Assembly (NCBI GenBank): GCA_007376385.1
Contig: VMGC01000001.1
Coordinates: 288,001-352,000 of the forward strand
DNA length: 64,000 nt
Reading direction: 5' to 3'
From: Parcubacteria group bacterium Gr01-1014_8
Lineage (GTDB): Bacteria > Patescibacteriota > Minisyncoccia > Phycocordibacterales > UBA2100
In this document: piece after piece, positions 1-64,000 of the stretch
How the letters are laid out: the number at the start of each line of letters is the position of its first letter
How positions within the stretch are numbered: the first letter of the stretch is position 1
Position numbers and translations under genes: made by a program
Notes under the pieces: generated by a model
Seen by the model: the letters and a program-made list of their open reading frames with translations, nothing else
What the model was told of the DNA's origin: nothing
The model's database searches: none

Positions 1-2
1 TG

Positions 3-164
3 CTTTCCATTCCTCCTCGAGTTGCACACGGATACCGCGTGAGGGGAGATGAACCCGTTGGGATGCTCTATCATGCGGGGGAGGCGTATGATGCGGGGCG
101 GAAGGACCAGATAGGCACTATTCCGTTTAACTCGCCGGATATTAATTTCGATTGGAATTCATAA
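3..164 (+). CDS. rmlC: dTDP-4-dehydrorhamnose 3,5-epimerase (RmlC), C-terminal fragment; 5' end lies outside the window
   Basis: Frame +3 is open from the window edge to TAA at 162-164. The translation ...IPPRVAHGYRVRGDEPVGMLYHAGEAYDAGRKDQIGTIPFNSPDINFDWNS has the conserved RmlC C-terminal pattern (PxxxAHGF..LY....Y.P..E.G..ndP.l.I.WP). It lies next to rmlA/rmlB. Confidence 0.5.
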   Translation, partial: LSIPPRVAHGYRVRGDEPVGMLYHAGEAYDAGRKDQIGTIPFNSPDINFDWNS

Positions 165-311
165 TATGCCCCGTAACGAAATGTGCCTTAGGCTTGGGCA
201 ACGTATGAAAGCAAATCACCAAAAAGAACAAATCAACAAAGTCGGACTTTACCCGACCACGCCGCGGCAGCCGACAGGCGTCTGCCGCAAAGGCACATTT
301 ACTAACGGGGT

Positions 312-743
312 ATGACAATTGAACTTCGAGTTAAAAATTCTGGTTTGGTGCCGCGCACTTATAAAGAAGAGGGGGAGAGAGGCTCTCTGTTCGCGGCAGA
401 AGACCCGCATATTCCTTTTTCCATTCGCAGGATGTATGTCATCAGCGGCGTCGATAAAGGTGTGACGCGGGGCGACCATGCACATAAAAAAACGGATCAA
501 GTGATGTTCGTCGTGCAAGGTGAACTCACGTTGCATTTAGATGATGGGGAGACGAAGCAATCCATCAGGCTTACGAGTCGGGATGAAGGCATCCGGCTTG
601 CGCCAATGCTCTGGCACTATATGAGCGACTTTACGCCGGATTGTATGGCGCTTGTCGCCGCGAGTTTGCCGTACAATGAATCGGATTACATTCGCGATTA
701 CGAGGAATTCAAAAAATATGCCCGCACACTAAATTTGCGCTAA
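312..743 (+). CDS. WxcM/FdtA/QdtA-like dTDP-4-keto-6-deoxyhexose 3,4-ketoisomerase (cupin)
   Basis: 143-aa ORF. His-rich cupin core (GVTRGDHAHKKTDQVMFVVQGELTLHLDDGE) typical of sugar 3,4-ketoisomerases. Embedded in the rmlABC module, directly upstream of a DegT aminotransferase. Confidence 0.55.
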   Translation: MTIELRVKNSGLVPRTYKEEGERGSLFAAEDPHIPFSIRRMYVISGVDKGVTRGDHAHKKTDQVMFVVQGELTLHLDDGETKQSIRLTSRDEGIRLAPMLWHYMSDFTPDCMALVAASLPYNESDYIRDYEEFKKYARTLNLR

Positions 744-749
744 GATTTT

Positions 750-1016
750 ATGCACTACGTTTACACTCTCCTCAGTACGAAAGATAAGAATCTTTATGTT
801 GGGTGTACGAATAATCTTCGACGAAGACTTGCCGAACATGATGAAGGCGAATCCTTTGCTACTGCACCGCGCAGACCATTTAAGCTCGCGTATTATGAAG
901 CTTACGTCGCTGAAGATGATGCATTGAGGCGAGAGAAAATGCTTAAGCTGCGCGGTCAAGCACGAAAACATCTTATGACTCGTTTAGTCGCAAGTCTTCG
1001 CCAAGCGCAGAATTAG
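750..1016 (+). CDS. stand-alone GIY-YIG nuclease-superfamily mini-protein
   Basis: 88 aa. YVYTLLS...LYVGCTNNLRRRLAEHDEG matches the GIY-YIG motif (GIY...YVG...R...E). Small solo GIY-YIG ORFs are common selfish or unknown-function genes. Confidence 0.6.
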   Translation: MHYVYTLLSTKDKNLYVGCTNNLRRRLAEHDEGESFATAPRRPFKLAYYEAYVAEDDALRREKMLKLRGQARKHLMTRLVASLRQAQN

Positions 1017-1025
1017 TGTGCGGGT

Positions 1026-2126
1026 ATGTCCATTCCATTTAACGACCTTTCCCGCGCGGCACTTGAATCCGCTGAAGATTTGAAGGCAATAGTTGAGCGC
1101 GTGATTCTTTCGGGGCGATATGTGCTCGATAGTGAAGTGGCGGCGTTCGAAAAAGCTTTTGCATCATTCGTCGGTGTTCCGTATGCGGTTGGCGTAAATT
1201 CCGGAACAGACGCGATTTTTTTGGGGCTGCGCGCGCTCGATATAAAAAGCGGGGATGAAGTTGTGACGGTCGCAAACACGGCGACTGCGACGATAGCAGC
1301 GATACGCATGACCGGTGCAACGCCCGTGTTCACTGACATTGATACGAGCTATACCATGGATCCGAATGATCTGGAGAGACGTATCACGCCAAAGACAAAA
1401 GCCATTCTTCCCGTGCATTTATACGGATTTCCTGCGGACATGCATCGCATATCGAGTATCGCAAAAAAGCGTGGACTTCCTATTCTTGAAGATGCTGCGC
1501 AGGCGCACGGCGCAACTATAGGAGAGAGAACGGTGGGACGGTGGGGGGATATAGCGGCGTATAGTTTTTATCCGACGAAGAATCTCGGCGCACTTGGCGA
1601 TGCCGGTGCTATTGCCACGAATAACGAACATCTTGCAGAGCGTATGCGACGCCTGCGCGCGTACGGCGAGAAGGCACGCTATGAATCAGTTGAAGAGGGG
1701 GTGAACAGCCGCCTTGATGAGCTGCAAGCTGCCATTCTCACGTACTCGTTATCCCGTCTTCCAGTGCGCAATGCACGCCGGCGTCAGATAGCCGAGCAGT
1801 ATCTTATGTCAATCGATAATCCGGCCGTGACGCTTCCAAAACAAACCGAGGGGGAGAGGAAGGGCGTGTGGCACCTATTCGTTGTTGAAGTTGATTACCG
1901 GGAACATTTCATCGAACACATGACACAGGAGAAAATAGGGACGGCCATCCACTATCCGATGCCTGCTTATCGGCAGAAAGCATATTCGTTTCTCAACGTG
2001 AACCCAGCAGACTATCCGGTCACGGAGCGTACTGCTCCGCGCATTGTTTCTATTCCGCTGTTTCCCGAGTTGAAGGACGAAGAGGTTGACGCGATCATTG
2101 CTGCGGTGAATTCGTACGTTCGTTAG
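1026..2126 (+). CDS. DegT/DnrJ/EryC1/StrS-family PLP-dependent sugar aminotransferase (FdtB/QdtB-like dTDP-3-keto-6-deoxyhexose 3-aminotransferase)
   Basis: 366 aa. DegT-family hallmarks (VGVPYAVGVNSGTDAIFLGLRAL; PLP lysine in SFYPTKNLGALGDAGAI). Sits next to the FdtA-like isomerase and rmlAB. Confidence 0.75.
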   Translation: MSIPFNDLSRAALESAEDLKAIVERVILSGRYVLDSEVAAFEKAFASFVGVPYAVGVNSGTDAIFLGLRALDIKSGDEVVTVANTATATIAAIRMTGATPVFTDIDTSYTMDPNDLERRITPKTKAILPVHLYGFPADMHRISSIAKKRGLPILEDAAQAHGATIGERTVGRWGDIAAYSFYPTKNLGALGDAGAIATNNEHLAERMRRLRAYGEKARYESVEEGVNSRLDELQAAILTYSLSRLPVRNARRRQIAEQYLMSIDNPAVTLPKQTEGERKGVWHLFVVEVDYREHFIEHMTQEKIGTAIHYPMPAYRQKAYSFLNVNPADYPVTERTAPRIVSIPLFPELKDEEVDAIIAAVNSYVR

Positions 2127-3091
2127 GAACCTCTGTAGAACTCGATGGTCTTTTTCAATCCTTCAGCAAAGGATGTGCGCGGCTTCCAGCCGAGCTGTTT
2201 TTTTGCCTTCGACGAATCGAGGGAGTAACGAACATCGTGTCCGGGTCTGTCAGTTACGTACGTTATCATACGCGAGGCTTTATGAAGCGCGCGAAGCAGT
2301 ATTGTAGTGAGTTTTATATTGGAAAGCTCTGTTGTTCCTCCGAGATTGTATATTTCTCCACTTTTGCCTTTGTGGAACGCGCTATTGATTCCCTCGACAT
2401 TATCTTCGACGTATATCCAATTGCGGATGTTTCTTCCGTTTCCGTAGAGCGGCACCTTTTTATTCGCTAACAGATGAGTGATAAAGAGCGGAATTATCTT
2501 TTCCTCATACTGAAAAGGCCCATAATTGTTCGAAGAGCGCGTGATAACAGTGTCAAGACCAAATGTTTTGTTGTACGCGCGCACGAGCATTTCCGCGCTC
2601 GCCTTTGATGCACTGTACGGACTATTCGGGAACAATCCGTCGTCCTCTTTCGATGAGCGGGCGTGTGGGGCGAGCGAGCCGTATACTTCATCAGTCGAAA
2701 TGTGATGAAAGCGCTTCAGTTGGTATTTTTTCGCCAGTATAAGCAGGTTGTGCGTGCCGATGACATTTGTTTCTATAAAAATGTCGGGGTTCGAAATGCT
2801 GACATCGACGTGGCTCTCGGCCGCAAAGTGAATGATGTGCGTTGGTCTGTATTTCTTGAAAATTCTTTCCATTGTTTTAAGGTCGCGGATGTCAGCTTTT
2901 TCGAACGTGTAATTCGATTCTGATTCGACCTGCACATTCTTAATTCTGCCGGCGTAGGTTAGGGCGTCGACATTGATGAAAAAATACTTCGGGTACTTTC
3001 GCACAGCCCAATTGAGATAATTACTGCCGATGAATCCCGCGCCACCGGTGACAAGAATGCGTTTTGCGAATTTATTTCTTGTGGCGGTCAT
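2123..3091 (-). CDS. rmlB: dTDP-glucose 4,6-dehydratase
   Basis: 322 aa. N-terminal ILVTGGAGFIGSNYL Rossmann motif and the extended-SDR YSASKAS catalytic Y-x3-K characteristic of RmlB/RfbB. Convergent 4-nt overlap with the aminotransferase gene. Confidence 0.85.
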   Translation of the reverse strand: MTATRNKFAKRILVTGGAGFIGSNYLNWAVRKYPKYFFINVDALTYAGRIKNVQVESESNYTFEKADIRDLKTMERIFKKYRPTHIIHFAAESHVDVSISNPDIFIETNVIGTHNLLILAKKYQLKRFHHISTDEVYGSLAPHARSSKEDDGLFPNSPYSASKASAEMLVRAYNKTFGLDTVITRSSNNYGPFQYEEKIIPLFITHLLANKKVPLYGNGRNIRNWIYVEDNVEGINSAFHKGKSGEIYNLGGTTELSNIKLTTILLRALHKASRMITYVTDRPGHDVRYSLDSSKAKKQLGWKPRTSFAEGLKKTIEFYRGS

Positions 3092-3839
3092 GTTTCTTTT
3101 TTATGTGATGGGATACGTCTATGAGACTATCTATCGTGCCGATGTCGCTCCACTTCTTTTTTAGGTGTGTAGCTCGCAACTTGCCTTCCTTGATGTATTT
3201 GTTGTTGACGTATGTTATTTCGTATTCACCACGTGCAGACGGTTTTTGGTCCCTCATCTTTTCAAAGACCGTGTTGTCGTATAGGTAGATGCCCGCGACA
3301 GCGAGATCACTCTTTGGTTTTTTCGGCTTTTCTTCGATGCTAAGCACTTCGCCTTCCTTTCCCAAAGTCGCGATGCCAAATCGATGAGGGTCTGGGACTT
3401 TCTTCAAGAAAACCATTGCTCCTTCTGTGAAGTCTCGGATATGCGCGCTAAGGTCGTCTTCAAAATAATTGTCGCCGAGGAAAAGAATGCATGGCTCATC
3501 GCCGACGTAGTCGCGCGCAATATACAGTCCTTGAGCGATTCCTCCTGGTTCGTTTTGGATACCGTAGGCAATTTGTATCTGCGATTCGTCCGTATTACGT
3601 GGCTTCCAATGCTGACCACTGCCAAGCGTGCGGACGAAACTGTCGATATGGTCTGGCGAAGTAACGACCATGATGCGACTGATACCTGCTTCAACCAATT
3701 TTTCTATGGCGTGGTATATGACCGGCTTATCGTACAGGGGGAGGAGATGCTTGTTAGTCGCAAGGGTGAGGGGGCGGAGTCTTGTACCTGAGCCGCCGGC
3801 GAGGATAATAGCCTTCCGTATCTTCATAAGTTTTGCCAT
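3072..3839 (-). CDS. rmlA: glucose-1-phosphate thymidylyltransferase
   Basis: 255 aa. KAIILAGGSGTRLRPLTLATNKHLLPLYDKPVIYH is the sugar-nucleotidyltransferase signature. Immediately upstream of rmlB on the same strand, with a 20-nt overlap. Confidence 0.75.
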   Translation of the reverse strand: MAKLMKIRKAIILAGGSGTRLRPLTLATNKHLLPLYDKPVIYHAIEKLVEAGISRIMVVTSPDHIDSFVRTLGSGQHWKPRNTDESQIQIAYGIQNEPGGIAQGLYIARDYVGDEPCILFLGDNYFEDDLSAHIRDFTEGAMVFLKKVPDPHRFGIATLGKEGEVLSIEEKPKKPKSDLAVAGIYLYDNTVFEKMRDQKPSARGEYEITYVNNKYIKEGKLRATHLKKKWSDIGTIDSLIDVSHHIKKKHDRHKK

Positions 3840-3880
3840 TCTTGCATAAATGTCGTGTAATGTAAAAGGAGGCTCGCTAG

Positions 3881-3982
3881 GGGCGAAACAGCGTTCTTCC
3901 GGGTACGTAATTTTTCTGCTGAAAAATTACTCGGGCTTCACGCCGTCGCGTTGCAGAGCCCCTACAGAACGCTGTTTCGCCC
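3881..3982. promoter_or_regulatory. structured divergent-promoter region: perfect 17-bp inverted repeat (GGGCGAAACAGCGTTCT at 3881-3897 / AGAACGCTGTTTCGCCC at 3966-3982) enclosing a nested 9-bp inverted repeat (GTAATTTTT/AAAAATTAC, about 3906-3930)
   Basis: Read directly in the 230-nt gap between divergently oriented rmlA (-) and the methyltransferase gene (+). Confidence 0.4.
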
Positions 3983-4068
3983 TACGCTCGCAGGGGTGGA
4001 GGAGGAGATTTTTTTGTGTGCGACGCGTTGAATGTTCCAACCATCGTATCCCTGTTATACTCGCAACG

Positions 4069-4620
4069 ATGAAATACACGGAGCCCGACATCGATACGGC
4101 GTACCATACGAGTACCATCGGGAAATCGCTCTACGACCAAGTTCTTCTGCATAAACCGAAGAAAATCGTGGAAATAGGCACCCTCCACGGATACACGACT
4201 GCCATTATGGCGATGGCGCTCGATGAGTTAGGCGGGGGGCATATCAATGCATACGATTTATTTGAGGAGTATCCGTACAAGCACCCGACGTATGATGGCA
4301 CGATGGCAAATATCGGGAAGTACGGACTCTCAAAATACGTCACTCTCGCAAAAAAGGGTCTCGACGAATGGCTTGCTGCGCCCGAAGATTTTGATCTCAT
4401 GTATGTAGACGTATCAAATACGGGCGACACGATTGATGCGGTATATGCTGGTGTGAAAGATAAAATTGAAAAAGGTGCCGTTGTGCTTTTTGAGGGCGGT
4501 TCGAATGACCGGGATAAAGTTGAGTGGATATCAAAGTACAATAAGAGGCCCATCGGAGATGCAAAGGCGCCATTCAAAGTTATTGATGAGAATTTTCCTT
4601 CGCTTTCGATGCTAGGATAA
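4069..4620 (+). CDS. class I SAM-dependent (O-)methyltransferase, family-3/CmcI-like
   Basis: Track ORF 3850..4620, trimmed to the internal ATG at 4069 because the upstream part is the hairpin region. KIVEIGTLHGYTTAIMA is the glycine-rich SAM-binding motif I. Confidence 0.5.
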   Translation: MKYTEPDIDTAYHTSTIGKSLYDQVLLHKPKKIVEIGTLHGYTTAIMAMALDELGGGHINAYDLFEEYPYKHPTYDGTMANIGKYGLSKYVTLAKKGLDEWLAAPEDFDLMYVDVSNTGDTIDAVYAGVKDKIEKGAVVLFEGGSNDRDKVEWISKYNKRPIGDAKAPFKVIDENFPSLSMLG

Positions 4621-4626
4621 AACGGT

Positions 4627-5454
4627 ATGACAAAACGGCTTGCGGTAGTTGCTGGCGGATGGCATTTCCCCTTAGGTTTTTATGAAGCGATGTCTCGTCA
4701 GCAAATACCTGAAGGCTGGGAAGTTGAGTTTTTTTGCGTCTCTCATCGCGACCCGAAGCATTCTAAAGAGGAGAAAGAAGAAATCCTAGCAAACCTCGGT
4801 TGGAGTCATCGCGAAGCACTCGACCGGGTTCTCTACAAGGATTTTGCAACTATCGAATCAATGAGCGCGCTTGGGTGGAAGTACAAGGAATATCCGAACA
4901 CGATAGGCGATTGGGGCATGTCGAATCAATGGCTCGGGGAACATGATTACAAAGGGTACGAAATGTTTCTTTTTACGCACGACGATAATTTGATACTTAC
5001 CGATAAAATGCTCGTGGAAGTTTTGCAGGATACAAAAGACTGGCTCGTACTCTCGAACTCAACAGGCAATTCTCAGCGTCGTTTGCGGCAATGGCTAAGG
5101 CTACCGAAGAAATTGCATTTGCGCGGGTCATTCGAATTCTTCAGACACGAGATGCTCGATAAGATGGGAGGGAAATTTGACCTTTCGGAAACGACGCTTA
5201 CGCGCGAGGGTACGGTAGATACGCCGGGAAAATTCACGGCTCTTTCTGATTGGGGAACTACTGTTTTTCCGCTCGAGAAACTTATTGCACGAGAAAATCT
5301 TCAATCACGAATTCATTTTCTTTCGCAGTATTATCGAATGAGTAAATACTGTCTTGAAGGCGAGCGCGGGTTCATTCACAGCACTCACTTCTCAAATACC
5401 GCAGAAGAGGAGAAGGGGCTTAGAAGCATCGCAGCAGGACAAAAAGCCGCATGA
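4627..5454 (+). CDS. hypothetical protein (no recognisable family; possible unrecognised transferase, contains an FTHDDN acidic motif)
   Basis: 275-aa ORF with ATGA 4-nt overlap to the downstream GT4 gene, tightly packed in an operon-like arrangement. Confidence 0.45.
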   Translation: MTKRLAVVAGGWHFPLGFYEAMSRQQIPEGWEVEFFCVSHRDPKHSKEEKEEILANLGWSHREALDRVLYKDFATIESMSALGWKYKEYPNTIGDWGMSNQWLGEHDYKGYEMFLFTHDDNLILTDKMLVEVLQDTKDWLVLSNSTGNSQRRLRQWLRLPKKLHLRGSFEFFRHEMLDKMGGKFDLSETTLTREGTVDTPGKFTALSDWGTTVFPLEKLIARENLQSRIHFLSQYYRMSKYCLEGERGFIHSTHFSNTAEEEKGLRSIAAGQKAA

Positions 5455-6581
5455 ACATTGTATACATCACAAGTGCGCGTATACCGTCAGAACGGGCCTA
5501 TGGCTATGCCATCACCAAACTCTGCGAAGAGTGGGGGAAGGCGGGGCATGATGTGAGGTTGATATTGCCGGAGAGGGAACATGGTCTGCAAGATGACCTG
5601 TTCGAATACTACAAACTCGAGAGGACATTCACCATAGAAAAGATTTCGGCAAGTGACTGGATTGGAAAAAGTCTGTCGACATCGCGCGTTCACTTTGCCC
5701 TCGATCTTCTTGCGTTCGTGATCTCGTTGCGAACAGTACGATTTGATGCGGACACAGCCATCTACACCCGTGAATATCTGCTTGCGCTCACACTTCCGGC
5801 ACGGAATCTTTTTTTGGAAGTGCACACGGTACACAGCAAAGGTTTTTTGTTTCGCCGTGCATTAGGACGGGTGCGCGGGATCGTTGCGATAAGTGAGGGC
5901 GTGAAAAAGGAACTGGTCGCTCTTGGTGTCGCAGAAGAAAAAATTAAGGTTGCTCATGACGGGGTCGATCTGGATCCATTTGCACAGGCTCCGGCGGACA
6001 GAAGCGTCTGGAGGCAGTTTGGTGTCGAGCCGTCACAAAATGTTGTGTTATACGCCGGTCATTTTTACGAGTGGAAAGGAGCCGATACCTTGGCGGTCGC
6101 TGGAAAAATGCTCCCATCTGATGTGCACACGGTCCTAGTAGGAGGTGTAGATAACGAGCTGCGCGACTTTAGAGAGAAATATGCCGCTTCAAATGTGCAC
6201 ATCGCGCCGCATCGATCACGCGCAACGATACCTGTCTTACTGAAAAGCGCGGATGTGCTCGTTCTTCCGAACAGCGCAAAGGCGGAAATCTCGCGCTCAC
6301 ACGCCTCGCCGCTGAAGCTGTTCGAATACATGGCCGCGGGCGTCGCAATTGTTGCGTCCGATGTGCCTAGTCTGCGTGAAGTACTTTCTGAGGATACAGC
6401 TTTTTTCTTTAAGGCCGATGACTCGAATAGTCTCGCGGAGGTTATCGGCCGCGTGCTCAAATTGCCGGACGACGCACATTCCAGAGCTGAACAGGCAAAG
6501 AAAAAGGCGGACACATACACATGGCGTGGTCGCGCTGCCGACATCGCACAATTTCTCGACAGACTGGGGAGCAAGGGATAG
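5451..6581 (+). CDS. glycosyltransferase family 4 (GT-B)
   Basis: 376 aa. C-terminal E-x7-E type motif (ASPLKLFEYMAAGVAIVASDVPSLREVL) typical of GT4/GT1 retaining transferases. Confidence 0.8.
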   Translation: MNIVYITSARIPSERAYGYAITKLCEEWGKAGHDVRLILPEREHGLQDDLFEYYKLERTFTIEKISASDWIGKSLSTSRVHFALDLLAFVISLRTVRFDADTAIYTREYLLALTLPARNLFLEVHTVHSKGFLFRRALGRVRGIVAISEGVKKELVALGVAEEKIKVAHDGVDLDPFAQAPADRSVWRQFGVEPSQNVVLYAGHFYEWKGADTLAVAGKMLPSDVHTVLVGGVDNELRDFREKYAASNVHIAPHRSRATIPVLLKSADVLVLPNSAKAEISRSHASPLKLFEYMAAGVAIVASDVPSLREVLSEDTAFFFKADDSNSLAEVIGRVLKLPDDAHSRAEQAKKKADTYTWRGRAADIAQFLDRLGSKG

Positions 6582-6591
6582 CATAGACTTT

Positions 6592-8403
6592 ATGCGGTTT
6601 TTTAGGCGCCTCGGGAATATGTTCCGCCTGCTTCGGCGGGCATATGGTGCATATTCGACGCAAATAGCGGCGCTTGCTGCCCTGGGCTTTTTGGGCGGAT
6701 TGCTTGAAGGCATCGGCATCAATGCGGTTGTCCCGCTTCTGACATTCATTTTTACGGAGTCCGCGCAGGCGTTTGACCCGATCTCGAATATTCTGCGGTC
6801 AGTGTTCACATTCATCGGCATTGATTTCGCCCCCAAATATTTGCTCGCGTTCATCGTGATCATGTTCCTTGCGCGCGCTGCGGTGATGTACGCGCTCTCG
6901 TATATTCAGACGGTCATATCATTCAACTATGAGCGAGATACGCGAGTACGCGTGTTCGAAACCCTCCTGCGTTCTTCGTGGTCGCATCATCTGGCAAGGA
7001 AATTCGGACATCTGGAGACTATCATCATGATAGACGCTCCGGCGAGCACGAATCTTCTCCGCAAGTTGAGCAATCTCATCACGCTCGCGACGGGGCTCAT
7101 AATGTATCTCATTGTGGCGTTCAATATTTCTCCTGCCGTTACATTTCTGACGTTCGCCGTCGGTGTATGCGGGCTCCTTTTCTTCAGATACTTTTTGACG
7201 ATGATTCACGCGAGAAGTTCGGAGCGTGTCGCGCTCAACAAAGAAGTCGCCCACTACATGGGGGAATACGCGGCGGGCGCGAAGGCGATAAAGGCATCCG
7301 GCACTGAGGAGGTTGTCGCGGAAAGCGGTGTGGATCTTTTTTCCCGTTTAAGGAATATTTCTGTAAGCATATCCCTTGTACAGCAGGTAGCCGTACTCAT
7401 TATTCCGCCGGCCGGGATTCTATATATCGCGCTCATATTCGGTGTTGCGTACCGTACTGATTTCATCCAGCTTGCCGCGCTTCCCGCTATTATTTACCTC
7501 ATTTACCGCATCTCGCTGTACGCTCAGCAAGGGCAGGACCACCTGCAGGGTATTCAGGAACTCGTCCCTCATTTGCAGAGCGTGCTCGCGTTCGAGGAGA
7601 AATCGCGACAGAAAGAAGAGCACATCGGCGGAGATAAATTATTCGCCTTCCACAAGGAACTTCGATTTGACGATGTTCATTTTTCCTACGACGACGGTCG
7701 CGAAGCGCTAAAAGGCGTGTCATTTACTGTTAAGGGGCGCTCAACGGTTGGTATTGTCGGTCCTTCCGGTGCAGGGAAGACGACATCGGTCGATTTGATG
7801 CTGAGGCTCTTGGAGCCGACGAACGGGGCGATCACACTCGATGGTGTAAATGTGCGCGATATTTCACTGCAATCATGGCGCGCAAAAACGGGGTATGTAC
7901 CACAAGAACCGTTCCTGTTGCACGATACGATACGGAACAACGTTCTTTTTCAATTTAAAGGAAACGGAGGACAAGACGCGCTTTCCGATGCAGATGTGTG
8001 GCACTTTCTCAAGATGGCGGATGCGGAAGATTTTGTTCGCGCGATGCCGGAGGGGCTCGATTCAATGGTCGGGGACAGAGGCGTAACACTTTCAGCAGGG
8101 CAGAGACAAAGGCTCGTCATTGCGCGTGAGCTTGCTCGAAAGCCGGAACTCCTCATTCTCGACGAGGCGACGAGCGCGCTCGATAGTGAATCAGAGGCGC
8201 GTTTGCAGAAGGTCATCCAGAAACTCAAGGGTTCGGTTACTATCGTCATTATTGCCCATCGTCTCTCGACTATCTTGGAGTCGGATAAGCTTGTTGTTCT
8301 AAAAGAAGGCACGGTAGCTGAGCCAATAGCCAGCCCTGAAGCGATGCTTCGTACCGCCGGCTCGTATTTAAGCCACATTTTCTCGCTGAATAAATCACTA
8401 TGA
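6592..8403 (+). CDS. ABC exporter, fused permease plus ATPase (MsbA/PglK-like; candidate lipid-linked glycan flippase)
   Basis: Track ORF 6349..8403 overlaps the GT4 gene, so it is trimmed to the ATG at 6592 (MRFFRRLGNMF...). Has an N-terminal 6-TM domain, Walker A GPSGAGKTT, signature LSAGQRQRLVIAREL, and Walker B LLILDEATSALD. Confidence 0.8.
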   Translation: MRFFRRLGNMFRLLRRAYGAYSTQIAALAALGFLGGLLEGIGINAVVPLLTFIFTESAQAFDPISNILRSVFTFIGIDFAPKYLLAFIVIMFLARAAVMYALSYIQTVISFNYERDTRVRVFETLLRSSWSHHLARKFGHLETIIMIDAPASTNLLRKLSNLITLATGLIMYLIVAFNISPAVTFLTFAVGVCGLLFFRYFLTMIHARSSERVALNKEVAHYMGEYAAGAKAIKASGTEEVVAESGVDLFSRLRNISVSISLVQQVAVLIIPPAGILYIALIFGVAYRTDFIQLAALPAIIYLIYRISLYAQQGQDHLQGIQELVPHLQSVLAFEEKSRQKEEHIGGDKLFAFHKELRFDDVHFSYDDGREALKGVSFTVKGRSTVGIVGPSGAGKTTSVDLMLRLLEPTNGAITLDGVNVRDISLQSWRAKTGYVPQEPFLLHDTIRNNVLFQFKGNGGQDALSDADVWHFLKMADAEDFVRAMPEGLDSMVGDRGVTLSAGQRQRLVIARELARKPELLILDEATSALDSESEARLQKVIQKLKGSVTIVIIAHRLSTILESDKLVVLKEGTVAEPIASPEAMLRTAGSYLSHIFSLNKSL

Positions 8404-9128
8404 AAAAGAGGATAGCTATCATTCAGGCGAGAATGAATTCCTCTAGAATGCCCGGGAAAATTCTGAAGGAGATCTCGGGAAAACCGGCGCTGTGGCATCT
8501 CATAGAGAATATCCGACCCTCGAAACAGCTCACCGATATTATCGTCGCGACCACAATGAATACGGCGGATGACGTGATAGCCGATTTTACGAAGGAGAAT
8601 GCTGTCACCTGTTTCCGCGGAAGCGAGGAAAACGTACTAGAGCGATTTTATGAGGCAGCGAAGTCTATCGGTGTCAAGGATTCTGACATCATCGTACGAA
8701 TTACCGCCGATGATATATTCATGGATCCGTATATCATTGATGCGCTCGTCACTTTTTTTGATTCCACGTATCCATACTATAGATTGGTGTCCAATAGCTT
8801 CAAGCCGGGTTTTCCGTATGGTCTTTATTTCGAGCTATTTGATTTCGCTTCTCTGAAAGATGCTTATCGTAATGCGACCACGGAATCCCAAAAAGAGCAT
8901 GTGACGCCGTACATCCGCGAACACGAGGAAACATTTCCTGCTATAGCAATCGAATCAAAAGGAGTCGATCTTTCGGATGTGTATCTTTCGATTGATACAG
9001 TGGAGGACCTCGAGCGAAATCGCCGCATCATCGAGCGGTTGGAGTCGCAGAATAAAAAACATCCGTATCTCTTTACAGATGTAGTCACCGCATATAAGGA
9101 TTTAAAATTGAGCAGGGCATCTGTATGA
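8400..9128 (+). CDS. acylneuraminate cytidylyltransferase-like (CMP-nonulosonic acid synthetase; SpsF/PtmB/PseF family)
   Basis: 242 aa. N-terminus RIAIIQARMNSSRMPGKILKEISGKPALWHLIEN is the CTP_transf_3 signature. Paralogous to the ORF at 17071-17835. Confidence 0.7.
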   Translation: MKKRIAIIQARMNSSRMPGKILKEISGKPALWHLIENIRPSKQLTDIIVATTMNTADDVIADFTKENAVTCFRGSEENVLERFYEAAKSIGVKDSDIIVRITADDIFMDPYIIDALVTFFDSTYPYYRLVSNSFKPGFPYGLYFELFDFASLKDAYRNATTESQKEHVTPYIREHEETFPAIAIESKGVDLSDVYLSIDTVEDLERNRRIIERLESQNKKHPYLFTDVVTAYKDLKLSRASV

Positions 9129-10183
9129 GCCCCATTAAAAATAACTCGCCCAAGCCCTCCGGGCGCGCTAGCGCGGGCGCTATTTCTAACGGGGCGAGAA
9201 TTGGCGTTGTGGGAAACGGTTCGATGGGGAGGCGGAGAATAAAACATTCTCAGATGTATGGATATACAGACATCACGGGTTGGGATATTAGGTCGGACAG
9301 GCGAAAGGAGGTCGAATCAAAGTTCGGAATACAAACGGTGAAGAGTCAGAAGGATTTTGAGAACTCAAAGTTCGATGCGCTATTCATTTGTGTGCCTCCG
9401 GCCGAACACTATTACTACATGAAGCTTGCGGTGAAGAACGGTTGGAATTTTATGGTGGAGAATCCAGTGTGGCATAAGGTGAAGGGACTCGATGTGCTTC
9501 AAAGGGAAGTGAAGAAGAAAAAACTGGTGGCGAACGTCAGTTGCAACGTCAGGTTCCTGAAAGCGACGCAGAGGATAAAGCAGCTTGTTCGAGATGATGT
9601 CATTGGACCGATATTGTCGGGCGTAGCCGAAGTCGGCGAATATTTGCCTGATTGGCATCCGTACGAACCGTATACCGATTACTATCCGTCCAAAAAAGAA
9701 ATGGGCGGCGGTATCGACGCGATGTGTGATCTCGACTGGCTTGTCGATATTTTCGGCGATATCCGCAGGATGAACTGTGTGTATTCGAAAAAGTCGAGCC
9801 TAAAAATCAATACCTATGACATCATTGATTTCATTCTAGAGTTCAAGTTAGGACCGCAGATAGTTCTGCATACCGACATGCTTCAATCGCCGTACGGCAG
9901 AGCGGTGAAGCTCATAAGTGAGCGCGGTGTTATCGTGTGGGAATACAAAGAACAGATAGTAAAATATTATGATCGTCGAACCAAGAAGTGGACAAAGTTC
10001 GACGAATCGGGTTCGAGAGTTAATTTCGACAATAACATCACGACGACATGGGCTGAGCAGATGTATATGGACGATTCATTTCACTTCTTCAAGTGTCTGA
10101 AAGGCGAGGCGAAGCCGCTTAACACTATAGAAAGCAATTCGAAACTTCTGAAACAGCTTCTCAAAGCCATCGACTACGCCTGA
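9125..10183 (+). CDS. Gfo/Idh/MocA-family NAD(P)-dependent oxidoreductase (PtmF-like)
   Basis: 352 aa. N-terminal Rossmann segment ARIGVVGNGSMG and ...DALFICVPPAEHYYYMKLAVKNGWNFMVENP pattern of the Gfo/Idh/MocA fold. Confidence 0.6.
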   Translation: MSPIKNNSPKPSGRASAGAISNGARIGVVGNGSMGRRRIKHSQMYGYTDITGWDIRSDRRKEVESKFGIQTVKSQKDFENSKFDALFICVPPAEHYYYMKLAVKNGWNFMVENPVWHKVKGLDVLQREVKKKKLVANVSCNVRFLKATQRIKQLVRDDVIGPILSGVAEVGEYLPDWHPYEPYTDYYPSKKEMGGGIDAMCDLDWLVDIFGDIRRMNCVYSKKSSLKINTYDIIDFILEFKLGPQIVLHTDMLQSPYGRAVKLISERGVIVWEYKEQIVKYYDRRTKKWTKFDESGSRVNFDNNITTTWAEQMYMDDSFHFFKCLKGEAKPLNTIESNSKLLKQLLKAIDYA

Positions 10184-10184
10184 T

Positions 10185-11606
10185 ATGAGGATACTTGTCG
10201 TATATCCGAGGGCAGTGCCGGAGATAGAGATATTTTTTAATGACCTCAAACAAGCGGGGCACGAAATCGTCTATTGGGTCGGGGAACATAGCGGAGAGAA
10301 GAACACCCCTAAAGGCGCGATATTTCACGATCACTATGATGCGTGGGACGGCAAATCGGCTGAAGTATTCAAGAACGTCACATTCCCGCCCGCTTCTTCA
10401 GAGTTGGTAGAAAGATTGTACCGTACAGAGTCAGTTGTGCTTTCTATGATGGATAAGCATTACGATTCGGCGCCCGTGAATGAGCGAAAGCATATCTATT
10501 ATTCGATGTTGTCCTACTGGTCGGGAGTGTTGGATATGCTCAAGCCCGATGCGGTCGTCTTCGCTATAGTTCCTCACACGGTATACAACTACATTCTTTA
10601 TGAGCTCGCGCGTCTGCGCGGCCTTTTTACGCCGTGCTTTGAAGATACGTATGTTGCGTCACGCCTTTTATTTTATAAGAATTTCTGGGAAGGAAGTGAG
10701 GAACTACGTGATGCGCTCGGGCGTGCGTCCGATGCGAAGCTATCCGACTTGTCCGGAGATTTAGCGGCATATTTGAAACGATTTAAAGAGACCGAGGCAC
10801 AGCCGGCGTATATGGCCCAGCAAAAAAGACTGGGCGCGGGTTGGGGGCTCTTTCGCCACAGAGTCAGGATAGCGCGCGCTGGTCTGCTTTCCGGGAGGAC
10901 GTTCGTACTCGCGTGGAGATTTTTCAAGCGGTTGTTTGTCAGAAATCTTGCACACGAATATAGAGGAGTCGTGTCTGCGCCGGACATGTCACGGCCATAT
11001 GTATATTTTCCTCTCAATATGCAGCCCGAGCGCTCAACCTCGCCGCAGGGCGGTGTTTTTCAGGATCAGATCCTCGTTGCGGAAACAGTTGCCGCATCGT
11101 TGCCTGATGGCTGGATGCTTGTGATAAAAGAACATCCTTCGCAGTGGTGGTTGCGTGGGAAAACGCGTTACTCGAGCGCACGCTACCGCGGCTATTATCA
11201 GCGTCTTGCGCGTATACCGAACACGGTTCTCGTAGATACATTCACCAACACGTTCGAGTTGACGCGCGGTGCGCGGGCTGTCGCCGTCGTAACCGGAACT
11301 CCGGGGTGGGAAGCGATTCTGCGCAGTATTCCCGTGATCGTGTTCGGATACCCGTGGTATCGGGATTGCCCCGGAACTCTGCGAGTAGAAAATGTGGATG
11401 AGTGCAGGGTAGCGCTTGCGAGAATCGAGTCCGGGGGTCTAAAGCTGACTACTGACGGCGTGATTGCTTTTTTGAAAGCGCTTGACGCTGTGTCAGTACG
11501 TGCTTTTATTCACGATCTGATCGGGCAGACCGAACATATGAGTGAAGCGGAATCCTTTCGAAATATTGCTCTGAAGCTGAACACAGAACTCCGCGCGAAT
11601 ACATAA
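10185..11606 (+). CDS. putative capsule-synthesis (KpsC/KpsS/LpsZ, PF05159-like) CMP-ulosonic-acid glycosyltransferase; paralog of 25971-27467
   Basis: 473 aa. C-terminal motif AVAVVTGTPGWEAILRSIPVIVFGYPWY is shared with the paralog (VTVISGTPGWEAALLKKPVITFGHVFY). It resembles the G(F/W)EAL...KPV..G...Y motif of Kdo-transferase-like capsule synthesis proteins, but family assignment is from memory only. Confidence 0.4.
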   Translation: MRILVVYPRAVPEIEIFFNDLKQAGHEIVYWVGEHSGEKNTPKGAIFHDHYDAWDGKSAEVFKNVTFPPASSELVERLYRTESVVLSMMDKHYDSAPVNERKHIYYSMLSYWSGVLDMLKPDAVVFAIVPHTVYNYILYELARLRGLFTPCFEDTYVASRLLFYKNFWEGSEELRDALGRASDAKLSDLSGDLAAYLKRFKETEAQPAYMAQQKRLGAGWGLFRHRVRIARAGLLSGRTFVLAWRFFKRLFVRNLAHEYRGVVSAPDMSRPYVYFPLNMQPERSTSPQGGVFQDQILVAETVAASLPDGWMLVIKEHPSQWWLRGKTRYSSARYRGYYQRLARIPNTVLVDTFTNTFELTRGARAVAVVTGTPGWEAILRSIPVIVFGYPWYRDCPGTLRVENVDECRVALARIESGGLKLTTDGVIAFLKALDAVSVRAFIHDLIGQTEHMSEAESFRNIALKLNTELRANT

Positions 11607-11608
11607 CT

Positions 11609-12589
11609 ATGCGGGCATCATCGAACAAACAATCAGCTGCGTTGGAAAAAGCAGCTCTTTCCAAAAAGAAGGCGAGACGATCGCCTGACAAGAAGGACAG
11701 GGAGATAGCGGAAGAAATTCTGCGAATTCACTCAAAACTCAAGAAGGTTTTTATGGCCGACGGCGAGTGGAAGTGGATCAATGAGAACAAAAAAAAGAAT
11801 TATATAAAAGCGTTGCGCGATAACAATCCGGATGCTCTCGCGGCGATACTCGCAAATCTTTTTCAGGAAGACGCTTCCTACGGATTTTACACATACGAGA
11901 CAGATTCATTACAGGCGGGTATACGTGCCGACCTTGCCGTATGGAACGAATTCGTGGAGCAGAATGACATATCCCCGCTCTCGATGCCTGATGTGGGGAA
12001 TCCGCACGGTATTGTGGTCGGGGGAGTGCTCGTTGCGCCTTTCCAGCCGCGCCATGATTATTGCGCTCAGAAGATACATTCTCTCGGTCCGAAAACCGTT
12101 CTCGAAATAGGAGGCGGATACGGCGGGCTGGCGCTTCAATTGTCACGACGTTCGAATGTTAAATATATAGACTGCGATTTGCCGGAAACTCTGTATGTCG
12201 CGTACTACTTTCTCAAAAAAGCGGGATTAAACGTGAAATGGGCCATAGATACATGGCCGGATGCCCCGATTGTTCTTGTTCCTGCGAATCGAAAGAAGTT
12301 AATTCAAAAGGCAGATCTGGTGTTTAACGGCCTTTCCTTTTCCGAGATGGGAAGAGAAACGGTCGACGGGTATTTCAAATTCATAAACAACGTATGGAAG
12401 CCCCGATATATTTTTCATCAGAACAGCAACATCCTTCTTTTTCCCAATTCACCGCGGCATATCGAAGTTCTCGCGAGGGATTTTCCCATAGGTAAAATCT
12501 ATCGCGAGATCTATCGTGCAATTTCTCCATGGCAGGGAGGCAGTGGCAGGTATCGTGAGTATCTCTACGAGAGGAATCTCGAACGTTGA
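11609..12589 (+). CDS. class I SAM-dependent methyltransferase (putative sugar O-methyltransferase)
   Basis: 326 aa. VLEIGGGYGGLALQL is the SAM motif I. Lies within the nonulosonic acid module. Confidence 0.55.
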   Translation: MRASSNKQSAALEKAALSKKKARRSPDKKDREIAEEILRIHSKLKKVFMADGEWKWINENKKKNYIKALRDNNPDALAAILANLFQEDASYGFYTYETDSLQAGIRADLAVWNEFVEQNDISPLSMPDVGNPHGIVVGGVLVAPFQPRHDYCAQKIHSLGPKTVLEIGGGYGGLALQLSRRSNVKYIDCDLPETLYVAYYFLKKAGLNVKWAIDTWPDAPIVLVPANRKKLIQKADLVFNGLSFSEMGRETVDGYFKFINNVWKPRYIFHQNSNILLFPNSPRHIEVLARDFPIGKIYREIYRAISPWQGGSGRYREYLYERNLER

Positions 12590-12616
12590 TTTTTTTATTG
12601 ACGACGTAGAGCGAGA

Positions 12617-12644
12617 GAAGTGAATGTGTACTCACATTCACTTC
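12617..12644. repeat. perfect 12-bp stem hairpin (GAAGTGAATGTG-TACT-CACATTCACTTC)
   Basis: Read directly in the sequence, about 28 nt after the methyltransferase stop codon. Confidence 0.5.
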
Positions 12645-12722
12645 CGGGCCGAGGAGTCAAAATAGGTTCAATACCGCACGGCTTGCCGCGCGTCAGAACG
12701 AGCGAAGCGAGTTCCAAAAATA

Positions 12723-12759
12723 CCTCGGGGCTTTGCCCCGAGGAACCTTTATTTTCCGA
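12723..12759 (+). terminator. candidate rho-independent terminator (CCTCGGGGC-TTT-GCCCCGAGG followed by AACCTTTATTTTCC)
   Basis: 9-bp GC-rich stem plus a U-rich tail downstream of the +strand operon. The tail overlaps a 21-mer that recurs at 48244-48264. Confidence 0.45.
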
Positions 12760-12858
12760 CGCAAACATATTTGCATTTGAGAGAGAGAGGGGGGAGTGGT
12801 GTGCCACTCGAAATGTCCTGCATTGACTGGTGAGCTTTTTTAATGTAAAAAATGACAA

Positions 12859-13632
12859 ATGTATCGTAAGAATTCGTATGCACTTACAGAGAGCGTAGCG
12901 TTCATTACAGGTGCTCTCGGCCAGATCGGACGGGAGATAGTCATGCGATTCTTGGAAGACGGCGCGTTTGTCTATATCGCCGACAAAGGGAAAAAGATCA
13001 GTGACGATCTCGCAAAAAAACTGAAGCGCGCGAAATTTGATAACTACCGGTACGTCACGATTGACGTGACGAGCGAGGAGTCGATACGAGCCGTGTATAG
13101 GAAACTGACGCGTCCCGTTGATGTACTTGTCAATTGTGCCGGCATTGGCGTATATACGTCGTTTGAGTCGCGAACTTCCGACGAACTCGATACCGTGTAC
13201 GCGGTAAACCTTAAGGGCACTATCCTGTGCTCCAAGATATTTTCAGCAGGCATGATGAAGAGGAAAGGGGGTCGGATCATCAATATCGGTTCTATATACG
13301 GGATTACAACGCCGGATTTTTCAATGTACGGCGATTCCGGTAGGAATTCTTCTGAGATCTACGGCGCGACGAAAGCCGGCATTATCCAGACGACGAAATA
13401 TCTTGCGGCATACCTTGCGCCGCACAATATTCTGGTGAACTGCGTAAGTCCAGGCGGCGTCTTTAATCGCCAGAAATCCTTTTTCGTCAGACGATATAAA
13501 AAGAGGACGCCGCTTCAGCGAATGGCGGCGCCAGACGATCTTACGGGTGTTATCGCGTTTCTCGCTTCGGATGAGGCGGCGTATATCACGGGACAGAATA
13601 TCGCGGTCGACGGAGGCTTTACGATATGGTGA
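12859..13632 (+). CDS. short-chain dehydrogenase/reductase (SDR; PtmA/FabG-like)
   Basis: 257 aa. TGALGQIGREI Rossmann motif, NCAGIG, and the catalytic YGATKAGI (Y-x3-K). Confidence 0.8.
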   Translation: MYRKNSYALTESVAFITGALGQIGREIVMRFLEDGAFVYIADKGKKISDDLAKKLKRAKFDNYRYVTIDVTSEESIRAVYRKLTRPVDVLVNCAGIGVYTSFESRTSDELDTVYAVNLKGTILCSKIFSAGMMKRKGGRIINIGSIYGITTPDFSMYGDSGRNSSEIYGATKAGIIQTTKYLAAYLAPHNILVNCVSPGGVFNRQKSFFVRRYKKRTPLQRMAAPDDLTGVIAFLASDEAAYITGQNIAVDGGFTIW

Positions 13633-16028
13633 AGAAAGCCCGTAAAAAAGTATATGTGCTTGGAGCGGGAATGAGCGGGCTTGCGACCGCACTTCGGCTT
13701 GCAGAGCTCGGCGTCGATACAACCCTCGTTGAAAAAGAAAAGAAGGTCGGCGGACTCGCGGGAAGTTTCAAATGGCGCGATTTCAAGAATCTTGATTACG
13801 GACCGCATATCTACCACACACCCGACAAGAAACTGGAAGAGATATGGAAGAAGGAGTACGGCGATCTGTTCCATCAAAATGAGTTCTGGGGAAAGAACGT
13901 TAAAGGTGAGAAGTTCGACCGGTATTTTGACTACCCACTGTCATTCGAATCACTAAAAAAATTTCCTTCTGACGTGAGAAAAAAGATCATGCATGAACTG
14001 TCTCATCTCGACGAGACAAAGCTCGCAAAGGCGAAAAGTTATGCCGATTACGTACGGGAACTCGTCGGTCCCACGCTGATGGAGTATTTTTTTATCCGTT
14101 ACCCTCAAAAATTATGGGGGGTTTCCATAGATAAGATGACGGCAAACTGGGCCCCCAAGCGTGTTACATTCAGGACGAAAGACGAACATTTTCATGCAGG
14201 TCAATGGAGCGCGGTCGGGAAATACGGGTCAGGCAGGATACTGGAGAGAATGGCCGATAGATTCAAAAAAAAAGGTGGCACACTTATGCTCGGGAGTCCC
14301 GTCATGGCGATCGAGCACTCAAACGGCATCATCAAGAACATCGTACTTGACGAAAAGAAAATCAGACTTTCGTCCGACGATGCGGTTGTTTCGACGATAC
14401 CGATACCTGTCATGGCCGAGTATCTTGGCGTTAGAAATACCTTGAAATATCGTGGAGCGAAAATTGTATTTGTCGCGCTCAACAAGGAAGAGGCAATCCC
14501 CGACAAGTTCAATTTTCTTTACTACGATGCACCGGAAATAATTTTTCATCGGGTGAGTGAGCAGAAGAAATTCTGCGCGCTTGGGTTTCCAAAGAACAAA
14601 ACTGTGCTTTCGTGTGAGATCGCATACACAAAAGGGGACACGCTGGATACAACCGACGAGAAAGAGATACTGGATCGAGCTGTGAGCAGTCTCATACGTG
14701 TCGGGCTCGCCAAAAAAAATGAGGTTGAGGATGCGATGATGGTCTCCCTTCCGTACGTGTACCCTCTCTTGGTTCGCGGAAGCGAACACGAACTCGTTGA
14801 TGTGCGCGGACGTCTCGGCGCATTCAAGCAGCTCTATTGCATCGGCACCGGGGGCGATTTCCGGTACGATGACCTGCAGATACTCAATTTACGAGGGTTT
14901 GATCTCGCTGAGCGGCTTGCGTCACCTGAACTGGACGAAGATGCGGGAGAAGCTGTCAAAAAAGATTTTACGACCGGCTTTAACAACACGTTCGCGCTCG
15001 GCCGCCATACAGTTTCTGAATCCGCGCCCGCGTTCATCATTGCCGAGATCGGGCTCAACCATAACGGGAGCATGAAGCTCGCTATGGAGCTTATCGATAG
15101 GGCGGTTGAGTGCGGTTGTTCGGCCGTGAAGTTTCAGACGTACAGCGCGGGGAACAGAGTGTCGAAGGAAGTGAAGGGCAATCGATACGCCGAGAAGCTT
15201 GTAGATATGGAAGAAACAACATTCGATATGCTCAAGCGTCTGGAATTCACTACGAAAGATCACGTGCGCCTGTTTGCGTACGCCAAGCAAAAAGGAATCG
15301 AGATCTTTTCAACACCGTTCGACTTTGAAAGCGTCGATCTTCTGGAATCCCTCGGGTGCGACTTCTATAAGATTTCGTCGATGGATCTTGTGAATCTGCC
15401 GTTGATACAAAAAGTCGCAAGGACAGGGAAGCCGATGATCGTTTCGACGGGAATGTCAACGCTCGGTCAGGTCGAGGATGCCGTCAATACCATCCGGGAA
15501 ACCGGCAATAAAAATCTTGTCCTCCTGCACTGCGTCTCAATGTATCCCGCGGCGGCACAGGACGTAAACATGGCAGTTATGGGAACTCTACGGCGGGCAT
15601 TCGGAACGCCAGTCGGTTTTTCCGATCACACTATCGGTCTTTCGGCCGCGACTGTTGCGCTCGCACTCGGCGCACGTGTCATCGAACGGCACTTTACTCT
15701 CGATAGATTTATGGAGGGGCCCGATCACATTCTGTCGTCTGACCCGGATGAAATGAGAGAGCTTGTGCGTCTCAGTCATCTTATTCCCGTCATCATGGGA
15801 AAGCCAGAGAAAGTAATTCTTCCGAGCGAAACGGAAACCGTCAATAGGTTCAAGAAATGTCTGTACGCACGGAAAGACATACGTCGGGGCCAGAAAATAA
15901 CAATGGATGCGCTTGCCATAAAGGGTCCGGGAGGAGGGATATTGCCGAAATATGCCAACGTTATTGTCGGGAGGACGGCTCGAAACAGTATCAAGAGGGA
16001 TCACCCCATCCAGTGGGGCGATGTATGA
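13626..16028 (+). CDS. fusion protein: N-terminal FAD-dependent oxidoreductase (UDP-galactopyranose-mutase/amine-oxidase-like) plus C-terminal NeuB-family nonulosonic-acid synthase with SAF domain
   Basis: 800 aa. N-terminus VYVLGAGMSGLATALRLAELGVDTTLVEKEKKVGGLAGSF dinucleotide-binding motif and DYGPHIYHT (compare Glf KYGAHIFHT). From about aa 455, PAFIIAEIGLNHNGSMKLAMELIDRAVECGCSAVKFQTY plus a C-terminal SAF-like tail form the NeuB/PseI/LegI signature. Confidence 0.7.
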   Translation: MVKKARKKVYVLGAGMSGLATALRLAELGVDTTLVEKEKKVGGLAGSFKWRDFKNLDYGPHIYHTPDKKLEEIWKKEYGDLFHQNEFWGKNVKGEKFDRYFDYPLSFESLKKFPSDVRKKIMHELSHLDETKLAKAKSYADYVRELVGPTLMEYFFIRYPQKLWGVSIDKMTANWAPKRVTFRTKDEHFHAGQWSAVGKYGSGRILERMADRFKKKGGTLMLGSPVMAIEHSNGIIKNIVLDEKKIRLSSDDAVVSTIPIPVMAEYLGVRNTLKYRGAKIVFVALNKEEAIPDKFNFLYYDAPEIIFHRVSEQKKFCALGFPKNKTVLSCEIAYTKGDTLDTTDEKEILDRAVSSLIRVGLAKKNEVEDAMMVSLPYVYPLLVRGSEHELVDVRGRLGAFKQLYCIGTGGDFRYDDLQILNLRGFDLAERLASPELDEDAGEAVKKDFTTGFNNTFALGRHTVSESAPAFIIAEIGLNHNGSMKLAMELIDRAVECGCSAVKFQTYSAGNRVSKEVKGNRYAEKLVDMEETTFDMLKRLEFTTKDHVRLFAYAKQKGIEIFSTPFDFESVDLLESLGCDFYKISSMDLVNLPLIQKVARTGKPMIVSTGMSTLGQVEDAVNTIRETGNKNLVLLHCVSMYPAAAQDVNMAVMGTLRRAFGTPVGFSDHTIGLSAATVALALGARVIERHFTLDRFMEGPDHILSSDPDEMRELVRLSHLIPVIMGKPEKVILPSETETVNRFKKCLYARKDIRRGQKITMDALAIKGPGGGILPKYANVIVGRTARNSIKRDHPIQWGDV

Positions 16029-17065
16029 AGAGTCCCGTCATAGAGAATATTTTACGAAAGATACGCGCCGGTTCCAAACGCCGCGCGACAGGCTTTGTCA
16101 TCGGAAACACCTCCGGAGTTTTCAAACAAGGCCGATTGTATCCGATTCCTATCCGGGAGACGGGTACACTCATTTACGGCGGTGTGATCGTTCGTGATGT
16201 CGCTACCGCCGGAGCTGTCGCGCGCATGATAGACGGCAAGACGGACTACGTATTTGTTGATGCGGAAAAGAAGATCGAGACAATGTATCATGGTAAAAAC
16301 GATGTCGGCAACATCGAGCGGATGGTTCGCGGCGTCATATTGAAATCGAAGATAATTACCTACAAAGGCAACGACCTGACAAAAGACGCAATCGACTTTC
16401 TTCTCGGTCAGCTTATCGTTGATATTGGCGGAACGACTGTCGCCGTGATCGGATGCGGGAATCTCGGTGCAAAAATAGCGCTTAAATTGGTGGAGCGAGG
16501 AGCTCATGTCCGTGCGTACCGGAGGGACAAAGGGAAGCTGCGGAAAATTGTGACGGGTCTCAATCAGATAAAATCAGAACACACGCTTTCGTCCATCTGG
16601 GCGGCGCGGAGTATAGCGGATGCGTGTAAAGGTGCGAGCGCAGTTATCGCAACAGCAGACAGCCAGGGCATTATCAAACACGATCATTTGAAATTCATGA
16701 ATATCGCCCGCCCGCCCATCCTGATCGATGCGGGAAAAGGCTGTTTTTCGGATGATGTAGTGAGAAGTGATGCATACGCCATATACCGTGCCGATGTGTC
16801 CATCGCGCAAAAGCATATTTTTTCGGCGCTTCTTGAGACGAAATTACACTATGGGCGATCGATAGGACGGCGCGTGCTCGAGGATGGCAATGTGGGCCTC
16901 GTGTCGCTCGGGCTCCTTGGAAAAAAAGGGGAGGTCATCGTGGATGATATTGATTCCCCGCGGCGCATTATCGGTGTCGCTGACGGGAGGGGCAAGTTGA
17001 TGAAGAATGTCGGGAGTCAGAAGAAAGTTGTTGAGAAAATACGGCGCATGTTTAATGCATCATAA
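16025..17065 (+). CDS. NAD(P)-binding Rossmann-fold protein (putative dehydrogenase; family unclear)
   Basis: Track ORF 15857..17065 trimmed to the ATG at 16025 (ATGA overlap with the upstream stop). Contains a TVAVIGCGNLGAKIALKL dinucleotide-binding motif. Confidence 0.4.
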   Translation: MKSPVIENILRKIRAGSKRRATGFVIGNTSGVFKQGRLYPIPIRETGTLIYGGVIVRDVATAGAVARMIDGKTDYVFVDAEKKIETMYHGKNDVGNIERMVRGVILKSKIITYKGNDLTKDAIDFLLGQLIVDIGGTTVAVIGCGNLGAKIALKLVERGAHVRAYRRDKGKLRKIVTGLNQIKSEHTLSSIWAARSIADACKGASAVIATADSQGIIKHDHLKFMNIARPPILIDAGKGCFSDDVVRSDAYAIYRADVSIAQKHIFSALLETKLHYGRSIGRRVLEDGNVGLVSLGLLGKKGEVIVDDIDSPRRIIGVADGRGKLMKNVGSQKKVVEKIRRMFNAS

Positions 17066-17070
17066 TTTCT

Positions 17071-17835
17071 ATGTCTCGGCACCCTCGCGTTATCGCAATC
17101 ATTCAGGCACGCATGTCCTCAACACGCATGCCGGGCAAAGTGCTGCTTGACCTTTTACCCGGCGTATCAGTCGTGGAATACATGCTTCGGCGTGTTTCAG
17201 CAAGTACAGAAGTCGATACGAGCATTGTTGCGACCACTGATAATCCAAGGGATGCCGTGCTGGTCGAGAACATGAAGGCGATAGGGCAGTCTTTCTTTGT
17301 AGGCAGTGAAGGGGATGTGCTAGACCGATACTACAATGCAGCAAAAAAATACGGAGCCAAGGCAGGAGACATGATAGTGCGCTTAACCTCTGATTGTCCA
17401 GTCATCGATCCCAAAGAAATCGATGCGACGGTCAGATTTTATCGTCAACATGATTTTGACTACGCCTCAAACAATCTTGAGCCATACTCATTCCCTGACG
17501 GCATGGATACTGAAGTATTTTCTTTCGAGGCCCTGGAAAAGGCGTGGAACGATGCGACCAGTCAGTCGCATCGCGAGCACGTCACTTTTTATTTCTGGAA
17601 AAATCCGCAGATCTTCAAGATAGGACAGTATGTGAATCCCAAACGAAATCAGGACGAGTATCGGCTTACACTCGATTACCCATCTGACTACGTGTTACTG
17701 AAAAAAGTTGCGGAATATTTCTCGCCGCGCATGGATTACTCCATGCAGGAAATCATTGATTTTCTGGATTCTCATCTTGACGTGAAGGCTCTGAATGCGG
17801 ATGTTGCGCGCAATGTGCACTTCAAGACGGCATGA
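17071..17835 (+). CDS. acylneuraminate cytidylyltransferase-like (candidate CMP-pseudaminic acid synthetase, PseF-like)
   Basis: 254 aa. VIAIIQARMSSTRMPGKVLLDL... is paralogous to 8400-9128. Lies upstream of the pseB/pseC/pseI-like genes. Confidence 0.65.
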   Translation: MSRHPRVIAIIQARMSSTRMPGKVLLDLLPGVSVVEYMLRRVSASTEVDTSIVATTDNPRDAVLVENMKAIGQSFFVGSEGDVLDRYYNAAKKYGAKAGDMIVRLTSDCPVIDPKEIDATVRFYRQHDFDYASNNLEPYSFPDGMDTEVFSFEALEKAWNDATSQSHREHVTFYFWKNPQIFKIGQYVNPKRNQDEYRLTLDYPSDYVLLKKVAEYFSPRMDYSMQEIIDFLDSHLDVKALNADVARNVHFKTA

Positions 17836-17874
17836 CGCGACGAACAAGAAAGTTGGTGATATGCTCGGATAATT

Positions 17875-19221
17875 ATGACGATGAAAAAGACTCCGGCTGA
17901 CAGATTGCAGGGGAAGGGGCAGAAGCTCTGGAAGAAGGCCAAGACGCTCATACCTGGCGGGAACCAACTTCTTTCCAAGCGGGCGGAGATGTTTCTGCCG
18001 GATAACTGGCCCGCGTACTATTCGAAAGCGAGCGGTCCGTACGTTTGGGATCTCGATGGCCGCCGGTACATGGATGTCGGCAGTATGGCCGTCGGTAGCT
18101 GCCTTCTCGGCTATGCTGACAAAGATGTGAATAAGGCAGTGAAAGAAGCAGTTGATCGCGGTTCGATGTCCACTCTGAACGCACCCGAAGAAGTTGAGCT
18201 GGCGGAACTGCTCTGCAAGATCCATCCGTGGGCGGACATGGTGCGCTACGCGAGAGGGGGAGGCGAGAGCATGGCAATAGCTGAGCGTATCGCGCGCGCT
18301 TACACAGGACGCGACATTATTCTGTTCTGCGGATATCACGGCTGGTCGGACTGGTATCTGGCCGCGAATCTCTCATCGGATAAGGCGCTCGACGGGCACT
18401 TATTGCCGGGACTCGAGCCACGCGGCGTTCCGCGGGGGCTTGCGGGCACAATAGTACCGTTCCACTATAACAACATTGATGAGCTCGAAGCTCTTGCAAA
18501 GAAATACGGAAAGAAAGTAGCCGCAATCGTTATGGAGCCCGTGCGCAGCGAACCGCCGGAAAATAATTTTCTAAAGAAAGTGCGAAGGATGGCCGACAGG
18601 CTCGGTGCCGTTCTTGTATTCGACGAGATATCCATCGGGTGGAAACTGACATACGGAGGGGCGCATCTCCTGTATGGAGTCAACCCCGACATTGCGGTAT
18701 TCAGCAAGGCGATGAGTAATGGTTTTCCTATGGCGGCAGTGATTGGCCGAAGGGAAGTGATGCAGGCGGCGCAAAGCTCGTTCATCTCAAGTACCTATTG
18801 GACCGACAGAACAGGCCCAAGTGCGGCGCTCGCGACGCTGAAGAAAATGAAACGAGTAAATGTCACACAGCATATCAGCCGCATAGCGCGTATCACGCGT
18901 GCCGGGTGGGTGCGCCTGGCAAAGAAGCACGGACTTTCTATCGCCATCGGGTGGTCCCTGCCGTACAGTTCGTTCACGTTTACTGACCAGAAAGATACTC
19001 TTGCCCTCAAGACGCTTTTTAATCAGGAGATGCTGCGGCGTGGTTTTCTCGCTACAACGGCGTTCACTCCGTCAGCGACACATACACCGCAACACATTCG
19101 GCAGTATCTAAAAGCGGTGGACGAAGTTTTCGGCATACTTGCGGACGCGCTCAAAAAGGGGGACGTGAAGAAGCGTCTCCAAGGCCCTCCGGTCCATTCG
19201 CATTTTCAGCGTCTGAACTGA
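17875..19221 (+). CDS. class-III PLP aminotransferase (glutamate-1-semialdehyde aminomutase-like)
   Basis: 448 aa. HGWSDWYLAANL..., VFDEISIGWKLTYGG and AVFSKAMSNGFPMAAVIG (PLP-Lys region) resemble HemL-like class III transaminases. The context is glycan biosynthesis, not haem. Confidence 0.65.
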   Translation: MTMKKTPADRLQGKGQKLWKKAKTLIPGGNQLLSKRAEMFLPDNWPAYYSKASGPYVWDLDGRRYMDVGSMAVGSCLLGYADKDVNKAVKEAVDRGSMSTLNAPEEVELAELLCKIHPWADMVRYARGGGESMAIAERIARAYTGRDIILFCGYHGWSDWYLAANLSSDKALDGHLLPGLEPRGVPRGLAGTIVPFHYNNIDELEALAKKYGKKVAAIVMEPVRSEPPENNFLKKVRRMADRLGAVLVFDEISIGWKLTYGGAHLLYGVNPDIAVFSKAMSNGFPMAAVIGRREVMQAAQSSFISSTYWTDRTGPSAALATLKKMKRVNVTQHISRIARITRAGWVRLAKKHGLSIAIGWSLPYSSFTFTDQKDTLALKTLFNQEMLRRGFLATTAFTPSATHTPQHIRQYLKAVDEVFGILADALKKGDVKKRLQGPPVHSHFQRLN

Positions 19222-19303
19222 TAGCGTGCGTTGTTTTTTCGGTGTCGACTCCCAACTTGTTTTCGTTGACCCGCCGGCGAAGAGGCGTTACAGTGGGGCG
19301 CTC

Positions 19304-20287
19304 ATGTCTGCAAGCTATCTCCGCGGCAAGACAATTCTCATAACTGGCGGGACCGGTACGTTCGGGCGTGCAATGGTACAGCACCTGCTTGCGATGCCCA
19401 AGGTAAAGCGTGTCATTGTGTTCAGCCGGGACGAGTATAAGCAGAGTGTCATGGAGAGTGAATTTCATGACCCTCGTCTCCATTTTTTTATAGGTGATGT
19501 ACGCGACCGTAACCGGCTCGAGCGTGCGTTTAATCATGTAGATGTTGTTATACATGCGGCCGCTCTCAAACAGGTTCCTGCTCTCGAATACAATCCATCG
19601 GAGGCGATTGAGACCAATATAATCGGGACTCGCAATGTGATAGATGCCGCGCATGAGCGTAACGTAGAGCGAGTTTTGATCATTTCGTCTGACAAAGCGG
19701 TCCAGCCGATAAACCTCTACGGCGCCACAAAATTGTGCGCCGAACGTCTGGCGGTTGCCGCAAATTCCTATCGCGGGAAGCATGGCAAGACGCGCATCAG
19801 TGTTGTTCGATACGGCAATGTTATCGGAAGCCGCGGTTCTCTGGTTGAGATCATCGGAAAGCAGCGTCAAAGCGGTACATTGATGCTGACCGACGAGGGG
19901 ATGACTCGTTTCTGGCTGCATATCGATGAGATCATGAAGCTCGTAACGAACATTATCGGTTTGATGCAGGGTGGCGAGATATTCATTCCAAAGATGTCCA
20001 GTCTTCGTATAGAAGATGTCATGCGTGAGCTTGCACCTGAGTGCATCATAAAGATAGTCGGTATGCGGCCCGGTGAAAAAATGCATGAGACGTTGATGAC
20101 GGAGCATGAGGCGCCACGCGCGAAAGATCTCGGCAATATGTATGTCATTGTGCCGGAATTCCACCCGTGGACCGCAAAAAAAATGTATGCAAACAAAAAG
20201 TCGTTTCCAAAAGATCTGGTATATGTCAGCAATCATCCGAAATATCTTCTTTCACGTTCCCACGTAAAGAAAGTGCTAAAGGTATGA
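19304..20287 (+). CDS. pseB: UDP-N-acetylglucosamine 4,6-dehydratase (inverting), PseB/FlaA1/CapD-like
   Basis: Track ORF trimmed to the ATG at 19304 (MSASYLRGKTILITGGTGTFGRAMV...). Short CapD-type extended SDR with YGATKLCAE catalytic motif, immediately followed by a PseC-like transaminase. Confidence 0.75.
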   Translation: MSASYLRGKTILITGGTGTFGRAMVQHLLAMPKVKRVIVFSRDEYKQSVMESEFHDPRLHFFIGDVRDRNRLERAFNHVDVVIHAAALKQVPALEYNPSEAIETNIIGTRNVIDAAHERNVERVLIISSDKAVQPINLYGATKLCAERLAVAANSYRGKHGKTRISVVRYGNVIGSRGSLVEIIGKQRQSGTLMLTDEGMTRFWLHIDEIMKLVTNIIGLMQGGEIFIPKMSSLRIEDVMRELAPECIIKIVGMRPGEKMHETLMTEHEAPRAKDLGNMYVIVPEFHPWTAKKMYANKKSFPKDLVYVSNHPKYLLSRSHVKKVLKV

Positions 20288-21423
20288 AATTGCCGTACTC
20301 GCGGCAAACAATCGGCGAGGATGATATCCGTGAGGTCATACGGACGCTAAAATCTCCTTTTATCACACAGGGGCCAAAGATAGCGGAATTCGAGAAGGCA
20401 TTAGCGCGTTTTTGTCGTGCAAAGTATGCTGTTGTTTTTTCGAGCGGTACTGCAGCGCTTCATAGTGCGTACGCGGCGGCCGGTATTGGGGAAGGAGACG
20501 AGGTTATCATGCCGGCGCTTACCTTTGCCGCGACGGCAAATGCCGCGCTGTATCTCGGAGCCACGCCTGTGTTCGTAGATATTGATAAGTCCACGGCGAA
20601 TATGGATATGCGGGATGCTAAAAAAAAGATAACAAAGCACACGAAAGCTATCGTACCCGTCGATTACGCGGGGCTGCCAGCCGACCTTACAGTATGTCGC
20701 GCGCTTGCAAAAAAGCATAAACTCATTCTTATTGAGGACGGAGCACAGAGCCTCGGAGCCATATACAAAGGGAAGCCGGTTGGCACACAGGCTGACATGA
20801 CCATGTTCAGTTTCCATCCCGTGAAGACCATCACGACGGGAGAAGGTGGCGCTGTCGTAACGAACAGCAAAAAATTCTACGATTACTTGTTAATGTATCG
20901 CACGCACGGCATGACGAAGGATCCTAGGAAGTTAACAGATACAACGAAGGCCGCATGGCATCAAGAAATGCACATGCTCGGGAATAATTATCGGATGACC
21001 GATATTCAGGCGGCACTCGGAGTGAGTCAGATGAAAAAAATACGAACATTTCTTGCGAAACGACATGCGGCCGCCCGCCGGTACTTTTCTCTGCTTAAAC
21101 ATATTGAGGGACTCACGCTGCCTCCGCGCTCTTCGCTCGCGTCGTCCGCATGGCACCTTTTTGTGGTGCGCGTCGATAAAACTGTGCGTGACATGGTATT
21201 CGAAACACTTCGGGCAAAGGGGATAGGTGTACAGGTCCACTACCTGCCCGTCTATACGCATCCGTATTACAAGTCTCTGGGATATCGTGGAACGCAATGC
21301 CCGACGACGGAAGAATTCTCAGCTTCGGCGCTGTCTATTCCGCTTTTTCCGAATATTACATATCGTGAGCAGTCATATGTCGCGACTGAACTCGAGAAGG
21401 CGCTCAGGAAAGCTCGGTTTTAA
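20284..21423 (+). CDS. pseC: UDP-4-amino-4,6-dideoxy-N-acetyl-beta-L-altrosamine transaminase-like (DegT family)
   Basis: Trimmed to the ATG at 20284 (MKLPYSRQTIGEDDIREVIRTLKSPFITQGPKIAEFEKAL, compare the PseC N-terminus). PLP lysine in FSFHPVKTITTGEGG. ATGA overlap with pseB. Confidence 0.75.
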   Translation: MKLPYSRQTIGEDDIREVIRTLKSPFITQGPKIAEFEKALARFCRAKYAVVFSSGTAALHSAYAAAGIGEGDEVIMPALTFAATANAALYLGATPVFVDIDKSTANMDMRDAKKKITKHTKAIVPVDYAGLPADLTVCRALAKKHKLILIEDGAQSLGAIYKGKPVGTQADMTMFSFHPVKTITTGEGGAVVTNSKKFYDYLLMYRTHGMTKDPRKLTDTTKAAWHQEMHMLGNNYRMTDIQAALGVSQMKKIRTFLAKRHAAARRYFSLLKHIEGLTLPPRSSLASSAWHLFVVRVDKTVRDMVFETLRAKGIGVQVHYLPVYTHPYYKSLGYRGTQCPTTEEFSASALSIPLFPNITYREQSYVATELEKALRKARF

Positions 21424-21479
21424 TTACTCATGGGAGCGGGCTATAGTGGGGTGATAATGTGTGGAAGGGACACAATCGT

Positions 21480-22391
21480 ATGACTAAATCACGCCTCGTT
21501 CTCGGCACGACGCAGCTTGGCATGCGTTACGGCTTAAACAACAGCATAGGTCAGCCGTCGAAGGAGCAGGCCTTCGAAATACTCGATGCCGCTCTGGAGG
21601 GAGGTATCGACACGTTTGATATTGCCTATGCATACGGCACTGCCGAAGATGTTATGGGGGAATGGATCGAGAGCAGGAATGTGAGGGATCGTATTTTCGT
21701 CATCTCAAAAATGAAGCCGCATGTTTTGAATGATTATCCCGACGGTACAAAGGCGGTAGACATTGTCCTTGCGGAGATTGAAAAGTCTCTTAAGCGGTTG
21801 CGGCTCAAAAAACTTGACGGATATCTTCTGCACACCCCGTCGTATGTGTATCTTGCGCACGTCATTGCGGGTCTGCATAAAGCGAAGGAGCAGGGACTCG
21901 TCGGCAATATCGGCGTATCCGTCTACGACGAACACGAGGCCCTGCAGGGCGCAGAACTCGCGCTCGACTATATCCAGATTCCGTCTAACGTGCTCGATCA
22001 GCGCATGGAAAAGACAGTTTTTTGGGAACTCGTGCGGAAAAATAATGTGACGGTATTCGCGCGTAGCCCGTTTCTTCAGGGACTTCTATTGATGGAACCC
22101 GAACACATACCGCCGCACCTTGCATATGCCCGTCCGCATGTCGAAAAACTCCGTAGCATTGCGGGAGAGAATAACCTTTCGCCGGCTCAAGCAGCGTTGT
22201 TGTTCTCGTATATTCGGTCGAAAGCCAAGCACATAGTCTTTGGTGCTGAGAGTGTCACACAGCTTGCGGAAAATATCGCGACGACGAAACACGCCAAGGA
22301 GAGCGCATGGATGGAAGAAATTGACAAAAGTTTCAGCAACATCGAACGTGCGGTAGTGAACCCGAGTCTATGGAGCACCATCAGACAATAG
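21480..22391 (+). CDS. aldo/keto reductase family oxidoreductase
   Basis: Start set at MTKSRLVLGTTQLGMRYG. FDIAYAYGTAEDVMGEW and the (alpha/beta)8 AKR pattern. Confidence 0.7.
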   Translation: MTKSRLVLGTTQLGMRYGLNNSIGQPSKEQAFEILDAALEGGIDTFDIAYAYGTAEDVMGEWIESRNVRDRIFVISKMKPHVLNDYPDGTKAVDIVLAEIEKSLKRLRLKKLDGYLLHTPSYVYLAHVIAGLHKAKEQGLVGNIGVSVYDEHEALQGAELALDYIQIPSNVLDQRMEKTVFWELVRKNNVTVFARSPFLQGLLLMEPEHIPPHLAYARPHVEKLRSIAGENNLSPAQAALLFSYIRSKAKHIVFGAESVTQLAENIATTKHAKESAWMEEIDKSFSNIERAVVNPSLWSTIRQ

Positions 22392-22396
22392 GTGAG

Positions 22397-22849
22397 ATGC
22401 GATATCGGCGTGCCACAATGGGCGATAGCGCACAGCTTTTCATATGGCGCAACGACCCTGTAACCCGGGAAAATTCGCGGAACGGGAAGCTGCTCGAATT
22501 TACAGAACATACTCAATGGCTGGAAACGGCATTGCAGAATTCGGATCGTCAGATATACATCGCGGAATTTGAAAACGAGCAGATTGGTGTTGTTCGCACT
22601 GATCGGATTGGCGACGTATTGGAACTATCGTGGACAGTAGTACCCGAGTGTCGCGGAAAGGGGTTGGGAAAAAAGATGGTCGTCGGCTTCGTGATGGAAG
22701 TTCTCGGCAGTCCGTCGAAATTACGTGCCTCAATACGCAAAGGAAACATCGCGTCGGAGAAAATTGCGCTAGCGCTCGGCCTGCGCTCTGTTCGGGAAGA
22801 ATCTGGCGCTGATGGACCGCCGATGGTCGTCTGGGAGACCCGAATATGA
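22397..22849 (+). CDS. GNAT-family N-acetyltransferase (PseH-like)
   Basis: About 150 aa. The acetyl-CoA binding segment VVPECRGKGLGKKMV has the R/Q-x-x-G-x-G/A motif. Located between the pseC-like and pseI-like genes. Confidence 0.55.
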   Translation: MRYRRATMGDSAQLFIWRNDPVTRENSRNGKLLEFTEHTQWLETALQNSDRQIYIAEFENEQIGVVRTDRIGDVLELSWTVVPECRGKGLGKKMVVGFVMEVLGSPSKLRASIRKGNIASEKIALALGLRSVREESGADGPPMVVWETRI

Positions 22850-23565
22850 TCGTGAGTGTTTACACCGCAATTTCTTCTTGGAATTCAGGTAGAATCATGT
22901 GGCCGAAGATGGTACAAATGACCAATCTGTCAGTAGGGTATATGCTAAAAAAGACTCTTCGTTCGTCGTTTCCATCGATCTACCATGCGCTTTGGCGTAT
23001 CAAAGAATTTATGAGGACAGGTCATTTCACTAAGCGATGGGAGCACTACTATGAAGCAAATACAGGAAAAAGTCCGTGGATCACGGATGCGATACCTGAA
23101 CTCTCGAACATACAGTTGCCGGCTCATGTTGATACCATTCTCGACGTTGGTTGTGCATCGGGCCGTAGCTTCATACCGTTTGACCGGAAGCTTAAGTTGT
23201 GGGGCATCGATATCGTTCCGTATGGGCGCATAAAATGGGTTCGGCCATTCTCAAACCTGACCTATGAGCAGATTACTGTCGAAAAATTAACCGAGAGGTT
23301 TGAGCGCGAGGAAATCGATCTCTCGCATACATTTGTCTTTGAATGCGGAACTCTGATGTACATTGGGGCGGACTATCAGAACCGCTTCTTTAATGCCTGC
23401 CAGAAGCGGGGCTGCCGAAATTTCATGTTTCTTGATTATCCGCCAGGTACGGTAGGGTATGAGGATGAACATCTGAAGATATCGGAGGATCTTTTCAAAA
23501 AATCCGATAGTTCGATGAATGAAAAGTTGAAAGTCTACACCCTGATGGAATCTTCTCGCGACTGA
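22846..23565 (+). CDS. putative class I SAM-dependent methyltransferase
   Basis: 239 aa. ILDVGCASGRS resembles SAM motif I. Otherwise no close family recognised. Confidence 0.4.
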   Translation: MIVSVYTAISSWNSGRIMWPKMVQMTNLSVGYMLKKTLRSSFPSIYHALWRIKEFMRTGHFTKRWEHYYEANTGKSPWITDAIPELSNIQLPAHVDTILDVGCASGRSFIPFDRKLKLWGIDIVPYGRIKWVRPFSNLTYEQITVEKLTERFEREEIDLSHTFVFECGTLMYIGADYQNRFFNACQKRGCRNFMFLDYPPGTVGYEDEHLKISEDLFKKSDSSMNEKLKVYTLMESSRD

Positions 23566-23591
23566 AAGGAAGCCGTGATAGCATCGCCATA

Positions 23592-24641
23592 ATGTTCAAA
23601 ATAGGGCAAAGGGACATAGGCAGGGGAGCGCCGGTGTTTATTGTTGCGGAAGTGTCGGGCAATCATAATGGCGACATCAAGCGTGCACTCGATATCATCG
23701 ACGCGGCGGCAGATGCGGGCGCAGACGCCGTGAAGCTGCAGACATACACGCCGGATACGATGACCATCGACTCCGACCTCCCGTATTTCAAGGTTCATTC
23801 GAAGAACAGCAAATGGGACGGGAAGACGCTTTACGAACTGTATGCATGGGCGCAAACGCCGTGGGAATGGCATGAGAAACTTTTTGCACGCGCAAAAAGA
23901 CGAGGACTCATATGCTTTTCAACGCCTTTCGATGAAACGGCTGTCGATTTTCTGGAAAAACTTAGCCAGCCCGTCTACAAAGTCGCTTCGTTCGAAGTGG
24001 TTGATATTCCTCTTCTCGAGCGGATCGGAAAGACCAAGAAGCCTGTCATCATGTCACGAGGCATGGCCACAACTTCTGAACTTTCTCTTGCATTGAAAAC
24101 ATTAAAAAAAGCGGGTGCTCCAAGCGTTGCAGTGCTCCAATGTGTGAGTGAATATCCCGCCAAGCCAGAAGACATGCATCTTTCGAATATTCCGGATATC
24201 GAAAAAAGATTTAAAGTAGTCGCTGGCCTTTCCGACCACACCCTTTCCAATGATACCGTTGTCGCGGCCGTTGCTCTCGGTGCATGCATTATCGAGAAGC
24301 ATCTTACTCTGCGGCGTGCCGATGGGGGACCTGACGCATCATTCTCTCTTGAGCCGCACGAATTCAAAGAACTCGTTGCCTCTGTGCGCGAAGTTGAGCG
24401 GGCAATAGGAAAGCCATCCTTCGAGCGCTCAAAAGGAGAGGTTGCGAATCTTGCGTTCCGCCGCTCGTTGTTTGCTGTTAAAGATATCGCGAAAGGAGAA
24501 CGATTCACCAGTCAAAATGTCCGCTCTATTCGGCCGGGGCATGGTCTTGCGCCGAAAGAGCTAACGCGCGTTCTCAAAAAGCGAGCTGCAAAAAACATCA
24601 AACGTGGAGAACCCTTGTCACTTCGGCTCTTGAGATATTGA
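23592..24641 (+). CDS. pseI: pseudaminic acid synthase-like NeuB-family enzyme
   Basis: 349 aa. APVFIVAEVSGNHNGDIKRALDIIDAAADAGADAVKLQTY and a C-terminal SAF-like domain (KGERFTSQNVRSIRPGHGL). Second NeuB homolog in the window. Confidence 0.8.
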   Translation: MFKIGQRDIGRGAPVFIVAEVSGNHNGDIKRALDIIDAAADAGADAVKLQTYTPDTMTIDSDLPYFKVHSKNSKWDGKTLYELYAWAQTPWEWHEKLFARAKRRGLICFSTPFDETAVDFLEKLSQPVYKVASFEVVDIPLLERIGKTKKPVIMSRGMATTSELSLALKTLKKAGAPSVAVLQCVSEYPAKPEDMHLSNIPDIEKRFKVVAGLSDHTLSNDTVVAAVALGACIIEKHLTLRRADGGPDASFSLEPHEFKELVASVREVERAIGKPSFERSKGEVANLAFRRSLFAVKDIAKGERFTSQNVRSIRPGHGLAPKELTRVLKKRAAKNIKRGEPLSLRLLRY

Positions 24642-25963
24642 GACAACAGCATATGAGTCTTGATAATGTATCAATGCGTCTCCGCTCTCCCGAGGAAATC
24701 GAGGCGTTAGAAACCAACATTCTCACCTATGAGAACCCAGATGCGGATCCGAAATCGAAACGTGTTCTAGTGTCAGCGGATAACCCCGGGGCGTTCAATG
24801 CGATGCAACATATTGTTCGCGCGCTTATGCACGATTCTCGTTGCAGTGGGGTAGTTGCTCTTATGTCCGGCAAAGCAATGGAGAACTTCGACAAAGAATG
24901 TCCGGGATTTACTCATGTGCGCGATGAAGAAACGAGACCCGATGGTTCAAAGCGACTGAAGGGCATCTTTGAAGAGTTAGGCGATCTTTCAGAAAAACAC
25001 CCATTCGATGTGGCGCTTGTGTCCATTTCTGCGAAAGACGGTCCAGAAACATCGCTGCTCTTCGCAGGCAAAGGAGTGTTCGGTAAAAAGGGTTTTCTTG
25101 GGTTCGGAAGAATGAAAACGTATATGTACGTTGATGCGTGGGGAGGTCCAGGAGGCGCATTCAAACTACCGACCGATCAAATGGAAAAGATGGATGGTAT
25201 CTTTTGTAACGATAATCTCGCAAAGGGCATTATCCATCGTGCATATCCTAACTTTCCAGAGCAACGTATACAGGCACTCGGTTCCCCTGTTGCAGAGCAT
25301 ATCGACCCCTCTCGTGTGAAAGAGAATCGGGAAAAGGCTCGACAAGAGCTTAAGATATCGAGCGACAGTTTTGTCGTATTTTATATTGGTGATCGAGCGC
25401 GCGACTATGAAGGCCACTCGATATATAACCCTAATTCGAACATCGAGACATTTGAAAAAACGACTGATGTCCTGAAAACATGGGCGCAGAAGGAGAAGAA
25501 CCGCAATCGGAAAATTGCCTTCATTACGCGGCCGCACCCTCGCGATGAAGAAAAGGCTCGTTTCGAGAGAGTGGTGAGAGCCACCGCGAATGATATGCCT
25601 CCAAATATTCAGATTGTGTTTGCAACCGATACTGACGGAGAGCGCGATCGTCGCTTGTTTGGGCTTTGTGCAGATGCAGCAAATGTGGTGGCTGGTATTA
25701 TTCCCACAGATGTGCAGATGGCGCCTTTGAGAGGCAGTAACGGCATATACCTCGCCTTTCCAGAGCGGGGGCTGGGGAAAGACATTCAGTTGCAGATTTG
25801 GGGGCCGCTTGTAGGTTCTGTGGAAACGGAGAGGATAAAAATTGTATCCTCGGCAGGTGGGCTGGAGCGTGCTTTCGACGCATTTCTACAGGAGACTTCA
25901 TATGGATCCTCGGCATCGTCGGCAGGGGCAACGGCAGGAATAGTTGAAACAATACTTCGGTAA
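24638..25963 (+). CDS. hypothetical protein; possible GT-B-fold enzyme (candidate PseG-like UDP-sugar hydrolase or transferase)
   Basis: 441 aa. Two Rossmann-like halves (KRVLVSADNPGAFNAMQHIVRAL... / ...KIAFITRPHP...ANVVAGIIPTD). Its position after pseI, where PseG is otherwise missing, prompts the suggestion. Weak. Confidence 0.3.
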   Translation: MRQQHMSLDNVSMRLRSPEEIEALETNILTYENPDADPKSKRVLVSADNPGAFNAMQHIVRALMHDSRCSGVVALMSGKAMENFDKECPGFTHVRDEETRPDGSKRLKGIFEELGDLSEKHPFDVALVSISAKDGPETSLLFAGKGVFGKKGFLGFGRMKTYMYVDAWGGPGGAFKLPTDQMEKMDGIFCNDNLAKGIIHRAYPNFPEQRIQALGSPVAEHIDPSRVKENREKARQELKISSDSFVVFYIGDRARDYEGHSIYNPNSNIETFEKTTDVLKTWAQKEKNRNRKIAFITRPHPRDEEKARFERVVRATANDMPPNIQIVFATDTDGERDRRLFGLCADAANVVAGIIPTDVQMAPLRGSNGIYLAFPERGLGKDIQLQIWGPLVGSVETERIKIVSSAGGLERAFDAFLQETSYGSSASSAGATAGIVETILR

Positions 25964-25970
25964 TGTTTGT

Positions 25971-27467
25971 ATGAAAGGCCTATTTATATTGCAGCGACGA
26001 TTTGCGTACATCGGCCATGAGATGGCGAAATTCCTTAAAGCGGACGGTGTTGCCGATGAATTTTGCGGGTACGTGCAAGTACGCGACGGCTATAGATTTC
26101 TGAAGGGCCAGAGCGATATCCGTTATACCGGATTAATTCTTGATGAGGACATACAGAAACAGTACAGAGATGAAAAACTTGATATCGCATATCTTGCGAA
26201 ACTTGAAGAAGAGTACGGCACGCTTTGGAAATATATCAATGTGGATCGCGTCATCAGTCACGGACAACTTGTGCGTGAGTACCCTTTTGACCGCTCGCCA
26301 TATACGCACGAAGAAATGCTCCGCATGGTGCAAGTGTATGCAAAGAACATCGAAGCGTTTCTTGATAGAGAGAAGCCGGATTTTGTCTTTGGCTACATAT
26401 TCGGCAGTCTCGGCATGCTTCTTCTCCATGACATGGCACAGAAACGCGGTATTCCAATTCTTACGACAATAGTTCCCTCGACGCGCGATCTTGTCTCGGT
26501 AACCGGTTCGTACGAGCGTATCACCGGAGTCGAAGAAAGGTTCCGCGACAATCTAAAGAAACCGTTAGAGCAGATAGAATCATACAGCGAAGCGCGGGAT
26601 TTTCTTGAAGAATTCCGCAGAAAACCCTTTGTCTATACGAAAGTCGTTGTTTCTCGGGTGAAGGGAGGACGCTTTGCGCAATTCTCGTTCTTAAGACCTC
26701 GGCAGGTGTTGTGGACTCTGTACTTCAATTTTTTCCACATTTTTATCGAATGGATGCGCGATAGCGAACGCCGCACAGACTACTCGACTGTGAACCCGTT
26801 TTTTCATGTGTATGACCATGTAAAGAGAAAATTACGCAACCTCGTCGGACTCAATGATCTCTATGATGTATTCGATACGTCGAAGTCGTACGCGTTTTTT
26901 CCCTTACAGTACGAGCCTGAAACGACGCTGCTTCTCCTCGCTCCGAACGAGACAGATCAAGTGCAGACGATTACTCGCACCGCCTGTTCGCTTCCTGCAG
27001 GCATGCTTCTGTATGTGAAAGAGCACCCTGGCATGACCCCGTACCGTCCGCGCGCGTTCTATCGCAGACTAAAAAAAATACCGAACGTCCGTCTCATGAA
27101 TCCCGCGCTTTCGAGTTTCGAGATCATCAAACACTGCAGATTGGTGACTGTTATCAGCGGTACGCCGGGCTGGGAGGCCGCCCTTCTCAAAAAACCAGTC
27201 ATCACGTTCGGCCACGTTTTTTACAATGCCTTGTCATTCATTGGAAAATACCGTGTGCCTGAAGAATTGCCGGAACTTGTCCGGAAGCAACTTAGCGTGC
27301 AAACAGATGATAAGGAATTGCTTGCATTCCTTGCTGCTCTTTTTGCGGATTGTGCGTCGCTTGACTTGATGTATTTGTGGGAGATAGAAGAAAACGAAGA
27401 AAAGCGCCGCGTAGGTTTCAAGAAGTTTGCGGATGTGCTCGCTGCGAAGATACGTTTGATAGAATGA
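25971..27467 (+). CDS. putative capsule-synthesis (KpsC/KpsS-like) ulosonic-acid transferase; paralog of 10185-11606
   Basis: Track ORF 25944 trimmed to the ATG at 25971. Shares the xxTGTPGWEAxLxxxPVIxFG motif and overall length with 10185-11606. Confidence 0.4.
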   Translation: MKGLFILQRRFAYIGHEMAKFLKADGVADEFCGYVQVRDGYRFLKGQSDIRYTGLILDEDIQKQYRDEKLDIAYLAKLEEEYGTLWKYINVDRVISHGQLVREYPFDRSPYTHEEMLRMVQVYAKNIEAFLDREKPDFVFGYIFGSLGMLLLHDMAQKRGIPILTTIVPSTRDLVSVTGSYERITGVEERFRDNLKKPLEQIESYSEARDFLEEFRRKPFVYTKVVVSRVKGGRFAQFSFLRPRQVLWTLYFNFFHIFIEWMRDSERRTDYSTVNPFFHVYDHVKRKLRNLVGLNDLYDVFDTSKSYAFFPLQYEPETTLLLLAPNETDQVQTITRTACSLPAGMLLYVKEHPGMTPYRPRAFYRRLKKIPNVRLMNPALSSFEIIKHCRLVTVISGTPGWEAALLKKPVITFGHVFYNALSFIGKYRVPEELPELVRKQLSVQTDDKELLAFLAALFADCASLDLMYLWEIEENEEKRRVGFKKFADVLAAKIRLIE

Positions 27468-27471
27468 CCGT

Positions 27472-28464
27472 ATGAAGATTTTGATTACAGGAGGAGCCGG
27501 CTTTATCGGGTATCATCTGGCGAAAAGACTTTCATCAGAGGGACACAATATAACGATTGCGGACAATTTCTTCCGCGGAAAGCGGGATGCTGAACTGGGG
27601 GCGCTATTAAAAAATCCGAACGTTCATCTCGTAGAGGCTGATCTATCGCAAAAAGACGCATGGAACGCCCTTGGGAAGGGATACGATCAGGTGTACCATC
27701 TCGTCGGTATCAACGGCACAAACCTGTTCTATGAAATTCCTCATGAAGTACTCCGTATTGGTGTTGCAAGTACGATGCATGCACTGGACTGGTTTCGGGG
27801 AGTGAACGGCGTGCCGGATGCAAAAATCCTATATACCTCAAGCAATGAGGCGTATGCGTCCGCACTTGAGGCGTATGGCTCGCTTCCGCTTCCCACACCG
27901 GAGAATGTGCCGCTTGTTATCGCGGACACGTACAACCCACGTTGGTCGTATGGAGGACAGAAGCTGATAGGGGAGCTGTTCTTTATTCATTACGCCAAGG
28001 CATATAACTTCCGGATGGTGATAGTGCGGCCGCACAATTTTTACGGACCTCGGTCAGGTTATGGACATGTTATTCCGGGGACGTTGGAAAAGATCAGAGT
28101 GAAGACGGATCCATTCCCGCTTCCCGGCGCAGACGAGACGCGTTCTTTTTGTTACATCGACGATGCGGTGGAAGCGATGCAGGTAGTTATGGGATCGCGC
28201 GCGACGGATGGAGGAACATACCACATCGGCAATCCGAACGAATTAAGCATGGAAGCGCTGGTTCAGGAAATATTCAATATTGCAAAGTGGCACCCGAAGA
28301 CACTTGAGAAAAAATTGTCTCCTGCGGGGAGCGTGAAGCGACGGCTCCCTGATGTGTCAAAGTTAAAGCGCGATACCGGTTGGGAGGCGAAAACTACTCT
28401 TGAGGAAGGTCTTAGGAAGACTGTGGAATGGTACCTTCTGAATCCGAAAGGAGATTCTCGCTAG
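27472..28464 (+). CDS. NAD-dependent epimerase/dehydratase (extended SDR; UDP-glucuronate decarboxylase/UXS-like)
   Basis: 330 aa. MKILITGGAGFIGYHLAKRL and catalytic YGGQKLIGE (Y-x3-K). Confidence 0.75.
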   Translation: MKILITGGAGFIGYHLAKRLSSEGHNITIADNFFRGKRDAELGALLKNPNVHLVEADLSQKDAWNALGKGYDQVYHLVGINGTNLFYEIPHEVLRIGVASTMHALDWFRGVNGVPDAKILYTSSNEAYASALEAYGSLPLPTPENVPLVIADTYNPRWSYGGQKLIGELFFIHYAKAYNFRMVIVRPHNFYGPRSGYGHVIPGTLEKIRVKTDPFPLPGADETRSFCYIDDAVEAMQVVMGSRATDGGTYHIGNPNELSMEALVQEIFNIAKWHPKTLEKKLSPAGSVKRRLPDVSKLKRDTGWEAKTTLEEGLRKTVEWYLLNPKGDSR

Positions 28465-29744
28465 AGATACGCATCAAAAAAAGATGCAAAGACCTTGATA
28501 ACATGGACTACGTGCGCTTTTGTTAATGCGGGGTGACAGCCGATGAAAACGCTCTGGTCCCGAATTGTGCGGGCGACGGGCAGTTCTCCCACTATACGCT
28601 GCGGTTCGTCTCGGAATGCCGGCTGGTCGGGGAGACATCCGCCAAAAAAAGGCCTTGTTTCTATACCCTTTGATTCGAGGCATTGGACGAATTCAAGACG
28701 AGAGAACGGGGCAGTTTTTTTTACTACGAACGGATACCCGTAATAGCTGTGGAATGCTCCCTTCGCTACTTTTGGGAGCTCGAGAAATTGTTCATATTTC
28801 TGGAATTTGTTGTTGTAGATCTGTATTGTTGCTATACGTTTTGCGTTCAACGCATCAAGTTTTTTTATTTGTTCGATACCGAGGGAAGCGGCTATGTCGG
28901 TCATACGGACGTTGTAGCCGATACGGGTGAAGATATAGCGCGCGTCAAATCCTGAAAGGACCTTGTCTTTATACGTGAACCGATTCGCATTCGCGATACT
29001 AGGAGGGAGTCTGCCAAATTCACGCAGCGATTGCAGCAGGTCGCGCATGGATTCATCGTTGGTAAATATCATGCCGCCTTCGCCTGTGGTTATGTTATGC
29101 GCCACAAAAAAACTGAGTGTCGCGATATCACCGAACGAGCCGACTTTTTTTCCGCCGATAGCCGCGCCATGCGCCTCGCAGCAATCTTCAAGGACGAGCA
29201 GGTCGTGTTTCTTTGCGATGCTCATGATGGCACCCATGTCCGCGGGATTACCGAAGGTATGCACCGGCATGATGACGCGCGTCTTCGGCGAGATCGCCTT
29301 TTCGACCCCTTTCGGGTCGATGTTCCACGAGGTCGGATCGATATCGACATAGACGGGGATGAGTCCGACTTGGATGATGGGGGAAGCGACAGTGGCGAAT
29401 GTCGTCGCAGGAAGAATGACCTCAGAACCCTTGGGGACAATTCCCGATGCGACAAGCGCCGAGAGAGCGAGCAGGTTAGCTGAAGAACCGGAATTTACGG
29501 CAACAGCGTACTTCACGCCAACATATTTCGCGCATGCATCCTCGAATTGCCTGACTTTTGGGCCCTGTGAGATCCTGAGGTCAATGAGCGACTGAAGCGC
29601 ATTTGTTATCTCCTTATGGTCAAAAACGGGCCAGCTGATGGTGACAATGCCGGGGGCGGGAACATTGTCATGCTTTTTCTCCTGCATGATCGTTTTAACC
29701 AGCGCGTTCAGTTTTGTGCGGGAGTTATTTTTTGTCTTTTTCAT
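28461..29744 (-). CDS. DegT-family PMP-dependent sugar 3-dehydrase (E1/RfbH/ColD-like; PLP-lysine replaced by His)
   Basis: 427 aa. DegT fold (VGVKYAVAVNSGSSANLLAL), but the active-site segment is SFFVAHNITTGEGG, with His where aminotransferases have Lys. This is the hallmark of CDP/GDP-4-keto-6-deoxyhexose 3-dehydrases. Confidence 0.55.
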   Translation of the reverse strand: MKKTKNNSRTKLNALVKTIMQEKKHDNVPAPGIVTISWPVFDHKEITNALQSLIDLRISQGPKVRQFEDACAKYVGVKYAVAVNSGSSANLLALSALVASGIVPKGSEVILPATTFATVASPIIQVGLIPVYVDIDPTSWNIDPKGVEKAISPKTRVIMPVHTFGNPADMGAIMSIAKKHDLLVLEDCCEAHGAAIGGKKVGSFGDIATLSFFVAHNITTGEGGMIFTNDESMRDLLQSLREFGRLPPSIANANRFTYKDKVLSGFDARYIFTRIGYNVRMTDIAASLGIEQIKKLDALNAKRIATIQIYNNKFQKYEQFLELPKVAKGAFHSYYGYPFVVKKTAPFSRLEFVQCLESKGIETRPFFGGCLPDQPAFRDEPQRIVGELPVARTIRDQSVFIGCHPALTKAHVVHVIKVFASFFDAYL

Positions 29745-30663
29745 TGTGCGTAAGAAAGTGAGTAATCGTCTTTTCCAGGCCGTCTTTCAGCGATGTGCGC
29801 GGCTTCCATGATAGAAACTTATTTGCTTTGGCAGTCGAGAGTCTGAATGGGGAAACCTCAATGCGTGCCGGGCGGGTGTCGGCATGCGAGGATACTATCG
29901 TAATTGTTTTTCCCAGTCGATGTTCCAATAGATTTTTTACGGTCTGGGCTATCTGTTTGAGAGCAATGGATCGGCCGCCTATGTTATATACCGCGTTCTG
30001 AACCTTTTGCGGTGCCCTCATGGCACAGAGGAATGCATCGGCAACATCTTCAACGTAAATGAAATTCTTTCGTATGGTGAGCGCGCCGACTGTAATTGTA
30101 TCGCTGGATATCATTTTTTGAATGACATCTGAAATGAACATCGAACGTGGCTGACCCGGCCCATAGACGCTGTCGAGTCGAAGAATAATGTACGGAATAT
30201 CGTACAGGCGTTGATAGGTTTCAAGCAGTGTCTCGCACATAATCTTTGCCGCTGTATAGGGTTCTATAGGGACAGGCCGTTTCTTTTCTGTGACTGTTCC
30301 GCTGTATGTTCCGTAGAGTCGATCTGTAGATGCAAAGATAATAAGCGGCTTCATTTCTTTTTTGCGGAATGTCTCAAGCACGTTCATCAGTATCGAGGTG
30401 TTGTGTTCTATTCTCTGTCGGGGTGCTTCCAAAGAAGCATTGATATCGATACTGCCGGCCAGATGGATGAACACATCGCAATTCTCTATCGCTTTCTCGA
30501 CCGATGCAGCATCGAGCAGGTTCGTCCGTATGTTTTTTACAGAAGGGATGGTCGCAGTCTCGTGTAAGAGCGCGGTGACGTTGAGTCCTTCGGCAGAGAG
30601 CTTTCTGCACACGTGAGAGCCGATAAAGCCGGCGGCGCCTGATACGACAACGTGAGTACTCAT
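29725..30663 (-). CDS. NAD-dependent epimerase/reductase (extended SDR; candidate 3,6-dideoxyhexose reductase/epimerase)
   Basis: 312 aa. VVVSGAAGFIGSHVCRKL and the YTAAKIMCE catalytic motif. Overlaps the upstream 3-dehydrase-like gene. Confidence 0.7.
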   Translation of the reverse strand: MSTHVVVSGAAGFIGSHVCRKLSAEGLNVTALLHETATIPSVKNIRTNLLDAASVEKAIENCDVFIHLAGSIDINASLEAPRQRIEHNTSILMNVLETFRKKEMKPLIIFASTDRLYGTYSGTVTEKKRPVPIEPYTAAKIMCETLLETYQRLYDIPYIILRLDSVYGPGQPRSMFISDVIQKMISSDTITVGALTIRKNFIYVEDVADAFLCAMRAPQKVQNAVYNIGGRSIALKQIAQTVKNLLEHRLGKTITIVSSHADTRPARIEVSPFRLSTAKANKFLSWKPRTSLKDGLEKTITHFLTHNEKDKK

Positions 30664-31778
30664 ATTTCCGCTGCCGTCTGCAGTATTTTTCGTAATCTTA
30701 CCGCGAGGGTGCGATGGTCAAATTCAGATATTCGCTTGGCCGCGGCATGACTAAGTGTTTCGCGCATGTTCGGTGATTCTACGAGTTTTTCTATCGCTTT
30801 AGCAAGCGACACGGCGTCGTTGTCTTTGAACGTAAGAGTCGCCTCGCCTGCGAGCCATTCGAGTCCTCCTCCTTCGGGGACGACGACGGGACGGTGCACG
30901 GCAAGTGCTTCAAGGAGGAGTACCGATGAAAGTTCTTTGTGGAAGCGCGGATAGATGAATATGTCGCAATTGGCGAGTGTTGCATGCATTTCATGTTTTG
31001 ACACCCACCCTGGAAAATGAACAGTGTTCCCGATGCCGCGCGCCCTCGCTTGTTCTTGAAGTGCTTCACGTTCTGGGCCGTCGCCACTTAAGGTAACCGC
31101 TATCATTTCACGCTGCTGCTTCGGAAGAAGCGCAAGCGCATCTACGAGAAGGTTGAATCCCTTATCTTGGATCATGCGTCCCGATGCGAAGATACGCACG
31201 ACATTATCCTTTTTTTCGTGCGGCAATTTCTGCAATAGAGTGTTGTCGACAAAATCAGGCATCACGGAATGGTTCGACGAGGGGATGCGGATGCCGAATG
31301 CGCGGTAGCGTGCGGCGAGTTGTGGAGTGGTAAAGATAAAGTGGTCTATATGAGGTGCGAGGAACTTGTTTAAAAATCGTTCTATGTATTGACGTATGCG
31401 TGCGCGGAATGTGCTTGCGTTCCATGCGAGAGATTCGCGATTGTAAAATGCGACGACCGGCTTGCCGCCGAGTATGCGGTAGAGTGCGCCTCCGTAGGCA
31501 AATTGTCCTTCAATATGAAATACGTCCGTACTCTGCTGATGTTTACGGAGGATTTGAAGTATCTTCCAATGGATCTTGTGAAGCGTTTTTGGGGAAGAGA
31601 TGGATTCCTCGATGACTGTGTATGGCAGGTTCTCCAGTTTATTTAGCTCCGAAAAGACCGTAACTACTTGTACGTCCTCGCCAAGAGCTTGCATATCGCG
31701 GACTTTTAGGTCGAGGTCCGGTACAGAGCCGCCCGCGGATTCAAGATTGATTTTTGATGTAACGAACGTGACGCGCAT
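30660..31778 (-). CDS. glycosyltransferase family 4 (GT-B)
   Basis: 372 aa. ...GWVSKHEMHATLANCDIFIYPRFHKELSSVLLLEALAVHRPVVVPEGGG is a GT4 C-terminal motif. Confidence 0.75.
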   Translation of the reverse strand: MRVTFVTSKINLESAGGSVPDLDLKVRDMQALGEDVQVVTVFSELNKLENLPYTVIEESISSPKTLHKIHWKILQILRKHQQSTDVFHIEGQFAYGGALYRILGGKPVVAFYNRESLAWNASTFRARIRQYIERFLNKFLAPHIDHFIFTTPQLAARYRAFGIRIPSSNHSVMPDFVDNTLLQKLPHEKKDNVVRIFASGRMIQDKGFNLLVDALALLPKQQREMIAVTLSGDGPEREALQEQARARGIGNTVHFPGWVSKHEMHATLANCDIFIYPRFHKELSSVLLLEALAVHRPVVVPEGGGLEWLAGEATLTFKDNDAVSLAKAIEKLVESPNMRETLSHAAAKRISEFDHRTLAVRLRKILQTAAEI

Positions 31779-31789
31779 ATCGATAGCGT

Positions 31790-32770
31790 CTATCCGCGTT
31801 TCGTAAATCGTTTAGCAATGAGTGCCGGGTTCAAAACATATTTGAGGAGCGAATGACGCAGCTCTCTCAGCGCATGCCAACCGGAAATATGAGGGTCAGG
31901 CCAGTTTGAGTACCACTCTGGCATAAGAGGATATTTTTCTTCGAGCGCACGATGCTGATCATTCGATACATACATAGCTTTTAAAAGAAGGGGTTTTACA
32001 TCGCCTTTGCCGTACCACGCCGCGAATGCGCGGGAATCTTTGGGGAGGCAGTGCCCTCCGAATGAACGGCCATACCGAAGGTAACTGCGGCCGTCAAAAA
32101 GAAAGTCGATGACACCTGCAATGCTCGCAAGCTCTTCTTTTGTCGAGGGTCTGCCTATCATATCGCCGAATTCGTTGACGAACGCGATGCGGGTCGCGTT
32201 CCACAGATTGGAAAGGTATTTTATGAGCGATGCGTCATGTGGTGTACCCTCGAATGTTTTTCTGGATTTAGAACGCCACATATTGAATATCGATGGTTCG
32301 GGTCGTGGATGTGGAAGAGAGCCGATTACAAGAAGATAGGGGTTGACGCACTCATCGACAGCCATTTTCTCGTGCAGAAATTCCGGCACATAGTAATCGA
32401 ACTTCAGATTTTTCAATAAATCCGGAAGAATTGTCGAGCGGAGCATCACACCTCCCCGTACACCCGAAAGGGAATTGAGCGCTTTTTGGATGTTGGAGAT
32501 ATCCTGGGTGCCGTCTTCGGAAACGCGATCACCAACGCACACTATGTACCACGTGTGTTCGGAATCTTTTTCTTTCAACTCCGGTAATCGCGGAATTGCA
32601 TCGTATAGCGCAGTATGTCCGGTGTAATGTCGCGGCGGATTTCCCGGATCGAAATATGACACCTCATATCCGAGTATTTTCATAGCAAGAGCGTTCGCCT
32701 GTCCCACCCAGCCGAAACCAACGATGACCATTTTTTCGCTCGTTGACATAGATAAAGACGAATATAGCAC
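31790..32770 (-). CDS. UDP-glucose/GDP-mannose dehydrogenase-family protein, short form
   Basis: 326 aa. N-terminal VIVGFGWVGQANA NAD-binding motif and the catalytic-cysteine motif GGHCLPKD (compare GGSCFPKD). Shorter than canonical Ugd at its C-terminus. Confidence 0.55.
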   Translation of the reverse strand: MLYSSLSMSTSEKMVIVGFGWVGQANALAMKILGYEVSYFDPGNPPRHYTGHTALYDAIPRLPELKEKDSEHTWYIVCVGDRVSEDGTQDISNIQKALNSLSGVRGGVMLRSTILPDLLKNLKFDYYVPEFLHEKMAVDECVNPYLLVIGSLPHPRPEPSIFNMWRSKSRKTFEGTPHDASLIKYLSNLWNATRIAFVNEFGDMIGRPSTKEELASIAGVIDFLFDGRSYLRYGRSFGGHCLPKDSRAFAAWYGKGDVKPLLLKAMYVSNDQHRALEEKYPLMPEWYSNWPDPHISGWHALRELRHSLLKYVLNPALIAKRFTKRG

Positions 32771-32796
32771 GGAAGCCCAATCGACTGTATATTGCC

Positions 32797-33618
32797 ATGG
32801 TCATGAAAAACAAACGGAAGAAGCGCGTTGTTGCGGTCTCTGGCGGATTCGACCCTTTGCACATCGGCCACGTGCGAATGTTTGAGGCGGCGCGAAAGCT
32901 CGGCGACAAGCTCGTTGTGATCCTCAACAACGACAATTGGCTGAAGGATAAAAAAGGGTTTGCGTTCATGCCGGAAAAAGAGCGCAAAGAACTCATCGAG
33001 GCGTTGCCGTTTGTCGATCAGGTCGTGGTTACAGACCACAAGAAGGGAGATCCTGATCGTTCTGTCGTGCGTGCGCTCCGACACGTGAAGCCCCATATAT
33101 TCGCCAACGGCGGGGATCGTGACACAAGAGATGCGAAGAAAAAGACATCCTCACTGAACGCGGATCAGAATTTTTGCATACAGCATGGCACACGGGTGGT
33201 CTTCAATGTTGGTCGCGGAGGCAAGGTGCAATCGTCTTCGTGGATGATACAAGACGCGGCGAGGCACACGGCGCGTAGCGTTCGCCCATGGGGTGAATTT
33301 TATGGTTGGGATGCCGGGGGAAACTGGTATGTGAAGACGATCTATGTGCGTCCGAACAAAAGACTAAGTCTCCAGTATCATAACAAGCGCAGTGAATCAT
33401 GGATGCTTGTTTCAGGGGATGCAACCGCGACAATCGGCAAGAAAGGCGAAAAATTAACCCGTGTGAAGCTGAAGAGGGGCGAGGCGTTCACTGTTCCGAA
33501 GGGTTACGTTCATCGACTCGAATCAAAAAAAGGCGGTACGCTCGTTGAGATAGCGCTTGGAAGTTCGTTCAATGAGAAGGATATCGTGCGATTGCAGGAC
33601 GATTTTAAGCGTTTCTAG
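32797..33618 (+). CDS. bifunctional-looking fusion: HxGH cytidylyl/adenylyl-transferase-like domain (HldE domain II/TagD-like) plus mannose-6-phosphate-isomerase-type cupin
   Basis: 273 aa. N-terminus VVAVSGGFDPLHIGHVRMFEAARKLGDKLVVILNND (compare HldE-II CFDILHAGHVSYL). C-terminus ...YVRPNKRLSLQYHNKRSESWMLVSGDA...GYVHRLESK is a ManC-type cupin. Confidence 0.55.
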   Translation: MVMKNKRKKRVVAVSGGFDPLHIGHVRMFEAARKLGDKLVVILNNDNWLKDKKGFAFMPEKERKELIEALPFVDQVVVTDHKKGDPDRSVVRALRHVKPHIFANGGDRDTRDAKKKTSSLNADQNFCIQHGTRVVFNVGRGGKVQSSSWMIQDAARHTARSVRPWGEFYGWDAGGNWYVKTIYVRPNKRLSLQYHNKRSESWMLVSGDATATIGKKGEKLTRVKLKRGEAFTVPKGYVHRLESKKGGTLVEIALGSSFNEKDIVRLQDDFKRF

Positions 33619-33627
33619 CGTGCTACG

Positions 33628-34059
33628 ATGCGCGAGAGTATGCAGTCACTCGTTGATTTCGTTCGCCAGCTCTACGCATCGCACGGCCGTATTGTTCGTT
33701 TTTTAGTGTCGGGCGGAACAGGGGCGACTACCAATTTTCTGACGCTCTTCATTCTGACAGAATATGCGGGAGTGTGGTATTTGCTTTCAGCCAGTATCGC
33801 GCTTGCAGTTGGATTTACCATGAGTTTTATCCTGCAGAAATTCTGGACGTTTGAGAACAGCTCGCTCGCGAGAGTGCACATTCAGGTGCCATTACACGTT
33901 ACACTCGGGCTTACTAACCTCGTTCTGAACACCATTGCTCTGTATATCCTCGTTGAATGGTTTGGACTCTGGTATATGCTGGGCCAACTTATTGCGGGCG
34001 TATTTCTCGCGTGCCTCAATTACTATACGTACCGGACGCATATTTTTAAGCCCGAATGA
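33628..34059 (+). CDS. GtrA-family small membrane protein (polyprenyl-phosphate-sugar flippase-like)
   Basis: 143 aa, 4 predicted TM segments. RFLVSGGTGATTNFLTLFIL...FILQKFWTF is typical GtrA. Confidence 0.75.
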   Translation: MRESMQSLVDFVRQLYASHGRIVRFLVSGGTGATTNFLTLFILTEYAGVWYLLSASIALAVGFTMSFILQKFWTFENSSLARVHIQVPLHVTLGLTNLVLNTIALYILVEWFGLWYMLGQLIAGVFLACLNYYTYRTHIFKPE

Positions 34060-34739
34060 GATTATCCATTATCATACCGGCGTATAACGAGGCGAGAACA
34101 ATCGGCACGCTTATTGAGCGCGTACAGAGTGTTCAATTGGAAGGATACGAAAAGGAAATCATCGTCGTGGATGATGGCTCTAAGGATGAGACGAGTGCTA
34201 TTGCAAAACGCTCAGGCGTTATTGTTGTTGTCCATCCGAAAAATCGCGGCAAAGGTGCGGCTGTGCGGACAGGCTTTGAAAAAGCGACAGGGAAGTATGT
34301 TGTCGTTCAGGACGCAGACTTAGAGTATGACCCGAATGATTTTCGAGCGATGCTCCGGTGTGCGAAGGAAAAGGGGGCGCAGGTGATATACGGCTCAAGG
34401 CGTTTGCCGCGAGCCAACGAGAAACCAAATCGAGGAGCCTGGTATTTTTATGCAGGTGGACTTCTTCTCACGATTCTCACGAACATTCTCTATCGAACGC
34501 GAATCACCGATGAGCCGACATGTTACAAAATGATCCACCGAGATGTTTTAAAAAAGATCCGGCTTACTGCTGAAGGGTTCGAATTTTGTCCCGAAATTAC
34601 GGCGAAAATCGCACGACTCGGAATCCCTATTTATGAGGTGCCCATCAGCTACGCTCCTCGCTCGGTCGCTGAAGGAAAAAAGATCCGATTACGCGATTGG
34701 TTCATCGCGGTCTGGACGCTTTTGAAAAATAGACTGTAG
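34056..34739 (+). CDS. GT2 polyprenyl-phosphate glycosyltransferase (GtrB/DPM1-like)
   Basis: 227 aa. MRLSIIIPAYNEARTIG...IIVVDDGSKDET...VQDADLEYDP is a GT-A fold with DxD. Confidence 0.8.
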   Translation: MRLSIIIPAYNEARTIGTLIERVQSVQLEGYEKEIIVVDDGSKDETSAIAKRSGVIVVVHPKNRGKGAAVRTGFEKATGKYVVVQDADLEYDPNDFRAMLRCAKEKGAQVIYGSRRLPRANEKPNRGAWYFYAGGLLLTILTNILYRTRITDEPTCYKMIHRDVLKKIRLTAEGFEFCPEITAKIARLGIPIYEVPISYAPRSVAEGKKIRLRDWFIAVWTLLKNRL

Positions 34740-36053
34740 CGCGAATATCGTGAACACGAATATGAACGGGTCAATGGGCACGCGAAAGCGACCGTTTACC
34801 GCAAGTCCTATCACGATAGTTGTGGCGGCAAAGTATCCAACGAGTCCCGCGACAAACAGTAACTTAGGGGAAATACCGTTGATGAAGGTGTAACGAGTGA
34901 CTCCATAGGCAGAGAGGAGTGCTGTGATTATCCAAAACAATCTTCCGATGAGCACGAACGCCTCCGGTCTTTGCATGAGTGTGAGCGCGAAGCGCATAGC
35001 CTCGATGGGTCTGGTGAGCAGTGTTGAGATTGGCGGATGTTCAAAAGACATACGGATATCAGATCTATCCAGAATCGTTGCGTACGTGTCGTGCGTAAAG
35101 AATGCAAATATCGTCATGCCTGCCGACATCGCAAAACCTTTTTTGTGTTTTTTTAGTTCAGCAACCGCACGTTCTTTGAACACAACCGCGTTCCCGAGGT
35201 TGATGTCTTCTATGCTCCCTACATTCTCGCGCTCGAAGAATTCTTCAGCCGCCTCTTCATAGGTAATTCCTTTTTCGAAAGCTATCGTGGAGGGTACAAG
35301 ATATGCATACAGGTTGCTCACCGGCTGTACGACAAGGCTTGTTGTTCCAAACGTCGTGTAATTTCTATACATCCACGGGGAGAGAATGAGCACAAAGATT
35401 GAGGCAAAAAGAGCAGATTGAAACACGAGCGGCTTCCAGTTCTTGCCGTGTATGAGGATGAGAAGAGGGATCAAGAGAATAGGCGCGTATTGCATGGTTG
35501 GCTTGATGAGCGTTGCAATGCCCAGAAGAAGCGATGCCGTTGCAAGAGTCCAGAGCTTTTGCTGGTCGAAAAAACGAATAAGCAGCCACACGGAGGGAAA
35601 AAATAGGAACAGGAACAGTGTTTCAGTCATGACTGTGCCGGTCAAATATGCAGTAAGCGGCTCAACAGCAGAGAGGACGCCAACGATGATGCTTGCGCGC
35701 GGTGTTAAGAATTCCCGTGCGATACGCCACGCGAATATCGTGCTGATGCTTCCTAAGAGTATTTGGAGAAAGAAGATCGGTTCATAATTTCCGAATAACA
35801 GTGCGATGCCTGCGAGCAGGTATGGGTACAGAGGTGTTCGTACTGAGTCTGGAACAAAAGGAGCCTCACTGCTCCTGGTAAAACCGTTACCAGCGAGAAT
35901 GTTTTCGCTGAGTTCATAGTAACCGTCAAATGCAACAGCTTCAGGGGAAAAATGTCCTTCATCGAATATGGAAAAAGGGAGGAATGAGATGCGCACTGCA
36001 AGTGCGATCAAGAATATGATGAGAGGAATTTTCCAGTTGCCGGCAAATTGCAC
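34689..36053 (-). CDS. GT-C fold integral membrane glycosyltransferase (PMT/ArnT-like, family 39/83-type)
   Basis: 454 aa, about 11 hydrophobic segments. Opposite-strand partner of the GtrA/GtrB pair, in the classic three-component arrangement. Confidence 0.55.
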   Translation of the reverse strand: MQFAGNWKIPLIIFLIALAVRISFLPFSIFDEGHFSPEAVAFDGYYELSENILAGNGFTRSSEAPFVPDSVRTPLYPYLLAGIALLFGNYEPIFFLQILLGSISTIFAWRIAREFLTPRASIIVGVLSAVEPLTAYLTGTVMTETLFLFLFFPSVWLLIRFFDQQKLWTLATASLLLGIATLIKPTMQYAPILLIPLLILIHGKNWKPLVFQSALFASIFVLILSPWMYRNYTTFGTTSLVVQPVSNLYAYLVPSTIAFEKGITYEEAAEEFFERENVGSIEDINLGNAVVFKERAVAELKKHKKGFAMSAGMTIFAFFTHDTYATILDRSDIRMSFEHPPISTLLTRPIEAMRFALTLMQRPEAFVLIGRLFWIITALLSAYGVTRYTFINGISPKLLFVAGLVGYFAATTIVIGLAVNGRFRVPIDPFIFVFTIFALQSIFQKRPDRDEPIA

Positions 36054-36096
36054 ACCGCAATCGTAGCATAGCCGCTAAGGGTGCTAGCATGGGGCA

Positions 36097-36510
36097 ATGT
36101 CTTGGCTCATGTCATATATACGAACACATTTTCTTCAGCTTGTTCGTTTCGGCATATCCGGCAGTGTAGCCGCTCTTTCGGGCATCATAAGTTTGTATGT
36201 GCTCACGGACATCGTTGGAATCTGGTATGTAGCCTCCAGCGTTTTAGCGTTCTTCATAACGTTCATTATTGTATTCATTCTTCAAAAATTCTGGACGTTC
36301 AAGGAGACAAGCGTGAGTACGATTCCTCGGCAAACAGCTCAAAATTTTGCGCTCAGTATTTTCAATCTGTTTTTCAACACTGCGCTTATCTATGTGCTCG
36401 TGGATATAGCTGACCTCAACCATATACTCGCACAAGCACTCATTTACGGTCTCATTGGTGCGATAGATTTTTTCGTGTATAAGTATTGGATATTCCGCTT
36501 TGCGGACTAA
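36097..36510 (+). CDS. GtrA-family small membrane protein (second copy)
   Basis: 137 aa. VRFGISGSVAALSGIISLYVL...FILQKFWTF. Confidence 0.75.
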   Translation: MSWLMSYIRTHFLQLVRFGISGSVAALSGIISLYVLTDIVGIWYVASSVLAFFITFIIVFILQKFWTFKETSVSTIPRQTAQNFALSIFNLFFNTALIYVLVDIADLNHILAQALIYGLIGAIDFFVYKYWIFRFAD

Positions 36511-36514
36511 CTGT

Positions 36515-37465
36515 ATGGGCAAACCGAGAGTCTCCCTCATTGTTCCCGTGTATAACGAAGCCCTTTCGCTGCCATTGGTACATGCAGCAATTAAGGAATT
36601 GTACAAAGACTATGAAGATATGGAGACCATCTTCGTAAACGATGGTTCCAGAGACAATAGTATTGAGGTTCTGAAGAAGATTGCCGAGGGAGACAAGCGT
36701 GTCAAAGTTGTGTCGTTTTCGACGAACTATGGGCAGACTGCCGCCATCCTCGGCGGAATAGATCACGCACTGGGGGATATCATCATCCCGATGGATAGCG
36801 ATTTGGAAAATGACCCGCGAGATATTCCCAAGCTCGTTGCAGAGTTGGAAAAGGGATATGACGTTGTTTCGGGGTGGCGGCAAGATCGCTGGGGCGGCAG
36901 TTTCTTTTCGCGCAAATTGCCTTCAATCGCTGCCAACTGGCTCATTTCAGTGATAACCGGCGTCCATCTGCACGATTACGGCTGTACCTTAAAGGCATAC
37001 AGAAAAGAGGTCATCAAAGGAGTGCCGCTGTATGGCGAAATGCATCGATTCATTCCGGCATACGCCTCCTGGCAAGGAGCAAAAGTAACGGAAGTGCCTG
37101 TCCGGTATTCACCGCGCAAATTCGGCAAAAGCAATTATGGTTTCTCGCGCATACTGCGGGTTCTCCTCGACCTTCTATTGGTTCGCTTTCTCGATAGATA
37201 CATGGATAGACCGATACACTTTTTTGGAGGTCTAGGCATTTTTCTCTTCCTGCTGGGAGGGCTTGCAGGCTCGGCGGCCATCTTTTTGCGTATCTTTTAC
37301 GATTTACACATGGTACAGACGCCGCTTCCGACGCTCACAGCACTTCTTCTCATTATGGGTATGAATCTCATCATGATGGGAGTTCTCAGTGAAATGCAGA
37401 TGCGCACCTACTATGAGGCAAAAAAAGAGCGACCATATCGCATTCGAGAAACTATGAATATCTAA
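36515..37465 (+). CDS. GT2 polyprenyl-phosphate glycosyltransferase (second GtrB/CsbB-like copy, with C-terminal TM segments)
   Basis: Start at MGKPRVSLIVPVYNEALSLPL. ...FVNDGSRDNS...PMDSDLEND is GT-A fold. The C-terminal membrane helices are typical of GtrB. Confidence 0.8.
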   Translation: MGKPRVSLIVPVYNEALSLPLVHAAIKELYKDYEDMETIFVNDGSRDNSIEVLKKIAEGDKRVKVVSFSTNYGQTAAILGGIDHALGDIIIPMDSDLENDPRDIPKLVAELEKGYDVVSGWRQDRWGGSFFSRKLPSIAANWLISVITGVHLHDYGCTLKAYRKEVIKGVPLYGEMHRFIPAYASWQGAKVTEVPVRYSPRKFGKSNYGFSRILRVLLDLLLVRFLDRYMDRPIHFFGGLGIFLFLLGGLAGSAAIFLRIFYDLHMVQTPLPTLTALLLIMGMNLIMMGVLSEMQMRTYYEAKKERPYRIRETMNI

Positions 37466-37466
37466 C

Positions 37467-39320
37467 ATGTGCGGCATCGCGGGGTACGTGGGGAATGGGA
37501 CGCGAAAAGAACTCGATGCGATGTTGAAGGCGCTCGAGCATCGGGGTCCGGATGATTCCGGCATTCATATACGGGAAGATGTAGGATTTGGGCACAGGCG
37601 CCTCTCTATTATCGATACCAGTATGCGCGGTCACCAGCCCATGCTCTCGGCTGATAAGCGCGTCGTCATAATTCTGAATGGAGAGATATATAACTATCGA
37701 GAGCTGCAGAGGTCTATCAAGAACGCAGGAAGGCAGTTGATGAGCGATTCGGATACGGAAGTTCTTCTCCATTTATATGCGATGCACGGTGAGGATATGC
37801 TTCGCGACGTCGTGGGCATGTTCGCGTTCGCGCTCTATGACGAGAAGAATAAAAAGCTTATTCTTGCGAGGGACAGGATGGGTGAGAAGCCTCTTTACTG
37901 GAAACAAGACAAAGGTTGTTTGCGTTTTGCGTCTGAATTAAAAGGTCTGCTTGCTTCCGGTATAGAGAAGCGATTGAATGTAGAAGCACTGCAGCAGTAC
38001 CTATTATTTGATTTCGTGCCGACCCCGCTGTGCATAATAGAAGGTGTCAACAAACTTGAGGCCGGGACGATGCTCATTCTTGAACGAGGCACGGTATTCA
38101 TGCGTCCATTTTGGCAGCCGAAGGGGGAGAGCGATATCAGCGAAGACGATGCAGTAAAAAGACTTGATGTGCTTCTCCAAAAAAGCGTATCGCGCCAGCT
38201 CGTCGCAGATGTTCCGCTCGGGGTCTTTTTAAGCGGTGGATTGGACAGTTCGACAGTCGCGTACTATGCAAAACATGCCGTGCATTCGATTGACACTTTT
38301 TCAATCGGCTTTGATGACCCATCGTTCGATGAATCCGAGTATGCGAGAGAAGTTGCGAAGTTTCTTGGTACGAGACATCACGATAGAATAGTTTCCAGCG
38401 CTGATGCACTTGAGCTTGTGTCGAGCATAGCGGATGTATTCAGCGAGCCGGTGGCGGATGCCTCCGTGATTCCCACGATGCTTCTCTCGAAATTTGCACG
38501 TAGGTCAGTGACCGTCGCTCTCGGTGGGGATGGCAGCGATGAGTTATTCGCCGGGTACGTTACGTTTCAGGCGGATACGTTCTCGAAAATATACAGAATG
38601 ATGCCTGATGTTGTGAAAGACATCGTGGTAAGCGTGCTTGGAAGGATCCCTGCGTCGCACAAGAACTTTCCTCTTTCTTACAACCTCAAGAAATTTGTGG
38701 GCAGCACATCCGAGAACAGCGTGCACAGGCATCTTGAGTGGCTCGGCACATTTGGGAAGGACGCTCGGCGGAAAGTATCCGGCCCGCTTCTTCTCCCTCT
38801 TGTCGAAGATTCCAACGAATTCGCCATTCCCGACAGCCACGCAGACAACTTTGACGGGAGTGAACACAATAAGTTGCTCTTTACATATATGCGCATGTAT
38901 CTCATGGACCAGGTGTTGGTGAAAGTAGATAGAGCAAGCATGCACTATGCACTCGAGACGAGGGCTCCGTTTCTGGATCACACGCTTGTAGATTTTGTTT
39001 TGTCTCTGCCGTACAGCCTTAAGTACCATCGCGGAACGACGAAATATATTCTCAAGCAGCTCATGCGGGACAAATTGCCGCCCTCTATCGTGAATCGAAA
39101 AAAGAAGGGATTTGGCATACCTCTCGCGCGCTGGCTAGCTGGACCGCTTAGGCCCCTCTGCGAAGAACTGCTCTCCAAGCAATCGCTCAAAGAACATGGT
39201 CTTTTCGACGAGCGATACGTCGGTGTTCTGAAAGACATGCATATGCAGGGAAAGAGAGATAATCGCAAAGAGCTCTGGAACCTCATGGTCTTTCAGATGT
39301 GGTATCAGCGCTACATGTGA
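37467..39320 (+). CDS. asparagine synthase (glutamine-hydrolysing)-family amidotransferase; in this context likely a glycan-modifying amidotransferase (PseA/WbpS-like)
   Basis: 617 aa. N-terminal MCGIAGYVGN (Ntn Cys2) glutaminase domain and the SGGLDSS PP-loop synthetase motif. Confidence 0.8.
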   Translation: MCGIAGYVGNGTRKELDAMLKALEHRGPDDSGIHIREDVGFGHRRLSIIDTSMRGHQPMLSADKRVVIILNGEIYNYRELQRSIKNAGRQLMSDSDTEVLLHLYAMHGEDMLRDVVGMFAFALYDEKNKKLILARDRMGEKPLYWKQDKGCLRFASELKGLLASGIEKRLNVEALQQYLLFDFVPTPLCIIEGVNKLEAGTMLILERGTVFMRPFWQPKGESDISEDDAVKRLDVLLQKSVSRQLVADVPLGVFLSGGLDSSTVAYYAKHAVHSIDTFSIGFDDPSFDESEYAREVAKFLGTRHHDRIVSSADALELVSSIADVFSEPVADASVIPTMLLSKFARRSVTVALGGDGSDELFAGYVTFQADTFSKIYRMMPDVVKDIVVSVLGRIPASHKNFPLSYNLKKFVGSTSENSVHRHLEWLGTFGKDARRKVSGPLLLPLVEDSNEFAIPDSHADNFDGSEHNKLLFTYMRMYLMDQVLVKVDRASMHYALETRAPFLDHTLVDFVLSLPYSLKYHRGTTKYILKQLMRDKLPPSIVNRKKKGFGIPLARWLAGPLRPLCEELLSKQSLKEHGLFDERYVGVLKDMHMQGKRDNRKELWNLMVFQMWYQRYM

Positions 39321-39401
39321 CCAAGCGGTGTAGAGGGGAAGTACTGAGCGCAGCAGCGTGAATGTGAGGTCAGTAGGCCGAATGTGAGGTAGAATGCCGC
39401 C

Positions 39402-39968
39402 ATGCCAAGAAAGCTTAATGTGGGTTGCGGCGGCGATAAGAAAGAGGGGTATGTAAATTTGGACTGGTTGGAGTTATTAAAACCGGATGTCGTCCACGAC
39501 TTGAATGCATTTCCGTATCCATTTAAGGATGGCTCGTTTGACTTGATCGAGGCGTATCACGCTCTCGAGCATCTAGAAAAACCATTCATGGTCATGAAAG
39601 AGATGCACAGGTTGCTAGCGAAGGGAGGCGTACTCCACGTAAAAGTCCCTCATTTTAGCCGAGGGTTTACACATGCGGAACATGAGCACGGTTTCGATGT
39701 CACATTTCCTCTCTATTTTGACAAGAAGTTTTCAGCACACGGATACTATGGCGTAGATTTTGCACTGCGATCAATGCGTCTTTCATGGCTTGCGTTCTTT
39801 CATTTGATGCCATTCATGGGATATGGTCCGATCCTCATACGGATCCTGCGAGGGGTAAATTCTGTTGTGTCAGGTCTCGCAAACCTATCGCCTGCCCTCG
39901 CGAGCCGCATCTGGTGTTTCTGGGTCGGCGGCTTTGATGAGATCGAATTCAAATTCATTAAGATATGA
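39402..39968 (+). CDS. class I SAM-dependent methyltransferase (Methyltransf_11-like)
   Basis: 188 aa. KLNVGCGGDKKEGYVNLD...GSFDLIEAYHALEHL. Confidence 0.65.
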   Translation: MPRKLNVGCGGDKKEGYVNLDWLELLKPDVVHDLNAFPYPFKDGSFDLIEAYHALEHLEKPFMVMKEMHRLLAKGGVLHVKVPHFSRGFTHAEHEHGFDVTFPLYFDKKFSAHGYYGVDFALRSMRLSWLAFFHLMPFMGYGPILIRILRGVNSVVSGLANLSPALASRIWCFWVGGFDEIEFKFIKI

Positions 39969-40663
39969 GTGAAAAGGCTGCACTCTTTGATGTGCGGTAT
40001 TTTTTCAAACGGTGGCCGAATTTCTATTACGCCGTTGCGTACGTGTTCGGTCCGGTTCTCTTTACTGGTCTTGGTGCAAAAAAATTCTTGCGGAGATATC
40101 CGACCACTGGCTCCATTCTGAATCTAGGCAGCGGTCCGCGTATTCTGGGGAGTGGAGTAACGAACGTCGATATTGAATCGTACCCCGGTGTTTCTATACT
40201 AGCCGACGTCTGCGCGGTACCTTTGCCTGATGGAAGCGTATCGAGAATTGTCTCCGATAATGTCCTCGAACATGTTAAAGACCCGATCGCTGCCGTAAAG
40301 GAGATGGAACGATTATTAGAGTCCAACGGTCTTGCATACGTGTGCATCCCTTTCTTGTATCCGTTCCATTTTTCGCCGTATGATTATCAGCGGTGGACTG
40401 TGGGAGGATATCGAGAGCTATTCAAAAACTTTGAGATCATTGAGGTGGGCGTTCGCTCAGGTCCTTTTTCGGCGCTGTGTGCATTCCTTTGTCATTTTAC
40501 CGGCACTCTTTTTTCCTTCGGTACACCCACACTCAATTCTCTCATTACGAATGTGAGTATGTTCATCTTCTTTCCAATAAAGTATCTCGACATCGTGTTC
40601 GCGCATATACCCGAGGCGCACGCCGTTGCCGCCGTTCTGTACTGCGTTGTTCGCAAACGTTAG
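39965..40663 (+). CDS. class I SAM-dependent methyltransferase (Methyltransf_11-like), second copy
   Basis: 232 aa. ILNLGSGPRILGSGVTNVD...VSRIVSDNVLEHV. Confidence 0.6.
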   Translation: MSEKAALFDVRYFFKRWPNFYYAVAYVFGPVLFTGLGAKKFLRRYPTTGSILNLGSGPRILGSGVTNVDIESYPGVSILADVCAVPLPDGSVSRIVSDNVLEHVKDPIAAVKEMERLLESNGLAYVCIPFLYPFHFSPYDYQRWTVGGYRELFKNFEIIEVGVRSGPFSALCAFLCHFTGTLFSFGTPTLNSLITNVSMFIFFPIKYLDIVFAHIPEAHAVAAVLYCVVRKR

Positions 40664-40667
40664 GCAT

Positions 40668-42398
40668 ATGAAAGAGTATTTGCATTCTCACGCTCTCGCG
40701 CTCGGGCTTGCGATCGTGGTTGGCATTGTGACGGTCATGCCGATGATTCTGGCGCCGATCTCCCTTGGCGCTGATTACAAGGGCATTCATTATCTTCCTC
40801 TGAATGACGAGGACATTTATCTTGCCCGCATTCACGAGATCCTCGACGGGCACTATAGCGTTACGTCACCGTTTCTGTATGACTATAAGGATGCTGCAAT
40901 GTTATGGCCTCCCATCAACGAATGGCTCTATGCTCTTCCAGCGTTCTTATTCGGGCTCTCAGCCGTCGTTGTCGCGAGCAAGTTTCTGCTCCCCGCTGGG
41001 TTGTTTTTCTTGATATACCTTTTGAGCCGGAAGCTCCTTGGTGAAGAAGACAAGTTAGCTGAAGTATGTGCGATCGCAGCGGGGCTTGTCGCAACGCTCG
41101 GTATTGTATTTGTCGATTACACATACATGGCGTGGTTTTTTGCCGGGAAAGAACACGCCCCGGTCATGTGGACGCGCCTTGTGAATCCCATAACGGGCGG
41201 TGTTGAACTCTTTGCGTTCGTCACGTTACTCTGGTTTATCTGGGAAAGAAAGCGTCCGTATGCATTCGTCGCAGCTGGTTTTCTCCTCGCGCTCATGATC
41301 GGTTACTATTTCGCGTTCGGTATGGGCCTCGCGACCCTTGGCGTGCTGTTTTTTATCGCTCTTCTTCGCAAGGAATTTGCGGTAGCGCGTGAATTTGCAT
41401 ATGTCGGGGTCATTTCCTTACTTCTTGATGCGTGGATATGGTATAACGTTCTCTTTTCGATCGGCGGCGAGGAAGGGAAGGCGCTGGCGATGCGCAACGG
41501 CATGTTTTTTACCCACGAACTTGTCCTCAACAAGGCGCTTTTTCTTGCGACTACCTTCGTCGCGCTTTGTTATCTGTACACTTACGTATATAAGAACAAT
41601 AAGCAGTTTCTGCGCAGCTGGCTCTTTATATTCGCGCTTCTTGGGGCGTCGTGGCTTGCGTTCAATCAACAAGTGATAACGGGTCGGCAGATATGGTATC
41701 ACCACTTCGTGCAATACACCGTGCCCTTATCAATGCTCTCTGTTATTGCGGCGTCATACTTTACGTTGCGCTTCAGCATGCCTCGGCTTTTGCGTTTCGG
41801 CATGCTCGGTATCATCGTTGTGAGTCTCGCCTATGGAGTCTCGTGCATAGGAAGTTATGTCAGGGATATACCGCTATGGTTTGCTGGAGACCAGCGGTAC
41901 GGGGACCTGATGGCATGGCTGAACGAGAATGCGCCGGAGGATTGCGTCGTGCTGGACGTGCAGAACGAAGAGTTTCTCGCTCGCGCAATTCCGGCGTATA
42001 CCGCGTGCAATACATATTTTTCGGCGGTAACGTATGCCGGCATCCCCGAGGAACGCCTTGTGCATAATTTTCTTCTTCGTATGGTCTTGGATGGCACACA
42101 TAAGACGCAGGCCCTCGAATACCTACGTATGCATTCCGAAGATGTGCGAGCAGATTTCTATCCGGATTGGAACGCCATGTTCGGTCACGATGCAACTCCA
42201 TGGATCGAAGGTCGCATGCAAGCGCTCGAGAGTGAATATCAAACATTTGCCGAGGTGCCGCTTAAAGAACAGATGCAAAAATATCGTGTTGACTACGTAA
42301 TTTCAACAGAGGAATTAACCCCGAAGTTGATAGGATCTCTGAATGCAACAAAGCTCGATTCAGCGGGAGTATATCGGATCTATACGCTCGAGAAATGA
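40668..42398 (+). CDS. polytopic membrane protein with a C-terminal soluble domain (possible GT-C/YfhO-like transferase)
   Basis: Track ORF trimmed to the ATG at 40668 (MKEYLHSHALALGLAIVVGIV...). About 12 or more hydrophobic segments over roughly 400 aa, then a roughly 170-aa hydrophilic tail. Confidence 0.45.
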   Translation: MKEYLHSHALALGLAIVVGIVTVMPMILAPISLGADYKGIHYLPLNDEDIYLARIHEILDGHYSVTSPFLYDYKDAAMLWPPINEWLYALPAFLFGLSAVVVASKFLLPAGLFFLIYLLSRKLLGEEDKLAEVCAIAAGLVATLGIVFVDYTYMAWFFAGKEHAPVMWTRLVNPITGGVELFAFVTLLWFIWERKRPYAFVAAGFLLALMIGYYFAFGMGLATLGVLFFIALLRKEFAVAREFAYVGVISLLLDAWIWYNVLFSIGGEEGKALAMRNGMFFTHELVLNKALFLATTFVALCYLYTYVYKNNKQFLRSWLFIFALLGASWLAFNQQVITGRQIWYHHFVQYTVPLSMLSVIAASYFTLRFSMPRLLRFGMLGIIVVSLAYGVSCIGSYVRDIPLWFAGDQRYGDLMAWLNENAPEDCVVLDVQNEEFLARAIPAYTACNTYFSAVTYAGIPEERLVHNFLLRMVLDGTHKTQALEYLRMHSEDVRADFYPDWNAMFGHDATPWIEGRMQALESEYQTFAEVPLKEQMQKYRVDYVISTEELTPKLIGSLNATKLDSAGVYRIYTLEK

Positions 42399-44614
42399 CA
42401 GTGTTACAATGGGCGACACCTATGACTCTCGAGAAAGTGCTACGCTGGATCGCGATCATCGGGATTTTCGCGCTACCGTTCATTGTTCTCATCGTCTCGC
42501 GCTCGCTCTTTTTTCCGTTCATCACCGGAAAAAACTTTGCATTCCGCATTATTGTCGAGATAGTCGGCGGGGCGTGGGTGGCGCTCGCGCTCGTAAACCC
42601 GCTCTATAGGCCGAGGCGCTCATGGGTCTTGCTGGCGTTTACGCTGTTTGTCGTGTTGATAGGGATCTCAGATGCATTTGGCGTCAATCCGTTCAAGAGC
42701 TTTTGGAGCAATTATGAGCGCATGGAAGGATGGGTAACGCTTGCTCATCTCCTGGTGTATCTTGTTGCGGCCGTATCAATTCTAAACACGGAGCAATTAT
42801 GGAAACGGTGGTGGCATACATCGCTCGGCGTTTCAGTTCTTGTCGCATTTCACGGACTTTTTCAGCTTTTGGGATTCATAACTATCAATCAGGGGGGTGT
42901 TCGGCTCGATGCAACTTTTGGCAATGCGACATATCTCGGCGTGTACATGCTTTTCAATGTCTTTGTTGCGGCGCTCTTTCTTTCGCGTGCATGGAACGAG
43001 CATCCCCGCGAGCGCTTCATGTACTCGTCGCTCTACGGCGCACTGATCATTCTTGATACGTTCATACTGTTTTTCACCTCGACACGCGGTGCCATCCTCG
43101 GTCTCATCGGGGGCGTCTTATTCTCAGCAGCGCTGCTTATTGTGCTTTCGCCGAAATCACGCACGGCGTGGTATGCGGGGGCAGCTATCGCGGGGCTTGT
43201 CGTCCTTGCCGGCATGTTTTTACTCGTGAAAGATCAGGCATGGGTGCAAGGGATCGAGCCGTTGCACCGCCTGGCGTCCATCGCTGACGAGGGTGTTCCC
43301 GGTGCGCGGGTCATGAACTGGGGGATGGCGATGCAGGGATTTAAAGAGAGGCCTATCTTAGGTTGGGGCCAAGAGAATTATGCGGTCGTGTTCGACAAAT
43401 ACTATGACCCGCAGATGTTCGGGCAGGAGCCATGGTTTGACCGCGTACACAATATCATTTTCGACTGGCTCATTGCTGGCGGCCTGCTTGGCCTACTTCT
43501 GTATCTTGGCATATATGTCTTCGCGCTTCTTGCCATTTGGCGTTCGGGAGGATTCGCGCAATACGAACGCGCCATTCTTACGGGGCTTTTTGCCGGGTAC
43601 TTTTTCTATCTTATTTTTACATTCGATAACATTACAAGTTATCTTATGTTTGTTTCCCTTCTCGCGTACATCACGATGCGTTCTTCTTTTGACGCGAGGC
43701 CGATCTTTGATCAGATACTTCCCAAAAACACGCTTCCTTTCTTCGCGGTGCTTGCAGTTTTTCTTGTATCAGGTCTTTCATGGTCTGTGAACGCACATGC
43801 GCTCTTGGCGAACAAGCTCATCATTCTTGCTCTCTCGCCGCATTCGGAGGGCGCTTCAAAAAATTTGGAATATTTCAAAGCATCTATCGCGTACGGAACA
43901 TATGGGACGCAAGAAGCGAGAGAGCATTTATCGCAGACAGCAGCTCAGGCCATTCAGAGCACGGGGGTTCCTCTCGATGTACGCAGGGGATTTTTAGAGA
44001 CGGCAGCAAAGGAGATGAGCACGCAGGCCGAGGACTCGCCCCTCAATGCGCGTTTTCCATTTTTTCTAGGCGTACTTCTGGACTCAGCGGGGGACTATAA
44101 CAATGCAAAGCTGGCGCTCGAAAGAGCGAGAGAACTCTCTCCCAATAAACAAGCGATACTATTTGAGCTGGGCCTCAATGCACTCGCTCGGGGTGATAAT
44201 GCGGCAGCACTCAGCATTTTTGAGAGCGCATACAAACTAGCATCGAATTTTGCGGAAGCGCGAACATTCTACACTGCTGTTGCTATCCACACGGATGATC
44301 AAGCAGTTGAAGATCAGATGATACGCGTCATGGTTGAGAATGATCAGGCATTGGAGCCGCGTATTCTCTCGGCCTATGCTTCAAAAAACAGATACGATAA
44401 GATCGCAGCGCTTGCAGCCGCCCAGATACAAATGCATCCAGACGATGTTCAAGCGCATGTGACGTACTCCGCTGCGCTTTATAAAATAGGGAATGTGGAA
44501 GACGCTGTTCGCTCCCTGGAAGAGCTGAAACGCGTCATACCAGGTGCTGCCGCACAGGCAGATTCGTTGATAGCAGATATGTTGAACGGGACGTTAAAGG
44601 TTGGTCAGCAGTAG
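42395..44614 (+). CDS. Wzy_C-domain protein (O-antigen ligase/WaaL- or PglL-type oligosaccharyltransferase-like) with C-terminal TPR repeats
   Basis: 739 aa. Multi-TM N-terminal region with WFDRVHNIIFDWLIAGGLLGLLLYLG (Wzy_C-like H-N-x-x-L...G motif). The C-terminal roughly 280 aa are alanine-rich TPR-like repeats. Confidence 0.55.
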   Translation: MTVLQWATPMTLEKVLRWIAIIGIFALPFIVLIVSRSLFFPFITGKNFAFRIIVEIVGGAWVALALVNPLYRPRRSWVLLAFTLFVVLIGISDAFGVNPFKSFWSNYERMEGWVTLAHLLVYLVAAVSILNTEQLWKRWWHTSLGVSVLVAFHGLFQLLGFITINQGGVRLDATFGNATYLGVYMLFNVFVAALFLSRAWNEHPRERFMYSSLYGALIILDTFILFFTSTRGAILGLIGGVLFSAALLIVLSPKSRTAWYAGAAIAGLVVLAGMFLLVKDQAWVQGIEPLHRLASIADEGVPGARVMNWGMAMQGFKERPILGWGQENYAVVFDKYYDPQMFGQEPWFDRVHNIIFDWLIAGGLLGLLLYLGIYVFALLAIWRSGGFAQYERAILTGLFAGYFFYLIFTFDNITSYLMFVSLLAYITMRSSFDARPIFDQILPKNTLPFFAVLAVFLVSGLSWSVNAHALLANKLIILALSPHSEGASKNLEYFKASIAYGTYGTQEAREHLSQTAAQAIQSTGVPLDVRRGFLETAAKEMSTQAEDSPLNARFPFFLGVLLDSAGDYNNAKLALERARELSPNKQAILFELGLNALARGDNAAALSIFESAYKLASNFAEARTFYTAVAIHTDDQAVEDQMIRVMVENDQALEPRILSAYASKNRYDKIAALAAAQIQMHPDDVQAHVTYSAALYKIGNVEDAVRSLEELKRVIPGAAAQADSLIADMLNGTLKVGQQ

Positions 44615-44718
44615 ACAAAGATAGAAAGATGATATAATTGCGCGGTGAGTGCCATTGCCTGTCTGCGTGCAGTACGCACAGGCAGAAAAGATGGCGTCTC
44701 TCTAGAAAGTCGCGTAGA

Positions 44719-44747
44719 TTCCCCCTCCGGGGGGATTTACGTTTTTG
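44719..44747 (+). terminator. candidate rho-independent terminator (TTCCCCC-TCC-GGGGGGA followed by TTTACGTTTTTG)
   Basis: GC hairpin plus T-tract about 105 nt downstream of the Wzy_C gene stop. The 14-mer GATTTACGTTTTTG recurs at 44953-44966. Confidence 0.4.
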
Positions 44748-44975
44748 TACATTGCCCGAACATTGTTCGAGTGAGGCAGTACAAAAAGGTAGATCCGGCC
44801 GCAGCTGGGATCCCCGCGTGCGGGGAGGCGAGGCGTGCCTACGAGCGACCTAGTTTTCTTATGAGCATAGCGAATTAGAAAACTGGAAGTACTCGTAGTG
44901 GTGCACATAGTATTTTGAAGCGGCATCGCGACAAAATACTTAGTGACTCGGAGATTTACGTTTTTGGATGATACA

Positions 44976-45070
44976 CCCCGTGAGATACAACATATATACA
45001 TTTTGCTCGTGGGTGGTTTTGTTGCTAACACCTGATTACATCGACAGTTCTAATGCGCTATCTCATGGGG
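44976..45070 (+). repeat. 95-nt element with 12-bp terminal inverted repeats CCCCGTGAGATA ... TATCTCATGGGG (copy A)
   Basis: Read directly. A second copy with the same termini lies at 48282-48375. Confidence 0.55.
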
Positions 45071-45400
45071 TACACTATTTGCATAAGGACCCAGTGTGGA
45101 GGGCGGCGGCACTCACATAGACTTTCACTTTGGAGCTCGCACCCGCCTTCCGCATTGGGTCTTTGCAAGTTAGACATTAGATAATGGAAATTAGACAAAA
45201 GAAATTTACAAAATAATTTTTTGCTTATTAAATCTAATTTCTAACTTCCACTTTCTATATATAAAGTTATCCACAGTATCGTCGAATAAAACATATTAAT
45301 CACGCAATGAGTGCAATAATAAAAAAAACGCATCTCGCGTAACTTGAATCTGCGAATGGTGCGGGTCGAATGTTTAGTCGCAGGGGCATCTAAAAAATCT

Positions 45401-45454
45401 ATGGCAAAGAAAAAGAAAGCAAAGAAAAAGGCAAAGCGATCGAAGAGACGCTAG
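45401..45454 (+). other. 17-codon poly-lysine micro-ORF (MAKKKKAKKKAKRSKRR*), about 100 nt upstream of secA
   Basis: ATG GCA AAG AAA AAG AAA GCA AAG AAA AAG GCA AAG CGA TCG AAG AGA CGC TAG read directly. No evidence of expression. Confidence 0.2.
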
Positions 45455-45556
45455 TCAGGCGTGCTTCGAAAGAAAAGACCCTCCATTGCGGAGGGTCTTT
45501 TCGTGCGCGACCAGAGACTGCGAAAATCAGTCATTAGTGTTAGGATGTGCCTCTGT

Positions 45557-48094
45557 ATGGCATTCTGGAAAGGGTTGTTTGGCGATACGAGTACCGCCGC
45601 TCTAAAAAGCGCGATGCCCATTGTCGCAAGTACAAATGCCCTTGAGGACGGTATTCGCGCGCTCTCTGACGATGCGCTGCGGGGTAAGACCGCAGAATTC
45701 AAATTGCGTATAGAAAAGGGCGAAACGTTGGAGGTCTTGGCGCCGGAGGCGTTTGCGGTCGTTCGTGAAGCTGCGCGCCGCACTCTCGGGCAGCGTCATT
45801 TTGATGTTCAGCTTGTGGGAGGCATGGTGTTGCACACTGGCGGCATCGCAGAGATGCGCACGGGCGAAGGAAAAACCCTAGTCGCTACATTGCCCGCATA
45901 TCTGAACGCGCTTACGGGGAGCGGTGTGCACGTCGTGACAGTCAACGATTATCTCTCCCGCCGAGACGGAGTATGGATGGGGGAGATCTATTATGCGCTC
46001 GGGATGTCAGTTGGTATTTTGAATCATGAAGCATCATACCGATACGATCCTGCACACGTGTCCAAAGATTTGATAGAGGAAGAGGATAAGGAACGTGACC
46101 AGCTAGGGAGTTTTAAAGTGATGCATGATTTTTTAGCGCCATGCACGCGTACCGAAGCGTACGCATCCGATATCACCTACGGAACCAACAACGAGTTTGG
46201 TTTCGACTATCTTCGGGACAACTTGGAATACGAGCCGGAAAAACTCCGCCAGCGGCTTCCCGATAAAGGAGGCTACAACTTCGCCATTGTCGACGAAATA
46301 GACTCCATTCTCATCGATGAAGCGCGAACACCTCTTATTATTTCTGCGCCAGTCTCGGATGCGGAGCGGCTCTATGACAGATTTGCGGCGATAGCGCGAG
46401 GGCTTGCGGCCGAAGAGGATTACACGGTTGATGAAAAACACCGCCAGATAGCTCTTACCGATGCAGGCATCGAGAAAGCCGAAAAGGCGCTCGGCGTCGA
46501 GAATATCTACACGGACGCCGGAATAAAGTTGGTGCATCACTTGGAAACAGCAGTGCGTGCTAAGGCCCTCTTCCAAAAAGATCAGGAGTATGTGGTTCGT
46601 GATGGTGAAGTCATCATTGTCGATGAATCAACTGGACGCATGCAGCCCGGCAGAAGGTGGAGTGAAGGCCTGCACCAGGCGATAGAAGCAAAGGAGGGGG
46701 TTGCAATTCAGCAAGAGTCCCGAACATTCGCTTCCATCACATTCCAAAACTACTTTCGGTTATATAAGAAGCTTGCGGGAATGACCGGAACTGCAGCAAC
46801 CTCATCGGAGGAATTCTATAAAGTATATGGTCTGAATACTGTTGCGGTGCCGACCAATGTGCCGCCAAAAAGGGAAGATCACGAGGACCTTATCGTGCAA
46901 ACCGAGAACGGCAAGATGAAAGCAATCGCCAGGCGAGTGAAAGAATTGCACGAAAAGGGCCAGCCGGTCCTTGTAGGCACTGTCTCTGTGGAAAAGAACG
47001 AGCTTCTTTCTGTTCACTTTAGGCAGGAAGGCATCCCGCACGAGCTATTGAATGCCAAGAATCACGAGAGGGAGGGAGAAATAATAGCCCAGGCCGGGCG
47101 ACGTGGTGCGGTAACCATTGCGACAAACATGGCAGGTCGAGGTGTTGACATAAAGCTCGGGGGGAATCCTGCCACGAATGAAGAGTACGAAGCCGTGAAA
47201 GAGCTTGGAGGATTGTTTGTCCTTGGAACCGAACGGCACGAGGCGCGCCGCATCGACAATCAGCTTCGGGGTCGTGCGGGGCGTCAGGGGGACCCCGGTG
47301 GGACACAGTTTTTTGTATCTTTAGAAGATTCACTCATGCGCATATTCGCCTCCGATGTCATCAAACGGGTGATGGGCACGTTCAAGATCCCTGAAGATGA
47401 ACCCATCTTCAATTCCATGATAACGAGGTCGCTTGAAAAGGCCCAGACTCGCATCGAAGAGTTGAACTTTGACGCTCGAAAGCATGTTTTGTCGTACGAT
47501 GATGTGTTGAATATTCAGCGCCAGTCGATCTACGCACGTCGTAGAGCGCTTCTGACGGGAGGGAATGACGCAGTTGACGATGAACTCGCGCGCATTGTCG
47601 AGCCCGATTCCGATGTTATGCGCGCATTGGATGAGCGGAAAAAAGAAATGGGGGAGATGTTCTACAGAGTCTCGAGGCGATTTCTCTTACAAACGGTAGA
47701 CTTTTTGTGGGTGGAGCATCTTGAAGCAATGGAGTACTTGCGCTCAAGTGTGAACTTGCGCGCATATGGGCAGCGAGATCCGCTTGTCGAATATAAGAAG
47801 GAAGGCTTGAAATTGTTCCAGACCATGGAAGGTTCCTACGACGCCAATGTTGTCCAGTCGCTCCCGAACGTCCTACAGGCACAGAAAGATGGTGCTGTGC
47901 GTCCCGCAGCTTCCAAAAGTTTCTTTGCTAAGAGTGTAAGCGCAATTACAAACACCAAGAAAGGCCATGATGAGAAGAAATACGAGCGAAACGAAAAAGT
48001 AACGATCACAAATGGTACAGAAACAAAAGAGATGAAATTTAAGAAAGCAGAGCCGCTTCTGGCAGGAGGGGAGTGGAAGATCGTACAGAAATAG
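45557..48094 (+). CDS. secA: preprotein translocase ATPase SecA
   Basis: Track ORF 45461..48094 trimmed to the ATG at 45557 (MAFWKGLFGD..., typical SecA N-terminus). Walker A MRTGEGKT, DEAD-like IVDEIDSILIDEARTPLIIS, and the full DEAD motor, preprotein cross-linking and helical scaffold regions. Confidence 0.9.
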   Translation: MAFWKGLFGDTSTAALKSAMPIVASTNALEDGIRALSDDALRGKTAEFKLRIEKGETLEVLAPEAFAVVREAARRTLGQRHFDVQLVGGMVLHTGGIAEMRTGEGKTLVATLPAYLNALTGSGVHVVTVNDYLSRRDGVWMGEIYYALGMSVGILNHEASYRYDPAHVSKDLIEEEDKERDQLGSFKVMHDFLAPCTRTEAYASDITYGTNNEFGFDYLRDNLEYEPEKLRQRLPDKGGYNFAIVDEIDSILIDEARTPLIISAPVSDAERLYDRFAAIARGLAAEEDYTVDEKHRQIALTDAGIEKAEKALGVENIYTDAGIKLVHHLETAVRAKALFQKDQEYVVRDGEVIIVDESTGRMQPGRRWSEGLHQAIEAKEGVAIQQESRTFASITFQNYFRLYKKLAGMTGTAATSSEEFYKVYGLNTVAVPTNVPPKREDHEDLIVQTENGKMKAIARRVKELHEKGQPVLVGTVSVEKNELLSVHFRQEGIPHELLNAKNHEREGEIIAQAGRRGAVTIATNMAGRGVDIKLGGNPATNEEYEAVKELGGLFVLGTERHEARRIDNQLRGRAGRQGDPGGTQFFVSLEDSLMRIFASDVIKRVMGTFKIPEDEPIFNSMITRSLEKAQTRIEELNFDARKHVLSYDDVLNIQRQSIYARRRALLTGGNDAVDDELARIVEPDSDVMRALDERKKEMGEMFYRVSRRFLLQTVDFLWVEHLEAMEYLRSSVNLRAYGQRDPLVEYKKEGLKLFQTMEGSYDANVVQSLPNVLQAQKDGAVRPAASKSFFAKSVSAITNTKKGHDEKKYERNEKVTITNGTETKEMKFKKAEPLLAGGEWKIVQK

Positions 48095-48131
48095 TCCCGC
48101 CGCTTAAATTTATCTGTCGAGGATAGCAAGC

Positions 48132-48160
48132 GAAATGCGAAAGCGCAGGTTTCGCATTTC
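48132..48160. repeat. perfect 11-bp stem hairpin (GAAATGCGAAA-GCGCAGG-TTTCGCATTTC), about 38 nt after the secA stop, with no U-tract
   Basis: Read directly in the sequence. Confidence 0.45.
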
Positions 48161-48281
48161 CGAGCGACACAGACAGCAAAGGTTCAAAGCCCCGCGGCTT
48201 GCCTGCCTGTGCGATGCACGCAGACAGGCCGCGGAATTTGGGACCGAGGAACCTTTATATTCCGTAAGAAAATAGTGTATG

Positions 48282-48375
48282 CCCCATGAGATAGATCATC
48301 TAGATCGGTGATGCATATAGTTCAGTAGTAACATATGAGATTCCTGAAAAAGTGGCGTGAATTTATCTCACGGGG
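48282..48375 (+). repeat. 94-nt element with 12-bp terminal inverted repeats CCCCATGAGATA ... TATCTCACGGGG (copy B), ending 12 nt before gatB
   Basis: Read directly. Same termini and length as the copy at 44976-45070, but the internal sequence diverges. Confidence 0.55.
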
Positions 48376-48387
48376 TATGCTTCCGGC

Positions 48388-49833
48388 ATGTCATACAAGG
48401 CAACGATAGGGCTTGAAATTCATGCAGAATTGAAGACAAGTACAAAAATGTTTTGCTCGTCTCAGAACAACGCCGACGAAACAAGAGCGAATGTCCACGT
48501 CTGCCCCATTTGTTTGGCGCATCCGGGTACGCTGCCTGTCATCAATAGGGAAGCGGTGCGGCAGGTGCTCCGCGTCGGGGTTGCGCTTAAAGGTACGTTG
48601 GCAGATTACACGGAATTTGACCGCAAGAATTATTTTTATCCAGATCTGCCTAAGGGCTACCAATTATCACAGTATGAATTTCCCCTTGTGTCAGGCGGAA
48701 GTTTAAATGGAGTAGACATCACGCGAGTTCACTTAGAAGAGGACACAGCGAGTTCAATTCATGACGAGATGACAGGGGAAACCCTTATTGATTACAATCG
48801 CGCGGGGGTGCCTTTGATGGAACTCGTTACGGAGCCAGTGATCCATAGCGCAAAGGAAGCAGGTGATTTTGGCCGAGAATTACAATTGCTCTTACGTTAT
48901 CTAGGTGCATCAGACGCTGACATGGAAAAAGGGCGCATGCGACTTGAAGCAAATATTTCTGTCTCAAATTCCGACGAACTAGGCACGAAGGTCGAAATAA
49001 AGAATATTAACTCTTTCCGGGCTATGGAGCGCGCGGTTGAACACGAGATAGCTAGGCAGACAGATATCCTCGATATGGGGCAAAAAATAGCTCAAGAGAC
49101 TCGCGGATGGGATGACTCTAAACAAGCGACGTTCAGCCAGCGTGTGAAGGAGGGTAGTGCGGATTATCGTTACTTTCCAGATCCAGATCTGCCGAGCCTC
49201 AAACTTTCGCAGATCGAGGAATTCTCAGAAGATGCGCTTAAAAAGACCCTTCCCGAGTTGCCCAGTGAGAGACGCCAGCGGTATATACATGCAGGCATTA
49301 AAGCTGCGGATGCTGAGCAATTTGCTGCATACCCACGCCTGGCAGACTTTATGGACAAAGTGATAGTTGGGAACATCAAGGATGAGGCATTTATACAACG
49401 TGCGACTAACTACATAGTGAACGACCTCGTGAGCATTATCCGAGACATCAATAAACGAGATACGGATTTGCGAGGCGAGATACCTATCTCCTCTATGAAC
49501 TTTACAAAGATTATGCGTATGCTCGGTGATAGAAGGATCTCGTCGAGGGGTGCGAAGGACCTGCTATCCTTGGTCATAAAGGAAGGCCGCGATCCGGAAA
49601 CGGTTGCGTCGGAGCGCGGTCTTCTTATAGATGCGGCCGGACTGGACGTCGAATCTGCGGTTCACAATGTTCTCACAAGGAATAAAGAAGTAGTTGCGGA
49701 CTATTTGTCCGGGAAGCAGAATGCGCTTCAATATTTGATCGGACAATGCATGAAAGAGCTCAAAGGTGCAGTTGAACCGACGGAGCTAAGAGTGATATTG
49801 ATGCAAACAATCTCATCTCGTAGCGCTACTTAA
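48388..49833 (+). CDS. gatB: aspartyl/glutamyl-tRNA(Asn/Gln) amidotransferase subunit B
   Basis: 481 aa. MSYKATIGLEIHAELKTSTKMFC...CPICLAHPGTLPV and the C-terminal YqeY-like tail have the canonical GatB signature. Confidence 0.9.
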   Translation: MSYKATIGLEIHAELKTSTKMFCSSQNNADETRANVHVCPICLAHPGTLPVINREAVRQVLRVGVALKGTLADYTEFDRKNYFYPDLPKGYQLSQYEFPLVSGGSLNGVDITRVHLEEDTASSIHDEMTGETLIDYNRAGVPLMELVTEPVIHSAKEAGDFGRELQLLLRYLGASDADMEKGRMRLEANISVSNSDELGTKVEIKNINSFRAMERAVEHEIARQTDILDMGQKIAQETRGWDDSKQATFSQRVKEGSADYRYFPDPDLPSLKLSQIEEFSEDALKKTLPELPSERRQRYIHAGIKAADAEQFAAYPRLADFMDKVIVGNIKDEAFIQRATNYIVNDLVSIIRDINKRDTDLRGEIPISSMNFTKIMRMLGDRRISSRGAKDLLSLVIKEGRDPETVASERGLLIDAAGLDVESAVHNVLTRNKEVVADYLSGKQNALQYLIGQCMKELKGAVEPTELRVILMQTISSRSAT

Positions 49834-50404
49834 CTTCTTATAGCTCGTTGACCGTCCGTGCTGTTGTTGCACCAATGTTTGTTTGTGTATGTATCTTCCC
49901 AACGCTGAATAAATGAATTGCCTTGATTCGTGCAACTAAGTTAGCGGCTTCTCGAACCTTGGCCGACATGAAAGACATAAGAGATAATGTGGGCCCACAC
50001 AATTCCATCACTTCACCACGCAGAAATATTCACTCTCCGTGTTTATATGTACTTATGGGGGTACATGTTGAATTGTTGGCCATGCACGAATACGGCAATA
50101 CACTTATAGCTCGCATAATTGCACTGGGGGCTTACTTAATAATATTCATGTGTAAGTCTCGTTTATCTCTGAGTTTTTCTGACGTGTTACTCGAAGCTTA
50201 AATGAATTCGGCAGGGACGTCTTTGATGCGTATTTATTCGGGCCTGGTCCATGTGCATATACGTTCTTGAAAGTCATGAAAAAGGCTGCAAAATTTACTG
50301 AAATCCTGTCATTTTGGTCGAAAATACAGCCATTTTTGACTTTTTTGACTAATTATTGCGACCCAAGGCGGGGGGAAACAGCGCTAACATAGCAAGGTCG
50401 GCGG

Positions 50405-51130
50405 TTGTCCACGCAAGGTCGGACCTTGCTTATATCTGCGTATTATACTGATTTGGTGGCAAAACGACGAAAAGTCGCCTATATAGCACCCTTTGATAGT
50501 GATAAGTACTATCACGTGCATAACGACGGAATTGATAGGCGAATACTATTCAGCTCCAAGCAGGATTTTGACCGCTTTGAAGCATATTTGTATCTGCTGA
50601 ATTCCACTGAAAGCCCGCGTGCGGCTAATTTTTTTACAGGCAATCGCCAGAACGAAATATTTCAAACGGGGAGAGGCGATAAATTAATAGCACTCGGAGC
50701 TTATTCGATCACGCCGCATGAATTTCACTTGCTTGCTGTGCCTCTGGTCGATGGGGGGATGGGGAAATTCATGCAGAAGCTTCAGACTGGATACACGATG
50801 TACTTCAATAGCAAGTACCAGCGTATGGGACGCATATTCCAGTCCTCATATAAGGCGGAATCAGCTCGATCAGCCGAGCATCTAAAATATATGTTCTGTT
50901 ATATTCATTTAAATCCTGCGCAGATCTTTGACAAAGAATGGGATTCGACAAACGAGAGGAGCGGACTTGCAACACACATATTGAGGGCAATGAATTATCG
51001 CTACTCGAGCGCAAATGAATATACCTCTCAAAAATTTATCATCACGACGCCGCATGAATTTCCGCCCTACATCAGAAGGGTGAGAGATGCGCGCGCGTAC
51101 TTGAAACTTTGGTCAAAGTTTAAAGAATAG
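50405..51130 (+). CDS. REP-associated/IS200-like Y1 (HuH) tyrosine transposase (PF01797-type, RayT-like); start codon uncertain
   Basis: Motifs YHVHNDGIDRRILF..., ...SITPHEFHLLAVP (HuH-like) and ...YFNSKYQRMGRIFQSSYKAES...YIHLNP (catalytic Tyr region) match the REP-tyrosine-transposase/IS200 pattern. The track uses a TTG start, and a perfect palindrome GCAAGGTC-G-GACCTTGC lies within the first about 25 nt, so the true start may be further downstream. No tnpB is present. Confidence 0.6.
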   Translation: MSTQGRTLLISAYYTDLVAKRRKVAYIAPFDSDKYYHVHNDGIDRRILFSSKQDFDRFEAYLYLLNSTESPRAANFFTGNRQNEIFQTGRGDKLIALGAYSITPHEFHLLAVPLVDGGMGKFMQKLQTGYTMYFNSKYQRMGRIFQSSYKAESARSAEHLKYMFCYIHLNPAQIFDKEWDSTNERSGLATHILRAMNYRYSSANEYTSQKFIITTPHEFPPYIRRVRDARAYLKLWSKFKE

Positions 51131-51320
51131 ACGCACATGCTCATAAAATCTATGCCGGAGTGAATCTGGTACAGTAGCGTCTTGACGTATTTAGAAAGCG
51201 TTGTGTAAGACTCTGTAGGTAAAGCCGGTCGCCTTCACGGCAGTAGACTCTGAGGATATCTCCACAGAGTACGCCAGATATGGAAGACAGTAGCCGTCAG
51301 GGCTAGTATAATCTCGGCAT

Positions 51321-52274
51321 ATGGCTCATGAGATAGTTCTCGGCGATACGACATACATTTCTTCAAAGCGCGCAGCCGAGATTACTGGATATGCCCAAGA
51401 TTATATTGGCCAACTCGCGCGTGCGGGGAAGATAATTGCACGAAGAATTGGAGGCCTTTGGTATGTTCTCGAAGAGTCTTTAAACAACTATAAGGCTGTG
51501 GCAGAACTTTATGTAGCGACTCCACCTCGGATGGATGATTCATACGCTTCTGCCTCTAAGGTTGCTGACACCCTTATTTCATTTGATGGAAAAGAGTATG
51601 TTTCAGCATCAGAAGCGGCTAGGCAGACTGCATATCACCAAGACTATATCGGGCAGCTAGCACGTACCGGCAGGATTTTGTCTAAGCAAGTCGGAGCGCG
51701 TTGGTTCGTCGAATTAAAAGGTCTAAGGGCTCACAAAGCCGAAAAAGATGCTCTCTTGGCTGCGGTGCAGCGTGAATCAGTGGGCCTTGTCCGCCCTGCA
51801 AAGAGCGGTCCCGATGCCGACAACTACAAGGTGCATTTCACATATACAGCTGATGAGAGGGAACTCCTGCCGTCTCTCCTTCGCAAAGATGCCTCAGGCA
51901 GCAATATTCAGCAGGATGCGGCCGAGTTAGAGCACGTAATACCGATTCGTATTGTGCGTGTTCCTCAAAATCCGGCAACAAGCAGCTATTCAGCTCGATC
52001 TGCTACTCGCTCCGTGCGGTTGCGAGTAAGAAAACCCTTATATTATGGTAGCTTATCCGCCGTGCTGGTGACTGTAGTGATTGTCATCGCATTTCATATA
52101 AATATACTAAACGCTGTCCCGATATTCGCGAATACCAACAAGTCGGGCGTTTTAAAAAACACGGCTCTTGCGGGAATAATTATGAACGTCGCAGCGGACT
52201 TTGCGGATCTCGCTCATGAATTGTTAGGGAATAAAGTCATTTACAATCGAGGTTCATACAAGCCCGATTTCTAG
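51321..52274 (+). CDS. membrane-anchored protein with two tandem HTH_17/excisionase-like motifs
   Basis: 317 aa. Two about 45-aa repeats (TYISSKRAAEITGYAQDYIGQLARAGKIIARRIGGLWYV / EYVSASEAARQTAYHQDYIGQLARTGRILSKQVGARWFV), each matching the EAAxxLGxSxxxIxRLxxxGxIxxxxIGxxWxV excisionase/MerR-like HTH pattern. A C-terminal TM helix (LSAVLVTVVIVIAFHINIL) follows. The same motif opens the downstream giant ORF. Confidence 0.5.
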   Translation: MAHEIVLGDTTYISSKRAAEITGYAQDYIGQLARAGKIIARRIGGLWYVLEESLNNYKAVAELYVATPPRMDDSYASASKVADTLISFDGKEYVSASEAARQTAYHQDYIGQLARTGRILSKQVGARWFVELKGLRAHKAEKDALLAAVQRESVGLVRPAKSGPDADNYKVHFTYTADERELLPSLLRKDASGSNIQQDAAELEHVIPIRIVRVPQNPATSSYSARSATRSVRLRVRKPLYYGSLSAVLVTVVIVIAFHINILNAVPIFANTNKSGVLKNTALAGIIMNVAADFADLAHELLGNKVIYNRGSYKPDF

Positions 52275-52324
52275 ATTACTGAGCCATAACCAGCGCAAAT
52301 TCCCCAAAATAGGCTGTGAACACG

Positions 52325-52350
52325 GATTATCTCGGATGTCCGAGATAATC
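52325..52350. repeat. perfect 12-bp inverted repeat GATTATCTCGGA-TG-TCCGAGATAATC between the HTH-repeat gene and the giant ORF
   Basis: Read directly. The GAGATA/TATCTC core resembles the termini of the 95-nt elements. Confidence 0.45.
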
Positions 52351-52597
52351 GCGACATTTAAGATATTGGTTATACGATGAGTCTAAAGCAATTGAATTCA
52401 TCTAAAAATACGAATTTCTGCAGCAATTAAGTGCATAAAATGCGATGTAAAGCCATGAGAGTTAGCGCAAATACAGCCGTCGCATAAGTTCGGATCACCA
52501 AAATCGTTCGATTTTATCCCCATGGATAGTGGATATGGGTGTCTGGGTGCCCGACATCGCTATTAAAATCTAGATAAGTCGTGCGGGATGATACTCC

Positions 52598-55500
52598 ATG
52601 TCTGATGAAATCTTTTTTGATGGTGTTCGATATATTTCGGCGCAGGAAGCTGCGACGTCGTTAGGTTTTTCGCGAGATTACATTGCGAGGCTTGCTCGAA
52701 TAGGCAAAGTCAAAGGCCGACAAATAGGAAAGAATTGGTACGTCGAATTTCGCTCAGTTCAAACGTTTGTCCTTGAGCAGGAGTACTTGCAGGGAAAGCG
52801 TAGAAAGGAGCTTGCGGAGAAGCGAGTCTTCGAATACCGCAAGCAGGTTGGCAGTACGGACGAGAGATCGAGCGATATTGTTGCCCCAGTTATTTTTGCC
52901 GATGCTGTATCAGTTTCTGCAAAGCAAAACAAGAGACATGCGGCTATTAAGGCGATGCTCGCGCGTGCAATGTCTCGCCGCGCCGACTTGAAGGTTCTGG
53001 CGCATGCGAACCGCGTTCATACGCCCTCGTTTTTTTCTGTGACGCCTGCCGTTGAGTTTCTGCACAAACTCACTGCTCTCATTACAGCGTTTGTACTGAC
53101 TTTTGGCGCGTATGCTTTTGTTAATGCGGACTACGCTCATTTTGCACTCGATTCTATACGCTCTGCTTCACGGAGTGTTGTTGCTGTCCCGAAATTGGTC
53201 TGGGGAGGTGATGCAGCACGTTGGGGTTCAGATACAGGTGCGCAACTCGCAGCTGTTGCATTGCAGACAGCTCAGTCGGCAAACCAAGCTGAATCATCCA
53301 TTACTTCATTCATGTCATCTGCCGCAAGAAATTTCAACCTTCACGTTAATGACTTATTGTACGGAGTTATTTATCCGAACATTCCTGGCATGGGTTCTTT
53401 CGCGTTCTCATCTGCGCGTGGCCGCGTCGATATTCAAATTGTTCCGTATCGCAGCGATGCGCCTGCAGCAAGATCGGCACCTGCTCCCTTGATCCGAACA
53501 GCAGTGTCAGCTCCAACAACTGTCATCAATCAACCGATAGTGGAACGCATCAGAGAGACGAAGAGCGTTGTCACGCTCGGCGGGATCAGTGAAGAGCTCC
53601 TAGCATCCAAGTTGCTTGAGCTCGACACCAAACTTTCTTCTCGCATGTTGTCGCTCACCTCTTCTAACGCAACGAGCATTACCCAGGTATATAACACCGT
53701 CGGCCAAATGGGTCGTATTGAACATTTAGATGATCTTGATCTTACAAACCCAACGATTACGAGAGGCACGTTGACGAACGTGAGGATCTCATCTCTTTCA
53801 GCCCCTCTCACAATCTCTGACGGCGGCACTGGAACCTCTAGCGCTCCTACGTATGGAAAAGTTCTCTTAGGAAATTCGAGCGGTGCGTATGATCTCGTCG
53901 CGACCTCATCGCTGGGTGTCGGCGGAACACCCGGCGGCTCGAGCACGCAGGTGCAATTTAACGATAGCGGTGCTTTCGGTGCGGATTCCACATTTACTTT
54001 CAACAGCACCAGCAATCTTCTTTCTTTCTCGAGCGCGTCATCTTCGTTGCAGTCTATTTTTGATCGCCTGTATGTCGGCGGAACGGCGACGACGACCATC
54101 TTCGGCTCCGCGACTTCCACCTTCGGGGCTGGTATCGAGACAACTGCCTTGAACGTTACTTCGAATAGCGCGAGCAGCACATTCGCAAACGGTATCTCGC
54201 TCTCTGCCGGGTGTTTCCGCGACGCGAGCGGGGCATGTCTGCAGAGCGCGACATTTGCGTATCTCTTCCCATCGGACGCAACCACAACCAAACTCACGTT
54301 CTCTGGCGGTTTGATCTCGCTCGCTTCAACGACGATCGGCAATGGCACACAAGCGGGAGGACTCACGATCTCCGGCGGCGCGACGACGACAGGGAATCTC
54401 TTGGTGCAGGGCAATGCGACGACGACAAACTTGGCAGTGTCTGGCACCGCATCGTCATCTGCCCTCGTCGCATCAAATTCATTTACGTTCTCGAATATAA
54501 CAGGCTTCCTCAAGGCGACCGCCGGCGTTGTCGCAACGGCCGCCATCAATCTCGCCTCCGACATCACCGGCATTCTTCCTGCTGGAAATGGCGGCACGGG
54601 ATGGGGCAATATCGCAGCGAACACGATCGTGCTTGGGAACGGCACGGGAGCTATCGCAACGACGAGCGCCGGCACCAACGGCCAGATGCTCGCGCTTGTT
54701 TCGGGAGTGCCGACGTGGACCGCGACGACCACATTCTCAGCCCCACTTGTATTTTTCGCAGGCAATGTCTCGATCGCAGCCTCGAATGGCAGCACAGACG
54801 GCTATCTCACTTCCGCTGACTGGACGCTCTTCAACAACAAAGTCTCTTCTTCTTCGCTCTCGACATTCACGGCAGCCTTCAAAGACTGGAACATTACGAC
54901 AAACACATTCGGCCAGTCCTCTCTCGCTCCAACAACAACGCAAAACATCGCAGTCACAGGCGTCGGCACATCCACATTCGCCGGAGGATTAGAAGCGTGG
55001 AGACAAATAGGCGCTCCATACTTCAACGCTACAAGTTCATCCGCAACGTCAACCTTCGCTGGTGGATTAAATGTGCTCGCCATTAACCAAACTGGTTCTG
55101 CGACATCGACGTTTGCGAATGGTTTGCAGCTTTCGAATGGTTGTATCCGATTACCCTCAGGGAGCTGCTTGGCATCTGTCGCAAATTCTTCGATTGATGA
55201 TCTTAGCGACGTCACTATCACCGCCGCCGCATACGGCGACCTTTTGATGCACAACGGGACTGCATGGGTTGATACTGCCACTAGTTCGCTTGGAATATTC
55301 ATTTCAGACACCGTTGGGACACTTGCCGTGGGGAGAGGAGGCACGGGGCTATCATCGACACCAACGTACGGCCAACTGCTCGTCGGAAATGCTTCGAGCG
55401 GCTACACGCTTTCCGCGACATCAACGCTCGGCATCGCGCTCTCTGACACCATAGGAACGCTGGCGGCGACACGGGGTGGTACAGGACTCTCATCCATCAC

Positions 55501-58500
55501 CAACAACCAACTTCTTCTTGGCGGCGCAGGAAACACGGTCACACAGATCGCCACTTCTTCGCTAAACCTTCTCACGACCGACATAATCGAAGGTTCAAGG
55601 CTTTTCTATACGGACAACCGTGTAGACACATACATACATGGGTCAACCACAATTCCAAAGACATACACAGCAAACACGTTCACGGGGGCGAACACATTCA
55701 ACAGTACTTTTACTCTCGGCACGCTCAATGGTCCCTTGCACGCAAACGCCGGCGTCGTCGGTGCGACGACATCTGTTCTCGCGATCTACGGCGGAACCGG
55801 GCAGACCTCGTATTCAACGGGTGACATTCTCTACGCATCCGGCGCAGCCGCACTCTCGAAACTCGGGATCGGCGGTGCGGGAGAGGTTCTAAAAATATCG
55901 GGAGGTGTCCCGACGTGGGGAACTGATTTGACTTCCGGAGGTGGCGCGGATGGCACATGGTCGACGACTACCTCACAAGTCTCTGGCACGTTGATCAATT
56001 ACCCTAACAATGCATCCGACATCGTTGCCATCGGCTCCACGGCGACGACATCTGCGGAGTACTGGTTTGACCCGAATACGACGATTGCCTATCTTTCAGG
56101 AAAAGTTGGCATCAGCACCACCTCCCCCTACTCAAAGTTAACGTTGTGGGGGAGCGCCTCACTATTTGAGGCAGTGAACACATCTTCGACAACGATCTTT
56201 TCAATAGGCCAATCAGGCGCGACAACAACGAATCTCGGAATTTCGGGAATAGCAAGTTCCCTGCTCAAAACAACATCTACCGGAGGAGTGGTTGCTGCGA
56301 TACCCGACACCGATTACCTCAATACCGCAAGTTCGATCGAATTACTTGGCGACGTCGCCGCGATGACGGAGAATTACGGCGATCTCTTGTATTGGAATGG
56401 CTCCGCGTGGGCTGATCTTGCGACGTCATCGCTTGGGATTGCGATCAGTGACACCACGGGAACACTTGCAGTTGCACGAGGCGGCACTGGTCAAACCACA
56501 TTCTCCTCCTCGCAACTTCTCTACGGAAACGGAACCAACGCGCTTTCGTCTGTCGCAACCTCCTCACTCTCCGCAGGAACCGGTGTCACGTTCTCTGGAA
56601 CTGCCGGCTCTCTCGTTGGAGGCACTGCACTCACCATCAATACACCGTGGACCATCTCCGGAAACAACATCTACAACAACAACATTGCAAATGCCGCCAT
56701 CGGCACATCAACTCCCTACGCCACCACCACGATCTGGGGTAACACTGCTTCAAAGATATTTGAAGTCGTTGCAAACGCTTCATCCACCGTATTCTCTGTT
56801 GCACAAAGTGGAGCTACTACAACCAACCTCGGCATTACTGGCGTCACCAATTCGCTCTTGAAGACCACATCAACCGGTGGAGTCGTTGCAGCGGTCGCAG
56901 GCACGGATTACGCGACACTGTCACAAACATTTGGAAAAGCGTGGGAGATCGACGGTAACGGCTTTACCGGATTCCTTGCACCGACAACAACGCAGAAAGT
57001 GTGGATCGGGCAGGCGTCGTCGACGCTTCTATCGGTGAATGGCCCTGCATACTTTGGCTCAACCGCAACCTCCTCATTCTCAACCGCCGGCGTCCTCACG
57101 CTTGCCACCGATCTCGCAGTCACCGAAGGAGGCACCGGAGCTTCCACGCTCACCGGCCTTCTCCAAGGAAACGGCACGTCGGCGTTCACCGCCATCACTG
57201 ATTCATCCACGGTGGGACAGATACTCCGTGTGACTGGTGCATCAACATACGCCTGGGGAGCACTGAACCTTGCAGACACTGACGCCATCACCGGAACGCT
57301 TCCCATCTCCAACGGAGGCACCAACAACACCACCTACTCCACCAACGCGCTCCTCTACTTTGACGGAACATCCATCACTGCTACTTCCACCAGACCCCTC
57401 TACGTCGGCGCTATCAATGCCACCACAACAGCCACCTCCACTTTTGCAGGAGGCATCTCTGTTCTCAACTTCGCACAGACAGGAACAGCAACAAGCACGC
57501 TCGCAAACGGGCTCACCTTAACCGGTGGCTGTGTCATGGTGAACGGAAACTGCATCTCACCCGTTGGGAACTCCTCCATCGAAGATTTGAACGACGTTGC
57601 TGCGATGACGGAGAACTATGGAGACCTTCTTGGATGGAACGGCAGCACGTGGACTGACTTTGCCACCACCTCACTCTTCACCGGTTCCAACGGGCAGATG
57701 CTTGCATACGCGAATGGCGGGTGGACGGGAGTTGCAACAACAACAGCCGGCACTGGTCTCACATACACCGGCTCTGCGTTCAATGTTGACCTTGGTACCT
57801 CTATTAGCGCAGCTGAGATCGCAGACGGCGATCACGGCGACTTCACATACACCAGCGGTGTTGCAGCCATCGATGCAAACGCCGTCACCCTCGGCACCGA
57901 CACAACAGGGAACTACGTTGCAACACTCGCAGATTCAGGCGGAGGAACACTCACCATCTCCAACTCAGGCAGCGAGACAGCGGCAGTGACAGCCTCCCTC
58001 AACCTTGGCAACGCCAACATCTGGACTGGCAAGCAGAACTTCTTTGGTTCTGCATCGTCGACGCTGTTCTCAGCGAACTGGCTCAAAGTCGGTCAAACAG
58101 CATCAACCACATTCGATTCCGCTGGCAACGCAACCATCGGCGGCACCTTGAACGTCACCGGTCAAACTACACTTGCCACTTCACTCACTGGATTACTCAA
58201 AGCAACCGCAGGAGTTGTCTCCTCTGCAACAGAAGGCACTGACTACCTCTCCAATGCACTCCGCGATTGGTCAGTACAAGGCAACGGATACCTTGCACCA
58301 ACGACAACGAGAGGAATCATCGTTGTTGCATCATCCACCATCGGCGCGGGAGGACAAGCGACGGGGCTCACCATTTCAGGAGGCGCGACGACGACGGGGA
58401 ATGCGTATTTTGCAGGGAATGTGGGTGTTGGGACAGCTGCACCAAGTCAAAAATTGCAAGTTGTTAACGGCGCTATTGATATCAACACCGACGACCAGTT

Positions 58501-61500
58501 CTTGTACTTCGGTAGCGGGGACGCCGGCATCAGGGAAAGCGGTGCCAATTTGAAATTTGAGACGTATACGGGCGCTGCACTCACCGAAAAAATGAGAATT
58601 ACTGGCGCAGGCAACGTCGGCATCGGGACCACCACTCCCGCAACCCTCCTCTCCATCGCCGGCACGAGCGGCCTCTTTGCCTCCACGACCGCCACCTCCA
58701 CCTTCCAAGGCGGCGGGATTAACTTGCTCACGGCGGCGGGGAATACGGGATGCTTTGCGGTGAATGGGACGTGTCTTTCCAATACCGCTTCCGGCATCGT
58801 CGGAAGCGGCACCACCGGACAATTTCCGTACTATGCCGCCAACGGCACGACTTTGACGGCGACCTCGACACTTTTCGTCTCGACCGCGAGCAATGTTGGG
58901 ATCGGTGCCACCTCTCCCGCAGCAAAGTTAGACGTCGAAGGTTCCGGTGCGGTCTTGACCGACATCATGGTAGGCAACTCACAGGCCAATGCAAACTTCG
59001 GTATTTCCGCGGCAGGAGTTCCCCACCTTTGGACGAACAATGCCTCGTGGCCGCTTGTGCTCGGTGTCGGTGGCGCAGAGAAAATGAGAGTGCACACGGA
59101 TGGAAACGTAGGGATCGGAGCAGGTGCAACGGGTCCCGGGGCACTCCTCACGGTTGACTCTGGTGCAGCGTCTCTCACGGACATCTTGGTCGGCAACTCG
59201 CAAGCGAACGCGAATTTCGGAATCTCCGCAGCGGGCGTAGCCCATCTGTGGTCAAATAATTCAAGTTGGCCTCTTGCGTTCGGCATTGGAGCCGCGGAAA
59301 ATATGCGAATCCACACGAACGGCAACGTGGGGCTCGGGAACACCTCCCCCTCCTACAAACTCGACGTCGCAGGGTTCATCAACACCGACCAATTCTCCGG
59401 CTACAAGCAGAACGGCACGACCATTCTCTATTCATCTTCGACGCTTGCCACGATGTTCGGCGGCTACCAGGCCGGCAATGGTCAAGTGCAATCAGGAACC
59501 GGACTCTACAATACCGCGTTTGGCTATCAGGCGCTCTTGAGCGCCACGTCGTCTAGCAGAAGCACAGCGGTCGGCTTTTCAGCGCTCGCAAGTCAGGCGA
59601 ATGCCAATGGCAACGATGCGCGTAATACCGCAGTTGGTTCCCAAGCGCTCGGCGGCACAACGTACGGTTACTACAACACAGCTGTCGGCTCTGATGCTCT
59701 CGCTGCCAACACGACCGGATACTTCAACAGCGCATTTGGCCAGGGCGCGCTCACTGGCAATACGACCGGCCGCGATAACATTGCAATTGGCTACAATTCC
59801 GTGAGTCAAAGTACAGCCGCCCTCGAAAATATAGGTATCGGCAACTCCTCGCTTTCAGGAGCGTCGCTCACGGGGGCAGACAACATCGCTATCGGTCGGC
59901 AGGCTGGGAGCGCCATGTCGAGCGGGAGTTACAACATACTGATTGGCCAATATCTCTACAACAGCGGCACCGTCTTTACTGGCTCAAACAACATCATCAT
60001 CGGGCGCGACATCGGCTCGACCGCATCTCCCTTGGTTTCGACGACAACAAGCAACGCGCTCAACATCGGCAACTTGATTTTCGCGACCAGTCTCGGCACG
60101 GCGGACACTCTTTCGACGGGTAATGTGGGTATTGGAACAGCGGCACCGAATTATCAACTTTCAAACAACTCCGCGAGTAATAACCTGGATTCGGGTTCCA
60201 CGGGGCTCTCGACCGCAAGTAGTTTCAACTGGGCGAACAACGGCTCCGGCTACGGTGCAGGATTGTATAACGCAAGCGCCAATTCGGATGCAAACGGGCT
60301 GTTGGTAAAAATTCGCGGTACGGCCTCTACCAACAAAATTCTCTCGCTCGACACGGGCACGACGCAAGCCGGCGCGGGAACAAATGTGCTGACGGTATTA
60401 GGAAGCGGCAACGTCGGCATTGGGACGACGAGTCCGCGCAGCGCCCTCTATTTCCAGGCGAACAGTAGCGATCCATCGTTAACATCATGGACAGGCATAG
60501 GGACGATGCGCGCTAGTACTGGTGTAGAACTTGCGATGGGTGCAGACGATACGACACCTTTCGGCGCGTGGCTGCAAACGAAAGACAGCACAAATGGCGG
60601 TACATCCTATCCACTGCTCCTCAATCCTCTCGGCGGCAACGTTGGCATCGGGACGACTACGCCTCAAACGGCGTTGCATGTAAACGGTATTCTCGCGGCA
60701 ACGCCAAGCTACGGCTTTTACTGGTACAACGGGGCAACATTCAAAGGCGCACTCAAGCATAACTCATCCAACGATAACCTTGAGATATACACCGCCTCTG
60801 ATGGCAGCACGCCGCGGCTCACAGTCCAAAGTTCTTCCGGCAACGTCGGTATCGGGACGACCAGTCCCGTGTCGATACTTGCTGTTGCTGGTGCCAATCC
60901 TGTACTTACCCTCAATCAAACGAGTAGCGGTAATGTTTCTGGCTTAAAGATAACGAATGGAGTAAATACGCTAGGCACATTTACAGTAGCAATAGATACA
61001 GGCGAGGTCAGGATAGGTGGTACGTCTAGCGGCGGTTATTATGATACTTTCTACGCCGATGGTTCGGAAAGGATGAGGATTACAGCAGCAGGCAACGTCG
61101 GCATCGGGACGACGACGCCGCAGTGGCTTTTGAATCCGACTTCGGCAAGCGCATCACAACTTGCCCTTTCGGCGGGGGCGGGCATCGCGCAATGGACGTT
61201 TAGGAATGCAGGCGGGAATTTGTATCTCTCAACAACTACCGTTGCAGGAACCGCAACGACATCGATAAGCGCGCTTGAGATTGCGGGCGGAGGATTAGGA
61301 ACGACAACCGTGAGAGGGCTAAACATCAGCGCTGGCGCAACATCAACGTCTAATGTGGGCTTCTCACTCACGAGCGGATGCTTTGCAACGCCCGCGGGCT
61401 GTATCTCGGGCGTTGGCGATTCTTCCATCGAAGCATTGAACGACGTTGCTGCGATGACGAAAAACTTCGGTGACTTACTGTATTGGAATGGCACAACATG

Positions 61501-64000
61501 GACTGATCTAGCAACGTCGTCGCTTGCGGTAAATTTCTCCGACCTCATTGGTTCAGCGACAGATGCACAGGTTACGAATGCGCTCACAATTTCCGGCGGC
61601 GTGATTTCGGGGACGAACACGGTGTCGGGTACGTGGAATACGACAAACACGCTTACCATCGGGAACGGCGGCGACCGCATCGACGTCAATTCGAGCGGAT
61701 GGGATGTGACGGACAGCGTGATTTCAGGCGCAACCTATCAAGGCAACACGATTGGCACCACCTACGGAGGCACAAATGCGACAGGTTTCAGCAGCCATGC
61801 GCTTCTTGCATTTAACGGTACGAGCATCGTCGCAACGTCTACTATCGGCTTTCAGTCATTTAATGCGACATCAACCACTGCGACGTCGACCATTGCTGGC
61901 GGCCTTGCAGTCGAGACCTCCGGCCTCGTGTACGACTACTCGACCAACCGCGTCGGCATTGGGACGGCGAGCCCTTCCAACAAATTACATATTGCATCAT
62001 CCGCGAATGACTCAACGCTTTTCATACAGCAAACGTCTGGCACACAGCGAGCTGATATCCGGATCGACAACGACGGCGGCTATATGCTTATCGGCCGCGA
62101 AAACAGTGCTGGCGGATCACTTGCGGTCGGTTCGACCGGCTATTTTGGCGTCATGAATGTCAACAATGCCTACGGTCTGCAATTTGGTACCAACAACACC
62201 GTCCGAGCGACGATCGACTCCTCCGGCAACGTCGGCATCGGGACGACGAGTCCAGCGACTTCGCTTTCAGTATCGGGAAGCGGGTACCTCACTGGCGCGC
62301 TTGGCGTAGGCGCGGTCGCGACGGGCTTCACCAACCTTCTCGTCAATGACAACTCAAACACTGCGCACAATAACGATGAGGGTATTGTTGTGAAAAATAC
62401 AAACACTGGCAGTTCTGCCGGCGCTAGCATCAATCTTCGAAACGACGGCACATATCATGGATTCATGCAGATGAATTCTGGGGCAAACACATCATTGGCG
62501 GGAGCAAATAGTTTCAACATCGGTGCTGAGCACAACATTAATTTCGGATTCATCACCAATGATGCGCTTCAGATGACATTGAATACCACCGGTCTCGGCA
62601 TCGGGAACACCTCCCCCTCCTACAAACTCGATGTCGCGGGGTTCATCAACACCGACCAATTCTCCGGCTACAAGCAGGCGGGGAATACTATACTGTATGC
62701 GTCGAGCACGAATGCCACGGTATTTGGTGGACAAGGCGCAGGAAGCGCGATGCAAACGTCTGGAACCGGTGCGTACAACACCGCGTTTGGGTACGGTGCC
62801 CTTACTACAGCGACATCGTCTAGTAGAAGCACTGCAATTGGATTTAATGCACTCGCCAACCAAGCGAACAGTAACGGCAACGACGCACGCAACACGGCCG
62901 TCGGTTCCGACTCTTTGGCGGCAACTACGTACGGCTACTACAACGTCGGCGTCGGCGCCTCGGCGCTCACCGCCAACACGACAGGCGCTTTCAACGTGGC
63001 ACTTGGTGTCGGGGCTTTGCAGACGGCAACATCCACGAACAACGTGACTGCCATCGGCTACAACGCGCTCGGCGCTATGATTTGTTGCGGCCCGGCAGGG
63101 ACGACGCCGGCAAATGTCGTGGTAGGCCACCAAGTCGCTCGTCAAGCGACGACTGCCTACGGTATTACAGGAATCGGGTATGGCGCCTTGGATTCGCTCA
63201 CGACCGGACACGACATCGTGGCACTTGGATCGCAGGCAGGGCATATGGTCACGACTGGCACTAACAGTATATTCCTTGGCGATCTCTCCGGCTTCAAAGA
63301 CAGTGCCGGTGCGAACACCGCCATCACGGGCGACAACAATATCATCATCGGCAATAACCAGCTCATGATCCCGAACGCCGCCGGCTCCAATCAACTCAAC
63401 ATCGGCAACCTCATCTTCGGCACCAGCCTCTCAACCGGCGCGACAGTTTCGACCGGCAACGTCGGCATTGGGACGACGAGCCCACGTTCGATTCTCCACG
63501 CTGTGGCCGGTGCTTCGGGAGTTTTGCCCAACGCAGGCACGACCTTCACTATGGAGAGCAACACGGCCAACTACTTGAGCATGCTCACAGCGAGCAACGC
63601 CGCAAACGGAATTCTCTTTGGTACGCCGACGAGCGCAATCGATGCCGGCATTCTCTACAACAGCAACGGTTCGGCACGAGATTTGCAGTTCCGCACCGGC
63701 GTCAACAACACGCGGATGACGATTGATTCTACCGGCAACGTCGGCATCGGGACGACGACGCCGTTTCGCAAACTTTCTATCACGGATGCAGTATCGACCG
63801 CACAGCAAGCGATCGCGTACGACTCGACGCGCTGGACTGACCTCCTTACAGACTCTGTTGGGGATCTCACCATCAATCCGCAAGGCGACGATGTGTTCTT
63901 GAATGCGGACAATCTTTGGGTGTGTACCGGCGGCTCGTGTCCGAGCGGGACGCCAGCAGGGACGGGTAATTTGATCGTTGAAACGAAATTGGGCGTGGCC
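52598..64000 (+). CDS. giant (more than 3,800 aa, 3'-truncated by window end) membrane-anchored repeat surface protein; tail-fibre-like/beta-helical Gly-Thr-Ser-rich repeats with Cys-loop modules
   Basis: The frame phased to the ATG at 52598 was hand-translated from there to about 60,700 with no stop. No track ORF on the + strand in 52598-64000 uses this frame, as expected if it never terminates inside the window. It begins MSDEIFFDGVRYISAQEAATSLGFSRDYIARLARIGKVKGRQIGKNWYVEF (HTH_17-like), then a TM helix LTALITAFVLTFGAYAFV. Recurring modules then follow: GGTGxS...YG(Q/K)LLxGN, TFANGxxLSxGCxxxxxGxCLxS, IEDLNDVAAMTENYGDLLYWNGSxWxDLATSSLGI, ...KMRITGAGNVGIGTTTP..., and Hep_Hag-like 7/14-residue repeats (NTAVGSQAL..NTAVGSDAL..NSAFGQGAL). 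All long minus-strand ORFs here are shadow ORFs. Confidence 0.75.
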   Translation, partial: MSDEIFFDGVRYISAQEAATSLGFSRDYIARLARIGKVKGRQIGKNWYVEFRSVQTFVLEQEYLQGKRRKELAEKRVFEYRKQVGSTDERSSDIVAPVIFADAVSVSAKQNKRHAAIKAMLARAMSRRADLKVLAHANRVHTPSFFSVTPAVEFLHKLTALITAFVLTFGAYAFVNADYAHFALDSIRSASRSVVAVPKLVWGGDAARWGSDTGAQLAAVALQTAQSANQAESSITSFMSSAARNFNLHVNDLLYGVIYPNIPGMGSFAFSSARGRVDIQIVPYRSDAPAARSAPAPLIRTAVSAPTTVINQPIVERIRETKSVVTLGGISEELLASKLLELDTKLSSRMLSLTSSNATSITQVYNTVGQMGRIEHLDDLDLTNPTITRGTLTNVRISSLSAPLTISDGGTGTSSAPTYGKVLLGNSSGAYDLVATSSLGVGGTPGGSSTQVQFNDSGAFGADSTFTFNSTSNLLSFSSASSSLQSIFDRLYVGGTATTTIFGSATSTFGAGIETTALNVTSNSASSTFANGISLSAGCFRDASGACLQSATFAYLFPSDATTTKLTFSGGLISLASTTIGNGTQAGGLTISGGATTTGNLLVQGNATTTNLAVSGTASSSALVASNSFTFSNITGFLKATAGVVATAAINLASDITGILPAGNGGTGWGNIAANTIVLGNGTGAIATTSAGTNGQMLALVSGVPTWTATTTFSAPLVFFAGNVSIAASNGSTDGYLTSADWTLFNNKVSSSSLSTFTAAFKDWNITTNTFGQSSLAPTTTQNIAVTGVGTSTFAGGLEAWRQIGAPYFNATSSSATSTFAGGLNVLAINQTGSATSTFANGLQLSNGCIRLPSGSCLASVANSSIDDLSDVTITAAAYGDLLMHNGTAWVDTATSSLGIFISDTVGTLAVGRGGTGLSSTPTYGQLLVGNASSGYTLSATSTLGIALSDTIGTLAATRGGTGLSSITNNQLLLGGAGNTVTQIATSSLNLLTTDIIEGSRLFYTDNRVDTYIHGSTTIPKTYTANTFTGANTFNSTFTLGTLNGPLHANAGVVGATTSVLAIYGGTGQTSYSTGDILYASGAAALSKLGIGGAGEVLKISGGVPTWGTDLTSGGGADGTWSTTTSQVSGTLINYPNNASDIVAIGSTATTSAEYWFDPNTTIAYLSGKVGISTTSPYSKLTLWGSASLFEAVNTSSTTIFSIGQSGATTTNLGISGIASSLLKTTSTGGVVAAIPDTDYLNTASSIELLGDVAAMTENYGDLLYWNGSAWADLATSSLGIAISDTTGTLAVARGGTGQTTFSSSQLLYGNGTNALSSVATSSLSAGTGVTFSGTAGSLVGGTALTINTPWTISGNNIYNNNIANAAIGTSTPYATTTIWGNTASKIFEVVANASSTVFSVAQSGATTTNLGITGVTNSLLKTTSTGGVVAAVAGTDYATLSQTFGKAWEIDGNGFTGFLAPTTTQKVWIGQASSTLLSVNGPAYFGSTATSSFSTAGVLTLATDLAVTEGGTGASTLTGLLQGNGTSAFTAITDSSTVGQILRVTGASTYAWGALNLADTDAITGTLPISNGGTNNTTYSTNALLYFDGTSITATSTRPLYVGAINATTTATSTFAGGISVLNFAQTGTATSTLANGLTLTGGCVMVNGNCISPVGNSSIEDLNDVAAMTENYGDLLGWNGSTWTDFATTSLFTGSNGQMLAYANGGWTGVATTTAGTGLTYTGSAFNVDLGTSISAAEIADGDHGDFTYTSGVAAIDANAVTLGTDTTGNYVATLADSGGGTLTISNSGSETAAVTASLNLGNANIWTGKQNFFGSASSTLFSANWLKVGQTASTTFDSAGNATIGGTLNVTGQTTLATSLTGLLKATAGVVSSATEGTDYLSNALRDWSVQGNGYLAPTTTRGIIVVASSTIGAGGQATGLTISGGATTTGNAYFAGNVGVGTAAPSQKLQVVNGAIDINTDDQFLYFGSGDAGIRESGANLKFETYTGAALTEKMRITGAGNVGIGTTTPATLLSIAGTSGLFASTTATSTFQGGGINLLTAAGNTGCFAVNGTCLSNTASGIVGSGTTGQFPYYAANGTTLTATSTLFVSTASNVGIGATSPAAKLDVEGSGAVLTDIMVGNSQANANFGISAAGVPHLWTNNASWPLVLGVGGAEKMRVHTDGNVGIGAGATGPGALLTVDSGAASLTDILVGNSQANANFGISAAGVAHLWSNNSSWPLAFGIGAAENMRIHTNGNVGLGNTSPSYKLDVAGFINTDQFSGYKQNGTTILYSSSTLATMFGGYQAGNGQVQSGTGLYNTAFGYQALLSATSSSRSTAVGFSALASQANANGNDARNTAVGSQALGGTTYGYYNTAVGSDALAANTTGYFNSAFGQGALTGNTTGRDNIAIGYNSVSQSTAALENIGIGNSSLSGASLTGADNIAIGRQAGSAMSSGSYNILIGQYLYNSGTVFTGSNNIIIGRDIGSTASPLVSTTTSNALNIGNLIFATSLGTADTLSTGNVGIGTAAPNYQLSNNSASNNLDSGSTGLSTASSFNWANNGSGYGAGLYNASANSDANGLLVKIRGTASTNKILSLDTGTTQAGAGTNVLTVLGSGNVGIGTTSPRSALYFQANSSDPSLTSWTGIGTMRASTGVELAMGADDTTPFGAWLQTKDSTNGGTSYPLLLNPLGGNVGIGTTTPQTALHVNGILAATPSYGFYWYNGATFKGALKHNSSNDNLEIYTASDGSTPRLTVQSSSGNVGIGTTSPVSILAVAGANPVLTLNQTSSGNVSGLKITNGVNTLGTFTVAIDTGEVRIGGTSSGGYYDTFYADGSERMRITAAGNVGIGTTTPQWLLNPTSASASQLALSAGAGIAQWTFRNAGGNLYLSTTTVAGTATTSISALEIAGGGLGTTTVRGLNISAGATSTSNVGFSLTSGCFATPAGCISGVGDSSIEALNDVAAMTKNFGDLLYWNGTTWTDLATSSLAVNFSDLIGSATDAQVTNALTISGGVISGTNTVSGTWNTTNTLTIGNGGDRIDVNSSGWDVTDSVISGATYQGNTIGTTYGGTNATGFSSHALLAFNGTSIVATSTIGFQSFNATSTTATSTIAGGLAVETSGLVYDYSTNRVGIGTASPSNKLHIASSANDSTLFIQQTSGTQRADIRIDNDGGYMLIGRENSAGGSLAVGSTGYFGVMNVNNAYGLQFGTNNTVRATIDSSGNVGIGTTSPATSLSVSGSGYLTGALGVGAVATGFTNLLVNDNSNTAHNNDEGIVVKNTNTGSSAGASINLRNDGTYHGFMQMNSGANTSLAGANSFNIGAEHNINFGFITNDALQMTLNTTGLGIGNTSPSYKLDVAGFINTDQFSGYKQAGNTILYASSTNATVFGGQGAGSAMQTSGTGAYNTAFGYGALTTATSSSRSTAIGFNALANQANSNGNDARNTAVGSDSLAATTYGYYNVGVGASALTANTTGAFNVALGVGALQTATSTNNVTAIGYNALGAMICCGPAGTTPANVVVGHQVARQATTAYGITGIGYGALDSLTTGHDIVALGSQAGHMVTTGTNSIFLGDLSGFKDSAGANTAITGDNNIIIGNNQLMIPNAAGSNQLNIGNLIFGTSLSTGATVSTGNVGIGTTSPRSILHAVAGASGVLPNAGTTFTMESNTANYLSMLTASNAANGILFGTPTSAIDAGILYNSNGSARDLQFRTGVNNTRMTIDSTGNVGIGTTTPFRKLSITDAVSTAQQAIAYDSTRWTDLLTDSVGDLTINPQGDDVFLNADNLWVCTGGSCPSGTPAGTGNLIVETKLGVA

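What the first reader, a model, noticed from the sequence alone, without database searches (positions are those of the whole stretch)
8400..17065. A second, non-Pse nonulosonic-acid module (ptm/legionaminic-like)
Apart from the PseB/C/H/I set further downstream, this segment encodes its own set of enzymes. These are a CMP-transferase (8400-9128), a Gfo/Idh/MocA oxidoreductase, a KpsC/S-like putative transferase, a methyltransferase, an SDR and a NeuB-family synthase (fused, 13626-16028). The Gfo/Idh/MocA plus SDR plus cytidylyltransferase combination is reminiscent of Campylobacter ptm/legionaminic-acid-derivative loci. One island carrying two distinct NeuB pathways, each with a cognate cytidylyltransferase and transferase paralog, suggests two different nonulosonic acids (or one heavily modified derivative) on the cell surface.
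Basis: partly seen in the sequence, partly recalled or inferred. Interest (0 to 1): 0.55.

Follow-up and report, generated by a model that had tools for sequence, protein, structure and literature searches.

The report
Flavoenzyme-fused NeuB sugar-acid cassette
Next to an ordinary pseudaminic-acid gene set, this candidate-phyla-radiation bacterium carries a second sialic-acid-like pathway that is not the legionaminic/ptm type; it is built around an uncharacterised fusion of a UDP-galactopyranose-mutase-like flavoenzyme with a NeuB synthase, and that fusion recurs across many phyla, including abundant marine bacteria.

Summary
The genes are real, but one is mis-described and the module is mis-bounded. 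The 800-aa ORF at 13626-16028 is not an SDR-NeuB fusion. It is a UDP-galactopyranose-mutase (UGM)-like FAD domain fused to NeuB+SAF, and the SDR is a separate gene (12859-13632).

This NeuB domain keeps every catalytic and metal residue. It falls in its own clade, apart from the window's true PseI (23592-24641), so a second non-Pse pathway is supported. "ptm/legionaminic-like" is not: there is no LegB/C/H/G or NeuC, and the PtmA and NeuB equivalog cut-offs are not met.

Among 71 intact-fusion loci from CPR, Nitrospirae, Elusimicrobia, Omnitrophota, SAR11/SAR86/SAR116, Arcobacter and archaea, 59 have a 346-aa NAD(P)-binding protein directly adjacent. Most also have a CTP_transf_3 gene nearby, often with an SDR and a class-III aminotransferase. 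Pse genes are rarely present. The conserved cassette in the window is therefore 12859-19221, with the second cytidylyltransferase (17071-17835) as the syntenic partner.

My inferred mechanism: an NDP-(6-deoxy)hexose is opened or released by the flavin domain in place of NeuC/PseG, condensed with PEP, tailored, CMP-activated, and transferred by a KpsS-like enzyme. The chemistry is untested. I found no literature on this fusion.

The parts
13626..16028 (+). 800-aa fusion. The N-terminal FAD domain (about residues 1-430) belongs to the UDP-galactopyranose mutase family. A linker (435-449) joins it to a C-terminal NeuB+SAF synthase (470-800).
   Evidence: Pfam gives NeuB E 7.6e-90, Amino_oxidase, NAD_binding_8, GLF and SAF. 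The FAD-domain profile against PDB matches UGM over its full length (4dsg, E 2e-24). The AF2 model has pLDDT 86; Foldseek matches PseI/NeuB (TMt 0.86-0.91) and UGM (E about 2e-23). The fusion is conserved in more than 120 clusters at 90% identity and in 79 genome loci.
16025..17065 (+). 346-aa NAD(P)-binding two-domain dehydrogenase-like protein ('NADb'), the obligate partner of the fusion.
12859..13632 (+). Classical short-chain dehydrogenase (PRK09186-like), a separate gene that overlaps the fusion start by 7 nt.
   Evidence: adh_short_C2 E 5.8e-47. It scores 188 bits on PRK09186 (cut-off 255) and 127 bits on PtmA (cut-off 350). A homolog occurs in 42 of 71 loci, 33 of them within 3 kb of the fusion.
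17071..17835 (+). SpsF-type cytidylyltransferase, copy 2. It is the syntenic partner of the cassette and the probable CMP-activating enzyme.
   Evidence: CTP_transf_3 E 1.4e-27. Best PDB match is 6OEW. In the tree it groups with cytidylyltransferases lying directly downstream of NADb in CPR loci where blastp found no Pse homologs. Three CTP_transf_3 subfamilies together are found near the fusion in most loci.
17875..19221 (+). Class-III (glutamate-1-semialdehyde-aminomutase-like) aminotransferase, usually paired with cytidylyltransferase copy 2.
   Evidence: Aminotran_3 E 1.1e-44. PDB matches are GSA aminomutases and aminoglycoside C-6' aminotransferases. It occurs in 19 of 71 loci, normally next to the cytidylyltransferase, and is fused to it in L067.
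10185..11606 (+). KpsS/KpsC-like (Capsule_synth, HP-motif) putative CMP-ulosonic-acid transferase, copy 1.
   Evidence: PF05159, 34.5 bits. It is 40% identical to the second copy (25944-27467) across the KEHP region. It lies directly upstream of the fusion in Kaiserbacteria loci L006 and L043, and in the same order as the window in L005.
11609..12589 (+). NanM-type sugar O-methyltransferase.
   Evidence: TIGR04371, 75 bits against a cut-off of 44. Co-located with the cassette in L005, L007, L036 and L074.
8400..9128 (+). SpsF-type cytidylyltransferase, copy 1. Its assignment is open: it could serve Pse or a second activation step.
   Evidence: CTP_transf_3 E 8e-34. It is 41% identical to copy 2. 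It is an outlier in the cytidylyltransferase tree, closest to a CTP-AKR fusion in L056.
9125..10183 (+). Gfo/Idh/MocA oxidoreductase, an accessory gene.
   Evidence: PF01408 E 8e-12. A homolog was seen in only 5 of 71 loci by blastp, although other Gfo/Idh/MocA genes appear in several Pfam-annotated contexts.
12723..12743 (.). 9-bp, GC-rich hairpin (CCTCGGGGC-TTT-GCCCCGAGG) in the 269-bp gap.
   Evidence: It is the strongest terminator-like hit in 8-20 kb. The sequence was read.
6349..8403 (+). MsbA/PglK-type ABC exporter. The true start is probably downstream of 6349, because the ORF overlaps the GT4 gene.
   Evidence: ABC_tran and ABC_membrane. An ABC exporter is found in 24 of 71 loci and is often adjacent to the fusion.
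2123..3839 (-). RmlB (dTDP-glucose 4,6-dehydratase) and an RmlA-like nucleotidyltransferase, a candidate precursor supply.
   Evidence: TIGR01181, 413 bits against a cut-off of 365; the RmlA model scores 238 bits, below its cut-off. Homologs of the dehydratase at 41% identity or more, each with the nucleotidyltransferase homolog beside it, flank the cassette in 13 loci, for example L053, L056, L057, L062 and L078.
19226..24641 (+). Context, not part of the cassette: PseB, PseC, an aldo-keto reductase, a GNAT (weak PseH match), a small probable methyltransferase, and PseI.
   Evidence: PseB scores 396 bits, just below its cut-off of 408. PseC scores 459 (cut-off 423) and PseI 475 (cut-off 340). 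No PseG was found.

Best explanation
Window 12859-19221, together with the transferase and methyltransferase at 10185-12589, is one copy of a widespread, uncharacterised NeuB-dependent ulosonic-acid cassette. It is distinct from the Neu5Ac, legionaminic and pseudaminic pathways.

**Core (shown by conservation).** The core is a UGM-like flavoenzyme fused to NeuB, an adjacent NAD(P)-dependent dehydrogenase-like protein, and an SpsF-type cytidylyltransferase. A classical SDR and a class-III aminotransferase are usually present too.

**Proposed route (inferred, not shown).**
1. A nucleotide-activated hexose is supplied, plausibly a 6-deoxyhexose from the RmlA/RmlB-type genes that often flank the cassette.
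2. The flavin domain binds it. That domain keeps the UGM residues that hold the NDP and form the flavin-C1 adduct.
3. The domain expels the nucleotide and presents the ring-opened or free aldose. This would replace the NeuC/LegG/PseG hydrolase, which I did not find next to most copies.
4. The fused NeuB domain condenses the aldose with phosphoenolpyruvate into a nine-carbon 2-keto-3-deoxy acid.
5. The NAD(P) protein, the SDR and the aminotransferase tailor it by an oxidise-then-transaminate or epimerise sequence.
6. The cytidylyltransferase makes the CMP-sugar.
7. A KpsS/KpsC-like HP-motif transferase adds it to a surface glycan, which is O-methylated and handled by the MsbA/PglK-type ABC exporter.

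The neighbouring Pse genes make a second, ordinary nonulosonic acid.
For: **A distinct and functional NeuB**
- The fused domain keeps E25, K53, Q55, T110, K129, S132, S154, Y186, S213, H215, E234, H236 and D247 (NmNeuB numbering). All are invariant or nearly invariant in 51 homologs.
- The fused domains form a single clade, separate from PseI.
- The domain scores below both curated equivalog cut-offs.
- The substrate-contacting Arg314 is Lys in the fused family. It is Arg in NmNeuB, SpsE, CjPseI and the window PseI.

**A UGM-like flavin domain**
- The profile matches UGM over its full length (E 2e-24).
- These residues are conserved and invariant: the GPHxxH motif, Y159/W164 (Kp Y155/W160), R179 (R174), R309 (R280), Y379 (Y314), Y414 (Y349) and D416 (D351).
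- Foldseek returns UGM at E about 2e-23.
- The R179 loop has low pLDDT, as expected for UGM's mobile loop.

**Cassette conservation**
- NADb is directly adjacent in 59 of 71 loci.
- The SDR is present in 42 of 71 loci and the class-III aminotransferase in 19.
- Cytidylyltransferases from three subfamilies are found near the fusion in most loci.
- PseB is present in only 7 of 71 loci.

**No hydrolase**
- No Epimerase_2 or PseG-type gene appears in 8 Pfam-annotated contexts, or among the window ORFs I scanned.

**A candidate precursor supply**
- RmlA/RmlB-type pairs sit next to the cassette in 13 loci, including cultured Arcobacter iocasae.

**Precedents (from my own knowledge, not tested here)**
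- The E. coli O52 dTDP-fucofuranose pathway uses RmlA, RmlB, a reductase and a UGM homolog.
- Class-III aminotransferases act on sugar aldehydes in aminoglycoside pathways. PDB matches to C-6' aminotransferases appear.
Against: - No step of the chemistry has been tested. The substrate, the product and even the carbon number are unknown.
- A mutase-type flavoenzyme acting as a nucleotide-releasing step has no characterised precedent that I know of.
- By fold alone, protoporphyrinogen oxidases score about as well as UGM.
- The two weakest UGM alignment segments, around R280 and around Y349/D351 of the Klebsiella enzyme, were not individually significant. The T. cruzi UGM alignment does cover both regions within one significant domain.
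- RmlA/RmlB neighbours occur in only a minority of loci.
- Arcobacter has an Epimerase_2 gene three genes downstream of the cassette.
- In Nitrospiraceae the fusion and NADb stand alone, with no cytidylyltransferase nearby.
- The cytidylyltransferase plus class-III aminotransferase plus AKR set also travels with Pse-type clusters elsewhere, for example in Legionella Sg6 (PMC3694923) and loci L022 and L028. Their assignment to this cassette rather than to the Pse set in this window is therefore not certain.
Confidence: 0.4

Rival explanations
1. It is a legionaminic-acid (ptm/Leg-type) module. The fused NeuB would be a LegI, the SDR a PtmA and the cytidylyltransferase a LegF/PtmB.
For: The best NCBIfam model for the NeuB domain is NeuB_NnaB (375 bits), and the domain groups nearer to SpsE/NmNeuB than to PseI. 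One homolog is named 'N,N'-diacetyllegionaminate synthase' by JGI. The SDR has a weak PtmA match.
Against: The NeuB score is below the NeuB_NnaB cut-off of 399.65. The PtmA score is 127 bits against a cut-off of 350. No LegB, LegC, LegH or LegG/NeuC is in the module, no Epimerase_2 match was returned for any window ORF I scanned, and there is no PtmE/PtmF-type GDP-GlcN supply. The position of the N-acetyl-contacting Arg314 is Lys. The cassette's defining partners, the UGM-like domain and NADb, have no counterpart in Leg pathways.
Confidence: 0.1
2. There is one pathway, not two. In this window the flavin domain would replace the missing PseG, freeing the UDP-sugar made by PseB/PseC/PseH. The two synthases and the tailoring enzymes would then make one heavily modified Pse-type derivative, or two close variants from a shared precursor.
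For: No PseG and no canonical PseF were detectable in the window. The genes are interleaved in one co-directional block after the hairpin: the cytidylyltransferase and class-III aminotransferase sit between NADb and PseB, and the AKR sits between PseC and the GNAT. The AKR also travels with the cassette elsewhere. Loci L022 and L028 place the cytidylyltransferase, the aminotransferase and PseI beside the fusion.
Against: Most loci with the cassette have no Pse genes within 10 kb: PseB is found in 7 of 71 and PseI-like genes in about 8. The cassette must therefore have its own substrate in general. Two synthases are not needed for one sugar.
Confidence: 0.2
3. The flavin domain is a genuine NDP-sugar pyranose-furanose mutase that makes a furanose donor for the same glycan. 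In this reading it is fused to NeuB only for co-expression, and NeuB takes a free sugar from elsewhere.
For: The full set of UGM active-site residues is conserved. An RmlA/RmlB/reductase/UGM-homolog arrangement is the known dTDP-fucofuranose logic (my own knowledge). Stand-alone relatives of the FAD domain (420-480 aa, about 30% identity) are common.
Against: The fusion and its 4-bp-overlapped NADb partner are kept together across bacteria and archaea, including loci with no glycosyltransferase nearby (L085). That argues for coupling within one pathway. The fused FAD domains form a subfamily well separated from the stand-alone proteins.
Confidence: 0.2
4. The second NeuB is a recent, decaying duplicate of PseI with no function of its own.
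For: None beyond the presence of two NeuB homologs in one island.
Against: The two are only 33.6% identical and fall in different clades. All catalytic residues are invariant in 51 homologs. The architecture is conserved in 79 genome loci across many phyla.
Confidence: 0.01

Closest known systems
NeuB-family nonulosonic acid synthases: N. meningitidis NeuB (1XUZ), B. subtilis SpsE (1VLI) and C. jejuni PseI (8H2C)
   Same: The TIM-barrel plus SAF fold matches (Foldseek TMt 0.86-0.91). All PEP-, metal- and catalysis-related residues are conserved. The domain is followed by a CMP-transferase gene, as in every NulO pathway.
   Different: Identity to each reference is 31-35% and the domain forms its own clade. 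It scores below the curated NeuB and PseI cut-offs. Arg314 is Lys, Asn184 is Ser and Glu134 is Asp. It is always fused to an N-terminal flavoenzyme, and no NeuC/LegG/PseG-type hydrolase accompanies most copies.
UDP-galactopyranose mutase (Glf/UGM) and its NDP-sugar mutase relatives, such as E. coli O52 Fcf2 dTDP-fucopyranose mutase (the Fcf2 comparison is from my own knowledge)
   Same: The profile match covers the full length (E 2e-24). The GPHxxH flavin motif, both diphosphate-binding arginines, the tyrosines, and the Trp/Tyr of the nucleotide pocket are conserved.
   Different: Identity is about 17%. The domain is fused to a C-C bond-forming synthase. No mutase activity has been shown, and I propose that it releases the sugar rather than contracting the ring. 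The nearest stand-alone relatives are the uncharacterised PRK07208-type proteins.
Campylobacter ptm/Leg locus (PtmA, PtmB/LegF, LegI and others)
   Same: Both contain an SDR, a CTP_transf_3 enzyme and a NeuB homolog in one surface-glycan island.
   Different: The equivalog cut-offs are not met. LegB/C/H/G and PtmE/F are absent. The window cassette has a UGM-like domain, NADb and a class-III aminotransferase that the ptm locus lacks.
CMP-level tailoring modules of nonulosonic acids, such as A. baumannii aciABCD/aciE, which convert CMP-Leg5Ac7Ac into acinetaminic acids (PMC5595891)
   Same: Short-chain dehydrogenases and other oxidoreductases sit beside the synthase and cytidylyltransferase genes and are predicted to re-configure the nine-carbon acid.
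   Different: I did not test any homology to the Aci proteins. Here the tailoring genes come with their own dedicated synthase instead of acting on a Leg product.
KpsS/KpsC beta-Kdo transferases and the Tannerella BFO_1060-type putative Pse/Leg transferases
   Same: The Capsule_synth C-terminal region with an HP motif is present in 10185-11606 and 25944-27467. A weak BFO_1060 match is seen on 25944-27467 and a faint one on 24638-25963.
   Different: The scores are low. The N-terminal halves are unrelated, and the acceptor and donor are unknown.

Membership tests
NeuB family (PF03102) of PEP-condensing ulosonic acid synthases | A NeuB TIM-barrel domain plus a C-terminal SAF/AFP-like domain | tested here: met
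   PF03102 E 7.6e-90 and SAF E 8e-9. Foldseek matches 8H2C and 1XUU with TMt 0.86-0.91.
NeuB family (PF03102) of PEP-condensing ulosonic acid synthases | The metal ligands His215/His236 and the catalytic or PEP-binding residues Glu25, Lys53, Lys129, Ser132, Ser154, Ser213, Glu234 and Asp247 (NmNeuB numbering) | tested here: met
   All are present (E474, K502, K582, S585, S607, S666, H668, E687, H689, D700) and invariant in 51 homologs.
N-acetylneuraminate / legionaminate synthase equivalog (TIGR03569 NeuB_NnaB) | A score at or above the curated cut-off of 399.65 bits | tested here: not met
   375.2 bits. The domain forms a separate clade from NmNeuB and SpsE.
N-acetylneuraminate / legionaminate synthase equivalog (TIGR03569 NeuB_NnaB) | An Arg314-type residue from the SAF domain that contacts the substrate's 2-acetamido group | tested here: not met
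   This position is Lys766, which is nearly invariant in the fused family. It is Arg in NmNeuB, SpsE, CjPseI and the window PseI.
Pseudaminic acid synthase PseI (TIGR03586) | A score at or above the curated cut-off of 340.25 bits, and placement in the PseI clade | tested here: not met
   The fused domain scores 302.8 bits. The window's other NeuB (23592-24641) scores 475 bits and groups with CjPseI.
Campylobacter ptm / legionaminic acid pathway | LegB (4,6-dehydratase), LegC (aminotransferase), LegH (acetyltransferase) and LegG (hydrolysing 2-epimerase, Epimerase_2) accompany the synthase | tested here: not met
   The module contains none of these genes. No Epimerase_2 match was returned for any window ORF I scanned. 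The LegB and LegC models score only sub-threshold on other genes of the island.
Campylobacter ptm / legionaminic acid pathway | A PtmA equivalog (NF050062, cut-off 350 bits) | tested here: not met
   The SDR at 12859-13632 scores 127 bits. Its best model is PRK09186, at 188 bits against a cut-off of 255.
UDP-galactopyranose mutase superfamily (PF03275 GLF) | An FAD Rossmann GxGxxG motif plus the GPHxxH flavin-N5 region | tested here: met
   G13/G15/G18 and G59-P60-H61...H64 are invariant. They align to Kp UGM G58-P59-H60...H63.
UDP-galactopyranose mutase superfamily (PF03275 GLF) | The two diphosphate-binding arginines (Kp R174 and R280) and the Tyr/Trp/Asp residues of the substrate pocket (Y155, W160, Y314, Y349, D351) | tested here: met
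   The equivalents R179, R309, Y159, W164, Y379, Y414 and D416 are invariant. Caveat: the Kp alignment around R280 and around Y349 was not individually significant. The T. cruzi UGM alignment covers both regions within one domain (E 8e-24).
UDP-galactopyranose mutase superfamily (PF03275 GLF) | Reversible pyranose-furanose interconversion of an NDP-sugar with reduced FAD | not testable with these tools
   This needs an enzyme assay.
CMP-ulosonic acid synthetases (PF02348 CTP_transf_3) | The CTP_transf_3 domain scores above the Pfam cut-off | tested here: met
   Copy 1 scores 117.8 bits and copy 2 scores 97.3 bits, against a cut-off of 22.6. Both are closest to PDB 6OEW.
CMP-ulosonic acid synthetases (PF02348 CTP_transf_3) | Membership of the PseF (TIGR03584) or KdsB equivalogs | tested here: not met
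   The PseF model scores 26.6 bits on copy 1 (cut-off 205.7) and is not listed for copy 2. The KdsB models are all far below their cut-offs.

The most novel reading that the evidence does not exclude
The UGM-like-NeuB fusion and its NAD(P)-binding partner define a fourth route to CMP-activated nine-carbon sugar acids, alongside the Neu, Leg and Pse routes. In this route a nucleophilic flavin, not a hydrolase or hydrolysing epimerase, strips the nucleotide from an NDP-(6-deoxy)hexose and hands the open-chain sugar to the synthase. The product would be a structurally new ulosonic acid, for example a 5-hydroxy, 9-deoxy acid that is aminated later. It would decorate the surfaces of CPR bacteria, SAR11, SAR86, SAR116, Nitrospirae, Omnitrophota, Magnetococcales and some archaea.
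Probability: 0.25. Interest if true: 0.85.

Novelty: new variant of a known kind. Interest (0 to 1): 0.62.

Why it matters
Nonulosonic acids are major surface determinants, involved in phage and host recognition, immune mimicry and cell-cell contact. Only a handful of biosynthetic routes are known.

This cassette is present in ultra-small CPR bacteria, which depend on surface contact with hosts. It is also present in some of the most abundant marine lineages, so an uncharacterised sugar acid may be a common part of environmental cell surfaces.

If the flavin domain really replaces the nucleotide-sugar hydrolase, that would be new chemistry for the UGM family and a new entry point for making unnatural sialic-acid analogues.

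The question can be tested now. Cultured carriers exist: Arcobacter iocasae KX21116 and Rheinheimera sp. YQF-1. The protein pair is small enough for in-vitro reconstitution.

Tried and rejected
- **Literature.** Searches for nonulosonic acids in CPR/Patescibacteria, for FAD-NeuB or UGM-NeuB fusions, and for the class-III aminotransferase plus cytidylyltransferase pair found nothing on this architecture. The only useful leads were a Legionella Sg6 gene table and the acinetaminic-acid tailoring precedent.
- **My first labels for 2123-3839.** I called these genes 'CDP-glucose' enzymes. NCBIfam shows RmlB (above cut-off) and an RmlA-like enzyme instead.
- **A hidden PseG at 22846-23565 or 24638-25963.** The first has only 6 homologs, one with a Methyltransf_25 domain, so it is probably a small methyltransferase. 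The second has only a faint BFO_1060 glycosyltransferase match. Neither looks like PseG.
- **The high-GC tail of the window (54-64 kb).** I checked whether it is an rRNA operon. It has no Rfam or tRNA hits.
- **Fold search of the full fusion.** It added little beyond the profile search, and protoporphyrinogen oxidases score close to UGM by fold alone.
- **The co-occurrence counts.** They use blastp (E < 1e-8, more than 50-60% coverage) against six-frame ORFs. Several loci are truncated, so the counts are lower bounds.
- **The trees.** They are neighbour-joining on BLOSUM distances without bootstrap support.

Full report
**Source and layout.** The 800-aa protein of the window is 100% identical to a protein of 'Parcubacteria group bacterium Gr01-1014_8', on a contig of 407,897 bases, so the window comes from a candidate-phyla-radiation (CPR) genome. 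Positions 1-44.6 kb form one large surface-glycan island that ends at SecA. Nearly all of its genes are on the + strand and tightly packed.

**Gene map of the finding and its surroundings**

| Coordinates | Gene |
|---|---|
| about 6.4-8403 | MsbA/PglK-like ABC exporter |
| 8400-9128 | CTP_transf_3, copy 1 |
| 9125-10183 | Gfo/Idh/MocA oxidoreductase |
| 10185-11606 | Capsule_synth (KpsS/C-like) protein |
| 11609-12589 | NanM-type sugar O-methyltransferase |
| 12590-12858 | 269-bp gap with a strong hairpin at 12723-12743 |
| 12859-13632 | classical SDR |
| 13626-16028 | 800-aa fusion protein |
| 16025-17065 | 346-aa NAD(P)-binding protein ('NADb') |
| 17071-17835 | CTP_transf_3, copy 2 |
| 17875-19221 | class-III aminotransferase |
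| 19226-24641 | PseB, PseC, aldo-keto reductase, GNAT, a small unknown ORF, PseI |
| 24638-25963 | unknown 441-aa ORF |
| 25944-27467 | second Capsule_synth-like protein |

**Checking the observation.** The 13626-16028 ORF is not 'SDR fused to NeuB'. Its N-terminal 430 residues match Amino_oxidase, NAD_binding_8 and GLF, and match the uncharacterised NCBIfam group PRK07208. Residues 470-800 match NeuB+SAF. The SDR is the separate gene just upstream. The duplication claim holds: there are two NeuB homologs, two cytidylyltransferases (41% identical) and two Capsule_synth-like transferases (40% identical across a KEHP-containing region).

**Is the second NeuB distinct and functional?** Yes.
- The stand-alone gene at 23592-24641 scores 475 bits on the PseI equivalog, whose cut-off is 340.
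- The fused domain scores 375 bits on NeuB_NnaB (cut-off 399.65) and 303 bits on PseI (cut-off 340.25), so it meets neither.
- I built a neighbour-joining tree with N. meningitidis NeuB, B. subtilis SpsE and C. jejuni PseI, whose sequences I transcribed from the PDB alignments. In it, 72 FAD-fused NeuB domains form one clade next to SpsE/NmNeuB. The window PseI groups with CjPseI (45% identity). The two window proteins are 33.6% identical to each other.
- All NmNeuB metal, PEP and catalytic residues are present and invariant in 51 homologs.
- Three pocket positions differ consistently: Asn184 is Ser, Glu134 is Asp, and Arg314 is Lys. Arg314 contacts the substrate acetamido group (my own knowledge; the PDB holds R314A and R314K mutant entries). 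It is Arg in all three references and in the window PseI.

**What the flavin domain is.**
- A profile of 24 FAD domains matches UDP-galactopyranose mutases over their full length (T. cruzi 4dsg, E 2e-24; K. pneumoniae 3gf4, E 4e-24). Other flavoenzymes match only at the dinucleotide-binding motif.
- The alignments place family-invariant residues on the UGM active-site set. The GPHxxH motif is H61/H64. Y159 and W164 correspond to Kp Y155 and W160. R179 corresponds to R174 and R309 to R280. Y379 corresponds to Y314, Y414 to Y349 and D416 to D351.
- The AlphaFold model has pLDDT 86.2 and pTM 0.75. Its low-confidence stretches are the linker (435-449) and the loop that carries R179. UGM's corresponding arginine sits on a mobile loop (my own knowledge).
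- Foldseek finds NeuB/PseI for the C-terminal half and UGMs for the N-terminal half (E about 2e-23). Protoporphyrinogen oxidases score almost as well by fold alone.
- In a search of 1.84 billion cluster representatives, the closest relatives of the FAD domain are other fusions of about 800 aa. Stand-alone proteins of 420-480 aa appear only at about 30% identity.

**The conserved cassette.** The fusion is found in more than 120 clusters at 90% identity and in 79 genome loci. These come from:
- CPR lineages, Anaerolineales, Nitrospiraceae, Nitrospina, Elusimicrobia, Omnitrophota, Planctomycetes and Terriglobia;
- Magnetococcales, Zeta- and Gammaproteobacteria, Leptospira, SAR11, SAR116, SAR86 and Prochlorococcus;
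- cultured Arcobacter iocasae and Rheinheimera sp. YQF-1;
- Nitrososphaerales and Methanosarcinales archaea.

I compared the window proteins by blastp with six-frame ORFs of the 71 loci that hold an intact fusion ORF.

| Window protein | Loci with a homolog (of 71) | Note |
|---|---|---|
| NADb | 60 | directly adjacent in 59 |
| SDR | 42 | 33 within 3 kb of the fusion |
| class-III aminotransferase | 19 | usually beside a cytidylyltransferase |
| ABC exporter | 24 | |
| PseB | 7 | |

CTP_transf_3 proteins of three subfamilies (found in 22, 15 and 17 loci respectively, with some overlap) lie near the fusion in most loci. In about 14 loci the cytidylyltransferase is fused to a very divergent second NeuB-like domain.

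In the cytidylyltransferase tree, the window's copy 2 groups with those lying immediately downstream of NADb in CPR loci where blastp found no Pse homologs within 10 kb (L008, L010-L012, L020). Copy 1 is an outlier.

The conserved unit in the window is therefore 12859-19221, beginning just after the hairpin. The Capsule_synth-like gene sits directly upstream of the fusion in Kaiserbacteria loci (L006, L043), and L005 repeats the window's order. It and the methyltransferase are therefore plausible downstream users of the product.

**What is absent.** Eight Pfam-annotated contexts from distant taxa contain no Epimerase_2 (NeuC/LegG) or PseG-type gene. No such match was returned for any window ORF I scanned. 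Two caveats apply. Arcobacter has an Epimerase_2 gene three genes beyond the cassette; a UDP-sugar dehydrogenase gene lies upstream in the same locus, so it could belong to a WecB/WecC-type pair (my inference). In one Nitrospiraceae genome the fusion and NADb stand alone among unrelated genes.

**Possible precursor supply.** A 4,6-dehydratase homolog (at least 41% identical to the window's RmlB) and a nucleotidyltransferase homolog flank the cassette in 13 loci. In the window these are RmlB (413 bits, cut-off 365) and an RmlA-like enzyme at 2123-3839. In Arcobacter iocasae the cassette is compact: RmlA-like, 4,6-dehydratase, class-III aminotransferase, SDR, fusion, NADb, methyltransferase, cytidylyltransferase.

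**Interpretation.**

*Shown:*
- a second, intact NeuB that is neither Pse-type nor of the Neu/Leg equivalog;
- its obligatory fusion to a UGM-family domain;
- a conserved cassette with NADb, a cytidylyltransferase and an SDR, which occurs independently of Pse genes.

*Inferred:*
- the flavin domain binds an NDP-sugar and, through the UGM-type flavin-C1 adduct, removes the nucleotide and supplies the acyclic or free aldose to NeuB, taking the place of NeuC/LegG/PseG;
- NADb, the SDR and the class-III aminotransferase tailor the product. The aminotransferase's PDB relatives include aminoglycoside C-6' aminotransferases, and tailoring at the CMP-sugar level by short-chain dehydrogenases has been proposed for acinetaminic acids (PMC5595891);
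- cytidylyltransferase copy 2 activates the product, and a KpsS-like transferase installs it.

*Rivals:*
- a Leg/ptm-type pathway, which is poorly supported;
- a single merged pathway in which the flavin domain stands in for the PseG missing from this window. This is possible here but cannot be general, because most loci lack Pse genes;
- a true furanose-forming mutase that is merely co-expressed with NeuB.

The cytidylyltransferase plus class-III aminotransferase plus AKR trio also accompanies Pse-like sets elsewhere, in the Legionella Sg6 LPS cluster (PMC3694923) and in loci L022 and L028. Which cytidylyltransferase serves which acid in this window therefore remains open.

**Novelty.** Databases call these proteins 'N-acetylneuraminate synthase family protein', 'FAD-dependent oxidoreductase' or 'sialic acid synthase SpsE/protoporphyrinogen oxidase'. 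I found no paper describing the fusion, or nonulosonic acids in CPR bacteria, in the searchable library. I rate it a new variant of a known kind, namely nonulosonic-acid biosynthesis. It is of moderate-to-high interest because of its breadth, its unusual enzyme logic and the availability of cultured carriers.

Noticed in passing
L001/L002 13472-15223; also L015, L023, L034, L037, L047, L051, L083: In about 14 related loci the cytidylyltransferase that follows NADb is fused to a second, very divergent NeuB-like domain (21-29% identity to the window NeuB domains). These domains form their own clade. Their function is unknown, and the window has no such fusion.
   Followed up: partly
L067 (CTP_transf_3 + class-III aminotransferase) and L056 (CTP_transf_3 + aldo-keto reductase): Further gene fusions link the cytidylyltransferase to the class-III aminotransferase or to the AKR. 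This suggests that these enzymes act on, or next to, the CMP-activation step.
   Followed up: no
L085 10001-13489 (Nitrospiraceae UBA2166); also L016 and L018: The fusion and NADb stand alone among thiamine, glycine-cleavage and Sel1-repeat genes, with no other sugar genes within 10 kb. The pair may be self-sufficient, or the product may not always be a glycan building block.
   Followed up: no
window 19226-24641: The Pse set lacks a recognisable PseG and a canonical PseF. The ORF between the GNAT and PseI (22846-23565) has only 6 database homologs and looks like a small methyltransferase.
   Followed up: partly
window 24638-25963: This 441-aa ORF has no Pfam match and only a faint BFO_1060 glycosyltransferase match (E 0.18). 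It may be a third ulosonic-acid transferase-like gene next to the second Capsule_synth-like gene.
   Followed up: no
window 54000-64000: GC rises from about 0.48 to 0.55-0.56 and the GC skew changes sign. Only short ORFs without Pfam matches are present, and the region follows an HTH_17 (excisionase-like) protein at 51321-52274. There are no rRNA, tRNA or Rfam hits. This may be foreign or mobile DNA.
   Followed up: partly
window 34689-44614: The rest of the island carries a PMT_2/ArnT-like membrane glycosyltransferase, two GT2 enzymes, an asparagine-synthase-type amidotransferase, two methyltransferases and a Wzy_C/O-antigen-ligase protein with TPR repeats. A similar Wzy_C-TPR protein and SecA also follow the cassette in a Paceibacterota relative (L087).
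   Followed up: no
L078 5997-15075 (Arcobacter iocasae KX21116, NZ_CP090177.1): A cultured organism with a complete genome carries a compact eight-gene version of the cassette. It is a practical system for identifying the sugar.
   Followed up: partly

Follow-up and report, generated by a model that had tools for sequence, protein, structure and literature searches.

Two KpsS1-like putative nonulosonic acid transferases in a Parcubacteria glycan locus

The window analyzed here (64,000 nucleotides in its entirety) belongs to a Parcubacteria (CPR) genome and carries a glycan locus of ~40 kb that encodes two NeuB synthases and two CMP-sugar synthetases together with an MsbA/PglK-like ABC exporter (Table 1). 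It includes two paralogous genes, A and B, whose products are exact matches, with the same lengths, to G01um10148_300 and _314 of Parcubacteria group bacterium Gr01-1014_8. The frame of B can be extended to a TTG at 25944, but in the homolog alignment the related proteins begin with MKGCF... at the ATG. Both open reading frames described in the initial annotation, and both C-terminal motifs quoted there, were found. Calling these motifs near-identical was an overstatement, however, since only 15 of 25 residues counted from the two translations are the same, although this is the best-conserved block of the pair. Judged from their sequences, the similarity of A and B is far beyond chance: BLASTP found 40% identical residues in an alignment of 126 aa (E=1e-25), and a comparison of the two family profiles extends over their full length (458 columns, 22% identity, E=2.4e-43). 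The N-terminal domains are strongly diverged. No third family member was found in the six frames of the window, and Rfam returned nothing there.

Table 1. Features of the glycan locus, in window coordinates
Feature	Position	Strand	Basis and remarks
Fused TMD-NBD ABC exporter, MsbA/PglK/HepA-like	6592-8403	+	Pfam ABC_membrane + ABC_tran; ATG 6592 start inferred
CMP-sugar synthetase 1 (CTP_transf_3)	8400-9128	+	Pfam PF02348 117.8 bits; NCBIfam KdsB/PseF matches sub-threshold only
GFO/IDH/MocA oxidoreductase, directly 5' of A	9125-10183	+	Pfam PF01408
Paralog A, PF05159/KpsS1-like putative CMP-nonulosonic acid transferase	10185-11606	+	473 aa, soluble, ATG start
NanM-like putative sugar O-methyltransferase, end of operon 1	11609-12589	+	NCBIfam TIGR04371 75 bits, cut-off 44
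FAD amine-oxidase/UDP-Galp-mutase-like domain fused to NeuB/LegI-type nonulosonic acid synthase	13626-16028	+	800 aa; Pfam NeuB 301 bits, Amino_oxidase, GLF
CMP-sugar synthetase 2 (CTP_transf_3)	17071-17835	+	Pfam PF02348 97.3 bits
Pseudaminic-acid-type biosynthesis block	19226-24641	+	PseB-like, DegT/PseC-like, aldo-keto reductase (Pfam AKR), GNAT, 239-aa protein, PseI
PseB-like	from 19226	+	PseB 396 vs cut-off 408
DegT/PseC-like	from 20167, start uncertain	+	Pfam DegT
GNAT	from 22370	+	Pfam GNAT
PseI (NeuB)	23592-24641	+	PseI equivalog 475 bits, cut-off 340
441-aa soluble protein between PseI and B	24638-25963	+	No TM segment; 'TRPHPRD' motif
Paralog B, PF05159/KpsS1-like putative CMP-nonulosonic acid transferase	25971-27467	+	498 aa from ATG
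Wzy_C (O-antigen ligase/O-oligosaccharyltransferase-type) membrane protein with TPR repeats	42395-44614	+	Wzy_C 68 bits, cut-off 31.7; TPR

The genes are tightly packed into two operons, with only 2 bp between A and the putative O-methyltransferase gene. In operon 1, A accompanies the ABC exporter and one CMP-sugar synthetase, and in operon 2, B accompanies both NeuB genes. The proposal of one transferase per NeuB module therefore holds for the existence of two NeuB and two CTP_transf_3 genes but not for their arrangement, as A's operon contains no NeuB. The best NCBIfam matches of the exporter (HepA, MsbA, and PglK) are all below their cut-offs; it is the probable flippase/exporter of the glycan. 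The Wzy_C protein, with many TM segments, is a candidate for the enzyme of the final transfer step. For the fused synthase, NCBIfam gave 375 bits to NeuB_NnaB (cut-off 399.65) and 303 to PseI. Neither nonulosonic acid pathway is demonstrably complete, since no PseG or NeuC/LegG-type gene was recognized in the window. The 441-aa protein upstream of B had no Pfam, NCBIfam, or PDB match (best PDB sequence match, E=0.23), and a PDB sequence search with the 239-aa protein returned none. A CTP_transf_3 and GFO pair like that preceding A also adjoins a B homolog in another locus (L001).

Both proteins belong to the KpsC/KpsS/LpsZ family, as the initial annotation had suspected. In the HMMER check against PF05159 (Capsule_synth, gathering score 20 bits), A scored 34.5 and B 31.2 bits, with matches spanning just profile positions ~141/169-267 of 310. 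By sequence, no solved protein in the PDB other than KpsC is significantly related (single-sequence E values of 3e-5 to 9e-3; with the B-family profile, 1.4e-10 to 4.2e-8), and the similarity is confined to 75-118 C-terminal residues. The overall fold of A and B resembles the solved KpsC modules, and their solved structural neighbors are all Kdo transferases; a Foldseek search of the PDB with A gave generic GT-B matches alone (TM 0.22-0.31), to which we attach no weight. The likeness to KpsC stands only in part, given a single module instead of two, a Glu in place of the QxxxD Asp, and bit scores against KpsS1-type proteins that exceed those against KpsC two- to threefold. In hmmsearch, the B profile scored 245 bits with a homolog from Mariluticola, 142 with one from a Klebsiella plasmid, 117 with A, 102 with KpsS1, and 35-44 with KpsC; the A profile scored 139 and 92 with the same two homologs, 105 with B, 70 with KpsS1, and 19-40 with KpsC. 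The KpsS1 reference was a 480-aa protein of an A. baumannii chromosome (L165:13161-14603) in a KL2-type K locus (gna-psaA..F-wzx-[gene]), which we infer to be KpsS1 from this locus type and from Y131-E132, as described for that enzyme (PMC12887879). In hhalign, its alignment spans 288 columns of the B profile (E=2.6e-23) and 312 of the A profile (E=4.9e-21). On these comparisons, A and B sit in the branch of the KpsC/KpsS superfamily that contains A. baumannii KpsS1 (GT118), much nearer to KpsS1 than to KpsC. Classical bacterial sialyltransferases (GT38/42/52/80) were rejected as relatives, with no specific sequence or fold similarity. Membership in NCBIfam NF046086 (BFO_1060 family glycosyltransferase, cut-off 200 bits) was also rejected, as the match is too weak: B scored 27.3 and KpsS1 24.1 bits, and A had no match at E<=0.01.

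According to PMC12887879, which cites Walklett 2024, KpsS1 is a KpsC/KpsS homolog experimentally shown to be a retaining Pse5Ac7Ac transferase, and it founds GT118. For Tannerella forsythia, genetic work of 2017 demonstrated related transferases for Pse and Leg (PMC5420450). Consequently, nonulosonic acid transfer, presented initially as a distinct activity for this fold, was already known. A and B themselves most likely add nine-carbon, sialic-acid-like sugars to a surface glycan, judging from sequence and context, and would represent an enzyme type known since the 2024 work on Acinetobacter. To our knowledge, KpsS1 is the only enzyme characterized biochemically as a nonulosonic acid transferase for this fold, and in bacterial sialic-acid-like glycosylation such transferases are the step about which least is known.

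The x-P-E segment reads FPLNMQPERSTS in A, FPLQYEPETTLL in B, YPIHFHPESSTS in KpsS1, and VPGQVESDASI in KpsC-C, and its Glu (E282 in A, E317 in B) aligns with the KpsC-C nucleophile D165 (PMC10148158). QxxxD is the invariant Kdo-transferase motif that carries the nucleophile Asp (PMC10148158, PMC12887879); at this site A reads N278-M-Q-P-E282 and B Q313-Y-E-P-E317, both without the Asp of GT107, and the Gln is not conserved either (N278 in A, His in the B-family consensus). [quoted passage not shown] Thus, of the KpsC catalytic residues with which an alignment had been suggested, the CMP-binding His and Glu match but the QxxxD Asp does not. Three residues, the Glu of x-P-E, the His of HP, and the Glu of GWE, do not vary across 44 + 46 homologs. 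In the N-terminal domain, KpsC has its general base at Glu66 (KpsC-N) or Glu70 (KpsC-C). In the family and profile alignments, E82 of A and E68 of B are >=90% conserved and aligned to each other. The general base proposed for KpsS1, Glu132 of a YE motif, corresponds to Ala127 in A and Tyr in B, in a column that is variable in both families.

In raw counts, relatives of A and B elsewhere co-localize with NeuB or CMP-sugar synthetase genes, a co-occurrence that the initial annotation had proposed to look for. Among loci with full flanks, NeuB lies within 10 kb in 28 of 40 of the B family, and NeuB or CTP_transf_3 within the same distance in 31/40 (B family) and 16/20 (A family); about 30-45% of related loci with full flanks have no NeuB within this distance. 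A-family genes lie nearly always directly 3' of an MsbA/PglK-like exporter: a homolog of the ABC exporter occurs in 63 of 80 A-family loci and in all 20 of those with full flanks, and in 45 loci (e.g., L004) it ends <400 bp upstream of the A-family gene on the same strand. Some B-family loci carry a Wzx flippase in place of the ABC exporter. Outside CPR, homologs directly follow annotated pseB-C-F-G-I operons on plasmids of Mariluticola and Klebsiella. The NeuB adjacent to single-copy relatives is of mixed type (B family, four of five NeuB_NnaB-type and one PseI; A family, two of five NeuB_NnaB and three ambiguous). We therefore assign neither Leg nor Pse to A or B, since the sugar cannot be read from the subfamily.

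KpsS1-like enzymes of two deep subfamilies are shown here to be common in CPR/Patescibacteria. A B-type relative is encoded in at least 246 species genomes and an A-type relative in at least 538 metagenome stretches, all annotated as hypothetical. In public data, the A-family profile retrieved 2,916 clusters (50% identity) at E<=1e-30, a taxonomically unsorted count in which proteobacterial homologs and B also score above the threshold; the cluster names of the distant representatives were uninformative. Within the literature collection searched, no paper linked CPR with nonulosonic acids.

Taken together, A and B are probably KpsS1-like single-module transferases that add the CMP-activated nonulosonic acids of the locus to a growing glycan. 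Each would be a cytoplasmic, GT-B-like enzyme using a CMP-activated nine-carbon nonulosonic acid made by the locus, one donor being a pseudaminic-acid-type sugar from the PseB/PseC/GNAT/PseI block and the other coming from the NeuB/LegI-type synthase. The glycan would probably be built on a lipid-linked acceptor at the cytoplasmic face, carried over the membrane by the MsbA/PglK-like exporter, and then handed on by the Wzy_C-type enzyme. A double-displacement reaction with net retention is suggested by analogy with KpsC, WbbB, and KrkA and by the retaining outcome of KpsS1, and the diverged N-terminal domains may set sugar and acceptor specificity.

Transfer by single displacement, with inversion and with the x-P-E Glu serving in binding or as a base, is unlikely. 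In its favor, most HP-motif CMP-sialic-acid transferases are inverting (PMC10148158), the mechanism of KpsS1 is described as still unclear (PMC12887879), and the Gln of QxxxD is not conserved. Against it stand the net retention reported for KpsS1 (PMC12887879) and the exact alignment of an invariant Glu with the proven KpsC-C nucleophile. Somewhat less likely still is a role as nonulosonic acid polymerases or chain-terminating cappers of an ABC-transporter-dependent pathway instead of single-residue adders. KpsC extends poly-Kdo and WbbB caps O-antigen for export (PMC10148158, PMC12887879), so the nearest solved relatives have such roles, and the recurrent fused exporter beside A-family genes fits them. 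That exporter, however, is a type-I MsbA/PglK-like fused protein and not a Wzm/Wzt or KpsMT ABC-2 system, the Wzx flippase of some B-family loci replaces it, and a Wzy_C protein is also present in the window. Moreover, KpsS1 adds one Pse per repeat unit.

That A and/or B are β-Kdo transferases like KpsC/KpsS/WbbB, adding the 8-carbon Kdo from CMP-Kdo, is improbable. The solved structural neighbors favor this reading, as do the top NCBIfam matches of both CTP_transf_3 proteins, which are KdsB models far under cut-off; yet a Glu takes the place of the absolutely conserved QxxxD Asp, as it does in KpsS1, a Pse transferase, the bit scores place A and B closer to KpsS1-type proteins, the non-CPR homologs come after pse operons, and the ORFs of the window that were scanned include two NeuB genes but no KdsA-type gene (DAHP_synth_1, Kdo-8-P synthase). 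A TagF/TagB-like CDP-glycerol/ribitol phosphotransferase, the identity that the initial annotation itself had set against its proposal, can be practically dismissed, as neither a Glyphos_transf domain nor the closest fold match indicated a glycerophosphotransferase.

If transfer of nonulosonic acids by A and B is confirmed, these enzymes would give a handle on CPR surface glycans, and their natural sequence variation (the Glu nucleophile and the absence of the YE base) would be useful for studying the GT118 mechanism. A broader and rather doubtful extension is that the x-P-E Glu is the hallmark and covalent nucleophile of a large nonulosonic-acid-specific branch within the retaining ulosonic acid transferases, that the CPR A subfamily is obligately paired with the MsbA/PglK-like exporter, and that a CPR-wide pathway displays one or two sialic-acid-like sugars on the cell surface. 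If true, these sugars might decorate pili, the S-layer, or giant surface proteins and be a possible determinant of host attachment, and these episymbionts would gain their first defined glycan pathway.

Among known systems, KpsS1 (GT118) is similar in length (480 aa), in its PF05159 domain, and over ~290-310 alignable columns that include part of the N-terminal domain; it shares with A and B the x-P-E-S/T-T-S motif (Glu at the nucleophile position) and the G-(W/Y)-E-A-L-L-x-K-P-V block, and it is also encoded beside nonulosonic acid biosynthesis genes. Nevertheless, identity is only 27-34%, with BLAST covering the C-terminal domain alone, no alignment is possible over the first ~110-130 residues, Glu132 (its proposed base) is missing from A and B, and KDHK replaces their full KxHP. 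Its context consists of Wzx/Wzy capsule genes, whereas that in CPR has an ABC exporter. KpsC (GT107), WbbB (GT99), and KrkA (GT140) are retaining β-Kdo transferases with an invariant QxxxD, unlike A and B; KpsC has two tandem GT modules and a kps context (KpsMT, KdsA/B), in contrast to the single module, type-I fused exporter, and lack of Kdo pathway genes among the ORFs scanned here.

The T. forsythia enzymes (Tanf_01245/TFUB4_00887/BFO_1060; NF046086) are soluble ~445-aa transferases of Pse and Leg derivatives, encoded just 3' of CMP-NulO loci with a methyltransferase alone intervening in one strain (PMC5420450). Their C-terminal domain is conserved and has an HP motif, and their N-terminal domain is divergent and dictates Pse versus Leg (PMC5420450). 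This layout is also that of the A/B pair, although the T. forsythia family model matches B weakly and A not at all. The homologs from Klebsiella pneumoniae (NZ_CP055164) and Mariluticola halotolerans (NZ_CP090961) are proteobacterial and annotated as hypothetical protein. The latter is homologous to B over its full length (27.6% over 450 aa, E=8e-45) and has the motifs FPLHLQPEGST and KEHP; its gene follows an ABC transporter-pseB-pseC-pseF-pseG-NeuB array.

The two ORFs, A and B, were recovered as outlined in the initial annotation, each matching exactly a gene deposited on a 407,897-bp contig of Parcubacteria group bacterium Gr01-1014_8, which places the window in a candidate-phyla-radiation (CPR; Patescibacteria) genome. 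An upstream TTG at 25944 could lengthen the frame of B; its homologs start at ATG. The C-terminal motif said to be near-identical is present in both proteins, although identity, counted from the two translations, is 15 of 25 positions. BLASTP aligned residues 267-392 of A with 302-418 of B (40% identity, E=1e-25), and profiles of the A family (44 homologs) and the B family (46 homologs) aligned across 458 columns at 22% identity (E=2.4e-43), indicating that A and B are paralogous along their whole length and that their N-terminal domains have diverged strongly. No third A/B-like gene was found by hmmsearch with both profiles among all six-frame ORFs of the window, and no membrane segment was predicted in the catalytic part of either protein. 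The proposed check against PF05159 placed both above the gathering score, the match being confined to the C-terminal part of the Pfam model. Among proteins of solved structure, only the modules of KpsC, a retaining beta-Kdo transferase (GT107), were significantly similar in sequence, with E values of 3e-5 to 9e-3 for single sequences and 1.4e-10 to 4.2e-8 (over 75-118 residues) for the B-family profile. The AlphaFold2 models reached confident pLDDT values of 91.7 (A) and 90.2 (B), and Foldseek matched the A model only to generic GT-B folds with low TM-scores. Thus, the family assignment of A comes mainly from sequence profiles.

A tblastn search of a plasmid collection with B yielded three informative relatives. 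In Mariluticola halotolerans (463 aa; L166, 10040-11431), the plasmid gene follows an ABC transporter, pseB, pseC, pseF, a PIG-L deacetylase, pseG, a NeuB-family gene, three further genes, and, as its immediate upstream neighbour, a methyltransferase, while the Klebsiella pneumoniae plasmid gene (465 aa; L167, 8269-9666) lies downstream of pseB-C-F-G-I. PGAP names both of these genes, which follow complete pse operons, only "hypothetical protein," and NCBIfam holds no model naming their KpsS1-like family. The third is a 480-aa ORF from one of two A. baumannii chromosomes (3.7-4.1 Mb; NZ_CP077849.1 [L165] and NZ_CP104448.1) filed as "plasmids" in the collection, and it stands in a KL2-type K locus after wzc, wzb, wza, gna, psaA-F, and wzx. 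Its Y131-E132 exactly matches the YE motif (Glu132) described for KpsS1 (PMC12887879), and the ORF is treated here as KpsS1 itself or a very close allele. Its alignments to the family profiles span 288 columns for B (E=2.6e-23) and 312 for A (E=4.9e-21). Like-for-like bit scores place A, B, and KpsS1 about equidistant in one branch, well apart from KpsC. KpsS1, B, and the Mariluticola and Klebsiella proteins also gave similarly weak matches to the NCBIfam model of the Tannerella forsythia Pse/Leg transferases (19-27 bits; cut-off, 200).

Bit scores of relatives in like-for-like hmmsearch
Protein	B-family profile	A-family profile
Mariluticola	245	139
Klebsiella plasmid	142	92
Other paralog	117 (A)	105 (B)
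KpsS1	102	70
KpsC	35-44	19-40

Retaining Kdo transferases (GT99/107/140) are defined by three elements: an absolutely conserved QxxxD, with the Asp as covalent nucleophile and the Gln as carboxylate ligand; a CMP-phosphate-binding (K/R)xHP; and, in the N-terminal domain, a Glu acting as general base (PMC10148158; PMC12887879). In the profile alignment to KpsC-C, the B-family "ffpLhyEPE" lies over "VVPGQVESD165," which puts an invariant Glu (E282 in A, E317 in B) at the nucleophile position, whereas the Gln is not conserved in either family. The x-P-E also occurs in KpsS1 (H-F-H-P-E303), Mariluticola (LQPE), and Klebsiella (YHPE). The KxHP (A 315-318, B 350-353) and the Glu of GWE (A E376, B E402) are invariant in the 44 A-type and 46 B-type homologs. 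The base proposed for KpsS1, Glu132, is conserved in neither A nor B, where E82 and E68, respectively, are candidate general bases picked out by conservation alone.

Both genes belong to a glycan locus that extends from the window start to ~44 kb. Intergenic gaps in operon 1 are at most 10 bp, and 269 bp separate it from operon 2. The idea of one transferase per NeuB module holds only approximately: synthases, CMP-activating enzymes, and candidate transferases each number two, but their genes do not fall into two distinct modules. Both CMP-sugar synthetases score far under every NCBIfam equivalog cut-off. Despite the two NeuB synthases, neither PseG (UDP-sugar hydrolase) nor NeuC/LegG (hydrolysing 2-epimerase) was recognised in 1-44614. 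The 441-aa protein encoded between PseI and B, which carries a (K/R)xHP-like "TRPHPRD," matched nothing in Pfam, NCBIfam, or PDB; it may represent a divergent enzyme of the GT-B type, for example, one performing the missing PseG/NeuC-like step. In the FAD-NeuB fusion, an FAD amine-oxidase/UDP-galactopyranose-mutase-like domain (residues ~5-420) precedes a NeuB/LegI-type synthase (~470-800), and metagenome locus L091 encodes a comparable fusion of 807 aa. Among the best 80 of at least 538 A-family loci, just 2 have homologs of the 441-aa ORF and 3 of the FAD domain. The Wzy_C membrane protein that ends the locus is a candidate for en-bloc glycan transfer to protein or another acceptor. Further downstream, a stop-free frame without a Pfam match, which may encode a giant CPR surface protein, occupies a higher-GC stretch (0.55 versus ~0.49) with reversed GC skew, and its N-terminus resembles a nearby HTH_17 ORF.

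Genes and other features of the window, in order
Place	Feature	Coordinates	Strand	Remarks
Operon 1		3850-12589
1	Methyltransferase
2	No recognised function
3	GT4 glycosyltransferase
4	Fused MsbA/PglK/HepA-like ABC exporter	6592 (probable start)
5	CTP_transf_3 CMP-sugar synthetase
6	GFO/IDH/MocA oxidoreductase
7	A	10185-11606	+	473 aa; G01um10148_300, "hypothetical protein"
8 (last)	NanM-like sugar O-methyltransferase
Operon 2		12859-28464
1	SDR
2	FAD-domain-NeuB fusion	13626-16028	+	800 aa; NeuB_NnaB 375 bits, just below cut-off
3	NAD-binding protein
4	Second CTP_transf_3
5	Class-III aminotransferase
6	PseB-like dehydratase			396 bits, cut-off 408
7	DegT aminotransferase
8	Aldo-keto reductase
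9	GNAT
10	No recognised function			239 aa
11	PseI			475 bits, cut-off 340
12	441-aa protein	24638-25963	+	Soluble
13	B	25971-27467	+	498 aa; G01um10148_314, "hypothetical protein"
14 (last)	Epimerase
Further locus genes (both strands)		28.4-44.6 kb
	DegT, epimerase, GT4, UDP-glucose-dehydrogenase-like gene		-
After these	GT2 glycosyltransferases, PMT_2 GT-C enzyme, AsnB-like amidotransferase, methyltransferases
Locus end	Wzy_C (O-antigen ligase/O-oligosaccharyltransferase-type) membrane protein	42395-44614	+	739 aa; C-terminal TPR repeats
Downstream	HTH_17 ORF	51321-52274
Downstream	Stop-free frame	52592-64000	+	At least 3,802 codons; extends past window end

A Pse-type donor would be the simplest guess for B, given PseI two genes upstream, the position of the non-CPR relatives after pse operons, and the transfer of Pse by KpsS1. 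Where CPR loci have one NeuB and one transferase, the synthase is of the NeuB_NnaB/LegI type in 4/5 B-type and 2/5 A-type loci (3 ambiguous). T. forsythia transferases sharing 81% identity tell Pse and Leg apart via their N-terminal parts (PMC5420450), so membership of the A or B subfamily is not necessarily a guide to the donor.

When one genome per species was scanned, B-type relatives turned up in at least 246 genomes, the best 80 all being Patescibacteria MAGs. Many such records (L005-L084) are titled "uncultured Gammaproteobacteria" or "Saccharibacteria"; as their loci resemble named Parcubacteria/Magasanikbacteria MAGs, these automated taxon labels look unreliable. With full 10-kb flanks, 28/40 B-family loci contain a NeuB homolog and 31/40 NeuB or CTP_transf_3; the A-family figures are 11/20 and 16/20. 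Since 20 kb makes up just a few percent of the genome in CPR bacteria, this co-localisation would represent a large enrichment. Metagenomes yielded at least 538 A-type relatives. Among the best 80, a homolog of the fused exporter is present in 63 (20/20 with full flanks); in 45 of those 63 (e.g., L004), it shares the strand of the A-type gene and ends no more than 400 bp before it, and a PseB-like dehydratase lies downstream in 52 of the 80 (median distance, 158 bp). At E<=1e-3, the A-family profile matched representatives of 10,107 clusters (50% identity), and at E<=1e-30 those of 2,916, counts that cover clusters of any taxonomy; B and proteobacterial homologs also score above both thresholds. 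A- and B-type genes occur together on the same contigs repeatedly in Kaiserbacteria.

These results imply the production of nonulosonic-acid glycans by many CPR bacteria, a subject with no entry in the literature searched. The initial reading was partly right: its guess at the family and its functional idea were sound, but this fold was already known to have the activity. KpsS1 is a demonstrated retaining pseudaminyltransferase and the founder of GT118 (PMC12887879), and the related T. forsythia transferases were demonstrated genetically (PMC5420450). The novelty is modest and comprises, besides the implication for CPR glycans, two deep, abundant, and unannotated CPR subfamilies of the KpsS1 branch, an almost obligate link between the A subfamily and an MsbA/PglK-like exporter, and a Glu-for-Asp switch common to A, B, and KpsS1, whose YE base is not common to them. 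A and B thereby join an already known enzyme type.

What the first reader, a model, noticed from the sequence alone, without database searches (positions are those of the whole stretch)
13626..16028. Unusual fusion: UGM-like flavoprotein plus NeuB synthase in one 800-aa polypeptide
The N-terminal about 440 aa carry a Rossmann FAD/NAD motif (VLGAGMSGLATALRLA...VEKEKKVGGLAGSF) and a DYGPHIYHT motif matching the UDP-galactopyranose mutase KYGAHIFHT segment. The C-terminal about 350 aa are a complete NeuB/SAF nonulosonic acid synthase. I do not know of a characterised NeuB fused to a flavoenzyme. The fusion implies metabolic channeling: either a flavin-dependent step that generates or modifies the hexosamine substrate, or oxidation/ring-contraction chemistry on the nonulosonic product.
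Basis: partly seen in the sequence, partly recalled or inferred. Interest (0 to 1): 0.6.

Follow-up and report, generated by a model that had tools for sequence, protein, structure and literature searches.

The report
Conserved mutase-like flavoprotein fused to NeuB
One 800-residue protein really does join a flavoenzyme domain of the sugar-ring-mutase (UGM) type to a sialic-acid-type synthase; the same uncharacterised fusion recurs across many bacterial phyla and probably marks an undescribed route to a surface acidic sugar.

Summary
Window 13626-16028 (+) is one uninterrupted 800-codon ORF: a FAD/UGM-like domain (aa 1-436), a roughly 33-37-residue linker, and a NeuB TIM barrel plus SAF domain (aa about 468-800).

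It is not an assembly or frameshift artefact. More than 100 protein clusters and 57 non-redundant genomic loci carry the same roughly 795-815-aa fusion. They come from CPR lineages, Nitrospirota, Elusimicrobia, Acidobacteriota, Omnitrophota, Planctomycetes, several proteobacterial classes, SAR11, SAR116 and two archaeal MAGs.

The N-half matches UDP-galactopyranose mutases over its full length. It keeps 7 of the 9 T. cruzi UGM active-site residues. The C-half keeps every NeuB metal, PEP and catalytic residue I checked, but NmNeuB Arg314 is Gly in 57/57 fusions.

The fusion sits in a conserved module:
- an unannotated roughly 350-aa NAD(P)-binding partner (51/57 loci);
- a CTP_transf_3 cytidylyltransferase (49/57);
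- often an SDR and an ABC exporter.

No NeuC/WecB-type gene occurs in any locus.

My best reading (confidence about 0.4) is that the flavin domain takes the place of the missing NDP-sugar "unmasking" step and feeds the NeuB domain. This is inferred, not shown. Nine literature searches found no description of this architecture. I rate it a new variant of known kinds.

The parts
13626..16028 (+). Whole fusion gene, 800 aa plus stop
   Evidence: Single ORF. Identical protein P0001 is in public databases and more than 120 full-length homologue clusters exist. AF2 model: mean pLDDT 88.5, pTM 0.83.
13626..14933 (+). N-terminal UGM-like FAD domain (aa 1-436)
   Evidence: Pfam NAD_binding_8, Amino_oxidase and GLF. 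Profile against PDB: UGMs are best, E 4e-23. Foldseek: UGM TM(target) 0.70-0.84.
13662..13679 (+). Dinucleotide-binding G13-x-G15-x-x-G18
   Evidence: Invariant or nearly invariant in 62 fusions. E36 and G43 are also invariant.
13794..13820 (+). 'Histidine loop' D57-Y-G-P-H61-I-Y-H-T65
   Evidence: Aligns with KpUGM YGPHIFHT and TcUGM His62. H61 is present in 62/62.
14148..14162 (+). W175-A-P-K-R179, at the mobile-flap Arg position
   Evidence: R179 aligns with TcUGM Arg176 and KpUGM R174. It is invariant. The AF2 pLDDT dips here.
14544..14570 (+). F307-H-R309-V-S-E312-Q-K314-K
   Evidence: R309 aligns with TcUGM Arg327 and KpUGM R280. Present in 62/62.
14865..14873 (+). Y414-D-D416
   Evidence: Aligns with TcUGM Tyr429/Asn433 and KpUGM Y349/D351. 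Invariant.
14934..15026 (+). Inter-domain linker (aa 437 to about 467; aa 437-449 predicted disordered)
   Evidence: pLDDT below 50 for aa 437-449. The stretch between aa 432 and 468 is 33-37 residues long across the family.
15027..15824 (+). NeuB TIM-barrel domain (aa about 468-733)
   Evidence: Pfam NeuB 7.6e-90. NmNeuB and PseI are the best structural matches, TM(target) 0.87-0.91. E474, K502, Q504, H668, E687, H689 and D700 correspond to NmNeuB E25, K53, Q55, H215, E234, H236 and D247, and are conserved in 56-57 of 57 fusions (E25 is 56/57, with one alignment gap; the others 57/57).
15858..16025 (+). SAF (antifreeze-like) domain (aa 745-800)
   Evidence: Pfam SAF 8.2e-9.
15921..15938 (+). 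K766-G767-P-G-G-G771; G767 replaces NmNeuB Arg314
   Evidence: Gly in 57/57 fusions. The companion NeuB paralogues keep R or K.
16025..17065 (+). Conserved partner: unannotated NAD(P)-binding protein, 346 aa, translationally coupled (ATGA overlap)
   Evidence: Present in 51/57 loci, within 1.5 kb in 50. Its hits share contigs with the fusion hits. AF2 pLDDT 94. No close PDB fold.
17071..17835 (+). CTP_transf_3 cytidylyltransferase, 254 aa
   Evidence: Pfam 1.4e-27. Some CTP_transf_3 gene is present in 49/57 loci, usually at +2.
12859..13632 (+). SDR oxidoreductase, 257 aa; its stop overlaps the fusion's start
   Evidence: Pfam adh_short_C2 5.8e-47. Homologue present in 32-33 of 57 loci.
17875..19221 (+). 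Class-III (GSA-aminomutase-like) aminotransferase; accessory
   Evidence: Pfam Aminotran_3. Homologue present in 18/57 loci.
6349..8403 (+). ABC exporter with fused membrane and ATPase domains (true start probably later than 6349); accessory
   Evidence: Pfam ABC_tran and ABC_membrane. An ABC exporter cluster is in 26/57 loci and lies directly upstream of the fusion in L003-L006.

Best explanation
The gene encodes a genuine bifunctional enzyme. It is the signature of a conserved, uncharacterised pathway to a CMP-activated 3-deoxy-2-ulosonic (sialic-acid-like) sugar for a surface glycan.

Proposed mechanism:
1. The N-terminal domain is a UGM-type flavoenzyme. With reduced FAD it binds a common nucleotide sugar, and flavin N5 attacks C1 and expels the nucleotide. 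The sugar ring opens as a flavin iminium, as in UGM.
2. Instead of, or besides, re-closing to a furanose nucleotide, the adduct is hydrolysed. This replaces the NeuC/LegG/PseG-type step that normally liberates the free aldose.
3. The open-chain aldose is handed to the fused NeuB domain, which condenses it with phosphoenolpyruvate in a metal-dependent reaction to give the ulosonic acid.
4. The adjacent NAD(P)-binding partner and the SDR tailor the product. The CTP_transf_3 enzyme makes the CMP-sugar. Glycosyltransferases and the ABC exporter use it.

Shown here: the fusion is real and ancient. Both domains keep their catalytic residues. The module is conserved. NeuC-type genes are absent from the loci.

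Inferred: the identity of the nucleotide sugar, hydrolytic release, hand-off between domains, the order of the later steps and the structure of the product.
For: Real and conserved fusion:
- More than 120 full-length clusters and 57 loci in more than a dozen phyla.
- The divergence of the two halves is correlated (r = 0.89) and the linker length is constant.
- A rare split form has the two genes 15 nt apart.
- Close relatives of the N-half (over 35% identity) are essentially never free-standing.

UGM-type N-domain:
- Full-length profile match to UGMs, E 4e-23.
- H61, R179, Y299, R309, Y379 and Y414 are invariant, and residue 195 is N or S. These align with TcUGM His62, Arg176, Tyr317, Arg327, Tyr395, Tyr429 and Asn201 (residue roles from PMC4192007).
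- Fold match to UGMs.

Competent NeuB domain: all metal, PEP and catalytic residues are conserved in 56-57 of 57 fusions (E25 is 56/57; the rest 57/57).

Module: partner in 51/57 loci, CTP_transf_3 in 49/57, with translational coupling in the window.

Missing step:
- No Epimerase_2 or GT28 family among the recurrent neighbour families.
- No WecB/NeuC-like sequence in 1.05 Mb of loci or in the 64-kb window.
- The accessory NDP-sugar genes are heterogeneous, so the core probably starts from a housekeeping nucleotide sugar.

Other points:
- pTM 0.83 for a two-domain chain suggests a defined inter-domain arrangement.
- Arg314 to Gly in 57/57 fusions indicates a sugar-binding mode unlike that of NmNeuB.
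Against: - No UGM homologue is known to release a free sugar hydrolytically.
[quoted passage not shown] That fits a true mutase just as well.
- Absence of NeuC was tested only within about 10 kb of the fusion, and with one reference sequence plus a Pfam top-25 summary. PseG-type hydrolases were tested only by the Pfam summary. One locus (L003) has a NUDIX gene that could do the job.
- I had no model coordinates, so I could not check the distance between the two active sites or look for a tunnel.
- No biochemical data exist for any member.
Confidence: 0.4

Rival explanations
1. The N-domain is a true nucleotide-sugar pyranose/furanose mutase. It supplies a furanose sugar (for example Galf or a 6-deoxy-hexofuranose) to the same glycan that receives the ulosonic acid. 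The two activities are not consecutive, and the fusion only ensures co-inheritance and co-expression.
For: The UGM catalytic set is nearly complete, including the residues that retain the nucleotide for re-attachment. UGM homologues are common in glycan loci. The loci are typical mixed-sugar glycan loci.
Against: This N-domain subfamily is essentially never free-standing, and when split it sits next to NeuB. The fusion has persisted from CPR bacteria to SAR11 and archaeal MAGs with correlated divergence. It is always linked to the same partner gene. It does not explain where the NeuB substrate comes from without a NeuC/PseG-type gene.
Confidence: 0.2
2. The flavin domain acts after the synthase. 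It contracts the ring of the CMP-activated ulosonic acid (pyranose to furanose), giving a furanosidic ulosonic acid for the glycan.
For: A cytidylyltransferase is almost always in the module. Arg314 to Gly is compatible with a 5-hydroxy (Kdn/Kdo-like) product, which could form a furanose. Furanosidic Kdo is known in some capsules (from my own knowledge, not checked here).
Against: UGM chemistry at a quaternary, carboxylate-bearing anomeric carbon has no precedent. The conserved Arg/Tyr set matches diphosphate binding in UGM, whereas CMP-sugars carry a monophosphate. The two fused activities would then be steps 1 and 3 of the pathway.
Confidence: 0.15
3. The N-domain is a redox flavoenzyme (amine oxidase, desaturase or PPO-like). 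It oxidises the sugar substrate or product, for example an alcohol or amine to an aldehyde or ketone.
For: Pfam Amino_oxidase gives the best E-value for this half (1e-16). Protoporphyrinogen oxidases are nearly as close in fold (TM(target) about 0.74). An aldehyde-generating oxidase feeding an aldolase-type synthase would make chemical sense.
Against: Matches to CrtI, HemY and LSD1 cover only the first roughly 60 dinucleotide-binding residues. The residues that are invariant are the UGM-specific substrate and phosphate ligands. The profile E-values strongly favour UGM (4e-23, against 5e-9 for PPO).
Confidence: 0.1
4. Artefact: two adjacent genes joined by a sequencing or assembly error, or a decaying pseudogene.
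For: None, beyond the fact that the window comes from a metagenome-assembled genome.
Against: The same uninterrupted architecture is found in independent assemblies from many environments and phyla. Catalytic residues are invariant in both halves. The AF2 model is confident.
Confidence: 0.01

Closest known systems
UDP-galactopyranose mutase (Glf/UGM; PF03275; e.g. K. pneumoniae 3GF4, T. cruzi 4DSG)
   Same: Same three-part fold. Full-length profile match. Same FAD-binding motifs, histidine loop (GPH), flap Arg, second Arg and three Tyr of the active site (PMC4192007).
   Different: About 17-18% identity. Far below the NCBIfam UGM equivalog cut-off (60 against 304 bits). TcUGM Arg423 is Thr. 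There are family-specific invariants (N91, P177-K178, Q193-W194, Q418, D426). It is fused to a NeuB synthase. Substrate and reaction outcome are unknown.
Free-standing PRK07208-type 'FAD-dependent oxidoreductase' clade (NCBIfam NF005547 and relatives; uncharacterised)
   Same: Best NCBIfam match of the N-half (175 bits). It is the sister clade in the 1.84-billion-representative search. It keeps the same UGM-type residues.
   Different: Identity is 30% or less. The score is below the family cut-off of 380. Members are 420-480 aa without NeuB, and some are fused to GtrA instead. Their genomic contexts differ. At position 416 they have N rather than D.
NeuB / LegI / PseI nonulosonic acid synthases (N. 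meningitidis NeuB 1XUZ; C. jejuni PseI 8H2C)
   Same: TIM barrel plus SAF domain, 31-34% identity, TM(target) 0.87-0.91. All metal, PEP and catalytic residues are kept.
   Different: Below both equivalog cut-offs (NeuB 375 against 400; PseI 303 against 340). Arg314 is Gly, N184 is Ser, N74 is Glu and E134 is Asp in all or nearly all fusions. It carries a 450-aa N-terminal flavin domain. It co-exists with a bona fide PseI in the same window.
NeuC-NeuB-NeuA sialic acid pathway
   Same: The module has the same formal logic: nucleotide sugar, then free aldose, then PEP condensation, then CMP activation. A NeuB-type domain and a CTP_transf_3 enzyme lie side by side.
   Different: There is no NeuC/Epimerase_2 gene. 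A UGM-like flavin domain and an unknown NAD(P)-binding protein are present instead.
Other fused enzymes of ulosonic-acid pathways (animal GNE epimerase/kinase, from my own knowledge; NeuB+CTP_transf_3 fusions seen here)
   Same: Fusion of enzymes of one sialic-acid-type pathway. The 580-aa NeuB+CTP_transf_3 proteins occur in the same loci.
   Different: None of them involves a flavoenzyme.

Membership tests
UDP-galactopyranose mutase (UGM/Glf) | FAD-binding Rossmann motif (GxGxxG, acidic residue at the end of beta-2) | tested here: met
   G13, G15, G18 and E36 are invariant or nearly invariant. Pfam NAD_binding_8 2e-13.
UDP-galactopyranose mutase (UGM/Glf) | Pfam GLF domain above the gathering score | tested here: met
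   33.5 bits against 26.3, aa 155-338.
UDP-galactopyranose mutase (UGM/Glf) | NCBIfam equivalog TIGR00031 cut-off | tested here: not met
   60.1 bits against 303.75. It is therefore not an orthologue of characterised UGMs.
UDP-galactopyranose mutase (UGM/Glf) | Active-site set (TcUGM His62, Arg176, Asn201, Tyr317, Arg327, Tyr395, Arg423, Tyr429, Asn433) | tested here: met
   Seven of nine are kept: H61, R179, N/S195, Y299, R309, Y379, Y414. Asn433 is Asp, as in KpUGM D351. Arg423 is Thr. The residue list comes from PMC4192007.
UDP-galactopyranose mutase (UGM/Glf) | UGM fold | tested here: met
   Foldseek E about 1e-22, TM(target) 0.70-0.84 to UGMs. Protoporphyrinogen oxidases are nearly as close (0.74), so the fold alone does not discriminate.
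UDP-galactopyranose mutase (UGM/Glf) | Pyranose/furanose interconversion of a nucleotide sugar by reduced flavin | not testable with these tools
   Needs an enzyme assay.
NeuB-type nonulosonic acid synthase | NeuB TIM barrel plus C-terminal SAF domain | tested here: met
   Pfam NeuB 7.6e-90 and SAF 8.2e-9. Structural match to 1XUU and 8H2C.
NeuB-type nonulosonic acid synthase | Metal ligands and PEP/catalytic residues (NmNeuB E25, K53, Q55, T110, K129, S132, S154, Y186, S213, H215, E234, H236, D247) | tested here: met
   Conserved in 56-57 of 57 fusions.
NeuB-type nonulosonic acid synthase | SAF-domain Arg314 that contacts the substrate in NmNeuB | tested here: not met
   Gly in 57/57 fusions. 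Companion NeuB paralogues have R or K. The role of R314 is from my own knowledge; the 4IPI entry title confirms that R314 mutants were studied.
NeuB-type nonulosonic acid synthase | Equivalog-level assignment to NeuB/LegI (TIGR03569) or PseI (TIGR03586) | tested here: not met
   375.2 against 399.65, and 302.8 against 340.25. The window's other NeuB passes the PseI cut-off (475 bits).
Amine-oxidase / PPO / phytoene-desaturase flavoenzymes (PF01593) | Pfam Amino_oxidase above the gathering score | tested here: met
   61.7 bits against 19.8. This is a superfamily-level model that also covers UGM-like proteins.
Amine-oxidase / PPO / phytoene-desaturase flavoenzymes (PF01593) | Full-length similarity to a characterised redox member | tested here: not met
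   CrtI, HpnE, HemY and LSD1 matches are limited to the first roughly 60 residues. The PPO match is partial, E 5e-9, against 4e-23 for UGM.
PRK07208-type FAD oxidoreductases (NF005547) | NCBIfam cut-off | tested here: not met
   174.9 against 380. It is a sister clade, not a member.
Canonical NeuC-NeuB-NeuA sialic acid locus | Hydrolysing UDP-GlcNAc 2-epimerase (Epimerase_2) next to the synthase | tested here: not met
   No WecB/NeuC-like sequence in 57 loci (1.05 Mb) or in the window. The family is not among the recurrent neighbour families.
Canonical NeuC-NeuB-NeuA sialic acid locus | CMP-sugar synthetase (CTP_transf_3) next to the synthase | tested here: met
   Window 17071-17835. Present in 49/57 loci. 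There is no equivalog-level assignment, only weak KdsB-type hits.

The most novel reading that the evidence does not exclude
Covalent flavin-N5 (UGM-type) catalysis is used here not to make a furanose but to strip the nucleotide from a sugar nucleotide. The ring-opened aldose passes directly into a fused aldolase-type synthase. This would be a NeuC-independent, flavin-dependent route to a previously undescribed ulosonic acid. That sugar would be finished by a dehydrogenase family of unknown fold and would decorate the surface of SAR11, CPR bacteria and many other uncultured lineages.
Probability: 0.3. Interest if true: 0.8.

Novelty: new variant of a known kind. Interest (0 to 1): 0.62.

Why it matters
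Ulosonic acids (sialic, legionaminic, pseudaminic, Kdo) shape how cells are seen by phages, predators and hosts. All known routes obtain the free aldose through NeuC/LegG/PseG-type enzymes.

A conserved module in which a mutase-type flavoenzyme is welded to the synthase, with no such enzyme nearby, points to a different entry into this chemistry and probably to a new sugar. It occurs in SAR11 and SAR116, among the most abundant marine bacteria, and in genome-reduced CPR bacteria, whose surface chemistry is almost unknown.

It would also extend the small set of non-redox, N5-covalent flavoenzymes. It gives a first functional handle on the large free-standing PRK07208-type clade (1,268 representatives at E below 1e-30) and on the roughly 350-aa partner family.

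Tried and rejected
- **Frameshift or assembly artefact:** rejected by the comparative data.
- **Clade-restricted oddity:** rejected. The fusion is in more than a dozen phyla.
- **Redox amine oxidase or PPO as the primary reading:** downgraded. Similarity to redox members is confined to the dinucleotide-binding region, and the invariant residues are UGM-specific.
- **A dedicated locus-encoded NDP-sugar precursor route (dTDP-6-deoxyhexose or GDP-heptose):** considered because RmlA/B-like, GHMP-kinase and NTP-transferase genes are frequent. Rejected as a general explanation because these genes are heterogeneous and none is near-universal.
- **The fusion as the locus's Pse/Leg/Neu synthase:** rejected for the window, which has its own PseI next to a PseC that passes its cut-off and PseB- and PseH-like genes that fall below theirs.
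- **Viral carriage:** none found.
- **Rfam on the window:** nothing.
- **Literature:** nine searches found no paper on the architecture, on nonulosonic acids in CPR or SAR11, or on PRK07208.
- **Failed runs:** one look-up failed because P0104 was not on record, and one MAFFT run timed out and was repeated.
- **Not possible:** inspecting model coordinates to measure the distance between active sites.


Full report

Yes. Window 13626-16028 (+) is one ORF of 800 codons with no internal stop. Its ATG lies 10 nt downstream of a GGAGG and overlaps the stop codon of the upstream SDR gene. The next gene starts at 16025 in an ATGA overlap with the fusion's stop. The genes are therefore translationally coupled.

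Pfam gives the following for the protein:
- NAD_binding_8, aa 11-75;
- Amino_oxidase, aa 16-356, E 1e-16;
- GLF, aa 155-338, 33.5 bits against a gathering score of 26.3;
- NeuB, aa 489-727, E 7.6e-90;
- SAF, aa 745-800.

The identical protein is on record from a 407,897-bp contig of 'Parcubacteria group bacterium Gr01-1014_8'.

**2. Is it an artefact or a one-off?**

No. The 5.8-billion-protein search returned at least 120 clusters of the same full-length (about 795-806 aa) architecture, down to 46% identity.

A scan of 185,579 species-representative genomes with a profile of the N-half gave 64 loci. Together with loci fetched by exact-protein look-up, 57 non-redundant loci carry an uninterrupted fused ORF of 791-850 aa. 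The only exceptions are three broken ORFs in fragmentary MAGs.

The hosts are:
- CPR lineages (Kaiserbacteria, Paceibacteria and others);
- Nitrospiraceae, 'Magnetomicrobium' and Nitrospina;
- Anaerolineales, Elusimicrobia, Latescibacterota, Terriglobia, Omnitrophota, Planctomycetales and WOR-3;
- Gamma-, Zeta- and Deltaproteobacteria;
- many Pelagibacterales (SAR11, including a complete chromosome, CP136340.1) and SAR116;
- two archaeal MAGs (Nitrososphaerales and Methanosarcinales).

Several observations point to one ancient fusion kept as a unit:
- Divergence of the two halves from the window protein is correlated (r = 0.89), and the linker length is constant at 33-37 residues.
- In the exhaustive search of 1.84 billion representatives, the top-scoring relatives of the N-half (above 300 bits) are fused proteins or fragments. 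Free-standing 420-480-aa proteins begin only around 270 bits.
- One rare split form has the flavoprotein gene and a NeuB gene 15 nt apart.

**3. What is the N-terminal half?**

By single-sequence search, its only solved relatives beyond the dinucleotide-binding region are UDP-galactopyranose mutases. A profile of 15 fusion N-halves matches T. cruzi UGM over positions 5-429 with E 4e-23. K. pneumoniae UGM follows at 1e-21. Protoporphyrinogen oxidase reaches only 5e-9.

Counting residues in the printed alignments, and taking the active-site list from PMC4192007, gives this mapping from TcUGM to the window protein:

| TcUGM residue | Window residue |
|---|---|
| His62 | H61 |
| Arg176 | R179 |
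| Asn201 | S195 |
| Tyr317 | Y299 |
| Arg327 | R309 |
| Tyr395 | Y379 |
| Tyr429 | Y414 |
| Asn433 | D416 |
| Arg423 | T408 |

- Across 62 fusions, H61, R179, Y299, R309, Y379, Y414 and D416 are present in 62/62. Position 195 is N or S.
- The K. pneumoniae uridine and phosphate ligands Y155 and W160 also align with invariant Y159 and W164.
- The AlphaFold model (pLDDT 88.5, pTM 0.83) has its only internal soft spot in this half at aa 171-190, which is the position of the UGM mobile flap.
- Foldseek puts UGMs at TM(target) 0.70-0.84, with protoporphyrinogen oxidases nearly as close. It is therefore the sequence constellation, not the fold, that identifies the domain as UGM-type.

It is not an orthologue of known UGMs (60 bits against an equivalog cut-off of 304). 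It is a branch of a large uncharacterised clade, for which NCBIfam PRK07208 models are the best match at 175 bits against a cut-off of 380. In that clade, 184 free-standing members keep the same residues.

**4. What is the C-terminal half?**

It is a complete NeuB TIM barrel plus SAF domain, 31-34% identical to N. meningitidis NeuB and C. jejuni PseI, with TM(target) 0.87-0.91. All residues that I mapped from NmNeuB are conserved in 56-57 of the 57 fusions: E25, K53, Q55, T110, K129, S132, S154, Y186, S213, H215, E234, H236 and D247.

The striking difference is Arg314 of the SAF domain, which is Gly in 57/57 fusions (motif K-G-P-G-G-G). The companion NeuB paralogues in the same loci keep Arg or Lys. 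The protein falls just below the NeuB/LegI equivalog cut-off and well below the PseI cut-off.

**5. Context**

The window from 1 to about 30 kb is one surface-glycan locus. It contains:
- RmlA-like, RmlB and DegT genes, methyltransferases, a GT4 glycosyltransferase and an ABC exporter;
- a first CTP_transf_3, a GFO/IDH/MocA oxidoreductase, a KpsC/S-type (PF05159) protein and a NanM-like O-methyltransferase;
- then SDR, the fusion, the NAD(P)-binding partner, a second CTP_transf_3 and a class-III aminotransferase;
- then a pseudaminic-acid gene set: PseC and PseI pass their equivalog cut-offs, while the PseB-like (395.9 against 407.75 bits) and PseH-like (42.6 against 93.1) genes fall below theirs.

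The fusion is therefore an additional synthase, not the locus's Pse synthase.

Across the 57 loci:
- the roughly 350-aa NAD(P)-binding protein is present in 51, and within 1.5 kb of the fusion in 50;
- a CTP_transf_3 gene of some kind is present in 49, usually at +2, and in 14 loci it is part of a roughly 580-aa NeuB+CTP_transf_3 fusion;
- the SDR is present in 32-33;
- an ABC exporter is present in 19-26;
- the class-III aminotransferase is present in 18.

The partner is an unannotated family. Its database hits share contigs with the fusion's hits. It has no sequence relative in the PDB. Its confident model (pLDDT 94) matches known structures only through its Rossmann half.

**6. What is missing?**

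Known routes need an enzyme that liberates the free aldose from its nucleotide: NeuC/LegG of the Epimerase_2 family, or PseG. I ran three tests:
- Among representatives of 150 otherwise unclassified neighbour families, neither Epimerase_2 nor GT28 is recurrent.
- E. coli WecB as a query finds nothing in 1.05 Mb of the 57 loci (phmmer, nothing at E up to 10; tblastn, best E 1.2).
- WecB also finds nothing in the 64-kb window.

The accessory nucleotide-sugar genes are a mixed bag: RmlA to RmlD, GDP-fucose synthase, heptose epimerase, PseB and LegB. These are ordinary co-components of glycan loci, not a dedicated feeder pathway. The conserved core therefore looks self-contained. It is formally parallel to NeuC-NeuB-NeuA, with the UGM-like domain where NeuC would be.

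**7. Most likely mechanism (confidence about 0.4)**

The reduced flavin of the N-domain attacks C1 of a common nucleotide sugar. It expels the nucleotide and opens the ring as an iminium. These are the first steps of the UGM mechanism as described in PMC4192007. Hydrolysis of the adduct then releases the open-chain aldose to the fused NeuB domain, which condenses it with PEP. The partner and the SDR tailor the product. CTP_transf_3 activates it, and transferases and the ABC exporter use it.

Only the following are shown: the anatomy, the residue conservation, the gene linkage and the absence of NeuC-type genes. The hydrolytic outcome, the hand-off between domains, the substrate and the product are inferred.

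Against this model:
- Hydrolytic UGM chemistry has no precedent.
- The conserved phosphate-holding residues fit a true mutase equally well.
- Absence of NeuC/PseG-type genes was tested only locally.

Rivals:
- an independent true mutase supplying a furanose to the same glycan (0.2);
- ring contraction of the CMP-ulosonate (0.15);
- a redox role (0.1);
- artefact (about 0.01).

**8. Novelty**

Nine full-text searches found no paper on this architecture, on nonulosonic acids in CPR or SAR11, or on the PRK07208 clade. Database names are generic: 'N-acetylneuraminate synthase family protein', 'FAD-dependent oxidoreductase' and 'sialic acid synthase SpsE/protoporphyrinogen oxidase'.

Both domains belong to known families, so this is a new variant of known kinds. 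It has a real chance (about 0.3) of hiding a new reaction and a new sugar.

Noticed in passing
window 19226-24641: A second, stand-alone NeuB (23592-24641) passes the PseI equivalog cut-off (475 against 340 bits). It follows a PseB-like gene (395.9 bits, just below the 407.75 cut-off), PseC (459 against 423.5, passes), an aldo/keto reductase and a PseH-like GNAT (42.6 against 93.1, below cut-off). The 239-aa ORF 22846-23565, which has no family hit, sits where PseG would be expected. The locus thus encodes two different ulosonic-acid synthases.
   Followed up: partly
window 16025-17065: The roughly 350-aa NAD(P)-binding partner belongs to an unannotated family with 102 hits. It has a GxGNxG motif and invariant residues D79, E81, K83, K114 and N116 in a separate N-terminal domain. 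Its confident AF2 model has no close PDB match (TM 0.5 or less); only the Rossmann half resembles D-2-hydroxyacid dehydrogenases, OCD, DpaA and shikimate DH.
   Followed up: partly
L001 13472-15223; also L029, L030, L037, L038, L047, L052, L062: Proteins of about 580-600 aa that fuse a NeuB domain to a CTP_transf_3 cytidylyltransferase sit two genes downstream of the flavoprotein-NeuB fusion in 12 loci. Their NeuB domains differ from the canonical ones at several substrate positions (mostly T110 to D, N184 to Q, Y186 to F, R314 to K).
   Followed up: partly
window 10185-11606 and 25944-27467: Two proteins carry the PF05159 (Capsule_synth, KpsC/KpsS-type) domain. This family uses CMP-activated ulosonic acids, so they are candidate transferases for the products of the two synthases. 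Homologues occur in about 10 of the related loci.
   Followed up: no
proteins P0152, P0205, P0216 (cyanobacteria): Free-standing sister flavoproteins of the PRK07208-type clade are fused to a GtrA membrane domain (about 630 aa) in cyanobacteria. Another member (L074) overlaps a small GT2 gene. This hints at a role with lipid-linked or nucleotide sugars for the whole clade.
   Followed up: no
L071 384-2701: A rare split version: a 445-aa flavoprotein (37% identical to the window's N-half) is followed 15 nt later by a separate 321-aa NeuB gene on a 3-kb marine metagenome contig.
   Followed up: partly
protein P0359 (1141 aa): A representative with the N-domain at residues 2-436 in a 1141-aa protein. 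This is a longer architecture than the usual 800 aa.
   Followed up: no
L029 (Nitrososphaerales MAG) and L057 (Methanosarcinales MAG): The fusion is also found in contigs binned as archaea (42% and 35% identity in the N-half). This could reflect inter-domain transfer or mis-binning.
   Followed up: no
window 54000-64000: G+C rises from about 0.48 to about 0.55 and the GC skew changes sign at about 54 kb. Beyond that point there are only short ORFs, mostly on the minus strand. Rfam finds nothing in the whole window.
   Followed up: partly
window 5451-8403: The listed ABC-exporter ORF (6349-8403, TTG start) overlaps the preceding GT4 gene (5451-6581) by about 230 nt. Its true start is probably further downstream.
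   Followed up: no
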